A DNA stretch of 37,326 nt. It comes from an uncultured bacterium (lineage in GTDB: Bacteria > Patescibacteriota > Microgenomatia > UBA1400 > CAYNFZ01). The position numbers were made by a program, and so were the translations under genes. The notes beneath the pieces are model-generated. The model did no database searches. It had not been told where the DNA came from and saw nothing but the letters and a program-made list of their open reading frames with translations. This document shows positions 1 through 37,326 of the stretch, piece after piece (within the stretch, counting starts at the first letter, position 1; the number at the start of each line of letters is the position of its first letter). The DNA is taken from contig CBDUQH010000001.1 of NCBI GenBank assembly GCA_965369335.1, positions 1 through 37,326 on the forward strand, read 5' to 3'.

Positions 1-318
1 TTGTATAACCTTAAAAAAACTGGACTGTTAAGTGAAATTAAAGAAAGATTTTCTCCTGTCAATAATATTGACACTGTACTAGCTGGATTCAGTGCAGGAG
101 CAATACTGCAAACTCCCACAATACAAATAGCTGGTTTGCCATCATTGGATGAAAACAATGTAGGACTAACTGATTTTAATGCTCTCAATTTTGTAGAGTT
201 CGAAGTGTTTCCTCATTATGACGATAAATACAAACAGATGATGGATGATTATTCACTAAAGAATCAAGTTAGTGTGAAACCAATATCTGATGAGGAATAC
301 TTAGTCGTAGATAAATAG
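1..318 (+). CDS. Peptidase S51 (dipeptidase E-like) family protein, C-terminal fragment; 5' end lies outside the window
   Basis: The ORF is open from the window edge. It contains a GFSAGA nucleophile-elbow motif typical of S51 peptidases. Confidence 0.55.
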   Translation: MYNLKKTGLLSEIKERFSPVNNIDTVLAGFSAGAILQTPTIQIAGLPSLDENNVGLTDFNALNFVEFEVFPHYDDKYKQMMDDYSLKNQVSVKPISDEEYLVVDK

Positions 319-550
319 GTGCTTACATCTTCAACTAATCCCTGCCGGAGACAATTCTGCACACGGCTGCGCAGCAGGCGGATAAAATAATAACTGGGTC
401 AGATGTGGTGGGAAGTGTAGGTGGCTTGAACTTAAGTATTGATCATTCTCTAAACAAGTTTATCTATAAACTTTTCTTTGTGTATATCGTCGAATGTGGC
501 GAGTGATTTAAGTATAATATTTGCATCTAAGCACAATTATTTAGTTGTTT

Positions 551-1708
551 ATGCCAAAGTTTTCTAGACTGACTCAACTTAATATTCTCCATGTTTTAAA
601 CGATGGGTTTTTGGTGAGTTTGCCGTTGTTACTTCCATTTTTACAAAAAGATTTGGGATTGAGCTTGACACAAATTGGGTTTTTGGGAACGGCTTTAAAG
701 TCTTTTGAAGTGTTTCTGGCTTTGCCGGCAAGTCATATTGCTGAAAAGGTGGGGAGTTTGCGTTTACTTTTGTTTGCAATCCTGGTGTATGGGATTGGAT
801 ATTTGTTTACGGGTTTTTCAGTAAACCTGGTTTTTCTGACAGTGGCTTTTTTACTTGCAGGTGTGGGGTTTGGCGTGTTTCATCCAGTGGCGTTTTCGTT
901 GGTTGACACTTGGTCAAAGCCAGGAAATAGAGGCAGAAATATGGGTAACTTTACTGCAATAGGTGATATTGGGAGATTGGGAATTGCCTCTGTTGTTACC
1001 TTGATTGCTGGTTACATTGGTTGGCGCTTTACATCGATACTATATGGTTTGCTTGCAATTGGGTTGTTTGTGATTTTTGCAGTCTTGGTTGGAATCAAAA
1101 AAGATGAGGAGCCTGAGCATGAAGTGGATGCAAAAAACAAGAAGAGTTTTGGCTTTGTAAGATCTAAGTATTTGTTGGTCACTTTAGCCGGTTTTTTTGA
1201 TTCACTTTCTAGCTCTGCTTTGTTTGTGTTTATCCCTTTTTTGTTGATTTTTCGAGGTGCATCTGTTGATTATCTTGGAACACTTACAGCGGCATTTTTT
1301 GTGGGCAATATGGCTGGAAAAGCTGGCTTGGGGAGATTGGTTGATAGGTTTGGGAATAGAAAAGTATTTTTTTTGGCGGAAGTTATTATGGCTTTGTGTT
1401 TATTGGTGATGACACAAGTACCTTGGGTAATTGCTATTGCAGTGGTGTCGGTATTTCTTGGTGCCCTTACAAAAGGGACTGTGCCAGTGATAATGACAAT
1501 GGTATCTGAGTCTTTGGAAAAAGGTGATTCAAGGCAAAAGGCTTATGGTTTTAATGCGTTTCTTGTGGGAATGGCGACTACTTCGGCACCGTTTCTATTG
1601 GGTCTAACTTCGGATATGTTTGGAATACAAGCAGCTTTTTATTTGAGTGCTGTCTTGGCTGTGATGGCGACTGTGCCGGTGATGGCTACAAAAATACTAA
1701 AGTTGTAA
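551..1708 (+). CDS. MFS transporter
   Basis: About 12 hydrophobic segments with a central hydrophilic loop (KKDEEPEHEVDAKNKK), and a GRLVDRFGNRK loop motif typical of MFS. The ORF track starts at TTG 545; ATG 551 is more likely. A TATAAT box lies at 523-528. Confidence 0.75.
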   Translation: MPKFSRLTQLNILHVLNDGFLVSLPLLLPFLQKDLGLSLTQIGFLGTALKSFEVFLALPASHIAEKVGSLRLLLFAILVYGIGYLFTGFSVNLVFLTVAFLLAGVGFGVFHPVAFSLVDTWSKPGNRGRNMGNFTAIGDIGRLGIASVVTLIAGYIGWRFTSILYGLLAIGLFVIFAVLVGIKKDEEPEHEVDAKNKKSFGFVRSKYLLVTLAGFFDSLSSSALFVFIPFLLIFRGASVDYLGTLTAAFFVGNMAGKAGLGRLVDRFGNRKVFFLAEVIMALCLLVMTQVPWVIAIAVVSVFLGALTKGTVPVIMTMVSESLEKGDSRQKAYGFNAFLVGMATTSAPFLLGLTSDMFGIQAAFYLSAVLAVMATVPVMATKILKL

Positions 1709-1781
1709 CTAGGATATAATTTGAGTCTGAAAGAGATTGTAATTGGCTTATCAGAAAAGGGTCAGACGCCTTAGGGCTGGT

Positions 1782-2486
1782 TTAGGCAATAAATAGTTTG
1801 TAAATGATAGTAGATGCTGTGCCGAGGCTATAGCCAAAGGCGCAATAGAGGGTGATGGGGAAATGGCGAAGGTTGTGTCTGTTTTGCCAAAGTAGTGTAG
1901 CTGAAATGATGGAGAGTAGGCCAAAGGCGTAGAGGTCGATGCCTAGTTTTTCGAAGGCTAGATTGGCGAAGAGGCCAAGCCCGATTAAAAGCCCGTTGAA
2001 TAATATTAGATATATTTGCAGGTTGGGAAGTTTTTTGGTTTGGGGTTGAGCTTTTTCGAAGAAAAGTAGAGATACTGTCATTAAAAAACTACTTAAGTAA
2101 AAGATGGTGTGACTAAAGTTGTCGTCGTTGTAGTTGATGATTTGGCAGATGGAAGAGTTGTCTTGGATGCAAAATTTGTGGTGCAGATAGTTGGTGATTT
2201 CGTGGTTGCCTGAGCTAATGCCGTGGAGGAGTATGCCTGAAGCAAAAATGATTAAAAAGAAAGAGAAGTGTTTGTGGATTTTGGGTTGGCGGTGGGTGAT
2301 TTGGAGAAAGAGGATGGTGTAGATAATGGTGATTAGTAAGGGCAAGGTGATCATGGCGTGGAAGTCTTGCCATCGGAGGAATTGATTGGGATGAACAAAG
2401 CCTTGGGTGAGGTTGGTTTTACGATTTATTGTGAGAATAATTATTGTGACGGACAAAAGAGAGAGGAGGTTGGAGACTTTTTTCAT
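1782..2486 (-). CDS. Polytopic membrane protein, unknown function
   Basis: A 234-aa ORF with about 7 hydrophobic segments. No family recognised. Confidence 0.5.
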   Translation of the reverse strand: MKKVSNLLSLLSVTIIILTINRKTNLTQGFVHPNQFLRWQDFHAMITLPLLITIIYTILFLQITHRQPKIHKHFSFFLIIFASGILLHGISSGNHEITNYLHHKFCIQDNSSICQIINYNDDNFSHTIFYLSSFLMTVSLLFFEKAQPQTKKLPNLQIYLILFNGLLIGLGLFANLAFEKLGIDLYAFGLLSIISATLLWQNRHNLRHFPITLYCAFGYSLGTASTIIYKLFIA

Positions 2487-2609
2487 AGATTAATTATAGC
2501 GTAGAAGGGCTTTGATATGCGGACGGGGGGCGAGTTGTTAACTTTTTATTAGACCTCTCAAAGTCTTACAAGATTTGTTGAAAAATGTTATTATTTGGCT
2601 TGAAACATT

Positions 2610-2801
2610 ATGGAAAGTAAGAGAAATTTAGATTTTCATCCTTTTGAAGAGGAATCTGAAAAATATAAAGGTAAGAGTGTTCCCGATATAAATGGGGTTC
2701 CTGAGGCGGTTCAAAAATATTACCTACTTAGGCATTTATATAGTTTAGGGGGGAAGCATTTGATAGCAGAACATTATTTATTGGAGAAATTAAATGACTG
2801 A
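2610..2801 (+). CDS. Small hypothetical protein (63 aa)
   Basis: Its stop overlaps the next start by 8 nt, which suggests translational coupling. No clear RBS. Confidence 0.35.
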   Translation: MESKRNLDFHPFEEESEKYKGKSVPDINGVPEAVQKYYLLRHLYSLGGKHLIAEHYLLEKLND

Positions 2802-3846
2802 ATTTCCTGAGAATGAAAACGAAAATGAGATTGAGTGGTCTGGCCCTGAAGAAGTGCAGAGTTTTGGTGATGCTATTCGAGCTTTGATGGAAAGAATTTC
2901 AAAAAATATGGACATGTACGATAGGTTAGGTGATGAAAATTACCGATTCTTTACTGATCCTGAAGAAAGGGAACAGCTGGCAGATATAGGCGCCAGAATG
3001 GTTGAATATGTGAGAGAAAATGATATTAACCAAGTTGCTTTTTTGGATGTTTCTGCGCGTTTGGGTTATGTAGTTTTTTCTGAAGCTTGGAAACAAAGAT
3101 ATCCAGATGAGCCTGTTCCTGAGAGATACTTTTTTAATCCTTTAGGTTTTGAAACTGAAGAAACGATGAGTATTGAGGATCATGGAACACCGAGATATAT
3201 GGAAGTTGCTGCCAAACAGTTTGATGATGATCAAAGTAATAGATTGAGTCATCTTCTGTGGAGATTAAGCCGACACGGATTTGGAGATGAGGATCAAAGA
3301 GTTAAAGATTTTGTGTTGGAAGAGCTGGGTGGCGTGAGGAGTGAAGAAGAAATTTTGGAAGATTTTAAGCATTCCTTTCCCAAAATAAAGCCTTCAGAAT
3401 CTAACAATAGTGATAGTCCCGAAAATAGGCTATTGATTGTGGATACTTGTGTACATAGTGGAATGTCAGTAAAACCCATAATTGGGGTGATGGAACAGCT
3501 AGGTTTTAGACAAGGCGATAACATGTTTATTGGGGTGATTGGCAATCGAGAAAATTATTCAGGAATTGATCCAGATTTTGTTGCTGTTAGTGGAAGGGTA
3601 AATAAGGGATGTTACCCTTTTGGTTTTAGATACCAAACCGAAGGCTCTGTGAAGAAAACAACCCAACGAGTTTTTTCTGAGATTGATAGACCAGATAGTA
3701 ATTTAATACTTTCTTTTTCACGAGCAGGTGATGAGAGAAAAAGACATAAAGAGACAGTGTTTAGGAAAGATAAAGAGAATAAAATTGTTGTTAAAGGTAC
3801 TTTAATCAGAAAAGAGATAAAAAAAATTATGCAATTGCATAGTTAG
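2794..3846 (+). CDS. Phosphoribosyltransferase-like domain protein with acidic N-terminal extension
   Basis: LLIVDTCVHSGMSVKP resembles the PRPP-binding loop of type I PRTases (hydrophobic-hydrophobic-D-D/T-x-x-x-S/T-G). The rest of the protein is unrecognised. Confidence 0.45.
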   Translation: MTEFPENENENEIEWSGPEEVQSFGDAIRALMERISKNMDMYDRLGDENYRFFTDPEEREQLADIGARMVEYVRENDINQVAFLDVSARLGYVVFSEAWKQRYPDEPVPERYFFNPLGFETEETMSIEDHGTPRYMEVAAKQFDDDQSNRLSHLLWRLSRHGFGDEDQRVKDFVLEELGGVRSEEEILEDFKHSFPKIKPSESNNSDSPENRLLIVDTCVHSGMSVKPIIGVMEQLGFRQGDNMFIGVIGNRENYSGIDPDFVAVSGRVNKGCYPFGFRYQTEGSVKKTTQRVFSEIDRPDSNLILSFSRAGDERKRHKETVFRKDKENKIVVKGTLIRKEIKKIMQLHS

Positions 3847-3894
3847 TTGTTGGGATTTGAAGTGAGTGGTTAGGTTTTGTGTTACAATTTGCCC

Positions 3895-4749
3895 ATGGTT
3901 GAGGAAAGAGTTGTTTCACCAGAACAAAGAATGATTGGGGGTTTTTATGAAAAGATTGATAAATCTGAGATAGTGGTTATTGGGTCTGTAAAGGGAGCGC
4001 AACAAAGAGTGTCAGGTTTGAGGCTGGCTGGAGCAGAAAAAGTGTATTCGGTTTCGGATACAAAACCTGATGGGATTTATAGTGATAAAAGTCGAGATCC
4101 TGATGTGTACAGTATTAAAAAAGCTATAGAAGGTAGTAAACAGGTTTTTGTGGAAGTTTTAGGTGGGGACTTTGGGAATATGGCGTTGGCTGAAACTGTG
4201 TCGATTGCTTTGAATCCAGATTATAAAGGTAATTTGAGTGTTAATATTGATCCAGAAGTTTCTTCTACTGAAAGTTTGTCGTCTAAAGCCAGAGAAGTTG
4301 CTAAAGATATCGAGGTAGCAAAAGGGATGGTAAGAAAAGTGGTGGCAAATAGAAGAAGTATTAATCGTGACGAGCTTAATGGTGAGAACTTTGAAGTGTT
4401 TTTTGGTGAAAATGATAGTGAGTCTACTCAAAAGGCGGTATTGGTTTTGGTGGCTGCGGCTTGTGGGGCAAGAGTGAGTGTTGGGTTTAAAAAAGCAGAT
4501 GATTCTAAGACTTCTAATGGGGTGGTGCCGGCTGAGGTCAGTGGAGTGGGAACTAATGACCCAATTGAAGGTAAGTTGATTAATGGAGTGCCAGCTTGGA
4601 TGCCTTGGGCATGTTTGGTGCACGGGAGTGAGTTTGGAGTCGATTATGTTGGAGAGGAAAAGAAAGAGGGGAGTTTGGAGAGTGTTGATGAATTATTGGA
4701 AAGATTGAAAGAAAAAAGTGAGTTTGTAAGGGGTATAGTTAATCAGTAA
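3895..4749 (+). CDS. Hypothetical protein
   Basis: The long ORF is listed in the track from TTG 3877; ATG 3895 is preferred. No motif recognised. Confidence 0.5.
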   Translation: MVEERVVSPEQRMIGGFYEKIDKSEIVVIGSVKGAQQRVSGLRLAGAEKVYSVSDTKPDGIYSDKSRDPDVYSIKKAIEGSKQVFVEVLGGDFGNMALAETVSIALNPDYKGNLSVNIDPEVSSTESLSSKAREVAKDIEVAKGMVRKVVANRRSINRDELNGENFEVFFGENDSESTQKAVLVLVAAACGARVSVGFKKADDSKTSNGVVPAEVSGVGTNDPIEGKLINGVPAWMPWACLVHGSEFGVDYVGEEKKEGSLESVDELLERLKEKSEFVRGIVNQ

Positions 4750-4775
4750 ATAGTTTGATGTTTATAAGTGAAGTG

Positions 4776-5726
4776 TTAATTGACTAGATTTTGGGGTTTG
4801 TTGTTGATAAATGAAGTGATGTTGGAAATGATGATGTTGGGTAAATTTTGTTCAAATGATTCTTTGGTGTATGAACCAATGTGTGGTGTAAACACTACGT
4901 TGGAAAGTTTAAGTAGCGGGTCGTTTGTATCTAGTTCGACTACGTCTAACCCAGCACCAGCTATCTGGTGAGTGGATAAGGCATGGTGAAGTGCTTTTGT
5001 GTTGATAAGTTTGCCCCGACCAAGGTTGAGGATGATTGCGTGTTTTTTCATTAAAGAGATTTCCTGGGTTGAGATGAGATTGTCAGAATCAGAGTTGAGA
5101 GGTAGGTGGAGTGAAACAATATCAGATTTTTGGAGAAGCTGAGGTAGGTCGACTTGTTGGACACCTGGTATGTTTTTGGGTGATCGGTTGTAGCCTAATA
5201 CTTTCATGCCCAGTCCTTGAGCTAAGTGTGCCACTATCGAACCAATATTGCCCAGTCCAATAACACCAAGAGTTTTGCCTTTGAGTTCAAAACCTATAAA
5301 AGATCTTCCTGCTTGGCTCACTGGATCAAGGTCGTCGATTGGGTGAGCTCTAAAAGTGGTGTCGCCGCGTGGGATTTGGCGCACGACTGCAAACATAAGT
5401 CCAATGGCAAGTTCTGCTACAGATTGTTTGGAGAACCCTGGAATGTTGGCAACTTTGGTGTTGTTTTGAGAAGCTGTATCTAGGTCTACCTCTGAATAAG
5501 CAGTTGTGTTGAGAGCTAAGAGTTTTAGTTTGGGACAAGCCTTGAAGATAGTTGAGTCGTACGTGGTTAAAAATTGATCGACAATGGCGATATCTGCATC
5601 GTTGATTCTTTCGATAGCGAGTTGAGCGGTGTTGGTCTTGTCGAAAATTTTGAGATCTCCAAGTGTTTTGAGTTTGTTTAGGTGGGTTTGATTAAAGAAA
5701 CAGTCGTTTAGAATCACTATTTTCAT
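4776..5726 (-). CDS. D-isomer-specific 2-hydroxyacid dehydrogenase (phosphoglycerate/glycerate dehydrogenase-like)
   Basis: GKTLGVIGLGNIGSIVA is a Rossmann NAD motif. Downstream RGKLIN...GAGLDV...TPHIGS matches the catalytic R/E/H region of the family. Confidence 0.85.
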   Translation of the reverse strand: MKIVILNDCFFNQTHLNKLKTLGDLKIFDKTNTAQLAIERINDADIAIVDQFLTTYDSTIFKACPKLKLLALNTTAYSEVDLDTASQNNTKVANIPGFSKQSVAELAIGLMFAVVRQIPRGDTTFRAHPIDDLDPVSQAGRSFIGFELKGKTLGVIGLGNIGSIVAHLAQGLGMKVLGYNRSPKNIPGVQQVDLPQLLQKSDIVSLHLPLNSDSDNLISTQEISLMKKHAIILNLGRGKLINTKALHHALSTHQIAGAGLDVVELDTNDPLLKLSNVVFTPHIGSYTKESFEQNLPNIIISNITSFINNKPQNLVN

Positions 5727-5816
5727 GTTGTGAGTATTATACAGATAATGTTTAAGGTGTGTTAATTAAGACTGAAGAGAGGTTGAGTGAGCAAGCTTAG
5801 CTGCATATAATAAGGT

Positions 5817-6359
5817 ATGAAGAAAATATTGATGTTGTTGTTGGGTTTGTTAGTTGTATCGTTTCCTGATGGTGTGATGGCGAGTAACTACAAACCGGTG
5901 ATGTATGTGACGAGTGATAATTCACAGGTGTTGGAAGGGAATCGAGTTGAGATGGAGTTGGTGGTGAATACTTTGGGCAATAAAGTGAGCAAGATCAACG
6001 CGGTAGTAGCGGTGAGTGGAGCGATTAGAGCCAATGGGGTGACATACAATATGCATCCACTTCATGAGCAAAGGCTACATGATAGTTCGGGTTTGAAATT
6101 GGAAAATTACTCTACAAAAGAGTTGTCTGGTAACTCGGTTCAGTCGGAGTTGGAGTTAAGAGCGATTGATTCATCTGGATTTAATGAAGGTTCAGCCGCG
6201 ATTTCCAAAGGAGTAGCTGATCAGCTTTATAGTTATCATCGTAGTGAAGGTTCAGTTTTTGACGAGGTTCGATCAATTGATGAGCTTTTGGAGTTGACGA
6301 TAAACAAGTTGGACTTCGTAAAGACTAAGCGAAATAAAGATAGAGATTATTTAGGGTAA
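5817..6359 (+). CDS. Secreted protein, unknown function
   Basis: N-terminal signal peptide MKKILMLLLGLLVVSFPDGVMA followed by a beta-rich region. A cohesin-like fold is only a guess. Confidence 0.55.
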   Translation: MKKILMLLLGLLVVSFPDGVMASNYKPVMYVTSDNSQVLEGNRVEMELVVNTLGNKVSKINAVVAVSGAIRANGVTYNMHPLHEQRLHDSSGLKLENYSTKELSGNSVQSELELRAIDSSGFNEGSAAISKGVADQLYSYHRSEGSVFDEVRSIDELLELTINKLDFVKTKRNKDRDYLG

Positions 6360-6454
6360 AAAGAGGGTTGTTTTAATGGGATTGGATTTTTTCCCGAGGT
6401 TGCTTGAGTAGCTAACCTCGGAGGTTGGAGTGGGGAGTGTGATATAACTTTAGA

Positions 6455-7279
6455 GTGGTAGATGTATTTTTAGAGACTTTTGTTTTGTATTCGAAGGCGA
6501 TTTTGCCATGGTTAATTTTTGGCATGGTGTTGGGGATGGTGGTGGAGAAGAAGGTTAGACGGAGTTGGATTAGGGAGTATTTTGGCAAGTTTAGTTTGGG
6601 CAAGTTGGTGATGGCACAGGTATTGGGGATGTTGTCGCCGCTTAGTATTATGTCTTTTATTCCGATTGCGGCAGAGCTGGGGGCGATGGGGGCAAGTCCA
6701 GGGTTATTGTTTAGTTTTTTTATTGCTGAGAGGGCTTATGATTTACAGGCGTTTTTAATTGTGGGGAGTTTGTTTGGGTGGAGGGTGGCGGTTATCAATG
6801 TGGTGACTATATTTGTGGCATTGGTGGTGACGGCAATTTATTTGAAGAGACGGCCAATTGAGTTTAGTTACAAAGAAAAGCGCAAAAAGAAAGATGGATT
6901 TTGGATGAGGCAAGTGAGGCTATTGCTGACGGTGGGGGTGGGGATAGTGATTGGAGCGAGTTTAAAAGTGATGGTGCCTGAGGGAGTTTTTAGTGGGATT
7001 GCTGGTAGTGATTGGGGCGGAACTTTGAGTGCATTGGTGATGGGATTTAGTTTTTATTTTGGCCCACTTTTGGGCAACTATCCTGTGATTAAGGCCTTTG
7101 CGGATTTGGGGATGAGCCAAATGGGAGTGTTGACTTTTTTGAGCGTGTCTCCGGTTTTTAATTTTGTGATTATTATGATGTTTAGTGGGTTGGTGGGAGT
7201 GAAAGAGACCGTCAAACCGGTGGCTATTTATGCGATTGTGAGTTTGGTTTTGTCGGTGGGGTTGGGGATGTTATTTTAA
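6455..7279 (+). CDS. Predicted permease (possibly ArsP/DUF318-type)
   Basis: 274 aa with about 8 TM segments and a central basic loop (KRRPIEFSYKEKRKKKD), the layout of two-repeat permeases. GTG start. Confidence 0.55.
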   Translation: MVDVFLETFVLYSKAILPWLIFGMVLGMVVEKKVRRSWIREYFGKFSLGKLVMAQVLGMLSPLSIMSFIPIAAELGAMGASPGLLFSFFIAERAYDLQAFLIVGSLFGWRVAVINVVTIFVALVVTAIYLKRRPIEFSYKEKRKKKDGFWMRQVRLLLTVGVGIVIGASLKVMVPEGVFSGIAGSDWGGTLSALVMGFSFYFGPLLGNYPVIKAFADLGMSQMGVLTFLSVSPVFNFVIIMMFSGLVGVKETVKPVAIYAIVSLVLSVGLGMLF

Positions 7280-7301
7280 TTTAAATGGTATGATTTGAGA
7301 T

Positions 7302-8009
7302 ATGAAGTTTGTTAATGAAGAGGTGGAGTTTAAGTTTGAGTTGCAAAAAGAAAGAAGAGTATTGCAACTCAATATCAATCATCAAGAGCTACTAGAGCTG
7401 TTGAATTTGGTGTCAAAAGGTAGAAAACCAGGGTTTAACAAAGTGATATTTAAAAGTAATAACTCTAAAATTTTGGGGTGTTTTCGAAAAAGTGAAGCTT
7501 TGATATTGATATACCCTGAGTCAATCCTTGAACAAGTTTTTTTTGACTATCGATTTATGGGTAAAAAAGTTGTTAACAAGGCTGATGTGGAAGATCTTGA
7601 GAAAGACTATAAGAAGCTGTTGTTGGAAACTATTCTGGAAGAATTGATTCATGGGTATCAAGATTTAAGTTTAATTCGTTATAAACCTTGGCAGATGAAG
7701 TTAACTATGTGTGGCTTTCCTTTTATTTTTTTATGTTTAGTTGTGGGTAGCTTTGGTTTGTTATATTATCCATTGATCGCTGCTGTGTTAATTGTTTTTT
7801 CTATTTTATTAAGTTTACTAATGAGTGGATTTTTGTACTGGTTTGTTTTGGATATAAAAAAGGGCAAGTTTTACCACAAAGATCCAGTTGAAGTGGAGGC
7901 TAAAAAGGAAAAGAAGAGTAAATCTTTATTTGTCCAAGCGGAAAGGGCTTTTGATGTTAATGTTAATTTGGATAGGAAGTCTTTGAGCAGGTTTAAGAAA
8001 CTGAAATAG
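7302..8009 (+). CDS. Hypothetical protein with two C-terminal TM helices
   Basis: The ORF starts 22 nt after the permease gene. TM pair at residues ~145-190 and a basic tail. Confidence 0.5.
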   Translation: MKFVNEEVEFKFELQKERRVLQLNINHQELLELLNLVSKGRKPGFNKVIFKSNNSKILGCFRKSEALILIYPESILEQVFFDYRFMGKKVVNKADVEDLEKDYKKLLLETILEELIHGYQDLSLIRYKPWQMKLTMCGFPFIFLCLVVGSFGLLYYPLIAAVLIVFSILLSLLMSGFLYWFVLDIKKGKFYHKDPVEVEAKKEKKSKSLFVQAERAFDVNVNLDRKSLSRFKKLK

Positions 8010-8022
8010 AGGTGTAGATAAA

Positions 8023-8448
8023 TTATCTGACGGTGAATGAGTAGAAGAGGCCAAAGAGGCTAAGGACAACCACACATGTGTGGATGAGTTGGTAGATGAT
8101 TCGAGCGTCGTTGGTTTTGAGCCAAGGTGTGTGTCTGCCGATTGGTGGAGTGTAATCTGAGTTGGCAGCCTGGTGGGCGAGCCAGTAGATGACTTCGTAG
8201 CCTGATCTAACTATCCAAAAAATTAGGTGGTATCTGACTAGCCAGAGGAGAGTGAGTTTGAAGAGTATGGCGAGTGTGGCAGAGGCAATCCAAAAAGGAG
8301 CTAAAACTAGACCATCCCCCCAGACGTAAATGCCTAGAGGGCTTAAGATGATGGTGTCTGTGTAGAATTGGTTGTGTTTGGATTTTAGGTATGAAGTGTA
8401 AGTGATGATGAAGTTGGTTGCAATTAGTGTGAGAAGATAGTAGGTCAT
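8023..8448 (-). CDS. Small membrane protein (4 TM)
   Basis: A 141-aa hydrophobic ORF, convergent with the preceding gene. Confidence 0.5.
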   Translation of the reverse strand: MTYYLLTLIATNFIITYTSYLKSKHNQFYTDTIILSPLGIYVWGDGLVLAPFWIASATLAILFKLTLLWLVRYHLIFWIVRSGYEVIYWLAHQAANSDYTPPIGRHTPWLKTNDARIIYQLIHTCVVVLSLFGLFYSFTVR

Positions 8449-8504
8449 AGAGTGATTATAGCCGAGAAGTGATTGAAAATTTGTTTCAAAAAAAGTTATT
8501 ATAG

Positions 8505-16537: not shown

Positions 16538-18037
16538 TTAGAGCGCTAGGAGAATACCTGTGGAGATGAAGAGAAAGCCTGTTAATGTTAGTAGTATTAG
16601 CGGTGCGGTGGTGCCGGCTTCGGGAAGGGTCTCGGCTACTGGTGTGGGTGATGGCTGAGGGGTGACTTCTGGTGTGGGTGTGATTTGAGGTGTTGGGCTT
16701 GGAGATGGGCTTGGGTCAGGCCCTCCAACAGGTGGTGTGGCTGATGGAGATGGACTGGGTGTAACTCCTGGGGATGGTGATGGATATGGTGATGCTGAAG
16801 GGCTGGGTGAAGGAGAAGGATCAGGTGAGGCCGAGGGAGAAGGTGAAGGGGAAGATGATGGACTAGGAGAAGGGGATGGAGAGGGGCTTGGGTCTGGTTC
16901 TGGGTCAGGGTTGCCACAACCATGAGGCCAAGCAATGCCTTCGATGTCATCGTAAGGGGTGGTGACGTCTTCTGATTTGACGAAATCACTGCTAGCGGGA
17001 TCGTAGGCAAAAATGGTGTTGCTGCCACCAGAGGTGTGGTAGCCGCCCATAAGCAACCCGTCGGGTCTCATTTCTAGACCTTCGATGCGATTTGGGGCTA
17101 GATTGTGTTTGATGTTGGTGAATTGTTGAGTGTCGGGAACATAGGAGTAGAGGTCTGTGCCGGTTGTTAAGTAGAGGAGGTTGCCGTCGTTGCTCCAAGC
17201 AAGGCCTTGGATAAGCTCGTCTTTGTGTTCAAAAACTAGAGTGGCTTGACCAGTTTGTAGGTTGATTTGGACTAACCCTTCGGTGTTGACCCAACCCCAA
17301 AGGCTGTTGTCTGAATCTCTAAATGAAAGAGCAGGCATGGATTTGTCGAAGCCAATGTTACCGATGAGCTCTAGTGATCCTGTTGATTTGTTGACTTTGA
17401 AGAGTTTGCCTCTTTGGGATGAGTCGTAGCCAACCGAAGCGTAGAGATCGCCAGTGGTGGGGTGGAAATCTAAACCTTCAATGTCGTGGTTTTGGAGAAC
17501 TGGGCCAAGGGCGTTGATGGCGTAGTTGTTTTTGGGATCGATGGTGAAGAATTGAGAGTTGTTGCCGCCGGCGTCATTGACTGCATAGATAAAACAAGCT
17601 TGTTCTGGTTCTGAGGCTTGTTGGCGAATGTCTTGATCTTCTTGTGAGAGGCGAATGGCAGTGAAGGTGCCAAGACCAACAATAGTCGCGCCGATGAGAA
17701 GAATGAGCATGGCGATGATTTTTTTGGTGGGTCTAAACTTCTTTTTAGTGGGTGGGTCGGAAGGAGGTGGAGTGGTGTTGGAATTAGAAGAATCGGGTAT
17801 TGGTGGAGTGTTAGTGTTTTGGGGAGTTGGAATGAGAGATGGTGGGGTATTTGGTGATTGGTCTGGGGTTGGGGTTGGTGAAGTTGGAGTGGGTTGAGGC
17901 ATGGCGCTGGTGGATGGAGTTTGGATGGGCGGAGGATTGAGTGGTTTTTCGGTGTTGGAGGTGGGGACAGTTTGAGGTTCGTTTGGTGGAGTTTGGGGCA
18001 AGTTTGGAGATGGGACGTTGGGATTATTTTGATCCAT
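16538..18037 (-). CDS. Pro-rich, membrane-anchored beta-propeller-like surface protein with LPEAG sorting-like C-terminus
   Basis: From N- to C-terminus:
- About 100-aa P/T/N-rich N-terminus, then a TM segment (IIAMLILLIGATIVGLGTFTAI).
- Repeated IEGL/IQGL/IEGI blade-like motifs.
- A PSPSPS linker.
- LPEAG followed by a hydrophobic tail. Confidence 0.75.
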   Translation of the reverse strand: MDQNNPNVPSPNLPQTPPNEPQTVPTSNTEKPLNPPPIQTPSTSAMPQPTPTSPTPTPDQSPNTPPSLIPTPQNTNTPPIPDSSNSNTTPPPSDPPTKKKFRPTKKIIAMLILLIGATIVGLGTFTAIRLSQEDQDIRQQASEPEQACFIYAVNDAGGNNSQFFTIDPKNNYAINALGPVLQNHDIEGLDFHPTTGDLYASVGYDSSQRGKLFKVNKSTGSLELIGNIGFDKSMPALSFRDSDNSLWGWVNTEGLVQINLQTGQATLVFEHKDELIQGLAWSNDGNLLYLTTGTDLYSYVPDTQQFTNIKHNLAPNRIEGLEMRPDGLLMGGYHTSGGSNTIFAYDPASSDFVKSEDVTTPYDDIEGIAWPHGCGNPDPEPDPSPSPSPSPSPSSSPSPSPSASPDPSPSPSPSASPYPSPSPGVTPSPSPSATPPVGGPDPSPSPSPTPQITPTPEVTPQPSPTPVAETLPEAGTTAPLILLTLTGFLFISTGILLAL

Positions 18038-18943
18038 AGGAATACTTTATCAGTTTGGAATGGAATGTTGAATAAGGAATCTGGTAGGTGTTGAAACAAT
18101 TGCCCCCGATAGCAAACGCTTGTTCAATTCGCTCAAACTACCGGGGGTTTTAAAAATCTGCACAGGCTTCTATTTCTAATAAACATACAAGGTGATGCTG
18201 GTGTTGTACTGCGAGCATGTGCAGACCCGCAAGCGGGCAAAAATAATTCACTAGTTGGAAAATTTTGAGAGAGGAGTCAGTTAATATCTTTGGGCTGAAA
18301 CCAACTCCCGGGGCTATTGATCGGTTACAACCTATGTTTGTTTGACAACTCTCAGGTTATAACAAGCTCCTTGTCCGGATTTTCAAAGTGAGGATAGAGC
18401 AAGCTTGGCATTTACCACCAATCGCTCGTGCGCAGCTTGCTCTTTACGATAGGTAAAAGAACTTGAGTTGATGTTGCGCAAACACTAAATCGCTTATTTC
18501 CCAACACAGCGAATATTAAAGTGCTTGATTGGTAGGTTACGTTAGTGAGAGAAAAACTACAATAAGTAGTTGGTGTGGATTCGAGTCAAACTCGATTTAA
18601 AAGCGGTATGGCAAAGTCTAACTTTGCTTTTGTATTGAGCAACTTTAACAGAGGGAGATTTGTTGATTTGAAGTTGGGAAAAACGAAACTGTGTGGTGTG
18701 GGTCGGGTGTTGCTGAGTCTTTGTTGAAGGAACCGATATTTGACCCACACTACACAGTGGAAGATTGCACAAGTGTCTTCTGCTTTGAAGTAGTGATTTC
18801 AAAGAGAAGGGGAGGCTCTTGTGATCTTTTACAAGAGCCTTTAGAGGAATGTAAAAACTTCATTCAAGTGTGCAGGGTGAGTTGATTATATTTTTGATGT
18901 TTTTGGATGTAAAGGGAGAGATTGGTGTGTTTGGTGTGGGGCA

Positions 18944-18985
18944 TCCCGGGGAGATTGATCCCGGGGAAGTTTTCCCCGGGGAGGA
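18944..18985. repeat. Three tandem copies of a ~15-nt unit containing palindromic CCCGGGG
   Basis: TCCCGGGGAGATTGA / TCCCGGGGAAGTTTT / CCCCGGGGAGGATTT, starting at 18944, 18959 and 18974. Confidence 0.8.
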
Positions 18986-19515
18986 TTTTGGGCATGAAAA
19001 ACCCCACCACGTGTCTGTGTTTGTTAGATGTGTATTTTTGCACTAGGGGTTAAGTTTGGGACACGGGTGGGGAGTATTTATCGCTTGCTTGTCGGCTAGC
19101 CCGGGTTTGGTTGTGTAACCAAAGGGCATCGTGACTAGCTACATTGGCAAGCGGGAATATGGGGGCAAGGTTGTGCTGCGGAAGGTCTGCAAAGACTTGG
19201 GTCTTATTGGCTTCAGATTGCGCTTGAGGGCGCGGGTTTGTACTTATGTTGAACTTTTTGCAAAAGGTGGTCTATCTGGTTAGGTCACCGTGTTTTCGGA
19301 TGGGTTTACTGATGTTTGTAATACTGGTGCAGACCTTCCGCCCGACAAAGTCGGCAAAGTTGGGGAGGAGGGTTCTCGAACCGATAAAAGGTGGTTGAGA
19401 ACCCTCGAAGCGCATTGGAAAAGGATAAATGCGGACCCGCTCACAAGGCCAGTGAAACGGGTCTTCCATATGAAAAAAATGAGTTTCAATTTCTCTTTAT
19501 TCGCATAAAAGCAAA

Positions 19516-19543
19516 CTGGTTCTTCTGACCAGCGCTTTTTTTT
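19516..19543 (+). terminator. Possible intrinsic terminator
   Basis: CTGGT-tcttctg-ACCAG, then CGC and TTTTTTTT. The stem is short, so confidence is moderate only. Confidence 0.4.
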
Positions 19544-19713
19544 ACGACTTTTTGTCGAGAAATTCCGCCATGATCATCACCACCGATTATTTTGCCCATT
19601 GCCACCGTCATTTGAACGACTTGGAGGGCCAGTGCCGTGATAGAGAAAGGGATACATAGGAAACCATCCTTTAATATGGATTTTCGAGAAGTGCAACACT
19701 TGTTTTGATTTAA

Positions 19714-19869
19714 GGATTGCACCTTTGGAAAGATATAAAGTCGGTGGGGGGTGAAATGTGAAGTTTTGCGATCCTGAATATCGACTACTTCGCCAAATAC
19801 TATGTGGTATATGTCTTCGTGTTGGTTTTAGGATGACGAAATTTGTATATCCTTTCAGAGGTGCAATCC
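19714..19869 (+). other. 156-nt element closed by a 24-bp imperfect inverted repeat
   Basis: GGATTGCACCTTTGGAAAGATATA (19714-19737) pairs with TATATCCTTTCAGAGGTGCAATCC (19846-19869). That gives 21 Watson-Crick pairs, 2 G-U pairs valid only on the + strand, and 1 A-C mismatch. Confidence 0.7.
19765..19841 (+). repeat. Structured motif copy 1 (stem ATCCTGAA / TTTAGGAT, flanked by ..TTTTGCG and GACGAAA)
   Basis: Shares CTGAATATCG and TTT-AG-[GA]-ATGACGA with copy 2. The stem shows compensatory changes relative to copy 2. Confidence 0.6.
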
Positions 19870-19906
19870 GTTGCTTGTCAATGTTTGTCTATACACAACT
19901 CAATAC

Positions 19907-19954
19907 TTTTCGATTCTGAATATCGGCATAAATGCCGGTTTCAGAATGACGAGA
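19907..19954 (+). repeat. Structured motif copy 2 (stem ATTCTGAA / TTCAGAAT, inner hairpin CGGCA-taaa-TGCCG)
   Basis: Same flanks as copy 1 (CTTTTCG ... GACGAGA) and an 8-bp perfect stem. Confidence 0.6.
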
Positions 19955-20557
19955 TTGGATTGTGTGTAGATTTGTTAGCGATATTTTAATGAGCGTGTTA
20001 CTAAAGGTGTAACGGAGGGATAAATTGTAAGGTGTGTTTTAAATTAGCTTGTGCGAGAGTTTGGATAGCGTGGTCAAAGAGAGAGGGAGAAAAATCGTCG
20101 GTATGTATTTTTTTTATCTCTTGGCCACTAGAAGTCTCCGCACAAGCTTCTTGCAATAAATTTTTTTGGTCCATTCCAAAGTTGTATTGGAGGGACACTA
20201 AGTAGGGAAAACCCAAAGGCTAACCACGCATGATTAGCCTTGGTCCGATGTACTACTTCACAACATTCAGCGACATGGTTTTACGAGTTGTTGAAGTGTA
20301 CATCGCTTCGAGAAATGATACTGGTAACAGTGTTATATTGTTTCATAATAGTCCTTTCTGACTATATAAACGGATGTATAACACGGACACTGGAATAGCG
20401 ACCTAAATAACCATTCCGGTGTCAGTGTTTTAGCAATATAACTGGGTTTTCCCGATTTAAGGTACGGGTGTAACTATAGTGGGCGAGATAAAGATGAGCA
20501 ATGTATAAGAGGTGTGTAAAAATTAGGCCGATAGAGTTGTTTAATGTGTTTTATAGG

Positions 20558-20586
20558 TTGATACCTTGGGAAATGGGGGTTAAAAT
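20558..20586 (+). promoter_or_regulatory. Sigma70-type promoter, TTGATA-N17-TAAAAT
   Basis: TTGATA at 20558-20563 and TAAAAT at 20581-20586. The spacer ends in GGGGGT, as in the other island promoters. Confidence 0.5.
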
Positions 20587-20681
20587 AGGCGTTTGCTAAG
20601 ATTCACATTTTGCAATTTATGCGGGGTGAACCGAAAGCAATTTTTGCCCTTTTAGCCCTTTACCATAAGGAATGGAGAAGA

Positions 20682-21674
20682 ATGGATTTACAGACTTTGT
20701 ATCTGCAGTATCTGGTGTTGTTGTGTTCAAGAGATAAAAACACGATAACAAAGGCTTTTGGTTATGTTGGTAGTATTTCTCAATTTCAGGTTGAGCTGGT
20801 TGTGGAAAGAGACTCGCGGGAATTCGCTTTATATTTCCGTTTTTTTGATAAAGCTGATAGTGAAGTCAATCAATACAACTTGAGTCTGTCCAAGGCTTCA
20901 CTTTCAGAAGCAGTTTTGATCTGGGGAATAGCTGATCAAATGACCAAACTTGATGTGGTAGTGCTGAGTGAGGTGGTGGCGCGTATTCATCACACTGTGG
21001 TTGAATCTGTTAGTGATGATTTACGACGAGCTTTGCCGGTGGGTTTTCAAGTTGCTCTTGATCGGGTTTTTGATCGCTTTGACAAAGATGTCTTGCTGGA
21101 AAAAGTATTGAATCATAGAGGATTGTTTGATCTTTATGATTTGGATGTCTTTTTTGTAAAGTTTGAACACCTGTGGAATGCAGAAGTTTTTGAACCTCTA
21201 AAGATCACTAATCCTCAAAAGTTTATGGCTTTCATTGATGGCTCATGTTTGCTCTTGAAGGATGCTGGGTTGGAAGAGATATTTCACCGTTTTGCTCAGT
21301 ACAAGCAGATATCATATGTCACTGAACTAAAGATTATGGTGGAATTTATCTGTATGCTTGACGATTTCCGTAGAACACCGCCTGTCTTGGTTTTGTGGTG
21401 GACATTGCAGAAGTTTGGGTTAGTCGAAGTAGGTGATCATATTTTTGATTCAGAGTACTTTGGTCCGGTAACTCAGATTTTAGATGATGTTCTAATTTCT
21501 TCTGAAATTTACGTTGTTGAAACAGATATGCCAACGGTATCACCTAAGGTCTCAAGTACAGCAAGCCGTGTTGAACTGACTGAAGACGAAATTGTGCCAA
21601 AGGTACAATCAGACGATGATACAGCCAAATTGTTATTATATTTGGATACGAATGAGACTGCTGCTGTTGGTTAG
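20682..21674 (+). CDS. Island protein 1, acidic cytoplasmic hypothetical
   Basis: The ORF is open from TTG 20610. ATG 20682 is preferred because AAGGAATGGAGA lies just upstream and the promoter sits at 20558-20586. No signal peptide or TM segment. Confidence 0.6.
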   Translation: MDLQTLYLQYLVLLCSRDKNTITKAFGYVGSISQFQVELVVERDSREFALYFRFFDKADSEVNQYNLSLSKASLSEAVLIWGIADQMTKLDVVVLSEVVARIHHTVVESVSDDLRRALPVGFQVALDRVFDRFDKDVLLEKVLNHRGLFDLYDLDVFFVKFEHLWNAEVFEPLKITNPQKFMAFIDGSCLLLKDAGLEEIFHRFAQYKQISYVTELKIMVEFICMLDDFRRTPPVLVLWWTLQKFGLVEVGDHIFDSEYFGPVTQILDDVLISSEIYVVETDMPTVSPKVSSTASRVELTEDEIVPKVQSDDDTAKLLLYLDTNETAAVG

Positions 21675-21704
21675 ACCTCAAACTCCATATTACATGGGCA
21701 AAAA

Positions 21705-21741
21705 AGCCCCCGAAACTACAAATGTAGCTAGGGGGTTTTTT
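21705..21741 (+). terminator. Intrinsic terminator
   Basis: GCCCCC...GGGGG followed by TTTTTT. Confidence 0.65.
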
Positions 21742-21897
21742 GGTAGTTGCTGATATGAGTATGTTTTGATTGTGACCAATTTATGACAGATATGTCGATG
21801 AAGGGTTATTTTTTTGACTTGAGGGTATAATTGGGGTGTTTTGTCCAAGCTTGGTGAGATTTGGATCGAGTTTGGATGCACTTTGACAACCAACATG

Positions 21898-21933
21898 GCT
21901 TCAACTGAGTGAGTGGGGATACTCAATTGAAGC
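21898..21933 (+). promoter_or_regulatory. Leader hairpin upstream of island gene 2
   Basis: GCTTCAACTGAGT-gagtgggga-TACTCAATTGAAGC with one C-A mismatch and a G-rich loop. It lies 30 nt before the ATG. Confidence 0.5.
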
Positions 21934-21963
21934 TGTGTATATATAGAGTAAAAGGACAAAATA

Positions 21964-23238
21964 ATGTCGAAGCAGAACGTTTTAATGCAATTACCGTTTA
22001 AAGCTTTAAAAAAGTATAACTGGGATGATAAGTATTATTCTGGCAAAGCTTCACTGCGATTGGTGAGTCAATACAATCGGCTTTGGTTGGTGCGAGTAAT
22101 CTCCAACAAAAGAGGTGACTTTGAAGTTGGACGATTGAGTCTAGTCAACGCACATCCTGTGTTTGATTTGTATGGATTTATTCGAGTGATGGGATTGATG
22201 CGGCTAGTGTTGACAGAAGTGTTTACGGCGTCGCCCTTTGTTTGGCAGACGGATGCTGATCAAGAAGATGGTGGTTTGCCGAAAAAAGATCAAAGCTGGT
22301 TGATTGGGCTAGGTGAGTTGGCGTCTATTTTAGAAAACATGATTGCTTCTAGAATTGGTGCCGATCAACGACTTAGCCTTGATGAATTGTATGATCCTGA
22401 AGAGCTGACCACATTTGTTGAGAATTGGATTAATTGGGGGTTCTTGCCTGTTTGGCTGCCCAAAGTTTGGGATCAGCTTGACCCAGATGTTTCGGTTCTT
22501 GGTGAGCTTTACAACAAGCAAATGGTAAACAGATTGATGCTTGAGCAGATAAGTTTTTTTGATCAGATGCCTTTGTGGTTGAACTGGCAAGATTGGGAAG
22601 ATGCAGATTCACCAACTATCTTGCAACAAGAAGGTGAATATCTGAAATGGATGATTTTTACCACGGCTAAACAGTTGAAGATGAGTTTTGCCTATGGTAG
22701 TTCTGAGTGGTATCTGGCGACACTAATGTCTGTTTATACCGAAATGGTGCTGATGCGAACTGTTGATTTAGAGGCTCGTATTTCTGGGAAGTTGTTTAAA
22801 TTTGCTGTTCGGATAGCAGATCATTTTGAGTGTGAGCTGATCGAGCTGCTTGAAATTTTGCGTCCATATTGGCAGCATCAATATGATGTTGATTGGGTCG
22901 TTGAAGAGTGGAGTCTGCCAGACCAGAAGAATTGGGAGGGTACTTTTGGATACTTAAATTACCAGTTTGTTTCAGGCAGGTTTGATGCCAGTGGTGAGAG
23001 TTTGGACGATCTTCCCCCTAAATTGGTTGAAGCTTTGGGTGAATATCCTTGTCAGATTGGGATAGAAGCTTGGCGAATATGGAAATATGTGTTGCGCCAA
23101 TTTGGGGATAGGCTTACCAACGATCAAGCTGAGTACTTGAAGTTATGGGTGATTGTGCTTGGTGGTGCAAGACACGATTGCTTTCTATATGACAATATGT
23201 CACTGGTGATGGATGAGCTTGATGTAGCTCACGCCTAA
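21964..23238 (+). CDS. Island protein 2, acidic Trp-rich cytoplasmic hypothetical (424 aa)
   Basis: Long ORF with AAAAGGA 6 nt upstream of the ATG. No recognised domain. Confidence 0.7.
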   Translation: MSKQNVLMQLPFKALKKYNWDDKYYSGKASLRLVSQYNRLWLVRVISNKRGDFEVGRLSLVNAHPVFDLYGFIRVMGLMRLVLTEVFTASPFVWQTDADQEDGGLPKKDQSWLIGLGELASILENMIASRIGADQRLSLDELYDPEELTTFVENWINWGFLPVWLPKVWDQLDPDVSVLGELYNKQMVNRLMLEQISFFDQMPLWLNWQDWEDADSPTILQQEGEYLKWMIFTTAKQLKMSFAYGSSEWYLATLMSVYTEMVLMRTVDLEARISGKLFKFAVRIADHFECELIELLEILRPYWQHQYDVDWVVEEWSLPDQKNWEGTFGYLNYQFVSGRFDASGESLDDLPPKLVEALGEYPCQIGIEAWRIWKYVLRQFGDRLTNDQAEYLKLWVIVLGGARHDCFLYDNMSLVMDELDVAHA

Positions 23239-23276
23239 TATGGTATGAATTTTGACTCTATATGTGGTTGTTTATT

Positions 23277-23313
23277 GACCCCTTTGGCCTAGAGCTGGAG
23301 GGGTTGTTTTTTT
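23277..23313 (+). terminator. Intrinsic terminator (ACCCCT...AGGGGT + T-run)
   Basis: The same sequence recurs at 26828-26864 and 28120-28156. Confidence 0.7.
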
Positions 23314-23362
23314 AAGGATGGTGCTTGTAAGCAGAATTGGAAGTGTTGTTGAATCTATGATA

Positions 23363-23391
23363 TTGAGTGTGGGGTCTTTATGGGTTAGAAT
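23363..23391 (+). promoter_or_regulatory. Sigma70-type promoter, TTGAGT-N17-TAGAAT
   Basis: TTGAGT at 23363-23368 and TAGAAT at 23386-23391. Confidence 0.5.
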
Positions 23392-23452
23392 TTGGTGCTT
23401 TGGCGTTGCCTGTTGGCGGCAGTTAAAGCGCACTTTGACATCTGGTAGTTTA

Positions 23453-23493
23453 GGTTTCACATAGCGAGCTGGGGGAGTTGGCTATGTGAAATC
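23453..23493 (+). promoter_or_regulatory. Leader hairpin (13-bp stem, 15-nt G-rich loop)
   Basis: GGTTTCACATAGC-gagctgggggagttg-GCTATGTGAAATC, including one G-U pair valid on the + strand. It is followed by CTAAGTTTAGA and RBS AAGGA. Confidence 0.65.
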
Positions 23494-23520
23494 TAAGTTT
23501 AGAGATAAGGATAATGAAAG

Positions 23521-24543
23521 ATGTTTAATGCGTATTTACGATTGCTTCAGGAAGAAAGTGGTATGAATTTGGGGCAGATGCGGAATCATATTGAGCAAGA
23601 GCATGAAAAGGCTCTTGCTGCGTTGACTCCAAAAATCTTGCGTCAAAGTAGTCTTCGTCAGGTTGTGTTTCACGGTTTGGATGGTGAAGTGGAAACTGGA
23701 GAGCGATGTTTAGTGGTCTACGTGGTTTTGGGACGAATTTGTTTTGGTGCAGTTAAACATCCTGATGATTTGTGGAAAAGCCGTGGGCAAACCGAATTTG
23801 GTGAAGTTAAGTCTTACTTCGACATGATTCGTCACTGGAAGCTGATGTCGAAGATTAACACAATGTCTCAAGAAATGTTTGATTTGATTGGTGAGGCAAT
23901 TAGCGTGGGAGGAGATCCAGAAGATCAACAGAAATTGATCAATATGGTTGGGCGTAAAGCCTTTGATGAAGCCATGATTATCGATAAAGAAACTGTGGAT
24001 CAATATTTGGAACTATTGGTTGACGGTCTTGTGTGGGGCACACAGTTGTCGCGTGAAGTTCATCGTGGAATGCTAAAGTGGCAAGATCGGTTTGAAGAGT
24101 ATCGCCAATATGCTGTGTTAGATCCTGATGAATGGCTGGAGCGGCTGGCGTTTACTTGTGGTGATGATGCCATTGAACTGATGTCCACGTTGGCTGATAC
24201 ACTCAGTGGTAAGGACGAAGAAGAAATGCAGCTATTTTTTACCTCCCTTAGCCAAGCCGTAGAGCGTGGTTTTGGATATGTTTTCGATTGTGGGTTTGCA
24301 TCGCGTGAAGATGTGTCTGTGGCAATGGCTCACTATTGTGGGTTGCTATGGACATTGATTCGAAGTGATATAGTGTATGAACTGCTGGAATTTTCGGATA
24401 CAGAATCGTTGGATATTGTGGTCATGGATACTATTTATGACTACTATGGTGAGGAATCGTTGGGAAGCAAAGAGCAATGTCGGCAATTGTGTGAGACGTT
24501 GTGGAAAAACCACGAATCTTTGCTGGGAAATCATGACGAATAA
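23521..24543 (+). CDS. Island protein 3 (paralogue of 27063-28079)
   Basis: 340 aa. Shares KWQDRFEEYRQY, GFGYVFDCGFA and NHESLL with the 27063 product. Confidence 0.8.
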   Translation: MFNAYLRLLQEESGMNLGQMRNHIEQEHEKALAALTPKILRQSSLRQVVFHGLDGEVETGERCLVVYVVLGRICFGAVKHPDDLWKSRGQTEFGEVKSYFDMIRHWKLMSKINTMSQEMFDLIGEAISVGGDPEDQQKLINMVGRKAFDEAMIIDKETVDQYLELLVDGLVWGTQLSREVHRGMLKWQDRFEEYRQYAVLDPDEWLERLAFTCGDDAIELMSTLADTLSGKDEEEMQLFFTSLSQAVERGFGYVFDCGFASREDVSVAMAHYCGLLWTLIRSDIVYELLEFSDTESLDIVVMDTIYDYYGEESLGSKEQCRQLCETLWKNHESLLGNHDE

Positions 24544-24573
24544 TCCTTGGTAATCTACTACCTGTATGTTAAT

Positions 24574-24610
24574 GACCCCTTTGGACGATGTGCCTGAGGG
24601 GTTGTTTTTT
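24574..24610 (+). terminator. Intrinsic terminator
   Basis: ACCCCT..AGGGGT followed by TGTTTTTT. Confidence 0.65.
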
Positions 24611-24626
24611 GTGTGTACCCTATAGT

Positions 24627-24655
24627 TTGAGATTGGGGTTGTTATGGGGTAAAAT
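24627..24655 (+). promoter_or_regulatory. Sigma70-type promoter, TTGAGA-N17-TAAAAT
   Basis: TTGAGA at 24627-24632 and TAAAAT at 24650-24655. The spacer ends in ATGGGG. Confidence 0.5.
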
Positions 24656-24700
24656 CGGTGTCTGTTCGGCACTTTAAAAGATTTCTTGTGAAGGAGAACT

Positions 24701-24748
24701 AGGACACAAATAGCTAGAGGCTACTTGGCCTTTGGCTATTTGTGTCCT
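24701..24748 (+). promoter_or_regulatory. Leader hairpin (14-bp perfect stem; different sequence, same position)
   Basis: AGGACACAAATAGC...GCTATTTGTGTCCT, followed by the same CTAAGTTTAGA box and an AGGAG RBS. Confidence 0.65.
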
Positions 24749-24773
24749 AAGTTTAGACAGGAGAATGAAGGTA

Positions 24774-25640
24774 ATGAAAGTTTTGCATCGTGAGTATGTA
24801 AGTGGGTTTGGGTTTCTTGGCAAACATGTTGCTGTTGAGATTATCCTAAGTCTTCCAGAAACCGGAGGGCGTTATGAGTTGGCGATAAAGTATGGTAAGC
24901 AAGGTGGAGTCACTGAGACTTACAAGTATGCTGACGTTGATTTTTGTATCATCGTGTTTAGAATGCTTCTGACCTACAATCGACAGCTGAAGGTCAGTGA
25001 AGATGCTGCTTATGCAAGCGTGTATTCTTCTTTGTTGCAATTCGGTAGTTATGACAAGGTTGATCCGAATTTAGTTAATGCTTTGGGGCTTGAACCTTTT
25101 GAGGTTATTAATCAGCCTTTCGAAGGTTGGGAAGAAGAAGTGATTAATGAACAAGCCTTGGCTGGGAACTTTGATCTACACGCGGTTAGTATTTTGGTTG
25201 ACCATGGGATGTTGAAGCTTCGAGAAGAACTTGAAAGTAAGTTAGCAGAAGCTATGGCTGATTTTGAAAGTTGGCTTGATGCCACTGGATTAAATAACTT
25301 GTTTGACCTATTGGAGCCAAGCGAAGTGTTTTCCATCTTTGCGACTGAACGGGCAGCTTTGATCAGAACTTCATTTGTTATTTGGGACAAAGGTGAAGAA
25401 ATTCATGCTAATCAATCTAGTCATGTGATTGCTTTGGCTGTGTTGATTCGGTGCAATAGTGCCGTTTCCTTTCATGGTTCAAAACAAAATCTCAAAAGTA
25501 AAGCTAACTCTCTTGGGATTTTAATGATGCTGCCTTTCGTTTGGTCTAGCTATGATCTTCCCGGTGATCAGAATATTGATCAAATCGTGCAAGAAACGTT
25601 GGATTTTCTGGATTTACTGAAGCAATCTAGCGAACTGTAG
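24774..25640 (+). CDS. Island protein 4, acidic cytoplasmic hypothetical
   Basis: The ORF is open from TTG 24732, which would put the start inside the leader hairpin. ATG 24774 is preferred (AGGAG at 24759-24763); ATG 24765 is an alternative. Confidence 0.65.
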   Translation: MKVLHREYVSGFGFLGKHVAVEIILSLPETGGRYELAIKYGKQGGVTETYKYADVDFCIIVFRMLLTYNRQLKVSEDAAYASVYSSLLQFGSYDKVDPNLVNALGLEPFEVINQPFEGWEEEVINEQALAGNFDLHAVSILVDHGMLKLREELESKLAEAMADFESWLDATGLNNLFDLLEPSEVFSIFATERAALIRTSFVIWDKGEEIHANQSSHVIALAVLIRCNSAVSFHGSKQNLKSKANSLGILMMLPFVWSSYDLPGDQNIDQIVQETLDFLDLLKQSSEL

Positions 25641-25662
25641 AACTACAAAATCCTATGTGCCG

Positions 25663-25702
25663 ATAACCCTTTTGGAGAAAATTCCGAAAGGGTTATTTTT
25701 TT
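25663..25702 (+). terminator. Intrinsic terminator
   Basis: ATAACCCTTT / AAAGGGTTAT 10-bp stem followed by T6. Confidence 0.7.
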
Positions 25703-25788
25703 GGCTTGAAAGGCTATAATTGGGTGGATTTGTCAGGCTACTTTTGTTTGCAAAAGATAGTTTGAGTTCTTTAACAGACAAAGAGGCA

Positions 25789-25829
25789 GGTTTCACATAG
25801 CGAACTGGGGGAGTTGGCTATGTGAAATC
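25789..25829 (+). promoter_or_regulatory. Leader hairpin (same sequence as the 26994 copy)
   Basis: GGTTTCACATAGC-gaactgggggagttg-GCTATGTGAAATC. A TATAAT box lies at 25715-25720 upstream. Confidence 0.65.
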
Positions 25830-25856
25830 TGAACAAATAGTAGATTGGATAATCTA

Positions 25857-26798
25857 ATGAAGTTTTTTGGTTTGTACCCTGTAGTGGGTAAGTGTAATGT
25901 TCCTGACAATGTAATATATTGGCCTCCAAAGATACCTTTGTTTTCAGAGAAAACCTGGGCTGGTTTGGGTAGCTTTGATACTAAGGTAATGATGCAATTT
26001 TTGCTCCAAGTTGTGGATGGTGAGCTGTGCATTGTTGCCCAGAAGGATGGTGATTTTTCAGGTGAGGTGTATTTGCGTTATCGTGATAAGCGTTTTAATA
26101 ACCCCTTAAACTTCTTCGACCTAATTCGGGTTTGTGATGCAGCTAATGCTAGTAAGCGGATAAGCCCCACGCTGTTTATGTCATTGGTTTTTTGGCTGTG
26201 TAAGGGTGATGAACACAGCGGTGCGCTTGCTTTAGAACAAGTCTTGCAGAACAAGGATTGGATGGCAGATGACATTAGTCGGCAAGAATTGGACTATTAT
26301 CATTTGTTGTTGGTCCAAGGTTTGGTTGAAGGTGTGGATCTTGTGGAGTCGAAAGCGCGTTTGGCTTCATACATTGACCTCGAAGAAACTTTGAAGGAGA
26401 TGAAGAGGTTTGGGGTGATGAATAAAGCTGAAGTGCTTAATATTGCTGAATTTGTGTCGGAAACTTATGACCAAATCATTTGGCGTTTTGAAGGGTTTTT
26501 GCAAACTCGTCAGGTCATTATACAAAAAGCAATATTGTCTGGGTTCAAATGGGCTTATGCACGGGGGTTGTATTTTGATCCCAAATTGGCACATTTTGCT
26601 CATTTTAACGCTATGTTGTGGATATTGTTGGAGAACGACGTTGATTTGGAAACGGCTCAAGAACTGGTGGCGGAGTTTTTGGTGGATGAACGAGGAATGG
26701 GTGATAGCCACGCGAACTTTTTTGCAGGGTTGGGGCAATTTCGGATTGGCTACTATAACCACTATGGTTGGGAAGTGCCGGTGCCGGCTGATTCTTAG
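25857..26798 (+). CDS. Island protein 5 (distant paralogue of proteins 3 and 6)
   Basis: The track starts at TTG 25845; ATG 25857 is an alternative. Three motifs align with proteins 3 and 6: FFDLIRV, YHLLLVQGLVEGVDL and GFKWAYARGLYF. Confidence 0.7.
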   Translation: MKFFGLYPVVGKCNVPDNVIYWPPKIPLFSEKTWAGLGSFDTKVMMQFLLQVVDGELCIVAQKDGDFSGEVYLRYRDKRFNNPLNFFDLIRVCDAANASKRISPTLFMSLVFWLCKGDEHSGALALEQVLQNKDWMADDISRQELDYYHLLLVQGLVEGVDLVESKARLASYIDLEETLKEMKRFGVMNKAEVLNIAEFVSETYDQIIWRFEGFLQTRQVIIQKAILSGFKWAYARGLYFDPKLAHFAHFNAMLWILLENDVDLETAQELVAEFLVDERGMGDSHANFFAGLGQFRIGYYNHYGWEVPVPADS

Positions 26799-26827
26799 CT
26801 TGTTTCTCTCTCTTTGTTTAGTTGATT

Positions 26828-26864
26828 AACCCCTTTGGCCTAGAGCTGGAGGGGTTGTTTTTTT
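26828..26864 (+). terminator. Intrinsic terminator
   Basis: AACCCCT...AGGGGTT followed by GTTTTTTT. Confidence 0.7.
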
Positions 26865-26903
26865 GTGGATGTTCTTGCCGAGAAGCTATTTGAATCTAAG
26901 GGT

Positions 26904-26932
26904 TTGAGTGTAGAGGCTTTATGGGTTAGAAT
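26904..26932 (+). promoter_or_regulatory. Sigma70-type promoter, TTGAGT-N17-TAGAAT
   Basis: TTGAGT at 26904-26909 and TAGAAT at 26927-26932. Confidence 0.5.
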
Positions 26933-26993
26933 TTGGTGCTTTGGCGTTGCCTGTTGGCGGCAGTTAAAGCGCACTTTGACATCTGGTAGTTTA

Positions 26994-27034
26994 GGTTTCA
27001 CATAGCGAACTGGGGGAGTTGGCTATGTGAAATC
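26994..27034 (+). promoter_or_regulatory. Leader hairpin
   Basis: Same as 23453-23493 except for one loop base. Confidence 0.65.
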
Positions 27035-27062
27035 TAAGTTTAGAGATAAGGATTAGCTCATT

Positions 27063-28079
27063 ATGTCAGGAAGTGATTTTTTGGTAATTTTTAAAGCTGA
27101 TGCAGAAATGACATTGCGCGAAATGCAAGACTTTTTTCGCCAAAAGCATGATGAAGTACAAGAGCTTTTGAATCCAGAAATCTTGCGTCAGTGTTCCCCC
27201 AGGACGGTTAAGTTGGAATCTGAGAATGGCGATTTGATCGAAAAGGAAGTTGTTATCATCGTTTACAAGGTTAAGGGTCAAATTCGTATAGATGCCGTTG
27301 AAAGAGCTGATGACTTGATCGATCTGAAACATCCAATGAACTTTGGTGAGATTGACTCGTTTTTCGATGCGATCCGCCATTGGACTTTGTTGTGTCAAAT
27401 CAATGAAGTGTCGCAAGAAGTGTTTGATCTGATTAATGAAGCCATTAGTGTGGAAGGTAGTCCGGAAGTACGTGATCAGTTGGTACGTAGAGTGGGGCAA
27501 ACATCGTTTGATTTGGCGATGTATGTTGACACGTTGACGATGAATCAATACCTGACACTTTTGGAGGAAGGGGTGGCTTTAGGTGCCCAATTGTCCCTTG
27601 AAGTTCATTGGGGAAGGATTAAATGGCAAGATCGGTTTGAAGAGTATCGCCAGTACGGAGTGTTAAGCCCAGAAGAATGGCAGGAGCGAGTGGAATTTAC
27701 CACAAGCGATGAAGTCATTGGTTTGATGTCTGAAGTGGCTGCTTTTGTTGCCGGTGATGATGGAGTGTTTGATCATGCTTTTGAAGCGTTGAATCTTGCC
27801 TGTGGTCTTGGGTTTGGGTATGTTTTCGATTGTGGTTTTGCCCAGCGTGAAGATGTTTCTTTGTACACAAAGCTTCTTATTGGTTTGTGGGAAACTGTGA
27901 ATAACAGTGATTTTGTCTCAGAGATTTTTAGTGTCCTTGATTCAAAAGATCAAGGTTTGGCTCTTGCTGGAGTGATGGTGGAGTATTTTGGTACGGGTTC
28001 GATTGGGGAAGTATCAGAATTCCTGAAACAAGCATTGTTACTTTGGGAGAACCATGAATCTTTGTTGGTAGAGGATTAA
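27063..28079 (+). CDS. Island protein 6 (paralogue of 23521-24543)
   Basis: 338 aa, collinear with protein 3 along its whole length. Confidence 0.8.
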   Translation: MSGSDFLVIFKADAEMTLREMQDFFRQKHDEVQELLNPEILRQCSPRTVKLESENGDLIEKEVVIIVYKVKGQIRIDAVERADDLIDLKHPMNFGEIDSFFDAIRHWTLLCQINEVSQEVFDLINEAISVEGSPEVRDQLVRRVGQTSFDLAMYVDTLTMNQYLTLLEEGVALGAQLSLEVHWGRIKWQDRFEEYRQYGVLSPEEWQERVEFTTSDEVIGLMSEVAAFVAGDDGVFDHAFEALNLACGLGFGYVFDCGFAQREDVSLYTKLLIGLWETVNNSDFVSEIFSVLDSKDQGLALAGVMVEYFGTGSIGEVSEFLKQALLLWENHESLLVED

Positions 28080-28119
28080 TCCTTAGAAGTTCGTTGACTC
28101 TAACTATCAGAATGTTATT

Positions 28120-28156
28120 AACCCCTTTGGCCTAGAGCTGGAGGGGGTGTTTTTTT
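28120..28156 (+). terminator. Intrinsic terminator (third copy of the ACCCCTTTGGCCTAGAGCTGGAGGGG element)
   Basis: Lies between the convergent island gene 6 and the RND gene. Confidence 0.7.
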
Positions 28157-28187
28157 GTAGGGACGTCCCTTGAAAGATTGGGTTGGG

Positions 28188-31100
28188 TTATTTGTTTTCG
28201 TCAAAGAATTCGATGTAGATGGTGGGGAGAAGGACGAGGATAAGGATACCTGAAACAGAGAGTCCAGCGATGATTGAGCCACCAAGACCTCTCCAAAGTG
28301 GATCGGAAAGGGTGATGGGAAGTAGTCCTGCACTAGTGGTGAGGGAGGTGAGAAAGATGGGTTCCAAACGAGAGCTACAAGCGTCGACGACTGCGTCTAG
28401 AACTTTGAAACCTTGTTTGAGGTTTTGGTTGATTTTTTCCACAAGCATGATGGAGTTGTTGACCACGATTCCAAATAGAGCTAAGACACCGATAAGGGCA
28501 GGGAATGAAAGAGGGATACCAAAGATGGTGAAGTTGAAAAAGACTCCAGCAACGGCTAGGGGGATAACGATCATGACAATGGCGGCTTTTCTAAATGACT
28601 CGAGTTGAAGCACCATGGTCAGCAAAATGAGAATGAAAGAGAGGGTCATGGCTTGGAGGATGGAGTTGACTGATTCTTGGTTCTCTTCGTTGGCTCCACC
28701 CGTATCCCAAGTGTAGCCAAGTGGCATTTGGTACTGGTTGGCCTTGTCTTCAAATTGAGCCAGGATTTGAGTGGATGGGACGCCTTTGGCGGCGGCGGTG
28801 ACACTAACAACTCTTTGAGAATCTTCTCTAACGATGCTAACAGGAGTGTTTTCGAGAGAGAGAGTAGCGACTTCACCAAGTGTGTAGTTGCCAAGTTGGC
28901 TGGGCAAAGGTAGGTTTTGAAGCATGTCGATGGTTTGGTCTTGGTCTCTTAGAGTGACGGTGATGTCTTGATCTTTGTCGCCAAGGCTAATGGTGCTAGC
29001 TTCAGTGCCAGACAAAGCGGTTCTGAGCCAGCCACCTACTTGAGCTGCACTGAGGCCTCTTTTTTGGAGTTCTTGAGGGATAAGGTTGACTCTGACTTCA
29101 CCTGATGAGAGTTTGAGTGAAGTGTCAATGTTGATAGCGCCTTCGATGCCTCCAAGAATATCCATAAAGTCGTTGGCGATGGTTTCTAGTTGGTCTAGTT
29201 CCTCACCTTTAATGTTGATTTGGAAGTCTGCACCAGCAGGTGGTCCACCAGATAGTTCAGCCACGGTGATTTTGGCATCTTGGATTGAGGTGACTTTTTG
29301 TCTGATCTCATCGGCAATGTCGATTGAAGACCTGTTTCTTTGGTCGTCTTTAACTAGAGTAACGGCTATGGTGGAGGCGTTGGATCCAGAAGCACCACCG
29401 CCAAGACCGTCGGGGTCAAAGCTAGCACCGGTTAAACTGATAATAGATTTGATTTCTGGAATGTCAGTGATTAAAGTTTCTGTTCTTTCAGTAATGGCTT
29501 CTGTAGTTTCAACAGGAGATCCAGCTGGAGATTGGATATTAATGTAGATGTTTTCGGAGTCGGTAGCGGGAAAGAACTCGTTTTTGAGAAGGCCTGTGAA
29601 CATAAAGGCGAAACTAAGAGCCACAAAGCCAGCAGTGGCAAAATAGACTCTATATCTGAGCTTTTTATATCTGAGGATTTTTTCGAGGAATTTTCGATAA
29701 CGATTGGAGACAACTGAAAAATCAATTAGCCCAGAGTTAACTAGATCTGAAGTGTTAATGTTGGGGATGTGGTTTTTGAACTTAATTAGTTTAGCAGTAG
29801 TTGGGTTTTTGGCCCAGGACTTTAGGTGAGATTTAGTCTTTTTGATGAGTTGTGGATATTTAGATGAAAAATATTTGGATAATTGTTTTCTTGAAATAAA
29901 GCTGAGTATGGATAGGGTGATAAAAGTGAGGCTAACTAAAGGTGTGAGTGGAGAGTTTTTGGCAAGTGAGTTGACCATAAAAAAGATGCCGAGGAATACA
30001 AGTAGGAGGGTAAAGTTTTTGACTCTTGGAGGTAGTTTTAGATCGGCAAAGATGGTGGTCAGGGGGATGTTTAATAAGACAGCCAAAGTGGTTGATGAGA
30101 GTAAGGTGGCTGAAACGACGATGGGGATGGATTTGATGAACTCACCGATGATGCCTGTAGCCAGAAGAAGAGGAAGGAATGCCCAGACAGTGGTGAGGGT
30201 GGTGGTCCAAATTGGAACCACAAAGTCTCGATAGACAAGTAGGCCAGCTTGGACGGGAGAGAATTTTTTACCGTAGTTGTTGGCAGCTTGGACGATCACG
30301 ATAGCATCATCGACAACCAAACCAAGTGCCAGTAGCAAAGAGAATAGAGATAGGAAGTTTAAGGTAATTCCCAAAGCGTTCATGATGACAAAGGCTGAAA
30401 GGAAAGTCAGGGGGATGGAAACCGAAGCAATACCTGCTTGTCTAAGTCCAAGGAAAGTAAATAACAACAGGAAGACTAAGATGATGGTTGATCGGAAGTT
30501 TGAACCGAGCTCATTAAACGACTCTTCAACTGATTCGGCTTGGTTGAGGACGTTTAGATAGTGAATGGAGGGGTTTTGTGAAACTTCTGCTTCAAGGATC
30601 TCTTCTGCAGTATTGACTGAGTCGGAGATGGTGGCGTTGTTGGATTTGTAGATGTCTAGTTGGATGGTGGGAACTCTTTGGTCGTTGGAGATACGGTTGT
30701 AGGCAAGAGAGTTAGTGTCTTTGGTTTGATAATAAACGTCGGCTATTTCACCAAGGGCAATAGATGATTGGCCGACTTGGATAGGCAGACTTCTGACTTG
30801 ATCGATGGTAGTGAATTCGTTGTTGACTGAAAGGGTGTACTCCAATTGCCCGGCTTGGATGGAACCTGCGGGTAGGGTGAGATTGTTGGCCTTGATGGTG
30901 CCAGTAATGGCTTCTGGGCTAACTTGGTATCTAGCTAGAGTTTCGTGTTTGAGTTTAATGGCGATTTCTTCTTCGAGTTCGCCGCTTAGAGTGACACGTC
31001 TGATATCGGATGTGGCTTCGAGTTTGTCGGCTAGGTCTTCGGTAATTTTGGTGAGTGCGATTCTGTTGATATCGCCGTAGACAGCTACAGTCCAGATGGG

Positions 31101-31559
31101 TTGTTCATTAAAGTCTAGCTTGCTGACTCGAGGGTCAGAAGCATCTTCTGGTAGGTCTGTGACTAGATCGACTTTTTCTCTGACCTTGTCTAAGGCTTCG
31201 TCGGGGTCTTCGGTGCTGATAAATTGGGCAGTGATGACCGAGACGCTGTTGCTTGAACTGGAAGATAATAGATCAATGGTGGCTATATCGCTGACTTCGG
31301 TCTCGATTTTTTTGGTGACAAGTTTTTCAACGTCTGTGGGTGAGGCCCCGGGTAGGGTGGTGACTACATTGACGATAGGGATGTCTACTTGAGGGTTGAG
31401 TTCTCTAGGTAGAGTTAAGAAAGAACCAACACCGGCAATAATTAAGGCTAAGATAGCCAAGATGACTAAGCGGACGTTTTTGATGAGCCCATGCATAAAA
31501 GAGTTTTTTAGCTTGGGGTCAAATTTGAGTTGGTCTAGATAGAGAGAGTCTGTGTTCAT
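28188..31559 (-). CDS. RND superfamily efflux transporter permease (AcrB-like)
   Basis: 1123 aa with the 12-TM, two-large-loop architecture. The N-terminus (NVRLVILAILALIIAGVGSFLTLPRELNPQVDIPIVNVVTTLPGASP) and VDDAIVIV motif are typical of the family. Confidence 0.85.
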   Translation of the reverse strand: MNTDSLYLDQLKFDPKLKNSFMHGLIKNVRLVILAILALIIAGVGSFLTLPRELNPQVDIPIVNVVTTLPGASPTDVEKLVTKKIETEVSDIATIDLLSSSSSNSVSVITAQFISTEDPDEALDKVREKVDLVTDLPEDASDPRVSKLDFNEQPIWTVAVYGDINRIALTKITEDLADKLEATSDIRRVTLSGELEEEIAIKLKHETLARYQVSPEAITGTIKANNLTLPAGSIQAGQLEYTLSVNNEFTTIDQVRSLPIQVGQSSIALGEIADVYYQTKDTNSLAYNRISNDQRVPTIQLDIYKSNNATISDSVNTAEEILEAEVSQNPSIHYLNVLNQAESVEESFNELGSNFRSTIILVFLLLFTFLGLRQAGIASVSIPLTFLSAFVIMNALGITLNFLSLFSLLLALGLVVDDAIVIVQAANNYGKKFSPVQAGLLVYRDFVVPIWTTTLTTVWAFLPLLLATGIIGEFIKSIPIVVSATLLSSTTLAVLLNIPLTTIFADLKLPPRVKNFTLLLVFLGIFFMVNSLAKNSPLTPLVSLTFITLSILSFISRKQLSKYFSSKYPQLIKKTKSHLKSWAKNPTTAKLIKFKNHIPNINTSDLVNSGLIDFSVVSNRYRKFLEKILRYKKLRYRVYFATAGFVALSFAFMFTGLLKNEFFPATDSENIYINIQSPAGSPVETTEAITERTETLITDIPEIKSIISLTGASFDPDGLGGGASGSNASTIAVTLVKDDQRNRSSIDIADEIRQKVTSIQDAKITVAELSGGPPAGADFQINIKGEELDQLETIANDFMDILGGIEGAINIDTSLKLSSGEVRVNLIPQELQKRGLSAAQVGGWLRTALSGTEASTISLGDKDQDITVTLRDQDQTIDMLQNLPLPSQLGNYTLGEVATLSLENTPVSIVREDSQRVVSVTAAAKGVPSTQILAQFEDKANQYQMPLGYTWDTGGANEENQESVNSILQAMTLSFILILLTMVLQLESFRKAAIVMIVIPLAVAGVFFNFTIFGIPLSFPALIGVLALFGIVVNNSIMLVEKINQNLKQGFKVLDAVVDACSSRLEPIFLTSLTTSAGLLPITLSDPLWRGLGGSIIAGLSVSGILILVLLPTIYIEFFDENK

Positions 31560-31613
31560 GTGAGTTCAAAGTTTAAAGTGTAAAGTTAAAAGTTGAAAAG
31601 TGGGGATAAGGGA

Positions 31614-37326: not shown

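What the first reader, a model, noticed from the sequence alone, without database searches (positions are those of the whole stretch)
18100..20600. 2.5-kb ORF-poor region packed with long helices between the surface-protein gene and the paralogue island
In a window where genes are otherwise separated by 20-450 nt, this 2.5 kb has only short, mutually overlapping ORFs without an RBS. It does contain many long stems:
- 18103-18112 / 18138-18147 (9 of 10 bp)
- 18396-18405 / 18434-18443 (10 bp, perfect)
- 18688-18704 / 18742-18758 (17 bp, one G-U)
- 18777-18789 / 18798-18809
- 18813-18822 / 18831-18840 (10 bp)
- 19002-19015 / 19060-19072
- 19368-19377 / 19397-19406 (10 bp)
- 19714-19737 / 19846-19869 (24 bp)
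- 20386-20396 / 20413-20423 (11 bp, one U-G), with outer 20380-20384 / 20425-20429

Most non-canonical pairs are G-U on the + strand and would be A-C on the - strand, which suggests + strand RNA. One exception, 18326-18335 / 18351-18360, favours the - strand.

The size and helix density resemble large 'ornate' bacterial ncRNAs (the GOLLD/ROOL/OLE size class), but I see no sequence signature of any class I know. Alternatives are a replication or packaging cis-region of an integrated element, or decayed genes and MITEs.
Basis: partly seen in the sequence, partly recalled or inferred. Interest (0 to 1): 0.75.

Follow-up and report, generated by a model that had tools for sequence, protein, structure and literature searches.

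The report
Long hairpin-rich non-coding spacer, unassigned
A 2.6-kb gene-free stretch in an uncultured Patescibacteria contig really is full of stable hairpins, but no more densely than this genome's other spacers, and it looks like several small structured units on both strands rather than one giant RNA.

Summary
Window 18038-20681 (2644 nt, between two divergent genes) has no coding potential, no Pfam remnant in any frame and no relic of any window gene. It folds far better than shuffles (z about -12 on + and -13 on -).

The interpretation as one + strand "ornate" RNA is not supported:
- Rfam gives nothing.
- Only short-range stems are enriched; long-range inverted repeats are at chance level.
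- Both strands fold equally well once composition is controlled.
- Stem density (3.0 per kb) is about that of the contig's other spacers (2.2 per kb; coding 0.34 per kb).
- The G-U bias on the + strand is expected from an extreme replication-strand skew.
- The best promoter in the region (11 of 12) is on the - strand. It drives a roughly 200-nt three-hairpin RNA that ends in a terminator-like stem.
- A T8 terminator sits mid-region on the + strand.

My best reading is a patchwork of independent structured modules: candidate small RNAs, leaders and terminators. No homologue of the region or of its flanking genes was found, so covariation cannot be tested. A new structured RNA class in one or more modules is not excluded.

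The parts
18038..20681 (.). Non-coding divergent spacer (2644 nt) between the - strand surface-protein gene 16538-18037 and the + strand orphan gene 20682-21674
   Evidence: No coding potential, no Pfam remnant in six frames, no relic of window proteins. Whole-region folding z is -11.9 and -13.0.
18103..18147 (+). Hairpin with a 10-bp stem (9 Watson-Crick pairs) followed by TTTT
18396..18443 (.). Hairpin with a perfect 10-bp stem (15-nt inverted repeat, 87% complementary)
18885..18913 (-). Sigma-70-type promoter-like site TTTACA-17-TATAAT (11 of 12), the best in the region
   Evidence: Across the contig, 10 of the 11 sites scoring at least 10 of 12 lie in intergenic DNA, which makes up about 20% of the window.
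18672..18879 (-). Candidate structured RNA of about 200 nt: three hairpins, then a terminator-like hairpin
   Evidence: MFE -63.5 kcal/mol, z -6.74, 0 of 200 shuffles as stable. It starts about 7 nt after the -10 box.
18688..18758 (-). 17-bp stem (16 Watson-Crick pairs; the 17th position is G-U on the + strand and an A-C mismatch on this - strand, left unpaired in the - strand fold) followed on the - strand by TTCGTTTTT
18943..18990 (.). Three CCCGGGG-containing repeats at 15-nt spacing, 32-68 nt upstream of the -35 box of the - strand promoter. Operator-like (inference).
   Evidence: (D1) and 40: 5 of the window's 6 copies lie in the region, against 1.17 expected for the whole window.
19002..19072 (.). 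Hairpin with a 14-bp stem interrupted by one bulge
19178..19341 (.). 164-nt domain closed by a 14-bp stem (21-nt inverted repeat, 86% complementary) with internal hairpins
   Evidence: (I3)
19368..19406 (.). Hairpin with a perfect 10-bp stem, extendable to 14 bp
19516..19545 (+). Intrinsic-terminator-like hairpin CTGGT..ACCAG followed by CGCTTTTTTTT. It also reads as a terminator on the - strand.
19705..19880 (.). Extended hairpin of about 176 nt. The 24-bp outer stem is 19714-19737/19846-19869; the inner hairpin is copy 1 of a duplicated motif.
   Evidence: (I1). z is -7.7 (+) and -7.5 (-).
19886..19972 (.). 87-nt near-perfect hairpin, copy 2 of the motif TTTYCGATYCTGAATATCG...GGTTTYAGRATGACGA. 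Relative to copy 1 it carries one compensatory stem change (C-G to U-A) and one wobble-to-Watson-Crick change (G-U to G-C).
   Evidence: (D2)
20024..20157 (.). 134-nt nested hairpin module (dG -46.6 kcal/mol on +)
   Evidence: z is -4.2 and -5.7
20205..20453 (.). 249-nt multi-branch (about five-way) junction domain closed by the perfect 11-bp stem GGGAAAACCCA/TGGGTTTTCCC. On the - strand it ends in an 11-pair terminator-like hairpin (20241..20216).
   Evidence: z is -7.5 (+) and -7.7 (-).
20558..20586 (+). Promoter-like site TTGATA-17-TAAAAT (10 of 12), the probable promoter of gene 20682-21674 with a 5' UTR of about 90 nt

Best explanation
The 2.64-kb stretch is a genuine non-coding spacer in a Patescibacteria (CPR) chromosome fragment. 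It is built from about a dozen independent, locally folding hairpin modules. It most likely holds several separate short transcription units and regulatory elements on both strands, not one giant RNA.

Shown:
- It does not code for protein.
- Short-range stems are about 10 times more frequent than chance, while long-range pairing is at chance level.
- There is a strong - strand promoter at 18913-18885. Just downstream lies a 200-nt three-hairpin structure that ends in a 17-bp stem followed by TTCGTTTTT.
- There is a hairpin plus T8 terminator at 19516-19545 on the + strand.
- There is a + strand promoter at 20558-20586 for the downstream gene.

Inferred:
- The - strand unit is a small RNA, or an attenuating leader of the sortase-type surface-protein gene about 640 nt further on. 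The CCCGGGG repeats upstream of its promoter would be operator sites.
- The 249-nt junction domain (20205-20453) and the twin hairpins (19705-19972) are further RNA modules, possibly also read from the - strand.
- The hairpins are kept by selection. The region's GC skew (0.23) is far below the value at four-fold degenerate sites (0.3-0.9) in a genome under extreme strand-biased mutation.
For: - Non-coding.
- Structure above chance on both strands.
- Only local stems enriched (8 against 0.8) and long-range stems not (3 against 2.6).
- Promoter and terminator sites. High-scoring promoter hits in this contig are almost all in true upstream spacers, which makes the 11-of-12 - strand site credible.
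- Real intrinsic terminators (hairpin plus T run) follow genes elsewhere in the contig, so the T8 site at 19516 is of the organism's own type.
- The CCCGGGG cluster sits just upstream of the - strand promoter.
- Other spacers of the contig carry the same hairpin density, as 5' UTR hairpins and terminators. Hairpin modules are therefore this genome's normal regulatory currency.
- Region GC skew is 0.23 (0.18 in paired positions), against 0.52 and 0.80 at four-fold sites.
Against: - There is no expression data and no homologue, so no module is proven to be transcribed or conserved.
- About 1.6 kb in the middle (18914-20557) has no convincing promoter on either strand. Promoter-like sites are not enriched in the region (2 found against 6.2 expected).
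- The terminator of the - strand unit has a 37-nt loop and an interrupted U run.
- The low GC skew could instead mean that the region, like the adjacent island genes (four-fold skew 0.31-0.54), is young rather than constrained.
- A 2.6-kb cluster of small RNAs with no protein gene among them would itself be unusual.
Confidence: 0.45

Rival explanations
1. Relic DNA. The spacer is the leftover of deleted or decayed genes or of a non-autonomous mobile element. Its palindromic hairpins are MITE- or REP-like sequences, or orphaned terminators and UTR hairpins, with no present function.
For: - Both strands fold equally well, as expected for DNA-level inverted repeats.
- Several modules are near-complete palindromes or are flanked by 17-24-nt inverted repeats (I1, I3, I5).
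- One hairpin motif is locally duplicated.
- The adjacent island looks younger than the core by four-fold-site skew.
- Promoter-like sites are not enriched.
Against: - No protein remnant by tblastn, profile search or six-frame Pfam.
- No second copy of any module in the other 34.7 kb of the contig.
- No copy found by the pattern and six-frame scans: one hairpin motif against JGI metagenomes, one inverted-repeat pair against viral contigs, and translated stretches 19489-19827 against GTDB genomes and 18560-18859 against JGI metagenomes. Whole-region blastn against phages and plasmids also found nothing.
- No target-site duplications were seen at the inverted-repeat ends (sequence).
- Old neutral DNA should approach the four-fold-site skew of 0.3-0.9, not 0.23.
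- Streamlined CPR genomes are expected to purge 2.6 kb of junk (general knowledge).
Confidence: 0.25
2. The region encodes one or two very large structured non-coding RNAs of a new class, in or above the GOLLD/ROOL/OLE size range.
For: - It is long and non-coding.
- Folding z-scores are very strong.
- It contains a closed multi-way junction domain.
- GC content is slightly above that of other spacers (0.42 against 0.39). This fits the 'long, GC-rich IGR' criterion used for ncRNA discovery (PMC8723152).
Against: - No Rfam match.
- It is 3-4 times longer than any known ornate RNA (PMC12286853, PMC9723947).
- There is no long-range helix signal.
- It contains an internal - strand promoter and an internal + strand T8 terminator.
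- Helix density is no higher than in ordinary spacers of the contig.
- There is no strand preference.
- There is no phage or tRNA context.
Confidence: 0.12
3. DNA-level switches. Segments flanked by inverted repeats (19714-19869, 19171-19348, 20199-20459) are invertible elements that phase-vary expression of the flanking surface-protein gene or the orphan-gene island.
For: - Inverted-repeat pairs of 17-24 nt flank segments of 108-227 nt.
- A sortase-type surface-protein gene is adjacent (the LPEAG motif is read from the translation).
- The neighbouring island shows conserved flanks around diverged coding sequences.
Against: - No recombinase domain was found in any window protein scanned.
- No promoter-like site lies inside the flanked segments.
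- The segments are themselves densely self-complementary, which invertons do not need.
Confidence: 0.07
4. A replication origin, partition region or packaging cis-region of the chromosome or of an integrated element.
For: It is a long non-coding, hairpin-rich DNA stretch between divergent genes.
Against: - Cumulative GC skew is monotonic across the window, with no sign change.
- The region holds no DnaA box with at most 1 mismatch and no parS-like site.
- It has no iterons or tandem repeats.
- Flanking proteins give no PHROG hit, and there is no phage or plasmid DNA match.
Confidence: 0.03

Closest known systems
GOLLD, ROOL and OLE 'ornate' large bacterial ncRNAs (Rfam families; PMC12286853, PMC9723947)
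   Same: A long non-coding stretch with many helices, including a multi-way junction domain.
   Different: - No covariance-model match.
- The known classes are about 600 to just over 800 nt; this stretch is 2.6 kb.
- GOLLD and ROOL lie in phages or prophages near tRNA islands. There is no tRNA and no phage gene here.
- There is no evidence of a single transcript or of long-range architecture.
Stand-alone bacterial small-RNA genes (own sigma-70 promoter, stem-loops, intrinsic terminator)
   Same: The - strand unit 18913 to about 18676 has an 11-of-12 promoter, three hairpins, and a terminal long stem followed by a U-rich tail.
   Different: - Expression, target and conservation are unknown.
- The terminator loop is unusually large (37 nt).
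- The unit could instead be an attenuating leader of the gene about 640 nt downstream.
Palindromic intergenic repeats (MITEs, REP/BIME, Correia-type elements)
   Same: - Near-perfect hairpins of 87-260 nt, some flanked by inverted repeats.
- Equal foldability on both strands.
   Different: - No further copies in the contig or in any collection scanned.
- No target-site duplications.
- The only repetition is a local tandem duplication of one hairpin motif.
Invertible promoters (invertons such as fimS or the Bacteroides capsule switches)
   Same: Inverted repeats of 17-24 nt flank segments of 100-230 bp next to a surface-protein gene.
   Different: No recombinase was found and no internal promoter. 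Orientation heterogeneity cannot be tested here.

Membership tests
GOLLD / ROOL / OLE and all other Rfam 15 families | Match to the family covariance model at or near its gathering score | tested here: not met
   0 hits at gathering thresholds in the whole window. At E<=10 in 17900-20800 there are only mir-1265 (26.5 bits against a gathering score of 79) and mir-312 (20.2 against 55), that is, generic long hairpins.
GOLLD / ROOL | Phage or prophage context, often next to tRNA islands | tested here: not met
   No tRNA or tmRNA in the window. PHROGs gives nothing for 9 of the 10 neighbouring proteins scanned and one sub-threshold hit of unknown function (E 0.0027) for the tenth. No DNA match to phage records.
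Single large structured RNA (any class) | One transcript on one strand, with long-range helices that organise the domains and covariation that supports them | tested here: inconclusive
   - Long-range inverted repeats are at chance level.
- There are internal promoter and terminator signals on opposite strands.
- There is no strand preference.
- Covariation cannot be tested, because no homologue exists in any collection.
- Transcription cannot be tested.
Stand-alone sRNA gene | Own promoter, a non-coding structured body, an intrinsic terminator | tested here: met
   - Promoter 18913-18885, 11 of 12.
- Body z of -6.7.
- The embedded ORF frame has a negative coding score.
- A 17-bp stem followed by TTCGTTTTT.
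These are consensus-level signals only.
Stand-alone sRNA gene | Detectable transcript with defined 5' and 3' ends | not testable with these tools
   No transcriptome data are available.
MITE / REP-type repeat | Multiple dispersed copies in the genome | tested here: not met
   - No blastn match between the region and the rest of the contig.
- A pattern scan for one hairpin motif (JGI metagenomes) and six-frame scans of stretches 19489-19827 (GTDB genomes) and 18560-18859 (JGI metagenomes) were negative.
- Only 37 kb of this genome could be examined, so the test is weak.
MITE / REP-type repeat | Terminal inverted repeats with flanking target-site duplication | tested here: inconclusive
   Inverted repeats are present, for example 20199-20215/20443-20459 with 15 of 17 matching. 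No direct repeat is evident at the ends (sequence).
Pseudogene / decayed gene | Residual protein similarity or residual codon structure | tested here: not met
   Sensitivity is limited, because the lineage's own proteins are mostly orphans.
Chromosomal origin (oriC) | DnaA-box cluster and a GC-skew sign change | tested here: not met
   No DnaA box with at most 1 mismatch in the region. Cumulative skew is monotonic.
Inverton | Inverted repeats flanking a promoter, a site-specific recombinase, and both orientations present in reads | tested here: inconclusive
   Inverted repeats are present. No internal promoter and no recombinase domain were found. Read-level orientation cannot be tested.

The most novel reading that the evidence does not exclude
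At least one module is a previously undescribed class of structured non-coding RNA, specific to a deep-branching Patescibacteria lineage. Candidates are the 249-nt multi-way junction domain 20205-20453, the twin long hairpins 19705-19972, and the - strand three-hairpin RNA 18879-18672. In the extreme version, the whole 2.5 kb is one giant RNA, larger than GOLLD.
Probability: 0.2. Interest if true: 0.65.

Novelty: new member of a known kind. Interest (0 to 1): 0.33.

Why it matters
CPR/Patescibacteria genomes are small and gene-dense, and almost nothing is known about their regulatory RNAs. A 2.6-kb gene-free stretch that keeps about a dozen near-perfect hairpins is therefore likely to be functional, because the genome is under extreme strand-biased mutation that should erode them. 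It would be a good place to look for lineage-specific small or medium-sized RNAs controlling a surface-protein gene and an orphan-gene island. As it stands, the locus is a singleton with no homologue, so it offers candidates for transcript mapping rather than a demonstrated new RNA class.

Tried and rejected
- Rfam at gathering thresholds and at E<=10: nothing usable.
- ARAGORN: no tRNA or tmRNA.
- Synteny and covariation were not possible.
  - The flanking UPF0182 protein has no relative above 29-30% identity in 5.8 billion proteins.
  - The downstream neighbour is an orphan.
  - Exact look-ups of window proteins returned no contig.
  - GTDB genome scans were negative, as were JGI metagenome scans.
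  - A viral-contig scan for the 20205/20453 inverted repeat gave one chance hit with no internal similarity.
- NadE relatives (up to 64% identity) show that the lineage is Patescibacteria.
  - One 31.9-kb Logan contig (L003) keeps the NadE-to-AcrB synteny.
  - Only coding DNA aligns to it. The 10-kb flank limit stops about 7.5 kb short of the region's expected position, and there AcrB is followed by a different gene.
- The nearest UPF0182 hit (L002) has an unrelated gene context.
- Pseudogene tests (tblastn, phmmer, family HMM, six-frame Pfam) were all negative.
- Phage and plasmid DNA searches were negative.
- Origin and partition signals (DnaA boxes, parS, tandem repeats) were absent.
- Leaderless small-ORF scan:
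  - The only candidate is a 49-aa ORF at ATG 18897, with a weak -10 box 4 nt upstream. That box is just the reverse reading of the - strand TATAAT.
  - Its coding score (+0.046) sits at the lower edge of the range of real genes (0.037-0.24), so I do not take it as a gene.
- The region-spanning inverted repeat 18110-18124/20584-20598 is dismissed as chance.
- I considered building a covariance model of the duplicated hairpin and dropped the idea. There are only two copies, and a 3-mismatch pattern search finds no third.
Full report
**Context**

The window is a complete 37,326-nt contig known from NCBI, ENA and Logan. It is chromosomal: it carries an MFS transporter, a 2-hydroxyacid dehydrogenase, UPF0182, an AcrB/HlyD pump, an M50 peptidase, L28 and NadE. 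NadE's best relatives are 64% identical, and the named hits are Patescibacteria or Candidatus Gottesmanbacteria. The organism is therefore a CPR bacterium without close sequenced relatives. UPF0182 has no relative above 29-30% identity, and the gene next to the finding is an orphan.

Two genome-wide properties matter for the finding:
- The + strand is extremely G-rich and C-poor whatever the gene orientation. GC skew at four-fold degenerate sites, expressed on the + strand, is +0.52 for + genes and +0.80 for - genes, and 0.3-0.9 for nearly every gene.
- Many genes are leaderless, with TATAAT 5-9 nt before the ATG. Absence of a Shine-Dalgarno sequence therefore says little here.

**Check of the observation**

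The region is the divergent spacer 18038-20681, 2644 nt long.
- On the left is a - strand gene for a sortase-type (LPEAG) surface protein with PS/PT-rich linkers, 16538-18037.
- On the right is a + strand orphan gene that most likely starts at ATG 20682, with GGAG 5 nt upstream.

The region is non-coding by every test available:
- A 3-periodic Markov model scores all 27 genes positive under leave-one-out. Every ORF of at least 40 codons in the region scores 0.07 or less, and mostly negative.
- A six-frame Pfam scan gives no hit at E<=1.
- tblastn, phmmer and a family HMM of the neighbouring proteins find no relic.

The listed stems are real:
- 8 of 11 pair in register exactly as given.
- Two need a bulge.
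- The '- strand exception' exists, but at 18324-18333/18354-18363 (plus the sequence).

Structure is far above chance:
- Whole-region MFE z is -11.9 (+) and -13.0 (-).
- Individual modules have z of -6.7 to -7.7, with 0 of 200 shuffles as stable.
- Short-range 12-nt stems number 8, against 0.8 +/- 1.0 in shuffles.

**What the structure is not**

- It belongs to no described RNA family. Rfam 15 gives nothing at gathering thresholds and only two miRNA-precursor chance hits at E<=10.
- The helix density is not special for this contig.
  - In 120-nt windows, mean z is -1.28/-1.78 in the region and -1.53/-1.27 in the other 15 spacers.
  - Strong stems occur at 3.0 per kb in the region, 2.2 per kb in other spacers and 0.34 per kb in coding DNA.
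  - A mostly coding 2.6-kb piece of the neighbouring island reaches z = -12 on the + strand.
  - Only the length of the spacer is unusual.
- There is no sign of long-range architecture.
  - Inverted repeats at least 300 nt apart are at chance level (3 observed against 2.6 +/- 1.6).
  - The long-range helices of the unrestricted MFE are short and unremarkable.
- There is no + strand preference.
  - z-scores are equal or slightly better on the - strand.
  - But G-U pairs are slightly fewer than in shuffles (0.173 against 0.192).
  - The same 3:0 bias appears in spacer 16185-16537, which lies between two - strand genes.
  - This bias is what C depletion of the + strand predicts.

**What is there**

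Sites scoring at least 10 of 12 in the promoter scan are highly specific in this contig: 10 of 11 lie in intergenic DNA. Two are in the region:
- TTGATA-17-TAAAAT at 20558-20586 (+) is the promoter of the downstream gene.
- TTTACA-17-TATAAT at 18913-18885 is on the - strand.

From the - strand promoter, the - strand reads through a 208-nt stretch that folds into three hairpins inside a closing stem. It ends in the 17-bp stem 18758-18688, followed by UUCGUUUUU (z -6.7). The embedded ORF has a negative coding score. Three CCCGGGG-containing repeats at 15-nt spacing lie 32-68 nt upstream of the -35 box. Five of the window's six copies of that heptamer are in the region, against 1.17 expected. I read this unit as a candidate regulated small RNA. 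Alternatively it is an attenuating leader of the surface-protein gene about 640 nt downstream. This is inference.

Other features of the region:
- A hairpin plus T8 at 19516-19545 (+) has the same form as the terminators that follow genes elsewhere in the contig, and it also reads as a terminator on the - strand.
- A 164-nt domain is closed by a 14-bp stem (19178-19341).
- A 176-nt hairpin (19705-19880) and an adjacent 87-nt hairpin (19886-19972) share a duplicated motif. The two copies differ by one compensatory stem change (C-G to U-A) and one wobble-to-Watson-Crick change (G-U to G-C).
- A 134-nt nested hairpin lies at 20024-20157.
- A 249-nt multi-branch (about five-way) junction at 20205-20453 is closed by a perfect 11-bp stem. 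On the - strand it ends in an 11-pair terminator-like hairpin.

**Functional or junk?**

The region's GC skew is 0.23: 0.18 in paired and 0.35 in unpaired positions. This is far below the four-fold-site values. Under such strong strand-biased mutation, old neutral DNA should be much more C-depleted, and G-C pairs should have decayed. Near-perfect Watson-Crick stems therefore suggest purifying selection.

The caveat is that the adjacent island genes are also less skewed (0.31-0.54). Relative youth of the whole block is an alternative explanation.

**Alternatives tested**

- Origin or partition region: no skew switch, no DnaA box, no parS, no iterons.
- Integrated-element cis-region: no PHROG hit and no phage or plasmid DNA match.
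- MITE: no second copy in the contig, and none in the pattern and six-frame scans run for parts of the region.
- Inverton: inverted repeats are present, but there is no internal promoter and no recombinase.

**Comparative evidence could not be obtained**

The only syntenic relative reachable is L003, with NadE 54% identical. It aligns in coding DNA only, and AcrB there is followed by a different gene.

**Verdict**

The stretch is a real, statistically robust, hairpin-rich non-coding spacer of unusual length. It is best explained as a patchwork of independent structured modules on both strands (confidence about 0.45). Rivals are relic or palindromic DNA (0.25), one or more new large ncRNAs (0.12), invertible switches (0.07), and an origin or packaging region (0.03). 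It is a member of no known RNA family. Its interest is moderate to low until transcript maps or homologues exist.

Noticed in passing
whole window 1-37326: Extreme strand compositional asymmetry. GC skew averages +0.32 and is positive in every 500-nt window, whatever the gene orientation. At four-fold degenerate sites (expressed on the + strand) it is +0.52 for + genes and +0.80 for - genes, for example G=235 and C=23 in AcrB.
   Followed up: partly
gene starts at 2486(-), 5726(-), 5817(+), 8448(-), 8505(+), 10888(+): Many genes look leaderless. A TATAAT-type -10 box lies 5-9 nt upstream of the ATG, with no Shine-Dalgarno sequence. Other genes (11439, 13266-16184, 20682, 33301-33918, 35370) have GGAG-type sites.
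   Followed up: partly
23239-23520, 25641-25844, 26799-27062, 28080-28187: The non-coding flanks of the orphan-gene island are far better conserved than the genes.
- A 164-nt upstream block is 95% identical between two copies.
- A 43-nt hairpin is present three times at 98-100% identity.
- A terminator hairpin is present four times.
- The two flanked proteins (23521-24543 and 27063-28079) are only 44% identical.
- By phmmer, only this pair of the six island genes is clearly paralogous.
This suggests cassette-like exchange, or gene conversion confined to the flanks.
   Followed up: partly
33919-34560: A 642-nt spacer has an 11-of-12 promoter with an extended TG (- strand, 34538..34509) about 590 nt upstream of gene 33301-33918. 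The - strand structure is strong (window z down to -7.5). It has no Rfam match, and the relative L003 shows no DNA conservation here. It could be a long structured leader or a small RNA.
   Followed up: partly
12801-13265 and 16185-16537: - The convergent spacer 12801-13265 is strongly structured (z down to -6.4 on +).
- Spacer 16185-16537 holds a 10-of-12 - strand promoter about 290 nt upstream of the UPF0182 start.
- Long 5' leaders on - strand genes may be a recurrent theme in this contig.
   Followed up: no
13266-28079 compared with L003:10365-16547: In the nearest syntenic relative (Logan SRR13394437), the NadE-L28-M50-HlyD-AcrB block is conserved, but AcrB is followed by a peptidase M48 gene instead of the orphan island. 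UPF0182 has no close relative anywhere. The block UPF0182 / surface protein / spacer / island may be lineage-specific. Island genes also show lower four-fold-site skew.
   Followed up: partly
16538-18037 (-): The 'surface protein' has these parts:
- an N-terminal PT-rich segment and a transmembrane helix;
- a weak DUF4394 / beta-propeller match;
- long PS-repeat linkers;
- a C-terminal LPEAG motif followed by a hydrophobic tail, which is a sortase-type sorting signal.

   Followed up: no
33109-33193 and 35592-35633: An 8-nt-period A/G-rich repeat (AAAAGNNC-like) occurs both in the spacer downstream of gene 33301-33918 and in the 3' end of the L28 gene, where it encodes a Lys/Ala-rich tail (D2, D6).
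   Followed up: no

What the first reader, a model, noticed from the sequence alone, without database searches (positions are those of the whole stretch)
19714..19954. Duplicated structured motif with covarying stem, one copy enclosed by a 24-bp helix
The two copies are at 19765-19841 and 19907-19954. They share three elements:
- the 5' flank TTTTGCG / CTTTTCG;
- an 8-bp stem (ATCCTGAA / TTTAGGAT versus ATTCTGAA / TTCAGAAT);
- the 3' flank GACGAAA / GACGAGA.

The 3' flank can pair back to the 5' flank, leaving a conserved GA bulge.

Between copies the stem changes C-G to U-A and G-U to G-C, so pairing is maintained. Stem contents differ: 48 nt in copy 1, against a compact CGGCA-TAAA-TGCCG hairpin in copy 2.

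Copy 1 is embedded in a 156-nt domain closed by a 24-bp helix whose two wobble pairs are valid only on the + strand.

The CUGA ... GAUGAC strings superficially recall k-turn/C-D-box or hammerhead cores, but they do not fit either consensus. This looks like a repeated RNA module, for example a protein-binding or ribozyme-like unit. Less interestingly, it could be a small MITE-like repeat.
Basis: seen in the sequence. Interest (0 to 1): 0.6.

Follow-up and report, generated by a model that had tools for sequence, protein, structure and literature searches.

The report
Hairpin DNA repeats for Ssn nuclease
The two "RNA motifs" are copies of a genome-scattered DNA hairpin repeat, read from the wrong strand, of the kind that small Ssn (GIY-YIG) nucleases recognise and cut in single-stranded DNA; that system was published in 2025, and this is a new sequence subtype in an ultra-small uncultured bacterium.

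Summary
Two related hairpins lie at 19769-19838 and 19911-19951, each at the tip of a longer helix (fold z = -8).

They are not a local RNA module:
- The core GAUYCUGAA..UUCAGRAUGAC occurs about 23 times in this 1.36-Mb genome and in 33 of 286 genomes of the same order.
- Copies are intergenic, lie in either orientation relative to genes, and are absent from orthologous sites in congeners.

Read on the minus strand the motif is (C)GTCAT-[palindrome]-ATC. This is the frame of the NTS/SRM repeats bound by Ssn single-stranded-DNA nucleases (Chenal et al. 2025).

Evidence for the Ssn link:
- This genome has two Ssn-type genes of 93 and 96 aa.
- Ssn-type genes occur in 22 of 33 motif-bearing genomes and 0 of 20 motif-free ones.
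- This exact motif subtype brackets ssn genes in several relatives and in other phyla.

The published SRM search pattern does not match the window copies, so this is a new AT-richer subtype. Copy 1 is decayed.

One addition is new: in this genome (43/50) and one relative (40/44) the cuttable strand lies on the C-rich strand, which suggests coupling to replication. This is not universal.

RNA function and a RAYT/REP origin are unlikely.

The parts
19911..19951 (-). SRM-type hairpin repeat, copy 2 (intact). Minus-strand reading: CGTCAT-TCTGAAACCGGCATTTATGCCGATATTCAGA-ATCG.
   Evidence: Covariance-model hit at E = 1.7e-10. Hit in the strict frame scan, GTCAT + Watson-Crick stem of 7 bp or more + ATC. 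The ssDNA fold has z = -4.9 on both strands.
19769..19838 (-). SRM-type hairpin repeat, copy 1 (decayed). It has a 48-nt apical insertion and an A.C mismatch in the stem on the sense (minus) strand.
   Evidence: Covariance-model hit at E = 1.7e-12. The TTAGGAT arm pairs only through G.T on the + strand. It is not a significant ssDNA hairpin on its own.
19714..19737 (.). Left arm of the outer 24-nt inverted repeat enclosing copy 1.
   Evidence: I1 and the fold. No other copy exists in the genome.
19846..19869 (.). Right arm of the outer inverted repeat enclosing copy 1.
   Evidence: I1 and the fold.
19888..19912 (.). Left arm of the outer helix enclosing copy 2; it overlaps the first two bases of the repeat.
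   Evidence: Folds. One search counted 29 Watson-Crick and 7 G.U flank-flank pairs over 70-nt flanks.
19950..19970 (.). Right arm of the outer helix enclosing copy 2.
   Evidence: Folds.

Best explanation
The two motifs are copies of an Ssn-related motif (SRM, the generalised form of the Neisseria NTS repeat). This is a short hairpin-forming DNA repeat scattered through intergenic DNA. It is the recognition site of a roughly 94-aa single-domain GIY-YIG nuclease of the Ssn family.

The oriented, functional reading is on the window's minus strand: (C)GTCAT, then a palindrome starting ATYCTGAA, then ATC.

By analogy with the characterised enzymes (inferred, not shown here), the nuclease would do the following:
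- bind the folded hairpin only when the DNA is single-stranded;
- use the C just 3' of the palindrome for binding and the GTC just 5' of it for cutting;
- cleave a few nucleotides upstream.

The likely partner in this genome is the Ssn paralogue at G000:C123:3488-3769 (93 aa). It falls in a clade, found only in this order, whose members are bracketed by this same YCTGAA subtype. A second paralogue at G000:C8:6826-7113 (96 aa) is bracketed by TCCCGA/CCCGG-type SRMs.

Copy 2 in the window is intact. Copy 1 is a decaying copy with an insertion in its loop. The repeats are gained and lost between congeners, so they behave as mobile or at least dispensable elements.

What they do for the cell is inferred only from Neisseria: restriction or modulation of incoming single-stranded DNA. 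They could equally be the selfish spread of an SRM-ssn-SRM cassette. Neither role is shown here.
For: 1. Frame identity. The published NTS is CGTCATTCCCGCGMAVGCGGGAATCYRG. The window motif reverse-complemented is CGTCATTCTGAAC..GTTCAGAATCG. The invariant letters across 38 distinct sequences from relatives (40 model matches) are exactly GAT...ATGAC, which is GTCAT...ATC on the other strand. G000:C91:955-982 reads TGTCATTCCCGCGAAAGCGGGAATCTAT, a near-canonical NTS.

2. A strict scan of G000 for GTCAT + Watson-Crick stem of 7 bp or more + ATC finds 50 sites, against 3 when the sequence is read backwards.

3. G000 encodes two small GIY-YIG genes: C8 (57.0 bits) and C123 (51.2 bits) against PF01541, whose cut-off is 22.6 bits. 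The C8 gene is bracketed by SRM hairpins 64 nt upstream and 0 nt downstream.

4. Phylogenetic profile. Ssn-type genes (E <= 1e-20) occur in 22 of 33 genomes with the motif and in 0 of 20 without it (Fisher p = 4e-7). This includes family f13, which has no Y1 transposase.

5. Adjacency. Six motif copies lie within 105 nt of an ssn gene. The exact subtype GTCATYCTGAACTTGWTTCAGRATC flanks ssn genes in G010, G029 and G285, and in a Saccharibacteria, a Kangiella and an Elusimicrobia genome.

6. Homologues with 55-66% identity in many phyla are flanked by published-pattern SRMs in 55 of 80 loci, several of which fit the full NTS definition. Of the 97 ssn genes analysed from those loci and the order relatives together, 53 have an upstream SRM and 46 a downstream inverted one.

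7. In the protein tree a split with support 98/92 places the C123 protein with the genes flanked by the YCTGAA subtype.

8. Repeat-like behaviour. There are 23 copies in G000. The motif occurs in 33 of 286 genomes. Orientation relative to genes is random. Orthologous sites are empty in congeners.
Against: - The published degenerate SRM search pattern does not match either window copy. It finds only 4 sites in G000, against 2.85 in shuffles.
- Membership of the proteins in CDD family cd10448 could not be tested.
- No biochemical data exist for any enzyme of this lineage.
- 11 of 33 motif-bearing genomes lack a detectable intact Ssn-type gene.
- The motif-free comparison set is phylogenetically clumped (13 of 20 genomes from family f3), so the association is not made of 53 independent points.
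- The C123 contig ends 38 nt after the gene, so its downstream flank is unseen. Its upstream copies are only partly of the YCTGAA type.
- The long outer helices around both window copies are not explained by the Ssn model.
Confidence: 0.85

Rival explanations
1. The motif is a REP-type element serviced by a RAYT (REP-associated Y1 HUH tyrosine transposase).
For: - G000:C5 (about 650-1260) encodes a RAYT-like protein. Its best NCBIfam hit is NF047646, REP-associated tyrosine transposase, at E = 1.2e-15 but below the curated cut-off.
- That gene is flanked on both sides by a dispersed repeat.
- PF01797 genes are common in this order.
- Inverted pairs of two motif types resemble BIMEs/REPINs.
Against: - The repeat flanking the RAYT-like gene is the CCCGGGG type, not the window motif.
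- No GAT-hairpin-ATGAC element lies next to the ten best Y1 genes of relatives; the nearest one is about 1.45 kb away.
- PF01797 is present in 14 of 20 motif-bearing genomes and in 8 of 10 motif-free ones, so there is no association.
- All five f13 genomes tested carry the motif but have no PF01797 hit.
- There is no GTAG tetranucleotide.
Confidence: 0.06
2. The motif is a structured RNA module transcribed from the + strand: a protein-binding or catalytic unit inside a 2.5-kb non-coding RNA.
For: - The + strand fold is very strong (z = -8.0).
- The stem covaries.
- The G.U pairs are valid only on the + strand.
- The motif lies in a 2.5-kb ORF-poor region.
Against: - There is no Rfam match even at E <= 10.
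- About as many copies are antisense as sense to flanking genes.
- Copies are absent at orthologous sites.
- The minus strand folds nearly as well (z = -6.9).
- The wobble pairs follow the genome-wide G+T enrichment of that strand.
- The motif is tied to a DNA nuclease family that does not touch RNA.
- The 2.5-kb region is not conserved in relatives.
Confidence: 0.04
3. The motif is a generic non-autonomous palindromic repeat (MITE-like), with no dedicated protein partner, that merely shares a short frame with SRMs by chance.
For: - Copies are dispersed and intergenic.
- Presence and absence vary between congeners.
- The published SRM pattern does not match.
Against: - The motif co-occurs with ssn genes and directly brackets them in several lineages and phyla.
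- The invariant letters are the same ones shown by mutagenesis to matter for Ssn binding and cutting.
Confidence: 0.05

Closest known systems
Ssn nucleases with NTS/SRM hairpin repeats (Chenal et al. 2025, Nat Commun 16:2388, PMC11893778)
   Same: - The repeat has the same oriented frame: GTC, then a palindrome beginning AT, then C.
- Copies are multi-copy and intergenic.
- The repeats bracket a single-domain GIY-YIG gene of about 94 aa in the arrangement SRM-gene-inverted SRM.
- Close protein homologues in other phyla are flanked by sequences that fit the NTS definition.
   Different: - The stem is AT-richer (ATYCTGAA instead of ATTCCCGCG).
- The loop can carry 20-50-nt hairpin insertions.
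- The published degenerate SRM pattern does not match.
- The probable partner protein sits in a separate clade seen only in this order.
- The host is an ultra-small uncultured bacterium; 'Patescibacteria' does not occur in the paper's main text.
- A strong strand bias relative to GC skew is seen here and is not discussed in the paper.
REP/BIME elements with RAYT (TnpA-REP), the 'REPtron' of E. coli and Pseudomonas
   Same: - Short extragenic hairpins carry a conserved oriented tail.
- Copies are often in inverted pairs of two subtypes.
- They are recognised as single-stranded DNA by a small nuclease whose gene they flank.
   Different: - The enzyme family differs: GIY-YIG here, not HUH/Y1.
- There is no GTAG.
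- There is no association with PF01797 genes.
IS200/IS605 subterminal hairpins and their ORF-less derivatives (PATEs)
   Same: - The hairpins are recognised as single-stranded DNA.
- Their orientation is linked to replication direction.
- There are no terminal inverted repeats or target-site duplications.
   Different: - No TnpA or TnpB gene lies next to the copies.
- The active strand here lies on the inferred leading-strand template. From my own knowledge of the IS608 work, that is the opposite of what is reported for IS608.
Neisseria dRS3 repeats
   Same: They are a palindrome ATTCCC-N8-GGGAAT, of which NTS is the oriented, longer form.
   Different: This is a different host and a different stem sequence.

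Membership tests
Ssn / SRM (NTS-like) system | A hairpin repeat with oriented non-palindromic flanks: GTC just 5' of a palindrome and C just 3' of it. | tested here: met
   The minus strand of both window copies reads CGTCAT...ATCG. GAT...ATGAC is invariant in 38 distinct sequences. There are 50 strict-frame sites in G000 against 3 in the control.
Ssn / SRM (NTS-like) system | Match to the published degenerate SRM search sequence HGTCWYN(0-2)YYVSBRHN(0-5)WNVSBRGN(0-2)RNCYNB. | tested here: not met
   Neither window copy matches. Only C8:7624 and C91:955 are true hits in G000, which has 4 hits in total against 2.85 in shuffles. The S positions are A/T in this subtype.
Ssn / SRM (NTS-like) system | The genome encodes a single-domain GIY-YIG protein of about 94 aa. 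| tested here: met
   G000:C8:6826-7113 (96 aa) and G000:C123:3488-3769 (93 aa). PF01541 scores are 57.0 and 51.2 bits against a cut-off of 22.6.
Ssn / SRM (NTS-like) system | The ssn gene is flanked by its repeats, often on both sides. | tested here: met
   The C8 gene has SRMs 64 nt upstream and 0 nt downstream. The YCTGAA subtype flanks ssn genes in G010, G029, G285, L209, L227 and L231. Of 97 genes, 53 have an upstream SRM, 46 a downstream one and 36 both.
Ssn / SRM (NTS-like) system | Repeat and gene co-occur across genomes. | tested here: met
   22 of 33 against 0 of 20, Fisher p = 4e-7. The caveat is phylogenetic clumping of the motif-free set.
Ssn / SRM (NTS-like) system | The protein belongs to the cd10448 clade of the GIY-YIG superfamily. 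| not testable with these tools
   No CDD is available. As a proxy, homologues with 55-66% identity in Sphingobium, Devosia, Legionella, Desulfosarcina and others are flanked by published-pattern SRMs in 55 of 80 loci. No solved Ssn structure was found by sequence search.
Ssn / SRM (NTS-like) system | Cleavage of single-stranded DNA only, upstream of the repeat; the reverse strand, dsDNA and RNA are not cut. | not testable with these tools
   This needs biochemistry. It is known only for the Neisseria and Wolbachia enzymes.
REP / RAYT (REPtron) | A Y1 HUH transposase gene bracketed by the same repeat, and co-occurrence of the two. | tested here: not met
   The RAYT-like gene at G000:C5 is bracketed by CCCGGGG repeats. 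There is none next to ten Y1 genes of relatives. f13 genomes have the motif but no PF01797.
k-turn / box C/D, hammerhead | Tandem sheared G.A pairs next to a 3-nt bulge, or the hammerhead core. | tested here: not met
   No Rfam family matches at E <= 10 apart from three weak matches below their gathering scores, none overlapping the motif. The CUGA letters are Watson-Crick paired with UCAG and the stem covaries. That is incompatible with the k-turn register.
Classical MITE | Terminal inverted repeats with target-site duplications, and empty sites in relatives. | tested here: inconclusive
   Empty orthologous sites exist. However, intergenic divergence (genes about 75-80% identical) prevents defining the ends or any duplications. 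No sequence beyond about 35-40 nt is shared between copies.

The most novel reading that the evidence does not exclude
The polarity of SRM repeats is coupled to replication. In genomes with strong strand asymmetry, the strand that Ssn can cut is kept on the C-rich strand. That strand is the template of the leading strand and is rarely single-stranded. The cuttable strand is thereby kept off the lagging-strand template, which is exposed as single-stranded DNA at every fork.

This would mean one of two things. Either the cell's own Ssn nuclease is a standing hazard to replication that shapes where and how its repeats can sit, or the repeats insert in a fork-dependent, strand-specific way.

The extreme GC skew of this genome and the near-absolute SRM polarity could share one cause: long single-stranded exposure of the lagging-strand template.
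Probability: 0.35. Interest if true: 0.6.

Novelty: new member of a known kind. Interest (0 to 1): 0.4.

Why it matters
- It removes a false lead: this is not a new ribozyme or structured RNA.
- It extends the recently described Ssn/SRM system to an ultra-small uncultured lineage.
- It defines an SRM subtype (GTCATYCTGAAC..GTTCAGRATC) that the published search pattern misses. Surveys based on that pattern therefore undercount SRMs.
- It pairs the subtype with a distinct Ssn clade. That gives a concrete new enzyme/site pair to test as a single-stranded-DNA tool.
- The strand bias of the repeats relative to GC skew, if general, would give a first clue to how cells tolerate a nuclease aimed at their own genome.

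Tried and rejected
- **Rfam.** Nothing relevant at gathering or at E <= 10. There are no tRNA or tmRNA genes.
- **k-turn / C-D register.** Rejected because the CUGA/UCAG stem covaries.
- **Intrinsic terminator.** Rejected. The T-run is 5' of the hairpin, no consistent 3' T-run exists, and orientation relative to genes is random.
- **DNA uptake sequence.** Rejected on copy number (about 20-50 copies, not thousands).
- **Dimeric operator.** Rejected because the arm spacing varies from 4 to about 86 nt and the inserts are themselves hairpins.
- **RAYT link.** Tested and not supported for this motif.
- **Conservation of the 2.5-kb region and its neighbours in the 12 nearest genomes.** None at DNA level, so local conservation could not be judged.
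- **Orientation test on a closed genome, G017.** Uninformative, with only about 3 true SRMs.
- **G134.** No strand bias, 13 against 12.
- **PDB sequence search with the Ssn protein.** Only spurious WD40 hits and a weak UPF0213 hit.
- **Literature searches** for RAYT or REP in Patescibacteria. Nothing relevant.
- **Paper supplements.** Not held.
- **Counting flank-flank pairs in MFE folds.** Too noisy on this G+U-rich strand to say whether outer helices are a family trait.

Full report
**1. The observation**

- The segment 19700-19970 folds into two long hairpins on the + strand. The energy is far below that of dinucleotide shuffles (-98.1 kcal/mol, z = -8.0).
- The minus strand also folds well (z = -6.9).
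- Copy 2 is itself the tip of a long helix (19888-19912 / 19950-19970).
- The outer helix around copy 1 has 21 Watson-Crick pairs, two G.T wobbles and one A.C mismatch.
- Rfam finds nothing relevant, and there are no tRNA genes.
- The motifs lie in a 2.5-kb stretch without credible ORFs, between a minus-strand gene with a sub-threshold DUF4394 match (taken here as a surface protein) and an island of orphan genes.

**2. The motif is a dispersed repeat**

A pattern search of the whole 1.36-Mb assembly found a dozen near-identical copies on other contigs. There is a short form (loop AUCAAG) and a long form with an extra apical hairpin.

A covariance model built from 16 copies gave these counts:
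- 23 matches in this genome;
- matches in 33 of 286 genomes of the same order, spread over 24 of 138 genera, usually several per genome.

Across relatives the invariant letters are GAU..CUGAA...UUCAG..AUGAC.

**3. It does not behave like a cis-acting RNA**

- Copies are intergenic. They occur sense, antisense, between convergent genes and between divergent genes in comparable numbers.
- They often come as inverted pairs of two subtypes.
- At orthologous sites they come and go. G010 has a pair where its congener G039 has a 90-nt AT-rich spacer.
- Downstream of a conserved gene ending HHD*, G098 has a copy. G099 and G017 have none, and other congeners have different inserts.
- The 2.5-kb region itself has no DNA-level counterpart in the 12 nearest genomes.

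**4. First hypothesis, REP/RAYT, tested and set aside**

Y1 transposase homologues are common in the order. This genome has a RAYT-like gene on contig C5. That gene, however, is flanked by CCCGGGG repeats.

Against a RAYT link:
- The Y1 genes of relatives have no such hairpins beside them.
- PF01797 shows no association with the motif.
- All five tested genomes of family f13 carry the motif and have no PF01797 hit.

**5. The identification**

A look-up of earlier notes by sequence pointed to the Ssn family (Chenal et al. 2025, PMC11893778). I read the paper. Its main points are:
- Ssn proteins are single-domain GIY-YIG nucleases of about 94 aa.
- They bind a genome-scattered hairpin repeat, NTS = CGTCATTCCCGCGMAVGCGGGAATCYRG, generalised as SRM.
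- They bind it only as single-stranded DNA and cut a few nucleotides upstream.
- They cut neither the reverse strand, nor duplex DNA, nor RNA.
- The C just after the palindrome is the key base for binding.
- The three bases before the palindrome matter most for cutting.

The window motif, reverse-complemented, is CGTCAT-TCTGAAC..GTTCAGA-ATCG. The letters invariant across the family here (GAT...ATGAC) are the complement of GTCAT...ATC, the frame of the NTS.

This genome holds many hairpins with this frame and different stems (YCTGAA, TCCGGA, TCCCGA, CCCGTA, CCCGGG). One is a near-canonical NTS, at C91:955-982. A strict scan finds 50 sites, against 3 in a backwards-read control.

**6. The partner genes**

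- The genome has two Ssn-type genes, C8:6826-7113 (96 aa) and C123:3488-3769 (93 aa). The C8 gene is bracketed by SRM hairpins.
- Among 53 genomes of the order, Ssn-type genes (E <= 1e-20) occur in 22 of 33 with the motif and in 0 of 20 without it (p = 4e-7). The motif-free set is dominated by one family.
- Six motif copies lie within 105 nt of an ssn gene.
- The exact subtype flanks ssn genes in G010, G029 and G285.
- A scan of one genome per species found homologues with 55-66% identity in many phyla. Of those 80 loci, 55 carry a published-pattern SRM, several of which fit the full NTS definition.
- The YCTGAA subtype flanks ssn in a Saccharibacteria, a Kangiella and an Elusimicrobia genome.
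- Of 97 ssn genes, 53 have a sense SRM ending a median 18 nt before the start codon. 46 have an inverted SRM a median 8 nt after the stop.
- In a protein tree, a split with support 98/92 separates a clade seen only in this order. It contains the C123 protein and the genes of G010, G285, G029 and G019 that are flanked by the YCTGAA subtype. The C8 protein falls in the main cross-phylum clade.
- The genome also has ComEC, so imported single-stranded DNA, the substrate in Neisseria, is plausible here.

**7. Where the match fails**

- The published degenerate SRM pattern does not match the window copies. It is not enriched in this genome (4 sites against 2.85 in shuffles), because this subtype has A/T where the pattern demands G/C.
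- Membership in cd10448 and the enzymatic activity could not be tested.

**8. State of the two window copies**

- Copy 2 is an intact hairpin as single-stranded DNA (z = -4.9).
- Copy 1 is not (z about -0.2 to -0.5). It has a 48-nt loop insert.
- On the sense (minus) strand its stem carries an A.C mismatch, which appears as a G.U wobble on the + strand.
- The whole genome is extremely G+T-rich on one strand. Per-contig GC skew is 0.17 to 0.52 in absolute value, whatever the gene orientation. '+ strand-only wobble' is therefore the expected trace of C-to-T pressure, not evidence for RNA.

**9. A new observation: strand bias**

The table shows how many SRMs have their sense (cuttable) strand on the C-rich strand.

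| Genome | Sense strand on C-rich strand |
|---|---|
| G000 (this genome) | 43 of 50 |
| G099 | 40 of 44, including all 23 on the four sampled pieces (about 73 kb) of the 133-kb contig C1 |
| G098 | 12 of 18 |
| G134 | 13 of 25 |

- Two of the seven exceptions in G000 flank the ssn gene itself.
- The motif has about equal numbers of vulnerable C and G letters, so differential decay cannot give a 6:1 ratio.
- By established knowledge the G-rich strand is the lagging-strand template. It is the strand exposed as single-stranded DNA at the fork.
- The bias therefore keeps the cuttable strand off that template. Self-cleavage avoidance or fork-dependent insertion would both explain it.
- The bias is absent in G134, and the paper's main text does not mention it.

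**10. Unexplained**

- The long outer helices around both window copies remain unexplained.
- SRMs nested inside the loops of other SRM hairpins are seen in several loci. This hints that hairpin loops are insertion sites. If so, the window structure could be a nest of palindromes.

**Verdict**

It is a new sequence subtype and lineage of a system published in 2025.

Noticed in passing
whole window 1-37326 and all contigs of G000: GC skew is extreme, +0.33 over the window and 0.17-0.52 in absolute value per contig. It is constant across genes on both strands, with T>A on the G-rich strand. Relatives sampled show about 0.05-0.25.
   Followed up: partly
window 18943-18985; G000:C5:577-599 and 1268-1291; G000:C65:6245-6285 and 6757-6794: The CCCGGGG triple repeat in the window is identical over 24 nt to repeats that bracket a RAYT-like gene on contig C5 (NF047646, E = 1.2e-15, below cut-off). 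One copy on C65 is in full SRM frame: GTCATCCCGGGATGATTTTCCCCGGGATC. This repeat may therefore belong to the SRM superfamily rather than to the RAYT.
   Followed up: partly
window 18580-18637: A third dispersed repeat lies in the same 2.5-kb region, with copies on C41:1790-1841, C18:11920-11978 and C5:8779-8830 at 80-85% identity. The ORF-poor region is a pile-up of at least three repeat families.
   Followed up: no
L072 8034-9600 (G099:C1 about 36.0-37.6 kb): A 1.5-kb non-coding cluster holds about six SRM-type hairpins with different stems, all in one orientation. It resembles the window's ORF-poor region.
   Followed up: partly
L109 1397-1476; L201 505-579; L182 347-424; L205 904-973; L071 19127-19206: SRM copies are nested inside the loop of a larger SRM hairpin, or stacked as partial tandem heads (GTCAT...GTCAT...). 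This suggests insertion into hairpin loops.
   Followed up: no
G027:C2:48037-48311; G019:C73:33008-33282; G099:C4:60211-60480: Ssn-type reading frames are interrupted by stop codons: pseudogenes in genomes that still carry the repeats.
   Followed up: no
genomes G037, G063, G025, G067 and others of the order: There are two classes of PF01797 (Y1 transposase) genes. One is an IS200-like class of about 146 aa (E about 1e-30). The other is a class of about 210-300 aa that matches only profile positions of about 35-121 and is present in up to 18 copies per 1-Mb genome.
   Followed up: no
orthologous spacer after the gene ending HHD* in genus g18 (L032 1500-1640 and L058-L064): The same short spacer between a stop codon and a TAnAAT-like box carries a different inserted repeat in almost every congener and is empty in two. 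It is a hot spot for small insertions.
   Followed up: partly

What the first reader, a model, noticed from the sequence alone, without database searches (positions are those of the whole stretch)
20558..28156. Six-gene tandem array of divergent acidic proteins, each a self-contained transcription unit
Six consecutive + strand ORFs of 288-424 aa sit at 20682-21674, 21964-23238, 23521-24543, 24774-25640, 25857-26798 and 27063-28079.

**Proteins.** None has a signal peptide, TM segment or catalytic motif I can recognise. All are D/E-rich and several are W-rich.
- The 23521 and 27063 products are obvious full-length paralogues, sharing KWQDRFEEYRQY, GFGYVFDCGFA and NHESLL.
- The 25857 product aligns to them more distantly: FFDLIRV vs YFDMIRHW, YHLLLVQGLVEGVDL vs YLELLVDGLVWGTQL, and GFKWAYARGLYF vs GFGYVFDCGFA.
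- The other three share the general layout, with an N-terminal beta-like segment (FDLYGFIRV in protein 2, DFCIIVFRML in protein 4) followed by a long helical acidic part. Their homology is not provable by eye.

**Transcription units.** Every gene is followed by a GC-stem/T-run terminator and preceded by a long leader. This is unusual for a compact genome, where a single operon would be expected. Four genes have a clean TTGAxx-N17-TAxAAT promoter; the other two have a TATAAT box without a clear -35.

**Interpretation.** Arrays of divergent, individually controlled cytoplasmic paralogues are known for immunity-protein repertoires and anti-defence or effector sets. I cannot place this family in any described system.
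Basis: partly seen in the sequence, partly recalled or inferred. Interest (0 to 1): 0.8.

Follow-up and report, generated by a model that had tools for sequence, protein, structure and literature searches.

The report
Orphan gene array sharing hairpin leaders
Six neighbouring genes of unknown function in an uncultured Patescibacteria-like bacterium are real, but what ties five of them together, and links them to similar genes in two related genomes, is a conserved hairpin-containing leader in front of each gene rather than the proteins, most of which resemble nothing known.

Summary
The six + strand ORFs exist as described. Only three are demonstrable paralogues: P3/P6 at 44% identity, with P5 distant. 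P1, P2 and P4 match neither the trio nor each other. No curated family matches any of the six. An exhaustive profile search of the trio against 1.84 billion representatives found only themselves. The acidity and Trp content are mostly a strand effect, because the contig has extreme GC skew.

Each gene has a GC-stem/T-run terminator and a plausible promoter. The new result concerns the non-coding parts.
- The P3 and P6 promoter-plus-5'UTR are 97% identical over 150 nt, while their coding sequences are near synonymous saturation (dS ~1.7).
- P2-P6 share a homologous leader: a box GCACYTTNAMA, then an 18-24 bp hairpin ending 13-25 nt before the start.
- The hairpin covaries strongly (10 of 18 pairs compensatory).
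- The leader recurs before unrelated orphan ORFs at the same position, downstream of a conserved RND efflux operon, in two relatives.

Best reading: a lineage-specific, variable locus of monocistronic, co-regulated genes built on a conserved regulatory frame kept uniform by gene conversion. Protein function is unknown. The immunity or anti-defence idea has no support. P1 is only a neighbour.

The parts
20558..20586 (+). P1 promoter-like site TTGATA-17-TAAAAT
   Evidence: consensus match only
20682..21674 (+). P1 CDS, 330 aa orphan. GGAG Shine-Dalgarno (SD) sequence before the ATG. No hairpin leader, so it is a neighbour rather than a demonstrable member.
   Evidence: leader fold z -0.2; no R1 hit
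21701..21741 (+). P1 terminator, A-run/GCCCCC...GGGGG/T-run hairpin
   Evidence: dG -22.2, z -3.2
21826..21831 (+). P2 -10 box TATAAT. It is preceded by a remnant of a P4-type terminator 3' arm plus T-run (21801-21822), a module shared with the P4-P5 spacer (IG4).
   Evidence: (D9, D11)
21876..21966 (+). P2 leader element: box GCACTTTGACA, then hairpin 21893-21938, then SD. Found by covariance model R1, although it was not in the seed.
   Evidence: (28.7 bits, E 6e-4)
21964..23238 (+). P2 CDS, 424 aa orphan, 4.7% Trp
23276..23313 (+). P2 terminator CCCCTTTGGCCTAGAGCTGGAGGGG plus T-run. 36 of 36 nt identical to the P5 terminator.
23363..23391 (+). P3 promoter-like site TTGAGT-17-TAGAAT. This is where the 150 nt block 97% identical to the P6 unit begins.
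23428..23523 (+). P3 leader element: box GCGCACTTTGACA, hairpin 23447-23499, SD AAGGA
23521..24543 (+). P3 CDS, 340 aa, paralogue of P6 and P5
24571..24610 (+). P3 terminator, a variant of the CCCCTTTGG...GGGG hairpin plus T-run
   Evidence: (D2)
24627..24655 (+). P4 promoter-like site TTGAGA-17-TAAAAT
24667..24776 (+). P4 leader element: box GGCACTTTAAAA, then a 23 bp hairpin at 24700-24749 with compensatory changes relative to the P3 type
   Evidence: (z -8.5)
24774..25640 (+). P4 CDS, 288 aa orphan
25662..25704 (+). P4 terminator, 16 bp stem plus T7
   Evidence: dG -24.2, z -5.8
25715..25720 (+). P5 -10 box TATAAT, same module as upstream of P2
25764..25859 (+). P5 leader element: box GTTCTTTAACA, then hairpin 25787-25831 whose 43 nt core (25788-25830) is identical to P6's
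   Evidence: (D3)
25857..26798 (+). P5 CDS, 313 aa, distant paralogue of P3 and P6
26827..26864 (+). P5 terminator
26904..26932 (+). P6 promoter-like site TTGAGT-17-TAGAAT
26969..27065 (+). P6 leader element with hairpin 26988-27040
27063..28079 (+). P6 CDS, 338 aa, paralogue of P3
28122..28156 (+). P6 terminator, convergent with the end of the RND pump gene
28188..35199 (-). Conserved syntenic block that anchors the locus: M50 peptidase, a 205 aa protein, a membrane-fusion protein, and an AcrB-type RND pump

Best explanation
The region is a lineage-specific, variable locus in an uncultured Patescibacteria (CPR)-like bacterium. It lies just downstream of, and convergent with, a conserved M50 / membrane-fusion protein / RND pump operon.

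**What it consists of**
- Five monocistronic genes (P2-P6), plus one unrelated orphan neighbour (P1).
- Each of the five is built on the same non-coding frame:
  - a sigma-70-type promoter;
  - a 5' UTR of about 125-135 nt carrying a box GCACYTTNAMA;
  - an 18-24 bp hairpin that ends 13-25 nt before the start codon and leaves the Shine-Dalgarno sequence free;
  - the ORF;
  - a GC-rich intrinsic terminator.

**How it evolves**
- The frame is older and far better conserved than the proteins.
- Within the genome it is kept uniform by gene conversion.
- It recurs in related genomes in front of orphan ORFs with no recognisable similarity.
- Three of the proteins (P3, P5, P6) arose by duplication and are under purifying selection.
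- The others have either diverged beyond recognition or are unrelated ORFs placed in the same frame.

**Inferred, not shown**
- The hairpin probably acts in the sense mRNA as a shared post-transcriptional element. It could be a stabilising or processing stem, or the binding site of a common regulator.
- This would give the set one expression programme, while the terminators insulate each unit.
- The proteins are probably soluble cytoplasmic accessory proteins that evolve fast. Their biochemical function is unknown.
For: **Genes are real**
- ORF length statistics and dN/dS ~0.3 for P3/P6.

**Frame more conserved than the coding sequence**
- P3/P6 coding sequences are 57% identical in nucleotides, with dS ~1.7.
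- 150 nt of promoter plus leader are 97% identical, and the terminators are 36/36 identical.
- These repeats occur nowhere else in the window.

**Hairpin**
- Leader folds of P2-P6 give z -5.3 to -8.5.
- Of 113 genes in 176 kb of this and related genomes, the seven most structured upstream regions are P3-P6 plus the three AcrB-adjacent orphans of L002 and L003. P2 ranks 12th.
- Covariation: 18 pairs, 97.8% paired, 10 pairs changed on both sides, 0 of 500 shuffles as high, slid controls at most 3.
- Some pairs are G-U on the sense strand, and folds are more stable on that strand.

**Leader homology**
- Model R1, built from the P3-P6 leaders, finds the P2 leader at E 6e-4.
- It finds the L003 332-aa gene's leader as the top hit at E 0.009.
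- The box aligns in all eight leaders.

**Synteny and copy number**
- The M50 / x / MFP / AcrB block is conserved.
- One hairpin-led orphan follows AcrB in L002, two in L003, five here, and none in more distant relatives.

**Orphan status**
-.

**Taxon**
- The best named AcrB relatives are Patescibacteria and Candidatus Dojkabacteria, at 41-49% identity. The nearest unnamed ones are at 60-64%.
Against: - No transcript data, so promoters, 5' ends and termination are predictions. Promoter-like motifs are not enriched over chance.
- The leader matches in L002 (E 5.9) and before the L003 133-aa gene (E 1.5) are not significant on their own. Cross-genome conservation rests mainly on one significant hit, plus position, fold rank and the box.
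- The sense-strand preference for G-U pairs could be a by-product of the extreme G+T excess of that strand. A role as a DNA hairpin or palindrome is therefore not excluded.
- Only three independent hairpin types enter the covariation count.
- P1, P2 and P4 were never properly searched against the large protein collections. My concatenated query was void.
- Nothing indicates what the proteins do.
Confidence: 0.5

Rival explanations
1. The array is a repertoire of immunity, anti-defence or effector proteins engaged in inter-organism conflict. Individually expressed paralogues would diversify under an arms race.
For: - The proteins evolve fast and are lineage-restricted, with no homologue in 1.84 billion representatives.
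- Copy number varies between relatives.
- The locus sits at a synteny breakpoint.
Against: - No PADLOC, Pfam, NCBIfam or PHROGs hit.
- No toxin, secretion-system, phage or mobile-element gene in the 37 kb contig.
- P3/P6 show purifying rather than diversifying selection overall, with dN/dS ~0.3.
- The proteins are 288-424 aa, larger than typical immunity proteins (my own knowledge of those families).
Confidence: 0.15
2. The conserved hairpins are DNA-level elements of a mobile or recombination system: REP/RAYT-type or IS200/IS605 ends, MITEs, or integron attC-like sites. The ORFs would be cargo or cassettes shuffled by a recombinase encoded elsewhere.
For: - Near-identical short palindromic modules sit next to diverged ORFs.
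- A remnant half-terminator in the P1-P2 spacer (IG1) suggests recombination junctions.
- An IS200-like Y1 transposase lies right after AcrB in the distant relative L006.
- Leader-like hairpins without a long ORF occur in L001.
Against: - No integrase, transposase or recombinase among the window's ORFs of 120 aa or more.
- The hairpin flanks do not fit the attC cores RYYYAAC and GTTRRRY (reading).
- The repeats are confined to the array within the contig.
- The hairpin keeps a fixed distance to the SD and start codon, and units carry their own promoters. This fits an expression element.
Confidence: 0.1
3. The array is a phase- or antigen-variation-type multigene family, analogous to the Mycoplasma vsp/vlp or Borrelia erp families. 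A conserved 5' region would serve switching or common repression.
For: - A conserved promoter and 5' UTR sit in front of divergent coding regions in tandem, with concerted evolution of the 5' part.
Against: - No signal peptide, lipobox or transmembrane segment in any of the six (reading).
- No site-specific recombinase in the contig.
- No homopolymer or short tandem repeat inside a promoter spacer. The only T-runs are terminator tails.
- All units have an intact promoter, so there is no single expression site.
Confidence: 0.05
4. The array is a remnant of a prophage or other foreign island: 'moron'-like units, each made of a promoter, a gene and a terminator.
For: - The promoter / gene / terminator units match the classical definition of morons (my own knowledge).
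- The proteins are orphans.
Against: - No PHROGs hit below E 0.001.
- No tblastn match in 50,697 phage or 72,556 plasmid records.
- The leader pattern is absent from viral contigs except for chance hits.
- GC content and GC skew match the rest of the contig.
- The locus is positionally conserved in relatives.
Confidence: 0.05

Closest known systems
Bacterial multigene families with a conserved 5' regulatory region and divergent coding parts (e.g. Mycoplasma vsp/vlp/vpma loci, Borrelia erp genes); recalled from my own knowledge, not tested
   Same: - Tandem genes, each with its own highly conserved promoter and 5' UTR.
- Coding regions much more divergent than the 5' region.
- Concerted evolution of the non-coding part.
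   Different: - Those families encode surface lipoproteins with conserved signal peptides. They switch by recombinases or slipped-strand tracts.
- Here there is no export signal, no recombinase and no slippage tract.
- The conserved element here is a long covarying hairpin.
5' UTR stabiliser stem-loops of Gram-positive mRNAs (e.g. ermC, aprE leader, cryIIIA STAB-SD); my own knowledge
   Same: - A stable stem-loop in the 5' UTR that does not occlude the Shine-Dalgarno sequence.
- A G-rich, SD-like loop (CUGGGGGAG in P3, P5 and P6).
   Different: - Those elements act at or near the very 5' end of the transcript, and are single cases rather than a family-wide module.
- Here the main hairpin lies about 50 nt into the predicted leader.
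- No stability data exist for this locus.
Phage 'morons' (promoter / gene / terminator insertions)
   Same: Each gene is flanked by its own promoter and factor-independent terminator.
   Different: - No phage context and no phage homologues.
- Five units share one homologous frame and sit at a conserved chromosomal position.
Integron gene-cassette arrays
   Same: - Co-oriented array of unrelated ORFs separated by structured repeats.
- In those repeats, structure is conserved more than sequence.
   Different: - No intI, and no attC core sites.
- The cassettes here carry their own promoters and T-run terminators.

Membership tests
Single paralogous protein family comprising all six ORFs | Significant pairwise or profile similarity between all members | tested here: not met
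   - Only P3-P6 (E 5e-93) and P3-P5 (E 4e-6) are significant.
- hhalign of the trio profile against P1, P2 and P4 gives probability below 1%.
- Smith-Waterman z is at most 3, the same as controls.
Single paralogous protein family comprising all six ORFs | Shared fold | tested here: inconclusive
   - AlphaFold2 models of P3 and P2 have pLDDT 46 and 39.
- The secondary-structure order is similar in both, but Foldseek is meaningless on such models.
Hairpin-leader units (the grouping proposed here) | Box GCACYTTNAMA plus a long covarying hairpin ending 13-37 nt before the start codon | tested here: met
   - P2-P6 are matched by model R1.
- The hairpin covaries.
- P1 is not matched.
Known cis-regulatory RNA families (Rfam 15) | Match at or near a family's gathering score | tested here: not met
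   - No hit at gathering thresholds.
- In E-value mode only miRNA-precursor models far below threshold, which are generic hairpin hits.
Integron cassette array | IntI tyrosine recombinase and attI nearby | tested here: not met
   No integrase-family Pfam hit among the 26 ORFs scanned from the contig (every ORF of 120 aa or more that does not lie within a longer ORF). The contig is only 37 kb.
Integron cassette array | attC sites with RYYYAAC and GTTRRRY cores; promoterless cassettes | tested here: not met
   - Hairpin flanks read TAGG...CCTA or TCTA.
- Units carry promoter-like sites and T-run terminators.
Polymorphic-toxin immunity repertoire | Linked toxin or toxin-fragment genes; membership of known immunity families | tested here: not met
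   - No toxin domain in the contig.
- No Pfam or NCBIfam hit for any of the six.
Known anti-phage defence systems (PADLOC 2.0) | Significant match to a defence-system model | tested here: not met
   The best hits are RT models at E 0.005-0.05 over about 40-60 residues. They are not significant.
Variable surface lipoprotein families (vsp/vlp type) | Signal peptide or lipobox; recombinase or slippage tract for switching | tested here: not met
   - The N-termini lack signal or lipobox features (reading).
- No recombinase.
- No repeat tract in the promoters.
Diversity-generating retroelement targets | Reverse transcriptase plus a template/variable repeat pair | tested here: not met
   - No RT gene.
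- The repeat search shows no TR/VR-like pair.
REP/RAYT or IS200/IS605 hairpin elements | Y1 transposase in the genome; hairpins dispersed in many intergenic regions | tested here: inconclusive
   - No Y1 transposase in the window, and the hairpins are confined to the array.
- Only 37 kb of the genome is visible.
- A Y1_Tnp gene follows AcrB in the distant relative L006.
Prophage morons | Location inside a prophage; phage homologues | tested here: not met

The most novel reading that the evidence does not exclude
A Patescibacteria lineage maintains a conserved non-coding 'expression frame': promoter, structured 5' UTR with a covarying hairpin, and terminator. This frame outlives its coding content.
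- At a fixed chromosomal site next to an RND efflux operon, the frame is duplicated and homogenised.
- It is filled with ORFs that turn over, or diverge beyond recognition, between genera.
- The hairpin would be a new class of cis-regulatory RNA, or a recombination handle.
- The locus would be a dedicated site for generating and expressing novel proteins, for example for host interaction in an episymbiont.
Probability: 0.2. Interest if true: 0.8.

Novelty: new variant of a known kind. Interest (0 to 1): 0.5.

Why it matters
**What is unusual**
- Patescibacteria genomes are small and full of orphan genes, with almost no handle on their regulation or function.
- Here the handle is non-coding. 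A leader element with strong covariation marks a small set of orphan genes, is conserved across genomes where the proteins are not, and is kept uniform inside one genome.

**What it would offer if confirmed**
- A searchable RNA motif to collect such genes across the radiation.
- A testable post-transcriptional control element.
- A clean example of regulatory sequence evolving far more slowly than the genes it drives.

**Caution for sequence-based annotation**
- In a replicon with GC skew above 0.3, 'acidic, Trp-rich' composition follows from strand alone and should not be read as a family signature.

**Limit**
- Without any functional clue for the proteins, the finding is descriptive.

Tried and rejected
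**Protein family and structure searches**
- Pfam, NCBIfam, PADLOC and PHROGs on all six proteins gave nothing significant.
- A PDB sequence search found nothing.
- AlphaFold2 models of P3 (3-sequence alignment) and P2 (single sequence) were too poor to use, with pLDDT 46 and 39. Foldseek on the P3 model had no hit at E <= 0.001 and TM below 0.25.

**Searches of the large collections**
- The P3 search of 5.8 billion proteins returned only P3 itself and P6.
- The exhaustive profile search of the trio returned only the trio, plus a spurious helical-repeat protein P0004.
- I concatenated P1+P2+P4 to save a capped search. It returned nothing, not even P2 and P4, which are in the collection.
- Metagenome scans with a leader DNA pattern and with P2 found nothing.
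- tblastn against phage and plasmid records found no match.

**Viral contigs**
- The first leader pattern gave 0 hits.
- A degenerate pattern gave 29 hits, all chance according to the covariance model.

**Attempts to link the orphans by sequence**
- I tried to link the orphans of L002 and L003 to the array proteins.
- A collinear FD..R..W motif gives P ~0.002-0.003, but unrelated controls score the same. This is rejected as proof.

**History and remnants**
- Block duplication of (P2,P3) into (P5,P6), inferred from intergenic similarity, is rejected as an inference. The intergenic parts are homogenised and say nothing about history, and P2 and P5 show no similarity.
- No remnants of array genes lie in the 2.5 kb ORF-less gap.

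**Alternative promoters**
- Promoters using the box TTGACA as a -35, or GATAAT just before the ATG as a -10, are not conserved between units (reading).

Full report
**1. What is there**

The window is a whole 37,326-base contig known from a single assembly. It encodes ordinary cellular genes:
- an MFS transporter, a 2-hydroxyacid dehydrogenase and an ArsP-type permease;
- UPF0182 and a Pro/Ser-rich surface protein;
- on the right, an M50 peptidase, a 205-aa protein, a membrane-fusion protein and an AcrB-type RND pump;
- NAD synthase.

No tRNA gene and no Rfam family was found. The nearest AcrB relatives are 60-64% identical and unnamed. Named ones, at 41-49%, are 'Patescibacteria group bacterium' and 'Candidatus Dojkabacteria'. 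The organism is therefore an uncultured CPR-type bacterium without close sampled relatives. Even its UPF0182 and NAD synthase are singleton clusters.

**2. The six ORFs**

- They lie at the coordinates given.
- With stop codons at 0.067 per codon on this strand, 288 open codons has P ~2e-9.

**3. Relationships between the proteins**

- P3 and P6 are full-length paralogues: 44% identity, E 5e-93.
- Their dN is ~0.50 and dS ~1.7, so dN/dS is ~0.3. They are old duplicates under purifying selection.
- P5 is a distant member: E 4e-6, Smith-Waterman z 12.6 against P3.
- P1, P2 and P4 match nothing:
  - BLASTP finds no match with E below 0.2, and none to the trio below 1;
  - hhalign probability is below 1%;
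  - Smith-Waterman z is at most 3, as for unrelated controls.
- Low-confidence AlphaFold2 models of P3 and P2 show the same order of elements: a few N-terminal strands, a helix bearing the FD..R motif, then an all-helical part. Foldseek on such a model is uninformative.

**4. No known family, no homologues**

- Pfam, NCBIfam, PADLOC, PHROGs and PDB sequences give nothing significant.
- The word-indexed search of 5.8 billion proteins with P3 returned only P3 and P6.
- An exhaustive hmmsearch with the P3/P5/P6 profile against 1.84 billion representatives returned only these three, plus a spurious match to a helical-repeat protein.
- Phage and plasmid records have no tblastn match.
- Caveat: my economy query of concatenated P1+P2+P4 failed technically. 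It did not even recover P2 and P4, which are in the collection. Those three proteins were therefore not properly searched in the large collections.

**5. Composition**

- The contig has an extreme strand asymmetry, with GC skew 0.325 overall.
- At third codon positions the skew is +0.4 to +0.6 in + strand genes and -0.73 in - strand genes.
- + strand genes are consequently enriched in residues encoded by G/T-rich codons.
- D+E is 13-16% and W is 1.6-2.3% on the + strand, against 8.8% and 1.0% on the - strand.
- The 'acidic, W-rich' character of the array is thus shared with other + strand genes. It is not a family signature.

**6. Transcription-unit anatomy**

- All six genes end with a GC stem plus T-run, dG -16.8 to -24.2.
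- Stems this long are rare in the rest of the contig.
- Four units have TTGAnn-17-TAnAAT sites. P2 and P5 share a different module containing TATAAT.
- Promoter-like matches are not more frequent than in shuffles. Their support comes from position and from conservation between units.

**7. The main new result: the non-coding frame**

- The intergenic modules are repeated, and only within the array.
- From the -35 hexamer to 8 nt before the start codon, the P3 and P6 units are 97% identical over 150 nt.
- The P2 and P5 terminators are 36/36 identical, and the P5 and P6 hairpins 43/43.
- The P3/P6 coding sequences are only 57% identical, with near-saturated synonymous sites.
- Neutral non-coding DNA of that age would be randomised. 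The frame must therefore be homogenised by gene conversion, held by selection, or both.

**8. The leader hairpin**

- The leaders of P2-P6 each contain a very stable hairpin, with fold z -5.3 to -8.5. The P1 leader does not (z -0.2).
- The hairpin has 18-24 bp and ends 13-25 nt before the start codon in this window (up to 37 nt in L003). It leaves the SD unpaired.
- The P3/P5/P6 type and the P4 type differ by compensatory changes.
- A box GCACYTTNAMA precedes the hairpin in every unit.
- A covariance model built from the P3-P6 leaders recovers the P2 leader, which was not in the seed. The match covers the full length, at 28.7 bits and E 6e-4 in 176 kb.
- The model finds nothing at P1 or elsewhere in the window.

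**9. Relatives**

I fetched contigs of nine AcrB relatives.
- The M50 / x / MFP / AcrB block is syntenic.
- What follows AcrB varies:
  - in the two closest relatives, convergent orphan ORFs follow: L002 has one of 350 aa, and L003 has one of 332 aa and one of 133 aa;
  - further out, there are housekeeping genes, an M48 peptidase, or an IS200-like gene.
- None of these orphans is detectably similar to the array proteins.
- A collinear FD..R..W motif is suggestive, but unrelated controls score the same.
- Their flanks nevertheless have the same anatomy: promoter, box, long hairpin, SD, ORF, GC/T-run terminator.
- Among 113 genes in 176 kb, the seven most structured upstream regions are exactly P3-P6 and these three orphans.
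- With filters off, the model's best hit in 46 kb of relatives is the L003 332-aa gene's leader, at E 0.009 with all pairs standard. The other two leaders are not significant, at E 1.5 and 5.9.
- On an alignment of P3-P6 and the L003 leader, 18 pairs are 97.8% paired and 10 have changes on both sides. No shuffle out of 500 reaches this, and slid registers give at most 3.
- L001 carries leader-like hairpins followed by no long ORF.

**10. Interpretation**

- The locus is a variable, lineage-specific site next to a conserved efflux operon.
- It holds one, two or five genes built on a shared regulatory frame that is older than any recognisable protein similarity.
- P1 is an adjacent orphan with its own promoter and terminator, but without the leader.
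- I infer that the hairpin works in the mRNA, for three reasons:
  - some pairs are G-U on the sense strand;
  - its spacing to the SD is fixed;
  - the SD is left free.
- It would act as a common stabilising or processing stem, or as a regulator-binding site. The terminators would insulate the units.
- The sense-strand bias could also follow from the G+T excess of that strand. A DNA-level role is therefore not excluded.
- What the proteins do is unknown. Nothing supports immunity, anti-defence, integron, DGR, phase-variation or prophage readings (see the membership table), although a conflict-related role cannot be excluded for orphans.

**11. Verdict**

- The 'six paralogues' claim shrinks to three. 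The 'self-contained units' claim stands on sequence grounds.
- The interesting feature has moved from the proteins to a conserved, covarying leader that is not in Rfam.
- It is a new variant of a known kind: a multigene locus with a concertedly evolving regulatory region.
- Interest is moderate, limited by the lack of any functional clue and of transcript data.

Noticed in passing
window 1-37326: Extreme strand asymmetry. GC skew is 0.325 overall and up to 0.52 per kb. Third-codon-position skew is +0.4 to +0.9 in + strand genes and -0.5 to -0.9 in - strand genes. The asymmetry visibly shapes amino-acid composition: + strand genes are rich in D, E, G, V and W, and - strand genes in P, T, Q, N and K. 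Relatives L002 and L001 show the same sign but weaker skew.
   Followed up: partly
window 18100-20600: A 2.5 kb stretch with no ORF above about 110 aa in any frame. It contains several strongly structured segments (18640-19090, 19340-19490 and 19840-20390, z about -4 to -7) and a 27 bp hairpin at 18688-18758. There is no Rfam hit, no remnant of the array genes, no leader-model hit, and no similarity to the relatives' loci.
   Followed up: partly
window 34191-34257: A 28 bp near-perfect hairpin (dG -34.8 on the + strand) lies in the 640 nt spacer between the 205 aa gene and the M50 peptidase gene. The homologous 198-205 aa genes in L001 and L002 also have rather structured upstream regions.
   Followed up: no
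L001 18760-18873 and 19381-19432: Two long hairpins lie in a 1.2 kb ORF-less region of a relative. The first is preceded by the box GTTCTTTAACAGA, identical to the one before P5. The second is followed by an SD and only a 37 aa ORF. They may be decayed or minimal units of the same kind.
   Followed up: partly
L006 13791-14291 (- strand): An IS200-like Y1 transposase gene with an adjacent hairpin lies immediately downstream of the AcrB homologue in a more distant relative. This is the position the array occupies here.
   Followed up: no
window 8505-12800: Three further + strand orphans have long spacers and no Pfam hit: a 725 aa protein with 6.6% Cys, a 125 aa protein with 22% D+E and 5.6% Trp, and a 453 aa protein. 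They lack the leader element.
   Followed up: no
window 16538-18037 (- strand): A surface-type protein has long Pro/Ser/Thr-rich low-complexity regions, a weak DUF4394 match and a C-terminal LPEAG motif followed by a hydrophobic tail. This resembles a sortase signal, which would fit a monoderm envelope.
   Followed up: no
window 13266-16184 vs L002 8210-10993: The UPF0182 proteins of the window and of L002 are only 28% identical, and the gene is inverted relative to AcrB. The neighbouring AcrB proteins are 64% identical. They may be paralogues, or this gene may evolve unusually fast.
   Followed up: no
window 23514-23528: A 4-codon ORF (ATGAAAGATGTTTAA) overlaps the P3 start codon out of frame. 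It is absent before P6 despite the otherwise near-identical leader.
   Followed up: no

What the first reader, a model, noticed from the sequence alone, without database searches (positions are those of the whole stretch)
21898..27034. Structure-conserved leader hairpin with compensatory changes upstream of five of the island genes
A 13-14-bp hairpin sits 28-40 nt before the start codon of genes 2-6.
- Genes 3, 5 and 6: stem GGTTTCACATAGC / GCTATGTGAAATC.
- Gene 4: stem AGGACACAAATAGC / GCTATTTGTGTCCT. Only the ATAGC/GCTAT core is kept; the rest changes but stays fully paired.
- Gene 2: stem GCTTCAACTGAGT / TACTCAATTGAAGC.

Four of the five loops carry a G-run (CTGGGGGAG or GTGGGGA).

In genes 3, 4 and 6 the hairpin is followed by the same box, CTAAGTTTAGA, and then the RBS.

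The G-U pair in the 23453, 25789 and 26994 stems works only on the + (mRNA) strand.

Position-conserved, sequence-variable pairing is the classic signature of a functional RNA element. It could be a protein-binding site, a processing site, a translational control element or a ribosome standby site (the loop resembles an SD sequence). It is not followed by a U-run, so it is not an attenuator terminator.
Basis: seen in the sequence. Interest (0 to 1): 0.7.

Follow-up and report, generated by a model that had tools for sequence, protein, structure and literature searches.

The report
Conserved mRNA leader hairpin of orphan genes
Five neighbouring orphan genes in an uncultured candidate-phyla-radiation bacterium, and three related orphan genes in two relatives, each carry a long RNA hairpin just ahead of the ribosome-binding site whose pairing is conserved while its sequence changes; it is a real, previously uncatalogued mRNA control element of a familiar general kind whose exact job is still unknown.

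Summary
They are 18-27 bp helices (-21 to -40 kcal/mol), ending 23-25 nt before the ATG of genes 2-6.

- **Independent versions.** Only three exist in the window, because genes 3, 5 and 6 share one near-identical copy.
- **Pairing is conserved.** Across those versions, 12 of 18 common pairs changed on both sides and stayed paired (0/500 shuffles).
- **Relatives.** Two related contigs, found through the neighbouring RND pump gene, hold three more orphan genes. Each has an unrelated-sequence 22-23 bp hairpin at a similar, somewhat greater distance from the ATG (about 33-40 nt).
- **Strand.** G·U pairs favour the mRNA strand 21 to 2.
- **Specificity.** Comparable upstream hairpins occur at 8 of 9 orphan genes and at none of about 66 other genes.
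- **Not known.** No Rfam family matches, and the hairpins are not terminators.

The full leader reads: sigma-70-like promoter, 5' hairpin, GCACNTTGANA box, two-turn hairpin, SD, ATG.

The best reading is a structure-specific post-transcriptional element, most likely an RNase III entry or processing site. An RNase J roadblock is the close rival. The mechanism is inferred, not shown.

This is a new member of a known kind, of moderate interest.

The parts
21893..21938 (+). Leader hairpin of gene 2 (12 bp, C×A mismatch, 6 bp, 8-nt loop AGUGGGGA)
   Evidence: Fold -21/-22 kcal/mol, z -4.4. Three G·U pairs on the + strand against 1 on the - strand.
23449..23497 (+). Leader hairpin of gene 3 (16-17 bp, G×G mismatch, 4 bp, GGGGG loop)
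   Evidence: Fold -28.6 kcal/mol on the + strand against -16.6 on the - strand. CM R1 score 79 bits.
24696..24754 (+). Leader hairpin of gene 4 (22 continuous bp plus a 5-bp extension, ACUU loop)
   Evidence: Fold -40.2 against -30.7 kcal/mol, z -9.1. Against g3, 4 lower-stem pairs are changed on both sides.
25787..25831 (+). Leader hairpin of gene 5. 25788-25830 is 43/43 identical to the gene 6 copy, inside a gene-2-class leader.
   Evidence: D3. blastn. g2/g5 leader alignment 63% identical.
26990..27038 (+). Leader hairpin of gene 6
   Evidence: Fold -28.6 against -20.5 kcal/mol.
21878..21888 (+). GCACNTTGANA box (GCACTTTGACA) between the 5' hairpin and the long hairpin, gene 2. The same box is at 23430-23440 (g3), 24669-24679 (g4, GCACTTTAAAA) and 26971-26981 (g6). 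A degenerate copy TTCTTTAACA is at 25767-25776 (g5).
   Evidence: Six matches in the window against 1.15 expected. In 23 fetched loci it occurs only in the orphan-gene leaders of L017 and L021/L022. The pattern was defined post hoc.
23394..23433 (+). 5'-proximal hairpin 1 of the gene 3 leader (GGUGC...UGUU...GCAC). Equivalents are at 26935-26974 (g6), about 24658-24672 (g4), 21843-21877 (g2) and about 25734-25764 (g5).
   Evidence: Folds. It starts within a few nt of the inferred transcription start.
23363..23391 (+). Sigma-70-like promoter TTGAGT-17-TAGAAT of gene 3. Equivalents are at 26904-26932 (g6), 24627-24655 (g4, TTGAGA-17-TAAAAT) and 20558-20586 (g1). For g2 and g5 only the -10 TATAAT is clear, at 21826-21831 and 25715-25720.
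   Evidence: Promoter scan. Each promoter sits directly after the preceding terminator. These are consensus matches only; no transcription-start data exist.
23276..23313 (+). Intrinsic terminator after gene 2. Family members are at 24574-24612 (after g3), 26827-26864 (after g5) and 28122-28156 (after g6). Unrelated terminators are at about 21700-21742 (after g1) and 25662-25703 (after g4).
   Evidence: D2. Terminator scan.
20682..28079 (+). Six acidic orphan genes: g1 20682-21674, g2 21964-23238, g3 23521-24543, g4 24774-25640, g5 25857-26798, g6 27063-28079. Each is its own transcription unit.
   Evidence: ORFs. No Pfam, PADLOC or PHROG family. Only self and paralog hits in the 5.8-billion and 1.84-billion protein libraries. 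pI 4.3-5.0.

Best explanation
**What it is.** The hairpin is a cis-acting RNA stem-loop in the 5' untranslated leader of a fast-evolving family of acidic orphan proteins. The family is found in a Patescibacteria (CPR) lineage.

**Layout of each gene.** Each gene is its own transcription unit with this order:
- the intrinsic terminator of the previous gene;
- a sigma-70-like promoter;
- a short 5'-proximal hairpin;
- a single-stranded GCACNTTGANA box;
- the long hairpin;
- about 10 nt, then the SD and the ATG.

**What is conserved.** The long hairpin keeps its shape rather than its sequence: a near-perfect helix of about two turns (18-23 bp), on the mRNA strand, just 5' of the ribosome-binding site. 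Its reader is therefore probably a structure-specific factor.

**Mechanism I commit to (inferred, not shown).** The helix is a double-strand-specific RNase III entry or processing site. Cleavage removes the protected 5' end (hairpin 1) and either matures the mRNA or opens it to RNase J. This sets the expression level of the whole family.

**Shown:** the hairpin, the covariation, the sense-strand bias, the restriction to this gene family, and conservation across three genomes.

**Inferred:** the transcription starts, and any RNase involvement.
For: **Structure.**
- MFE is -21 to -40 kcal/mol, with z from -4.4 to -9.1.
- Four of the five hairpins are among the five most stable in the window.

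**Covariation.**
- 12 of 18 pairs changed on both sides (0/500 shuffles), and 91% of cells are paired against 21-44% when slid.
- RNAalifold gives the same helix.

**RNA rather than DNA.**
- The sense strand is 2.5-13 kcal/mol more stable in every case.
- G·U pairs are 21 sense against 2 antisense over six independent hairpins.

**Conservation beyond the window.**
- L017:7843-7894(-) is 22 bp, L021:5696-5753(-) is 23 bp, and L021:4371-4456(-) is 22 bp.
- Each sits upstream of an orphan gene convergent with the same RND pump gene.
- Each has the same promoter / hairpin 1 / box / hairpin 2 order.
- The proteins are weakly linked: L021_332 to L017_350 at E 7.7e-5, and L021_332 to g2 at E 0.005. 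All are acidic.

**Specificity.** Upstream hairpins of -26 kcal/mol or better occur at 8 of 9 orphan genes and at 0 of about 66 other genes.

**Helix length.** It is 18-23 bp in all six versions, about two A-form turns. That is the substrate size of RNase III (established knowledge).

**Enzymes available.** CPR genomes retain rnc, rnj and pnp as their core RNases (PMC12641178). RNase III cleaves uninterrupted duplexes and acts in the rnc and pnp leaders (PMC3997798).

**Sequence independence.**
- The loops are not conserved: GGGGG, AGUGGGGA, ACUU, ACUC, an 8-nt loop and an 11-nt loop. This argues against a sequence-specific reader.
- A g3/g6-type hairpin sits in a g2-class leader at g5, so the hairpins are interchangeable modules.

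**Not a terminator**, and **no Rfam family**.
Against: - There are no transcript-end or cleavage data. The promoters are consensus matches, and their total number is no higher than in shuffles.
- No rnc gene lies on this 37-kb contig, and the rest of the genome could not be searched.
- Mismatch positions within the helices are not conserved, so no common cleavage-site geometry can be named.
- A stable helix alone would also block RNase J. The length argument is suggestive only, with six data points.
- g1 lacks the hairpin.
- g3, g5 and g6 share identical sequence. The g3 and g6 leaders are 95-100% identical over 164 nt while their coding regions are about 55% identical. Recent gene conversion therefore inflates the apparent conservation.
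- The 5-way alignment was registered by hand, with N-padded loops.
Confidence: 0.35

Rival explanations
1. The hairpin is a passive mRNA stabiliser or roadblock. Sitting just 5' of the SD, it stops the 5'-to-3' exonuclease RNase J (or an endonuclease scanning from the 5' end). Together with the initiating ribosome it protects the coding region, as 5' stem-loops and STAB-SD do in E. coli and Bacillus.
For: - Only the structure is conserved.
- The distance to the ATG is constant at 23-25 nt in the window, at the 5' edge of a ribosome footprint.
- CPR genomes retain RNase J (PMC12641178).
- 5' stem-loops and SD-like stabilisers are established (PMC3997798; PMC4113751).
- Two of the six loops are SD-like G-runs.
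Against: - Known 5' stabilisers act at the very 5' end, and hairpin 1 already occupies that place.
- Helices of 18-23 near-perfect base pairs are far longer than a roadblock needs.
- The G-run is absent from 4 of the 6 versions.
Confidence: 0.25
2. The hairpin is a specific operator for a protein. That protein is either the orphan proteins themselves (autoregulation by cognate protein-hairpin pairs) or one shared regulator that also reads the GCACNTTGANA box.
For: - Hairpin type tracks protein subfamily. The only three detectably related proteins (g3, g5, g6) share the identical hairpin, even though the rest of g5's leader is of the g2 class.
- A conserved linear box accompanies the hairpin in three genomes.
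Against: - All family proteins are strongly acidic (pI 4.3-5.0, net charge -13 to -37; L021_133 is pI 5.6, net -5). They have no nucleic-acid-binding domain.
- Loops and stems share no sequence across the six versions, so a single shared regulator cannot read them.
- The subfamily correlation rests on three genes, and gene conversion is evidently active here.
Confidence: 0.1
3. This is a DNA-level palindrome. It would be an operator for a dimeric repressor, a cruciform, or a recombination site (attC- or REP-like). In that case the 'compensatory' changes arise from intrastrand templated repair rather than from RNA selection.
For: - Perfect inverted repeats with variable spacers.
- Regulatory modules in the island are being homogenised by recombination.
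- The genes are cassette-like orphans.
Against: - G·U pairs are 21 sense against 2 antisense. These would be A·C mismatches on the other strand, and the asymmetry has no meaning in duplex DNA.
- Arms of 18-23 bp are far longer than operator half-sites.
- The hairpins lie about 50-100 nt downstream of the promoters.
- There is no GTTRRRY / RYYYAAC core, no integrase, no RAYT and no transposase in the window.
- Every gene has its own promoter, unlike integron cassettes.
Confidence: 0.05
4. This is a selfish small palindromic repeat (MITE-, Correia- or REP-like). It has inserted into leaders and has no function of its own.
For: - The 43-nt unit in g5 is identical to g6's, with sharp borders exactly at the stem ends and unrelated flanks.
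- Correia elements likewise sit in leaders and are RNase III substrates (PMC2649163).
Against: - There are no target-site duplications.
- There are no copies outside orphan-gene leaders in the window or in about 100 kb of related loci.
- Orientation and distance to the ATG are always the same.
- The g4 and g2 versions share flanking homology with g3 but have diverged by paired substitutions.
- Relatives have hairpins at a similar position (about 33-40 nt before the ATG) with unrelated sequence.
- Pattern scans of the genome, metagenome and viral collections gave no true copies.
Confidence: 0.05
5. This is a processive antitermination RNA, like the put RNA of phage HK022 or a boxA-boxB nut site. 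On this reading the two leader hairpins plus the linear box modify RNA polymerase so that it reads through the strong terminators between island genes.
For: - Two hairpins plus a conserved linear box lie downstream of a promoter, in a region packed with intrinsic terminators.
- The resemblance to put and nut is from my own knowledge and was not tested.
Against: - Every gene has its own promoter, so read-through is not needed.
- put and nut elements depend on conserved sequence, which is absent here.
- No Rfam antitermination family matched.
Confidence: 0.04

Closest known systems
RNase III-processed leader hairpins (E. coli rnc and pnp leaders, phage T7 early R sites, lambda N leader)
   Same: - A long, nearly perfect intramolecular duplex of about two helical turns in a 5' leader.
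- Recognised by shape rather than sequence.
- Controls mRNA fate (PMC3997798; the T7 and lambda cases are from my own knowledge).
   Different: - Cleavage is not demonstrated here.
- There is no conserved internal loop as in T7 sites.
- The element is attached to a whole family of orphan genes in a CPR bacterium rather than to an RNase gene or a phage operon.
- It is preceded by a separate 5' hairpin and a conserved linear box.
Correia repeat-enclosed elements (CREE/NEMIS) of Neisseria
   Same: - A repeated inverted-repeat element found in leaders of several genes.
- It folds as an RNA hairpin that RNase III binds and cleaves or protects.
- It can change expression of the adjacent gene (PMC2649163).
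   Different: - CREEs are 100-155-bp mobile elements with TA target duplications and hundreds of dispersed copies, and they can carry promoters.
- Here the unit is about 45-60 nt with no duplication.
- It is found only in one gene family's leaders, always in the same orientation and position.
- It diverges by compensatory substitution.
5'-terminal stabiliser stem-loops (ompA, papA, aprE) and STAB-SD of cry3A
   Same: - A structure or SD-like sequence in the 5' UTR that protects mRNA from 5'-end-dependent decay (PMC3997798; PMC4113751).
- Two of the six loops are SD-like.
   Different: - Those elements act at or near the 5' end and are short.
- The element here is internal, being the second hairpin, and is twice as long.
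- Its G-run is not conserved.
REP/BIME extragenic palindromes
   Same: Short repeated palindromes that form RNA hairpins and affect mRNA stability.
   Different: - REPs lie mostly 3' of genes, occur in hundreds of copies, and are linked to RAYT transposases through a GTAG motif.
- None of this is seen here (my own knowledge of REPs; window data).

Membership tests
RNase III substrate (leader processing site) | Uninterrupted or nearly uninterrupted RNA duplex of about 20 bp or more on the transcribed strand | tested here: met
   The six independent versions have helices of 18-23 bp (up to 27 with the extension), and each folds better on the sense strand.
RNase III substrate (leader processing site) | Cleavage by RNase III in vitro or in vivo, giving staggered cuts with a 2-nt 3' overhang | not testable with these tools
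   No transcript-end data exist. An enzymatic assay or end-mapping is needed.
RNase III substrate (leader processing site) | An rnc gene present in the same genome | not testable with these tools
   Only this 37-kb contig is available, and both genome scans returned nothing. The literature says CPR genomes generally retain rnc (PMC12641178).
Intrinsic terminator / attenuator | GC-rich stem followed directly by a U-run | tested here: not met
   The terminator scan calls the six inter-gene terminators but none of the leader hairpins. No T-run follows any of them.
Any described RNA family (Rfam 15) | Covariance-model match at or near the gathering score | tested here: not met
   There are no hits at gathering score. 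At E≤1 the only hits are generic miRNA-precursor models, about 30 bits against 79-87 required.
MITE / Correia-like mobile palindrome | Target-site duplication and dispersed copies in varied contexts and orientations | tested here: not met
   - There are no flanking duplications.
- Copies occur only in island leaders, all in the same orientation.
- Exact-pattern scans of the genome, metagenome and viral collections found no true copy.
- The rest of this genome is unavailable.
Integron attC site | R''/R' core sites (RYYYAAC / GTTRRRY), position 3' of promoterless cassettes, and a nearby intI | tested here: not met
   - GTTTAGA fails the GTTRRRY consensus.
- The hairpins are 5' of genes that have their own promoters.
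- No integrase lies in the window.
Retron msr-msd upstream of a reverse transcriptase | The downstream gene encodes an RT with the YxDD motif | tested here: not met
   - There is no Pfam RT hit at E≤1.
- The only PADLOC RT hits are non-significant (E 0.005-0.03).
- There is no conserved YxDD motif in the g3/g5/g6 alignment.
5'-terminal mRNA stabiliser stem-loop | Stem-loop within a few nt of the transcript's 5' end | tested here: inconclusive
   With the inferred promoters, the long hairpin starts about 50-60 nt into the transcript and a different hairpin occupies the 5' end. It would become 5'-terminal only after processing in the box region. No transcription-start data exist.

The most novel reading that the evidence does not exclude
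The three-part leader (5' hairpin, GCACNTTGANA box, two-turn duplex) is a dedicated regulatory RNA class. It would mark one rapidly diversifying family of acidic orphan proteins in CPR bacteria for a common post-transcriptional switch. One possibility is a dsRNA-gated on/off control by RNase III or by an unknown dsRNA-binding factor, perhaps tied to the episymbiotic lifestyle. Under this reading the hairpin modules are exchanged between paralogs by recombination and track protein subfamilies.
Probability: 0.15. Interest if true: 0.65.

Novelty: new member of a known kind. Interest (0 to 1): 0.45.

Why it matters
- **Gene regulation in CPR bacteria.** Almost nothing is known about it in CPR/Patescibacteria. 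They cannot be grown alone and keep only a minimal RNase set (RNase III, RNase J, PNPase).
- **A testable handle.** A leader element that is held in shape across three genomes, while the proteins behind it diverge beyond recognition, gives a concrete way to study post-transcriptional control in these organisms.
- **The orphan family itself.** It shows that the orphan genes are a real, co-regulated, rapidly evolving family rather than annotation noise.
- **Module reuse.** The island shows regulatory modules (terminator, promoter, leader) being homogenised by recombination while the coding regions diversify.
- **Limits.** As a kind of element, a 5'-UTR stem-loop is familiar. The value is as a new, well-supported candidate motif, not as a new principle.

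Tried and rejected
**Database and collection searches**
- Rfam at gathering score and at E≤1 gave nothing real.
- An exact-pattern scan of GTDB genomes gave 0 hits.
- The metagenome pattern scan gave 16 hits, none related. Fifteen are one iteron-like repeat region from gut-type contigs and one is an unrelated palindrome.
- Viral contigs gave nothing by pattern or by protein profile.

**Protein searches**
- g3 finds only itself and g6 among 5.8 billion proteins.
- The g3/g5/g6 profile finds only itself plus a spurious coiled-coil protein among 1.84 billion representatives.
- A concatenated g1+g2+g4 query returned nothing, not even the proteins themselves, so that result is uninformative.
- Pfam, PADLOC, PHROGs and PDB sequence searches found no family.
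- The AlphaFold model of g3 has pLDDT 46, too poor for a fold search.
- hhalign between subfamilies was not significant.

**Models and motifs**
- The covariance model built from g3-g6 does not recover g2 (E 9.4). It weakly hits an unrelated hairpin at 34196.
- Testing the TTGACA of the box as a second promoter's -35 failed. No -10 lies at 16-18 nt in any leader.

**Readings rejected**
- Retron, attC, REP/RAYT and IS200-type readings were rejected; see the membership table.
- The more distant RND relatives L018, L019, L023, L024 and L025 have no orphan gene with a leader hairpin.
- The gene-poor stretch 18.1-20.6 kb holds no remnants of island genes or leaders.

Full report
**Context**

The window is a complete 37,326-nt contig at 42% GC. 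Every protein tested on it, including NadE and a UPF0182 protein, is a singleton at 90% identity in a 15-billion-protein collection. The best named relatives of its RND permease are 'Patescibacteria group bacterium' (49%) and Candidatus Dojkabacteria (41-44%). The organism is therefore an otherwise unsampled CPR lineage.

Between a gene-poor stretch (18.1-20.6 kb) and a convergent RND efflux operon lie six + strand ORFs:
- g1 20682-21674
- g2 21964-23238
- g3 23521-24543
- g4 24774-25640
- g5 25857-26798
- g6 27063-28079

What is known about these six proteins:
- None matches Pfam, PADLOC or PHROGs convincingly.
- g3 and g6 are 44% identical. g3 and g5 are 22% identical (E 9e-7). The others show no BLAST similarity to each other.
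- The g3/g5/g6 family has no relative outside this contig in libraries of 5.8 and 1.84 billion sequences.
- All six are strongly acidic, with pI 4.3-5.0.
- Their GC and GC3 do not differ from the flanking genes.

**The observation**

The five hairpins are real and larger than described.

| Gene | Coordinates | Helix | MFE (kcal/mol) |
|---|---|---|---|
| g2 | 21893-21938 | 12+6 bp | -21 |
| g3 | 23449-23497 | 16+4 bp | -28.6 |
| g4 | 24696-24754 | 22+5 bp | -40.2 |
| g5 | 25787-25831 | 15+4 bp | -28.0 |
| g6 | 26990-27038 | 16+4 bp | -28.6 |

- z-scores run from -4.4 to -9.1, and no shuffle folds as well.
- Four of the five are among the five most stable 60-nt hairpins of the window.
- Each stem ends 23-25 nt before the ATG, about 10 nt before the SD.
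- The g3, g5 and g6 copies are one 43-nt sequence, 98-100% identical. The window therefore contains three independent versions.
- None is followed by a U-run, and the terminator scan does not call them. It does call the true terminators between the genes.
- No Rfam family matches.

**Is the pairing conserved by selection?**

MAFFT misplaces g2's 3' arm, so I put the five hairpins in register by hand. The 18 shared stem positions on each side were kept and the loops were padded with N. That alignment is A7.

On A7:
- 91% of cells are standard pairs, against 21-44% when the 3' partner is slid by 1-3 columns.
- 12 of 18 pairs show a change on both sides, against 4.0±1.5 in 500 shuffles. No shuffle reaches the observed value.
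- RNAalifold, run blind on the same alignment, returns the same helix with 13 of 20 pairs compensatory.

Homology of the leaders:
- The g4 leader is homologous to the g3 leader over the promoter and the 3' flank, about 60% identical overall. Yet four lower-stem pairs are replaced on both sides.
- The g2 leader is homologous to the g5 leader (63% identical), but g5 carries the g3/g6 hairpin instead. The hairpins therefore behave as interchangeable modules at one position.

Caveats:
- There are few independent sequences.
- The alignment is fitted by hand.
- A covariance model built from g3-g6 does not find g2 (E 9.4).

**RNA or DNA?**

Every hairpin folds better on the sense strand. The paired values (sense / antisense, kcal/mol) are -21/-18.5, -28.6/-16.6, -40.2/-30.7, -28.0/-19.9 and -28.6/-20.5.

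I counted G·U pairs in the minimum-energy helices of the six independent versions, three in the window and three in relatives. This gives 21 on the sense strand against 2 on the antisense strand. Under strand symmetry, a split that uneven has a probability of about 3e-5 (my own sign test). This argues for selection on the mRNA. It argues against a duplex-DNA operator or a palindrome maintained by DNA repair.

**Relatives**

The orphan proteins have no searchable relatives, so I went through the neighbouring RND permease. I then fetched the contigs of its closest homologues.

- **L017** (ENA ERZ25074695; permease 64% identical) has one 350-aa orphan gene convergent with the pump, as g6 is.
- **L021** (Logan SRR26786821; permease 63% identical) has two orphan genes, of 332 and 133 aa.

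All three genes have the same layout:
- a sigma-70-like promoter;
- a 5' hairpin;
- a GCACNTTGANA box;
- a long sense-biased hairpin, then the SD and ATG.

The three hairpins are:
- L017:7843-7894(-), 22 bp, -33 kcal/mol
- L021:5696-5753(-), 23 bp, -36.7 kcal/mol
- L021:4371-4456(-), 22 bp, -34 kcal/mol

Their stems share no sequence with the window's hairpins. They end about 33-40 nt before the ATG, somewhat farther than the 23-25 nt in the window.

The proteins are weakly linked. L021_332 matches L017_350 at E 7.7e-5 and matches g2 at E 0.005. All are acidic. This is one fast-evolving family that has kept its leader architecture.

More distant relatives (L018, L019, L023, L024, L025) have neither the orphan genes nor such hairpins.

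**Specificity**

For every gene in the window and in the related loci, I folded the 150 nt upstream. A 60-nt hairpin of -26 kcal/mol or better is found at 8 of 9 orphan genes; g1 is the exception. It is found at none of about 66 other genes.

**Leader anatomy**

- **Promoters.** They follow directly after the preceding terminator: TTGAGT-17-TAGAAT for g3 and g6, TTGAGA-17-TAAAAT for g4, and TTGATA-17-TAAAAT for g1. g2 and g5 have a clear TATAAT only.
- **Hairpin 1.** It begins within a few nt of the inferred start (GGUGC...GCAC).
- **The box.** The box (GCACTTTGACA in g2, g3 and g6) occurs 6 times in the window against 1.15 expected. In 23 fetched loci it occurs only in the orphan leaders. The pattern was defined post hoc. 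Its TTGACA is not a usable -35, because no -10 follows at 16-18 nt in any leader.
- **Concerted evolution.** The g3 and g6 leaders are 92-100% identical over about 150 nt. The coding regions that follow drop to about 55% nucleotide identity within a few bases of the ATG. The terminators after g2, g5 and g6 are also 80-92% identical. Regulatory modules are therefore being homogenised by recombination while the genes diversify.

**Mechanism**

Shown:
- A sense-strand RNA helix is held in shape at a fixed place in the leaders of one gene family across three genomes.

Inferred:
- **Structure-specific reader.** Only the shape is conserved, and the loops differ: GGGGG, AGUGGGGA, ACUU, ACUC, an 8-nt loop and an 11-nt loop.
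- **RNase III as the candidate.** All six helices are 18-23 bp, about two A-form turns. That is the substrate size for RNase III (established knowledge; PMC3997798).
- **Enzymes available.** CPR genomes are reported to retain rnc, rnj and pnp as their core RNases (PMC12641178).
- **Role of hairpin 1.** It already occupies the position of a 5'-end protector.

I therefore favour an RNase III entry or processing site (confidence 0.35). It would remove the protected 5' end and either mature the message or expose it to RNase J. The close rival is a passive RNase J roadblock or stabiliser (0.25), by analogy with 5' stem-loops and STAB-SD (PMC4113751).

Less likely readings:
- **A cognate protein operator.** The hairpin type does track the g3/g5/g6 subfamily. 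But the proteins are highly acidic and lack nucleic-acid-binding domains (0.10).
- **A DNA palindrome.** Contradicted by the G·U asymmetry (0.05).
- **A selfish repeat.** There is no target duplication, and there are no copies elsewhere. Orientation and position are always the same (0.05).
- **A put/nut-like antiterminator** (0.04).

**Comparison and novelty**

The element works like RNase III-processed leader duplexes. Superficially it also resembles Correia elements of Neisseria (PMC2649163). It is not a member of any described family. It fails the tests for terminators, Rfam families, MITEs, attC sites and retrons.

It is a new, well-supported candidate cis-regulatory RNA motif of a familiar kind, restricted so far to one CPR lineage. 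Interest is moderate. A specialist would not be surprised that a leader hairpin exists. The conservation of structure behind unrecognisably diverged orphan proteins, and the modular exchange of regulatory cassettes, give a rare testable handle on post-transcriptional control in CPR bacteria.

Noticed in passing
window 18100-20600: About 2.5 kb has no ORF longer than 81 aa. It is dense in very stable + strand hairpins, for example 18696-18755 (-28 kcal/mol), the CCCGGGG repeats at 18941-19000, 18781-18840, 19356-19415 and 19901-19960. There is no Rfam hit, and no remnant of island genes or leaders. It could be a large non-coding RNA or decayed sequence.
   Followed up: partly
window 34196-34254: A 24-bp hairpin (-29.5 kcal/mol) has a G-rich loop (GGAAGGTGGTGAGGGGAG). 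It lies in a 640-nt intergenic region upstream of a secreted N-rich protein gene (33301-33918, - strand). It is the only non-island hit of the leader-hairpin model (E 0.13, not significant).
   Followed up: partly
window 23349-23512 vs 26890-27053, and terminators at 23270-23320, 26821-26871, 28113-28163: The promoter, leader and terminator modules of different island genes are 80-100% identical, while the adjacent coding regions are about 55% identical. The boundary is sharp and lies at the start codon. This is concerted evolution of regulatory cassettes. The 164-nt direct repeats could also mediate deletion or duplication of g3-g5.
   Followed up: yes
window 23466-23480 vs 23292-23306: The top of the g3/g5/g6 leader hairpin (GAGCTGGGGGAGTTG) matches the 3' arm of the island terminator (GAGCTGGAGGGGTTG) at 13 of 15 positions. 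Three of 300 shuffles reach this. It may reflect common origin or a 5'/3'-UTR interaction. The significance is marginal.
   Followed up: partly
window 11280-11440: The unrelated 453-aa gene at 11439 has the same promoter style (TTGACT-17-TAAAAT preceded by GGGG). It also has a GUGC...GCGCAC hairpin followed by a box match, GCACCTTTACA (11364-11374), but no long hairpin. The 5' hairpin plus box may therefore be a more general leader feature of this organism.
   Followed up: partly
window 20592-20681 (g1 leader): g1 lacks the long hairpin. It does hold a possible relic, ATTCACAT...GGGG-TGAAC, resembling the g3-type arms and G-run. It folds no better than shuffles (z -0.27).
   Followed up: partly
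window 23514-23528: A four-codon mini-ORF (ATG AAA GAT GTT TAA) overlaps the g3 start codon out of frame. It is not conserved in g6.
   Followed up: no
window g2 21838-21846 vs 21954-21962, and g4 24682-24689 vs 24756-24764: In the g2 and g4 leaders, sequences flanking the hairpin can pair with the SD region: GUUUUGUCC with GGACAAAAU, and UUUCUUGU with ACAGGAGA. This may be SD sequestration enclosing the hairpin. It is not seen in g3 or g6.
   Followed up: no
L021 3422-3956: Between the RND gene and the 133-aa orphan gene lies a roughly 500-nt stretch. It holds repeated GTTCGAACGAAG(A/T)GAGAA units about 100 nt apart, with CAGTAA(T/A)CAGT micro-repeats between them. Its nature is unknown.
   Followed up: no
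L001-L016 (metagenome contigs): The exact-pattern hits are unrelated to the finding. Fifteen share a conserved iteron-like block of TTCACATAGC / GCTATGTGAAAT-type repeats, probably a plasmid or phage origin. L011 is a lone perfect palindrome.
   Followed up: partly
window g3 residues 95-131 and g6 residues 77-135: There are weak, non-significant PADLOC reverse-transcriptase hits (E 0.005-0.03). Separately, a motif of the form hydrophobic-FD-x-x-R follows an N-terminal beta-meander. It is visible in g2, g3, g5, g6 and the L017 protein. The motif hints that the island proteins are remote paralogs.
   Followed up: partly

What the first reader, a model, noticed from the sequence alone, without database searches (positions are those of the whole stretch)
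23376..27053. Promoter/leader cassette conserved at 136/137 nt while the downstream paralogues have diverged to about half identity
Blocks 23376-23512 and 26917-27053 span from just before the -10 box to the RBS. I compared them base by base and they differ only at 23468/27009 (G/A, in a hairpin loop). A 41-nt sub-block recurs at 25788-25829.

The CDSs they drive (23521-24543 and 27063-28079) are only about half identical at protein level by eye. The sequence between terminator and promoter is also diverged.

Non-coding sequence that is far better conserved than adjacent coding sequence implies one of three things:
- strong purifying selection on an RNA or DNA regulatory element;
- targeted gene conversion of the leaders;
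- diversifying selection on the proteins.
Basis: seen in the sequence. Interest (0 to 1): 0.75.

Follow-up and report, generated by a model that had tools for sequence, protein, structure and literature searches.

The report
Recently homogenised promoter-leader between old paralogues
Two old, diverged sister genes in an uncultured bacterium carry almost identical promoter and RNA-leader sequences, most likely because short stretches of regulatory DNA were recently copied between neighbouring orphan genes; this kind of process is already known.

Summary
Blocks 23376-23512 and 26917-27053 match at 136/137 nt. The genes they drive are 44% identical as proteins and 57% as DNA, and their synonymous sites are saturated (dS about 1.7, dN/dS about 0.3).

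This rules out a recent duplication and rules out diversifying selection.

The identical block covers the -10 box, the whole 5' UTR and the Shine-Dalgarno sequence, and stops 8 nt before the ATG. The UTR folds into two hairpins. The second hairpin (H2) is conserved in structure: seven compensatory pair changes appear in the diverged copies upstream of genes B and C. The A and B leaders are only 60% identical, so function does not require 99% identity.

H2 is also 43/43 identical upstream of gene C, inside unrelated flanks. One terminator is 35/35 identical after three different genes, and a second promoter block is shared by genes E and C.

My best reading is a hypervariable array of orphan genes beside an AcrB-type (RND) efflux pump gene, probably in a Patescibacteria genome. 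Its regulatory modules appear to be homogenised and shuffled by short-patch gene conversion. This resembles the PeSL cassettes of T4-type phages.

No homologue of the genes or the leader exists in any collection searched, so the conversion is inferred, not shown.

The parts
20682..21674 (+). Gene F, an orphan gene and the first gene of the array (the ORF opens at TTG 20610; ATG at 20682)
   Evidence: ORF list. No Pfam, PHROGs or PADLOC family. It has its own promoter-like site at 20558-20586.
21801..21845 (+). Module P2 upstream of gene E: the 3' half of terminator T2, a TATAAT box (21826-21831) and the start region. It is shared with 25688-25734.
   Evidence: Repeat families D15 and D18 and the alignment. 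The 5' half of the T2 hairpin is missing here.
21832..21963 (+). Gene E leader: hairpin 1, a linker with GCACTTTGA (21878-21886), hairpin 2, then the SD
   Evidence: Fold z -4.66. Motif search.
21964..23238 (+). Gene E, a 424-aa orphan gene
   Evidence: No detectable similarity to genes A/D.
23278..23312 (+). Terminator T1, copy 1 (ends gene E)
   Evidence: Terminator scan. 35/35 identical to 26829-26863.
23313..23362 (+). Diverged spacer between T1 and the -35 box
   Evidence: 58% identity with indels to 26864-26903.
23363..23391 (+). Promoter-like site P1 of gene A (TTGAGT, 17 nt, TAGAAT)
   Evidence: Consensus scan. 26/29 identical to the gene D copy and 23/29 to the gene B copy.
23376..23512 (+). 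The 137-nt near-identical block, gene A copy (-10 box, whole 5' UTR, SD)
   Evidence: 136/137 identical to 26917-27053.
23397..23429 (+). Leader hairpin H1 of gene A (14 pairs, UGUU loop), at the inferred 5' end of the mRNA
   Evidence: Folds: sense strand -19.0 against antisense -9.0 kcal/mol.
23430..23438 (+). Linker motif GCACTTTGA between H1 and H2
   Evidence: All 3 window matches lie in leaders. Both matches in locus L007 lie in leaders too. The motif was defined after seeing these sequences.
23449..23497 (+). Leader hairpin H2 of gene A (about 21 pairs)
   Evidence: Covariation.
23507..23511 (+). Shine-Dalgarno AAGGA of gene A. The identity block ends one base later.
   Evidence: Read from the sequence. 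Segment map.
23521..24543 (+). Gene A, a 340-aa orphan gene and paralogue of gene D
   Evidence: 44% amino-acid identity to D. dN/dS 0.30. Genes A and D are the only members found in 5.8 and 1.84 billion proteins.
24573..24611 (+). Terminator after gene A (a variant of T1, 72% identical)
24627..24773 (+). Gene B promoter and leader, a diverged homologue of the A/D leader. Its H2 spans 24696-24754.
   Evidence: Promoter scan. 70/116 identity to the gene A leader. Fold z -7.11. Six compensatory pairs in H2.
24774..25640 (+). Gene B, a 288-aa orphan gene (an alternative ATG lies at 24765)
   Evidence: Homology to A/D is not established.
25662..25697 (+). Terminator T2 (ends gene B)
25688..25734 (+). 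Module P2 upstream of gene C (TATAAT at 25715-25720), shared with gene E
25788..25830 (+). H2 patch in the gene C leader, 43/43 identical to gene D's H2, with unrelated flanks
   Evidence: The base pair just outside the patch is compensated (U-A to C-G). The covariance model aligns the whole gene C leader at E 3e-10.
25857..26798 (+). Gene C, a 313-aa orphan gene and distant paralogue of A/D
   Evidence: blastp 22% identity, E 9e-7. hhalign E 1.5e-4 over 207 columns.
26829..26863 (+). Terminator T1, copy 2 (ends gene C)
26917..27053 (+). The 137-nt near-identical block, gene D copy (H1 26938-26970, H2 26990-27038, SD 27048-27052)
27063..28079 (+). Gene D, a 338-aa orphan gene and paralogue of gene A
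28121..28155 (+). Terminator T1, copy 3 (ends gene D; one mismatch)

Best explanation
**What it is.** Genes A to D (and more loosely E and F) form a tandem array of fast-evolving orphan genes beside an RND (AcrB-type) efflux pump gene. The genome is probably from Patescibacteria. Each gene is its own transcription unit:
- a sigma-70-like promoter;
- a 5' UTR of about 120 nt with a 5'-terminal hairpin (H1), a single-stranded linker and a long hairpin (H2) just ahead of the Shine-Dalgarno sequence;
- the CDS;
- an intrinsic terminator.

**How the identity arose.** The A-D duplication is old. The near-identity of the two promoter-leader blocks is secondary. A short tract from about 23376 to 23512 was recently overwritten by non-reciprocal homologous recombination (gene conversion) between the two leaders. 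Similar short patches homogenised H2 in the gene C leader and terminator T1 after genes E, C and D. Another patch placed promoter block P2 in front of both E and C.

**Why the tracts are confined (inferred).** Purifying selection on the RNA structures slows divergence of these modules enough for recombination to keep acting on them. The diverged spacers and coding sequences block tract extension.

**Possible trigger (inferred).** H2, a 47-nt near-palindrome, lies in both leader patches and may be where the events start.

**What the leader does (inferred, not tested).**
- H1 protects the mRNA 5' end.
- H2 has 20-25 bp of double-stranded RNA next to the ribosome-binding site. It may act as a processing site (RNase III-type) or a protein-binding site.
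- Together these would give A, D and partly C the same expression control.
For: **Shown here**
- Identity is 136/137, with sharp edges.
- CDS synonymous sites are saturated. pS is 0.67 and dS about 1.68. Identical codons at conserved residues are 56% against 46% expected from codon usage.
- dN/dS is 0.30, so both are real genes under constraint.
- The spacer between T1 and the promoter is 58% identical with indels, and the 3' flanks are 49%.
- The gene B leader is homologous but only 60% identical. It has 6 compensatory pairs in H2. Function therefore does not demand sequence identity.
- H2 is 43/43 identical in the gene C leader within unrelated flanks.
- T1 is 35/35 identical after non-homologous genes.
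- The P2 block is shared by genes E and C, with a truncated T2 hairpin at one junction.
- Leader folds have z-scores of -4.7 to -7.1.
- The 120 nt upstream of the six island genes have z of -3.2 to -7.9. The other 21 genes range from +1.2 to -3.5.
- The four longest hairpins in the window are the four H2 copies.
- Every hairpin is 3-16 kcal/mol more stable on the sense strand.
- A covariance model built from A, D and B finds the gene C leader at E 3e-10.
- The two closest relatives that hold long orphan genes here (loci L005 and L007) carry unrelated or barely related orphan genes at the same locus. These have the same two-hairpin leader design.

**Inferred:** the conversion mechanism, its initiation at H2, and the roles in mRNA stability or processing.
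Against: - No orthologous locus exists in any collection searched. The classic test cannot be run, namely whether the paralogous tracts are closer to each other than to their orthologues.
- The T1 copies and the leader copies are separated by a diverged spacer. At least two separate patches are therefore needed rather than one event. This makes a contribution from selection harder to exclude.
- The 3' edge of the tract falls exactly between SD and ATG. This looks more like a functional boundary than a random end of a recombination tract.
- A 43-nt patch without flanking homology (gene C) is short for RecA-type conversion.
- The TSS is inferred only from a 9/12 consensus match, and promoter rules in this lineage are not established.
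- The extreme G+T richness of the + strand (GC skew +0.33) favours G.U pairs by itself. This weakens the sense/antisense argument.
Confidence: 0.6

Rival explanations
1. Pure purifying selection. Every base of the leader (and of H2 and T1) is constrained, for example by a sequence-specific RNA- or DNA-binding partner. The copies are as old as the genes and simply never changed.
For: - H2 is clearly under structural selection.
- The identity block matches functional boundaries, from the -10 box to the SD.
- The only substitution keeps a pair, A-U to G.U.
- The leader architecture recurs in relatives.
Against: - The homologous gene B leader is 60% identical and has a differently sequenced H2.
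- The -35/-10 spacer region shows 3 changes in 29 nt, and positions 23349-23375 are about 74% identical. This is the level expected for a constrained promoter, compared with 120/121 in the UTR.
- Unpaired loop and linker bases, a G.G mismatch and G.U pairs are all unchanged, while the flanks have become unalignable.
- No known cis-regulatory RNA is conserved at 99% over a time in which synonymous sites saturate (own knowledge).
Confidence: 0.15
2. A mobile promoter-leader cassette (putative mobile promoter, or MITE/Correia-like element) inserted independently upstream of genes A and D. On this reading H2 is a smaller mobile hairpin.
For: - Upstream blocks of at least 50 nt at 80% identity or more in front of dissimilar genes are widespread in prokaryotes (PMC3575422).
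- H2 occurs as an isolated 43-nt patch in the gene C leader.
- Correia elements carry promoters and form hairpins in transcripts (PMC3575422 for the promoters; the rest is own knowledge).
Against: - The block has no terminal inverted repeats and no target-site duplications at its edges (sequence).
- All copies lie within one 5-kb array in the 37-kb window, and none lie elsewhere.
- The genes behind the two full copies are paralogues. The gene B and C leaders are diverged homologues of the same leader. The leader was therefore duplicated with the genes, not inserted.
- No transposase is present in the window.
Confidence: 0.1
3. Cassette replacement. The regulatory modules are the stable framework, and divergent coding sequences were swapped in from other strains by recombination anchored in the leader and T1. 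This is modular shuffling of the PeSL type rather than conversion of the leader.
For: - Gene D is bracketed by the conserved leader and by T1.
- The locus differs in gene content between this window and loci L005, L007 and L006.
- In T4-type phages, PeSL motifs mediate exactly this kind of exchange (PMC2839356).
Against: - It still requires the leader to be near-identical at two loci or in two strains beforehand, so it does not remove the need for homogenisation.
- No donor sequences were found anywhere.
Confidence: 0.08
4. A recent tandem duplication followed by diversifying selection or targeted hypermutation of the coding sequences.
For: The leader is far better conserved than the CDS.
Against: - dS is about 1.7 and dN/dS about 0.30.
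- The spacer and the 3' flanks are equally diverged.
- No reverse transcriptase or diversity-generating retroelement is present. The only hit is a noise-level PADLOC reverse-transcriptase match at E 0.0048.
Confidence: 0.02
5. An assembly or polishing artefact in a metagenome-assembled contig made the two leader copies look identical.
For: The window is a single 37-kb contig seen once. Repeats of this size are where assemblers and polishers go wrong.
Against: - Polishing can remove a few differences between copies that are already near-identical. It cannot create 99% identity from about 60%.
- Three independent module families show the same pattern.
- One real difference is retained.
Confidence: 0.03

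Closest known systems
PeSL (promoter-early stem-loop) regulatory cassettes in the hyperplastic regions of T4-type phages (Arbiol et al. 2010, PMC2839356; Comeau et al. 2014, PMC4122927)
   Same: - Repeated composite motifs (sigma-70-like promoter plus stem-loop terminator) sit immediately upstream of orphan genes in a hypervariable region.
- The conserved non-coding motifs flank unrelated genes.
- They are proposed substrates for recombination that shuffles gene modules.
   Different: - This locus is in a bacterial chromosomal context, with RND pump, UPF0182, NadE and L28 genes nearby and no phage families.
- The terminator and promoter are separated by a diverged spacer.
- The conserved block is dominated by a 120-nt two-hairpin 5' UTR, which PeSLs lack.
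- There are only 2-3 copies per module.
- No mini-circle or indel evidence is available.
Putative mobile promoters / promoter reuse (Matus-Garcia, Nijveen and van Passel 2012; PMC3575422)
   Same: Highly similar upstream sequence, well above their threshold of 80% over 50 nt, in front of coding sequences that are not similar at nucleotide level.
   Different: - The genes here are old paralogues, and the leaders are ancestrally homologous.
- The identity is therefore re-homogenisation within a family, not capture of a foreign promoter.
Segmental gene conversion and concerted evolution between bacterial paralogues (survey: PMC6053082; the bab/sab outer-membrane paralogues of Helicobacter pylori and tufA/tufB are from my own knowledge)
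   Same: Sharply bounded tracts of near-identity inside otherwise diverged paralogous units in one genome.
   Different: - The tracts here cover only non-coding regulatory modules and stop at the start codon.
- Several independent modules of 35-137 nt are affected.
5' UTR hairpins that stabilise mRNAs or are RNase III processing sites (ompA 5' stem-loop, T7 early RNase III sites, lambda N leader; own knowledge)
   Same: A stem-loop at the extreme 5' end and a double-stranded RNA hairpin of about 20-25 bp just upstream of the ribosome-binding site.
   Different: The resemblance is only structural. No cleavage or stability data exist, and there is no sequence similarity to any Rfam family.

Membership tests
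Segmental interlocus gene conversion between paralogues | The two units as a whole are old duplicates (neutral sites diverged) | tested here: met
   - dS is about 1.68.
- Third-position identity is 46%.
- Identical codons at conserved residues are 56% against 46% expected.
- The spacer is 58% identical with indels.
Segmental interlocus gene conversion between paralogues | A sharply bounded tract of near-identity far beyond chance | tested here: met
   136/137 identity with a 92-nt perfect run. The edges are at 23376 and 23512.
Segmental interlocus gene conversion between paralogues | Identity exceeds what functional constraint alone maintains in homologous copies | tested here: met
   A and B leaders are 70/116 identical, with compensatory changes in H2.
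Segmental interlocus gene conversion between paralogues | Paralogous tracts are closer to each other than to orthologues in related genomes | not testable with these tools
   No orthologue of genes A/D or of the leader was found in 5.8 billion or 1.84 billion proteins, or in genome, metagenome, viral, phage or plasmid DNA.
PeSL cassettes of T4-type phages | Located in hyperplastic regions of a T4-type phage genome | tested here: not met
   The flanks are cellular genes. No meaningful PHROGs hit. No relative in viral contigs.
PeSL cassettes of T4-type phages | Repeated composite of a sigma-70-like promoter and a stem-loop terminator immediately upstream of orphan genes | tested here: met
   Promoter and terminator scans. 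Repeat families. The genes are orphans.
PeSL cassettes of T4-type phages | Recombination between copies creates insertions, deletions, replacements or mini-circles | not testable with these tools
   Only indirect evidence: mosaic junctions and different gene content at the locus in relatives.
Putative mobile promoters | At least 80% identity over at least 50 nt of upstream sequence within one genome | tested here: met
   164 nt at 95%.
Putative mobile promoters | Adjacent coding sequences are not paralogous | tested here: not met
   Genes A and D are paralogues at 44% amino-acid identity, although nucleotide identity is only 57%.
Known cis-regulatory RNA families (Rfam 15) | A match at or above a family's gathering score | tested here: not met
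   No match at gathering thresholds. The only matches are sub-threshold hits to miRNA-precursor hairpin models.
Integron attC / gene-cassette array | attC hairpins of about 55-140 nt with R''/R' (RYYYAAC / GTTRRRY) boxes 3' of promoterless cassettes, plus an IntI integrase | tested here: not met
   - T1 is a 35-nt hairpin with a T-run that scores as an intrinsic terminator.
- By eye, the box consensus is not matched in T1 or H2 (sequence).
- Every gene has its own promoter-like site.
- No integrase was found among the ORFs scanned.
- No dedicated attC model was available.
REP / MITE / Correia-type mobile hairpins | Terminal inverted repeats with target-site duplication, and many dispersed copies | tested here: inconclusive
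   There is no target-site duplication, and all copies lie inside the array. Only 37 kb of the genome can be seen.
Intrinsic (Rho-independent) terminator (module T1) | A G+C-rich stem-loop followed by a T-run downstream of a stop codon | tested here: met
   10-13-bp stems with 6 G-C pairs plus T7, lying 40-42 nt after the stops of genes E, C and D.

The most novel reading that the evidence does not exclude
The two-hairpin leader (H1, a GCAC-N-TTGA linker, then H2) is an undescribed cis-regulatory RNA class. It would mark a hypervariable 'orphan-gene nursery' beside the RND pump in this Patescibacteria-like lineage. Its palindromic hairpins and terminators would also serve as recombination anchors that let gene cassettes be exchanged, deleted or circularised. 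This would be a cellular, chromosomal counterpart of phage PeSL shuffling.
Probability: 0.12. Interest if true: 0.75.

Novelty: new variant of a known kind. Interest (0 to 1): 0.5.

Why it matters
If the reading is right, this is a clean example of regulatory DNA evolving in concert while the genes it drives drift apart. It occurs in a lineage (probably Patescibacteria) whose gene regulation is almost unstudied.

- It shows that promoter, leader and terminator modules can behave as exchangeable units in a cellular chromosome. That behaviour has so far been documented best for T4-type phages.
- It marks a small, experimentally tractable RNA leader that co-regulates members of a hyper-divergent orphan-gene family.
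- It is a caution for annotation. Near-identical upstream regions do not date a duplication.

Tried and rejected
**Searches that found nothing**
- Gene A alone, and an A+D profile, returned only A and D.
- A profile of the relatives' orphan genes returned only those genes themselves.
- Leader, H2, H1 and T1 DNA patterns were scanned against genome, metagenome and viral contigs. The only returns were four unrelated palindromes in Mucilaginibacter, Spirochaetota and Oscillatoriales.
- blastn of the regulatory unit against phages and plasmids gave no match.
- An A+D protein search in viral contigs found no relative.
- Exact look-ups of the window's own proteins for neighbouring contigs found them not on record.
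- Cluster look-up gave no names.

**Function of gene A**
- The AlphaFold2 model is poor (pLDDT 52).
- Foldseek against the PDB gave nothing below E 0.3.
- Pfam, PHROGs and PADLOC gave nothing.

**RNA models tested and dropped**
- *Riboswitch-like switch.* The linker CUUUGAC could pair with the 3' strand of H1, as RNAalifold suggested. The alternative fold is about 8 kcal/mol worse than full H1, so it is not supported.
- *SD sequestration by the linker.* It is strong in gene B and in two relatives but weak in A and D, so it is not a general feature.
- *A second promoter at the linker TTGACA.* No acceptable -10 box lies at 16-18 nt (by eye).

**Other checks**
- The covariance model from A, D and B did not reach gene E or the relatives' leaders. 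The best hit, in L007, had E 6.6. Cross-genome similarity is therefore in architecture only.
- Integron attC and MITE readings were rejected on anatomy.
- Profile comparisons of A/D with gene B, gene E and the relatives' orphan genes were not significant.

Full report
**1.

- Blocks 23376-23512 and 26917-27053 differ at one position in 137 (23468 G against 27009 A).
- The repeat finder extends the pair to 164 nt at 95% (23349-23512 and 26890-27053).
- The sub-block is 43 nt, at 25788-25830. It is identical to the gene D copy and has one mismatch to the gene A copy. There are three matches in the window against none in 100 shuffles.
- The two coding sequences are 44% identical as proteins and 57% identical in a codon alignment, with 46% at third positions.

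**2. Segment-by-segment comparison of the two units**

| Segment | Identity between the gene A and gene D units |
|---|---|
| Upstream terminator T1 | 35/35 |
| Spacer from terminator to -35 | 58%, with indels |
| -35 to -10 | 26/29 |
| Inferred transcription start to Shine-Dalgarno | 120/121 |
| The 8-9 nt between Shine-Dalgarno and ATG | unrelated |
| CDS | about 57-60% |
| 3' flank | 49% |
| Downstream terminators | 72% |

The identical block therefore coincides with the -10 box, the whole 5' UTR and the ribosome-binding site. The promoter is a consensus match only (TTGAGT, 17 nt, TAGAAT; 9 of 12). The transcription start is inferred from it.

**3. The duplication is old**

- By the Nei-Gojobori method, pS is 0.67 and dS about 1.68, which is effectively saturated. 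dN is 0.50 and dN/dS about 0.30.
- At conserved, degenerate residues only 56% of codons are identical. Codon usage alone predicts 46%.
- This excludes a simple recent duplication.
- It also excludes diversifying selection as the cause of the contrast. Selection on amino acids cannot saturate synonymous sites or scramble the spacer.
- dN/dS of 0.3 shows that both are real genes under constraint.

**4. The leader is a structured RNA under selection, but selection does not require identity**

- The A/D leader folds into a 14-bp hairpin H1 that begins a few bases after the inferred start. It is followed by an unpaired linker and a hairpin H2 of about 21 bp that ends 10 nt before the Shine-Dalgarno. 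The fold is -52.8 kcal/mol with z -6.5.
- The leaders of genes B, C and E have the same design, with z from -4.7 to -7.1.
- On an alignment of the H2 region of A, D, B and C, all 19 pairs form in all four sequences. Seven pairs carry changes on both sides: six in B and one in C. None of 500 shuffles reached this, and sliding the partner columns collapses pairing to 15-42%.
- The A and B leaders are only 70/116 identical, and their promoters 23/29. The function therefore tolerates extensive sequence change. The 99% identity between A and D must reflect recent common ancestry of those two copies.
- The structure is specific to this array:
  - The 120 nt upstream of the six island genes give z of -3.2 to -7.9. 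The other 21 genes give +1.2 to -3.5.
  - The four longest hairpins in the window are the four H2 copies.
- All hairpins are 3-16 kcal/mol more stable on the sense strand because of G.U pairs, which points to an RNA-level role. The caveat is that the + strand is extremely G+T-rich (GC skew +0.33), which favours G.U pairs by itself.
- No Rfam family matches.

**5. The A/D leader is one of several homogenised patches**

- H2 is 43/43 identical in the gene C leader, and the flanks there are unalignable.
- A covariance model built from A, D and B aligns the whole gene C leader at E 3e-10. C therefore carries an old, diverged homologue of the leader with a fresh H2 patch.
- Terminator T1 is identical after genes E and C and has one mismatch after gene D, and these three genes are not alike. 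E shows no detectable similarity to the others, and C and D are at most distant paralogues.
- A second block is shared at about 87-89% by the regions upstream of genes E and C (21801-21845 and 25688-25734). It contains the 3' half of terminator T2, a TATAAT box and the start region. At gene E the 5' half of the T2 hairpin is missing, which marks a junction inside the hairpin.
- The intergenic regions of the array are thus a mosaic of modules of about 35-140 nt, each in two or three near-identical copies.
- Inside the A/D coding sequences there is also one 29-nt perfect run (24079 / 27624). Only 0.02% of codon-column shuffles reach this length. It may be a small older patch, but clustering of conserved residues inflates that test.

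**6. Context**

- Genes A and D are the only members of their family in 5.8 billion clustered proteins and in 1.84 billion representatives searched with a profile.
- Gene C is a distant paralogue: blastp E 9e-7, and hhalign E 1.5e-4 over 207 collinear columns.
- Genes B, E and F show no significant similarity to the others.
- None of the six has a Pfam, PHROGs or PADLOC family. The structure model of gene A is too poor to use.
- The flanking genes are ordinary cellular genes:

| Side of the array | Genes |
|---|---|
| Beyond gene D | RND pump and its membrane-fusion protein, M50 peptidase, ribosomal protein L28, NAD synthase |
| Beyond gene F | UPF0182, MFS transporter, 2-hydroxyacid dehydrogenase |

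- The pump's best homologues are 63-64% identical. Most of the named hits are Patescibacteria or Candidatus Dojkabacteria. The taxonomic assignment is therefore weak.

**7. The locus varies between relatives, and the leader design recurs in two of them**

- L005 has one 350-aa orphan gene between the pump and UPF0182. L007 has a 133-aa and a 332-aa orphan gene.
- Those proteins are at best marginally similar to each other and to gene E (26%, E 4e-5; 25%, E 0.004).
- Their leaders fold the same way: a long hairpin, an unpaired linker and a 19-23-bp hairpin ahead of the ribosome-binding site, with z from -3.7 to -5.5.
- A short linker motif, GCAC-N-TTGA, occurs only in leaders, three times in the window and twice in L007. 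It was defined after seeing these sequences.
- A more distant relative, L006, has a short unstructured leader at this locus.
- No copy of the leader, H1, H2 or T1 sequence was found in any DNA collection.

**8. Most likely mechanism**

Shown:
- The paralogues are old.
- The RNA structures are under selection.
- Several sharply bounded patches of near-identity lie in a mosaic.

Inferred:
- The patches arise by short-tract non-reciprocal recombination between neighbouring regulatory modules.
- The tracts are confined because the spacers and coding sequences are too diverged to support strand exchange.
- The modules stay similar enough because selection slows their divergence.
- H2 lies in both leader patches. 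As a 47-nt near-palindrome it is a plausible initiation site.

Function is also inferred. H1 at the 5' end probably stabilises the mRNA. H2 is probably a processing or binding site next to the ribosome-binding site. Two more specific RNA models were tested and not supported: a switch involving the linker, and general Shine-Dalgarno sequestration.

**9. Rivals**

| Rival | Main problem | Estimated probability |
|---|---|---|
| Pure purifying selection | The B leader comparison, and complete conservation of unpaired, mismatched and wobble positions | 0.15 |
| Independently inserted mobile cassette | No terminal repeats or target duplications, and the B and C leaders are diverged homologues | 0.10 |
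| Cassette replacement anchored in the modules | Compatible with the data, but still needs homogenised modules beforehand | 0.08 |
| Assembly or polishing artefact | Cannot create 99% identity from 60% | 0.03 |
| Recent duplication with diversifying selection | Refuted by synonymous-site saturation | 0.02 |

**10. Comparison with known systems**

- The closest analogue is the PeSL cassette of T4-type phages. These are repeated promoter-plus-stem-loop motifs upstream of orphan genes in hyperplastic regions, where recombination between motifs shuffles genes (PMC2839356).
- The design and the inferred role in recombination are alike. This locus is not a PeSL member: it is chromosomal, has no phage genes, and its conserved core is a long structured 5' UTR.
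- It meets the sequence criterion for 'putative mobile promoters' (PMC3575422), but the genes are paralogues.
- It is best filed as segmental gene conversion of regulatory modules. The defining phylogenetic test cannot be run because no orthologues exist.

**11. Verdict**

- The phenomenon is a variant of known processes rather than a new kind of system.
- The interesting residue is a lineage-specific leader architecture tied to a hypervariable orphan-gene locus. It is worth testing with read-level and strain-level data.

Noticed in passing
window 1-37326 (whole contig); also L005 and L007: Strand composition is extremely asymmetric. There are 10416 G against 5303 C on the + strand (GC skew +0.33), whatever the gene orientation. 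Third codon positions have skew +0.4 to +0.5 in + strand genes and -0.72 to -0.77 in - strand genes. Relatives L005 and L007 show the same sign relative to the pump gene (-0.18 and -0.28). This is unusually strong for a bacterium.
   Followed up: partly
window 18040-20600: This 2.5-kb stretch between the 499-aa gene and gene F has no ORF longer than 81 aa. It contains three direct CCCGGGGA repeats (18945-18981) and two long-range inverted repeats (19171-19191 / 19328-19348 and 19714-19737 / 19846-19869). No Rfam match. It could hold decayed cassettes or unknown RNAs.
   Followed up: partly
window 24079-24107 and 27624-27652: A 29-nt perfect run lies inside the otherwise saturated A/D coding sequences (it encodes WQDRFEEYRQ). 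All nine degenerate codons are identical. P is 0.0002 by codon-column shuffling, which clustering of conserved residues inflates. It may be an older micro-conversion patch.
   Followed up: partly
window 21801-21845 and 25688-25734: A second shared regulatory block (terminator tail, TATAAT box and start region) lies upstream of the unrelated genes E and C. The gene E copy has only the 3' half of the terminator hairpin, which suggests a recombination junction inside the hairpin.
   Followed up: yes
window 16538-28100 compared with L005:6455-8210, L007:3421-5934 and L006:13345-14094: The locus beside the 3' end of the RND pump gene differs completely in gene content between this contig and its closest relatives. 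It holds one, two or six-plus orphan genes. L007's 332-aa and L005's 350-aa proteins are marginally similar (26%, E 4e-5). A shared F-D-x-I/W-R-like helix motif may link them to A, C, D and E, but this was not significant by hhalign.
   Followed up: partly
window 23514-23528: Upstream of gene A only, a four-codon mini-ORF (ATG AAA GAT GTT TAA) overlaps the gene A start codon out of frame. It lies just 3' of the identity block and is absent upstream of gene D.
   Followed up: no
window 17470-18099 (-) overlapping 16538-18037 (-): A proline-rich 209-aa ORF overlaps the 5' end of the 499-aa gene in another frame and is probably spurious. The 499-aa protein has only a sub-threshold DUF4394 / beta-propeller hit.
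   Followed up: no
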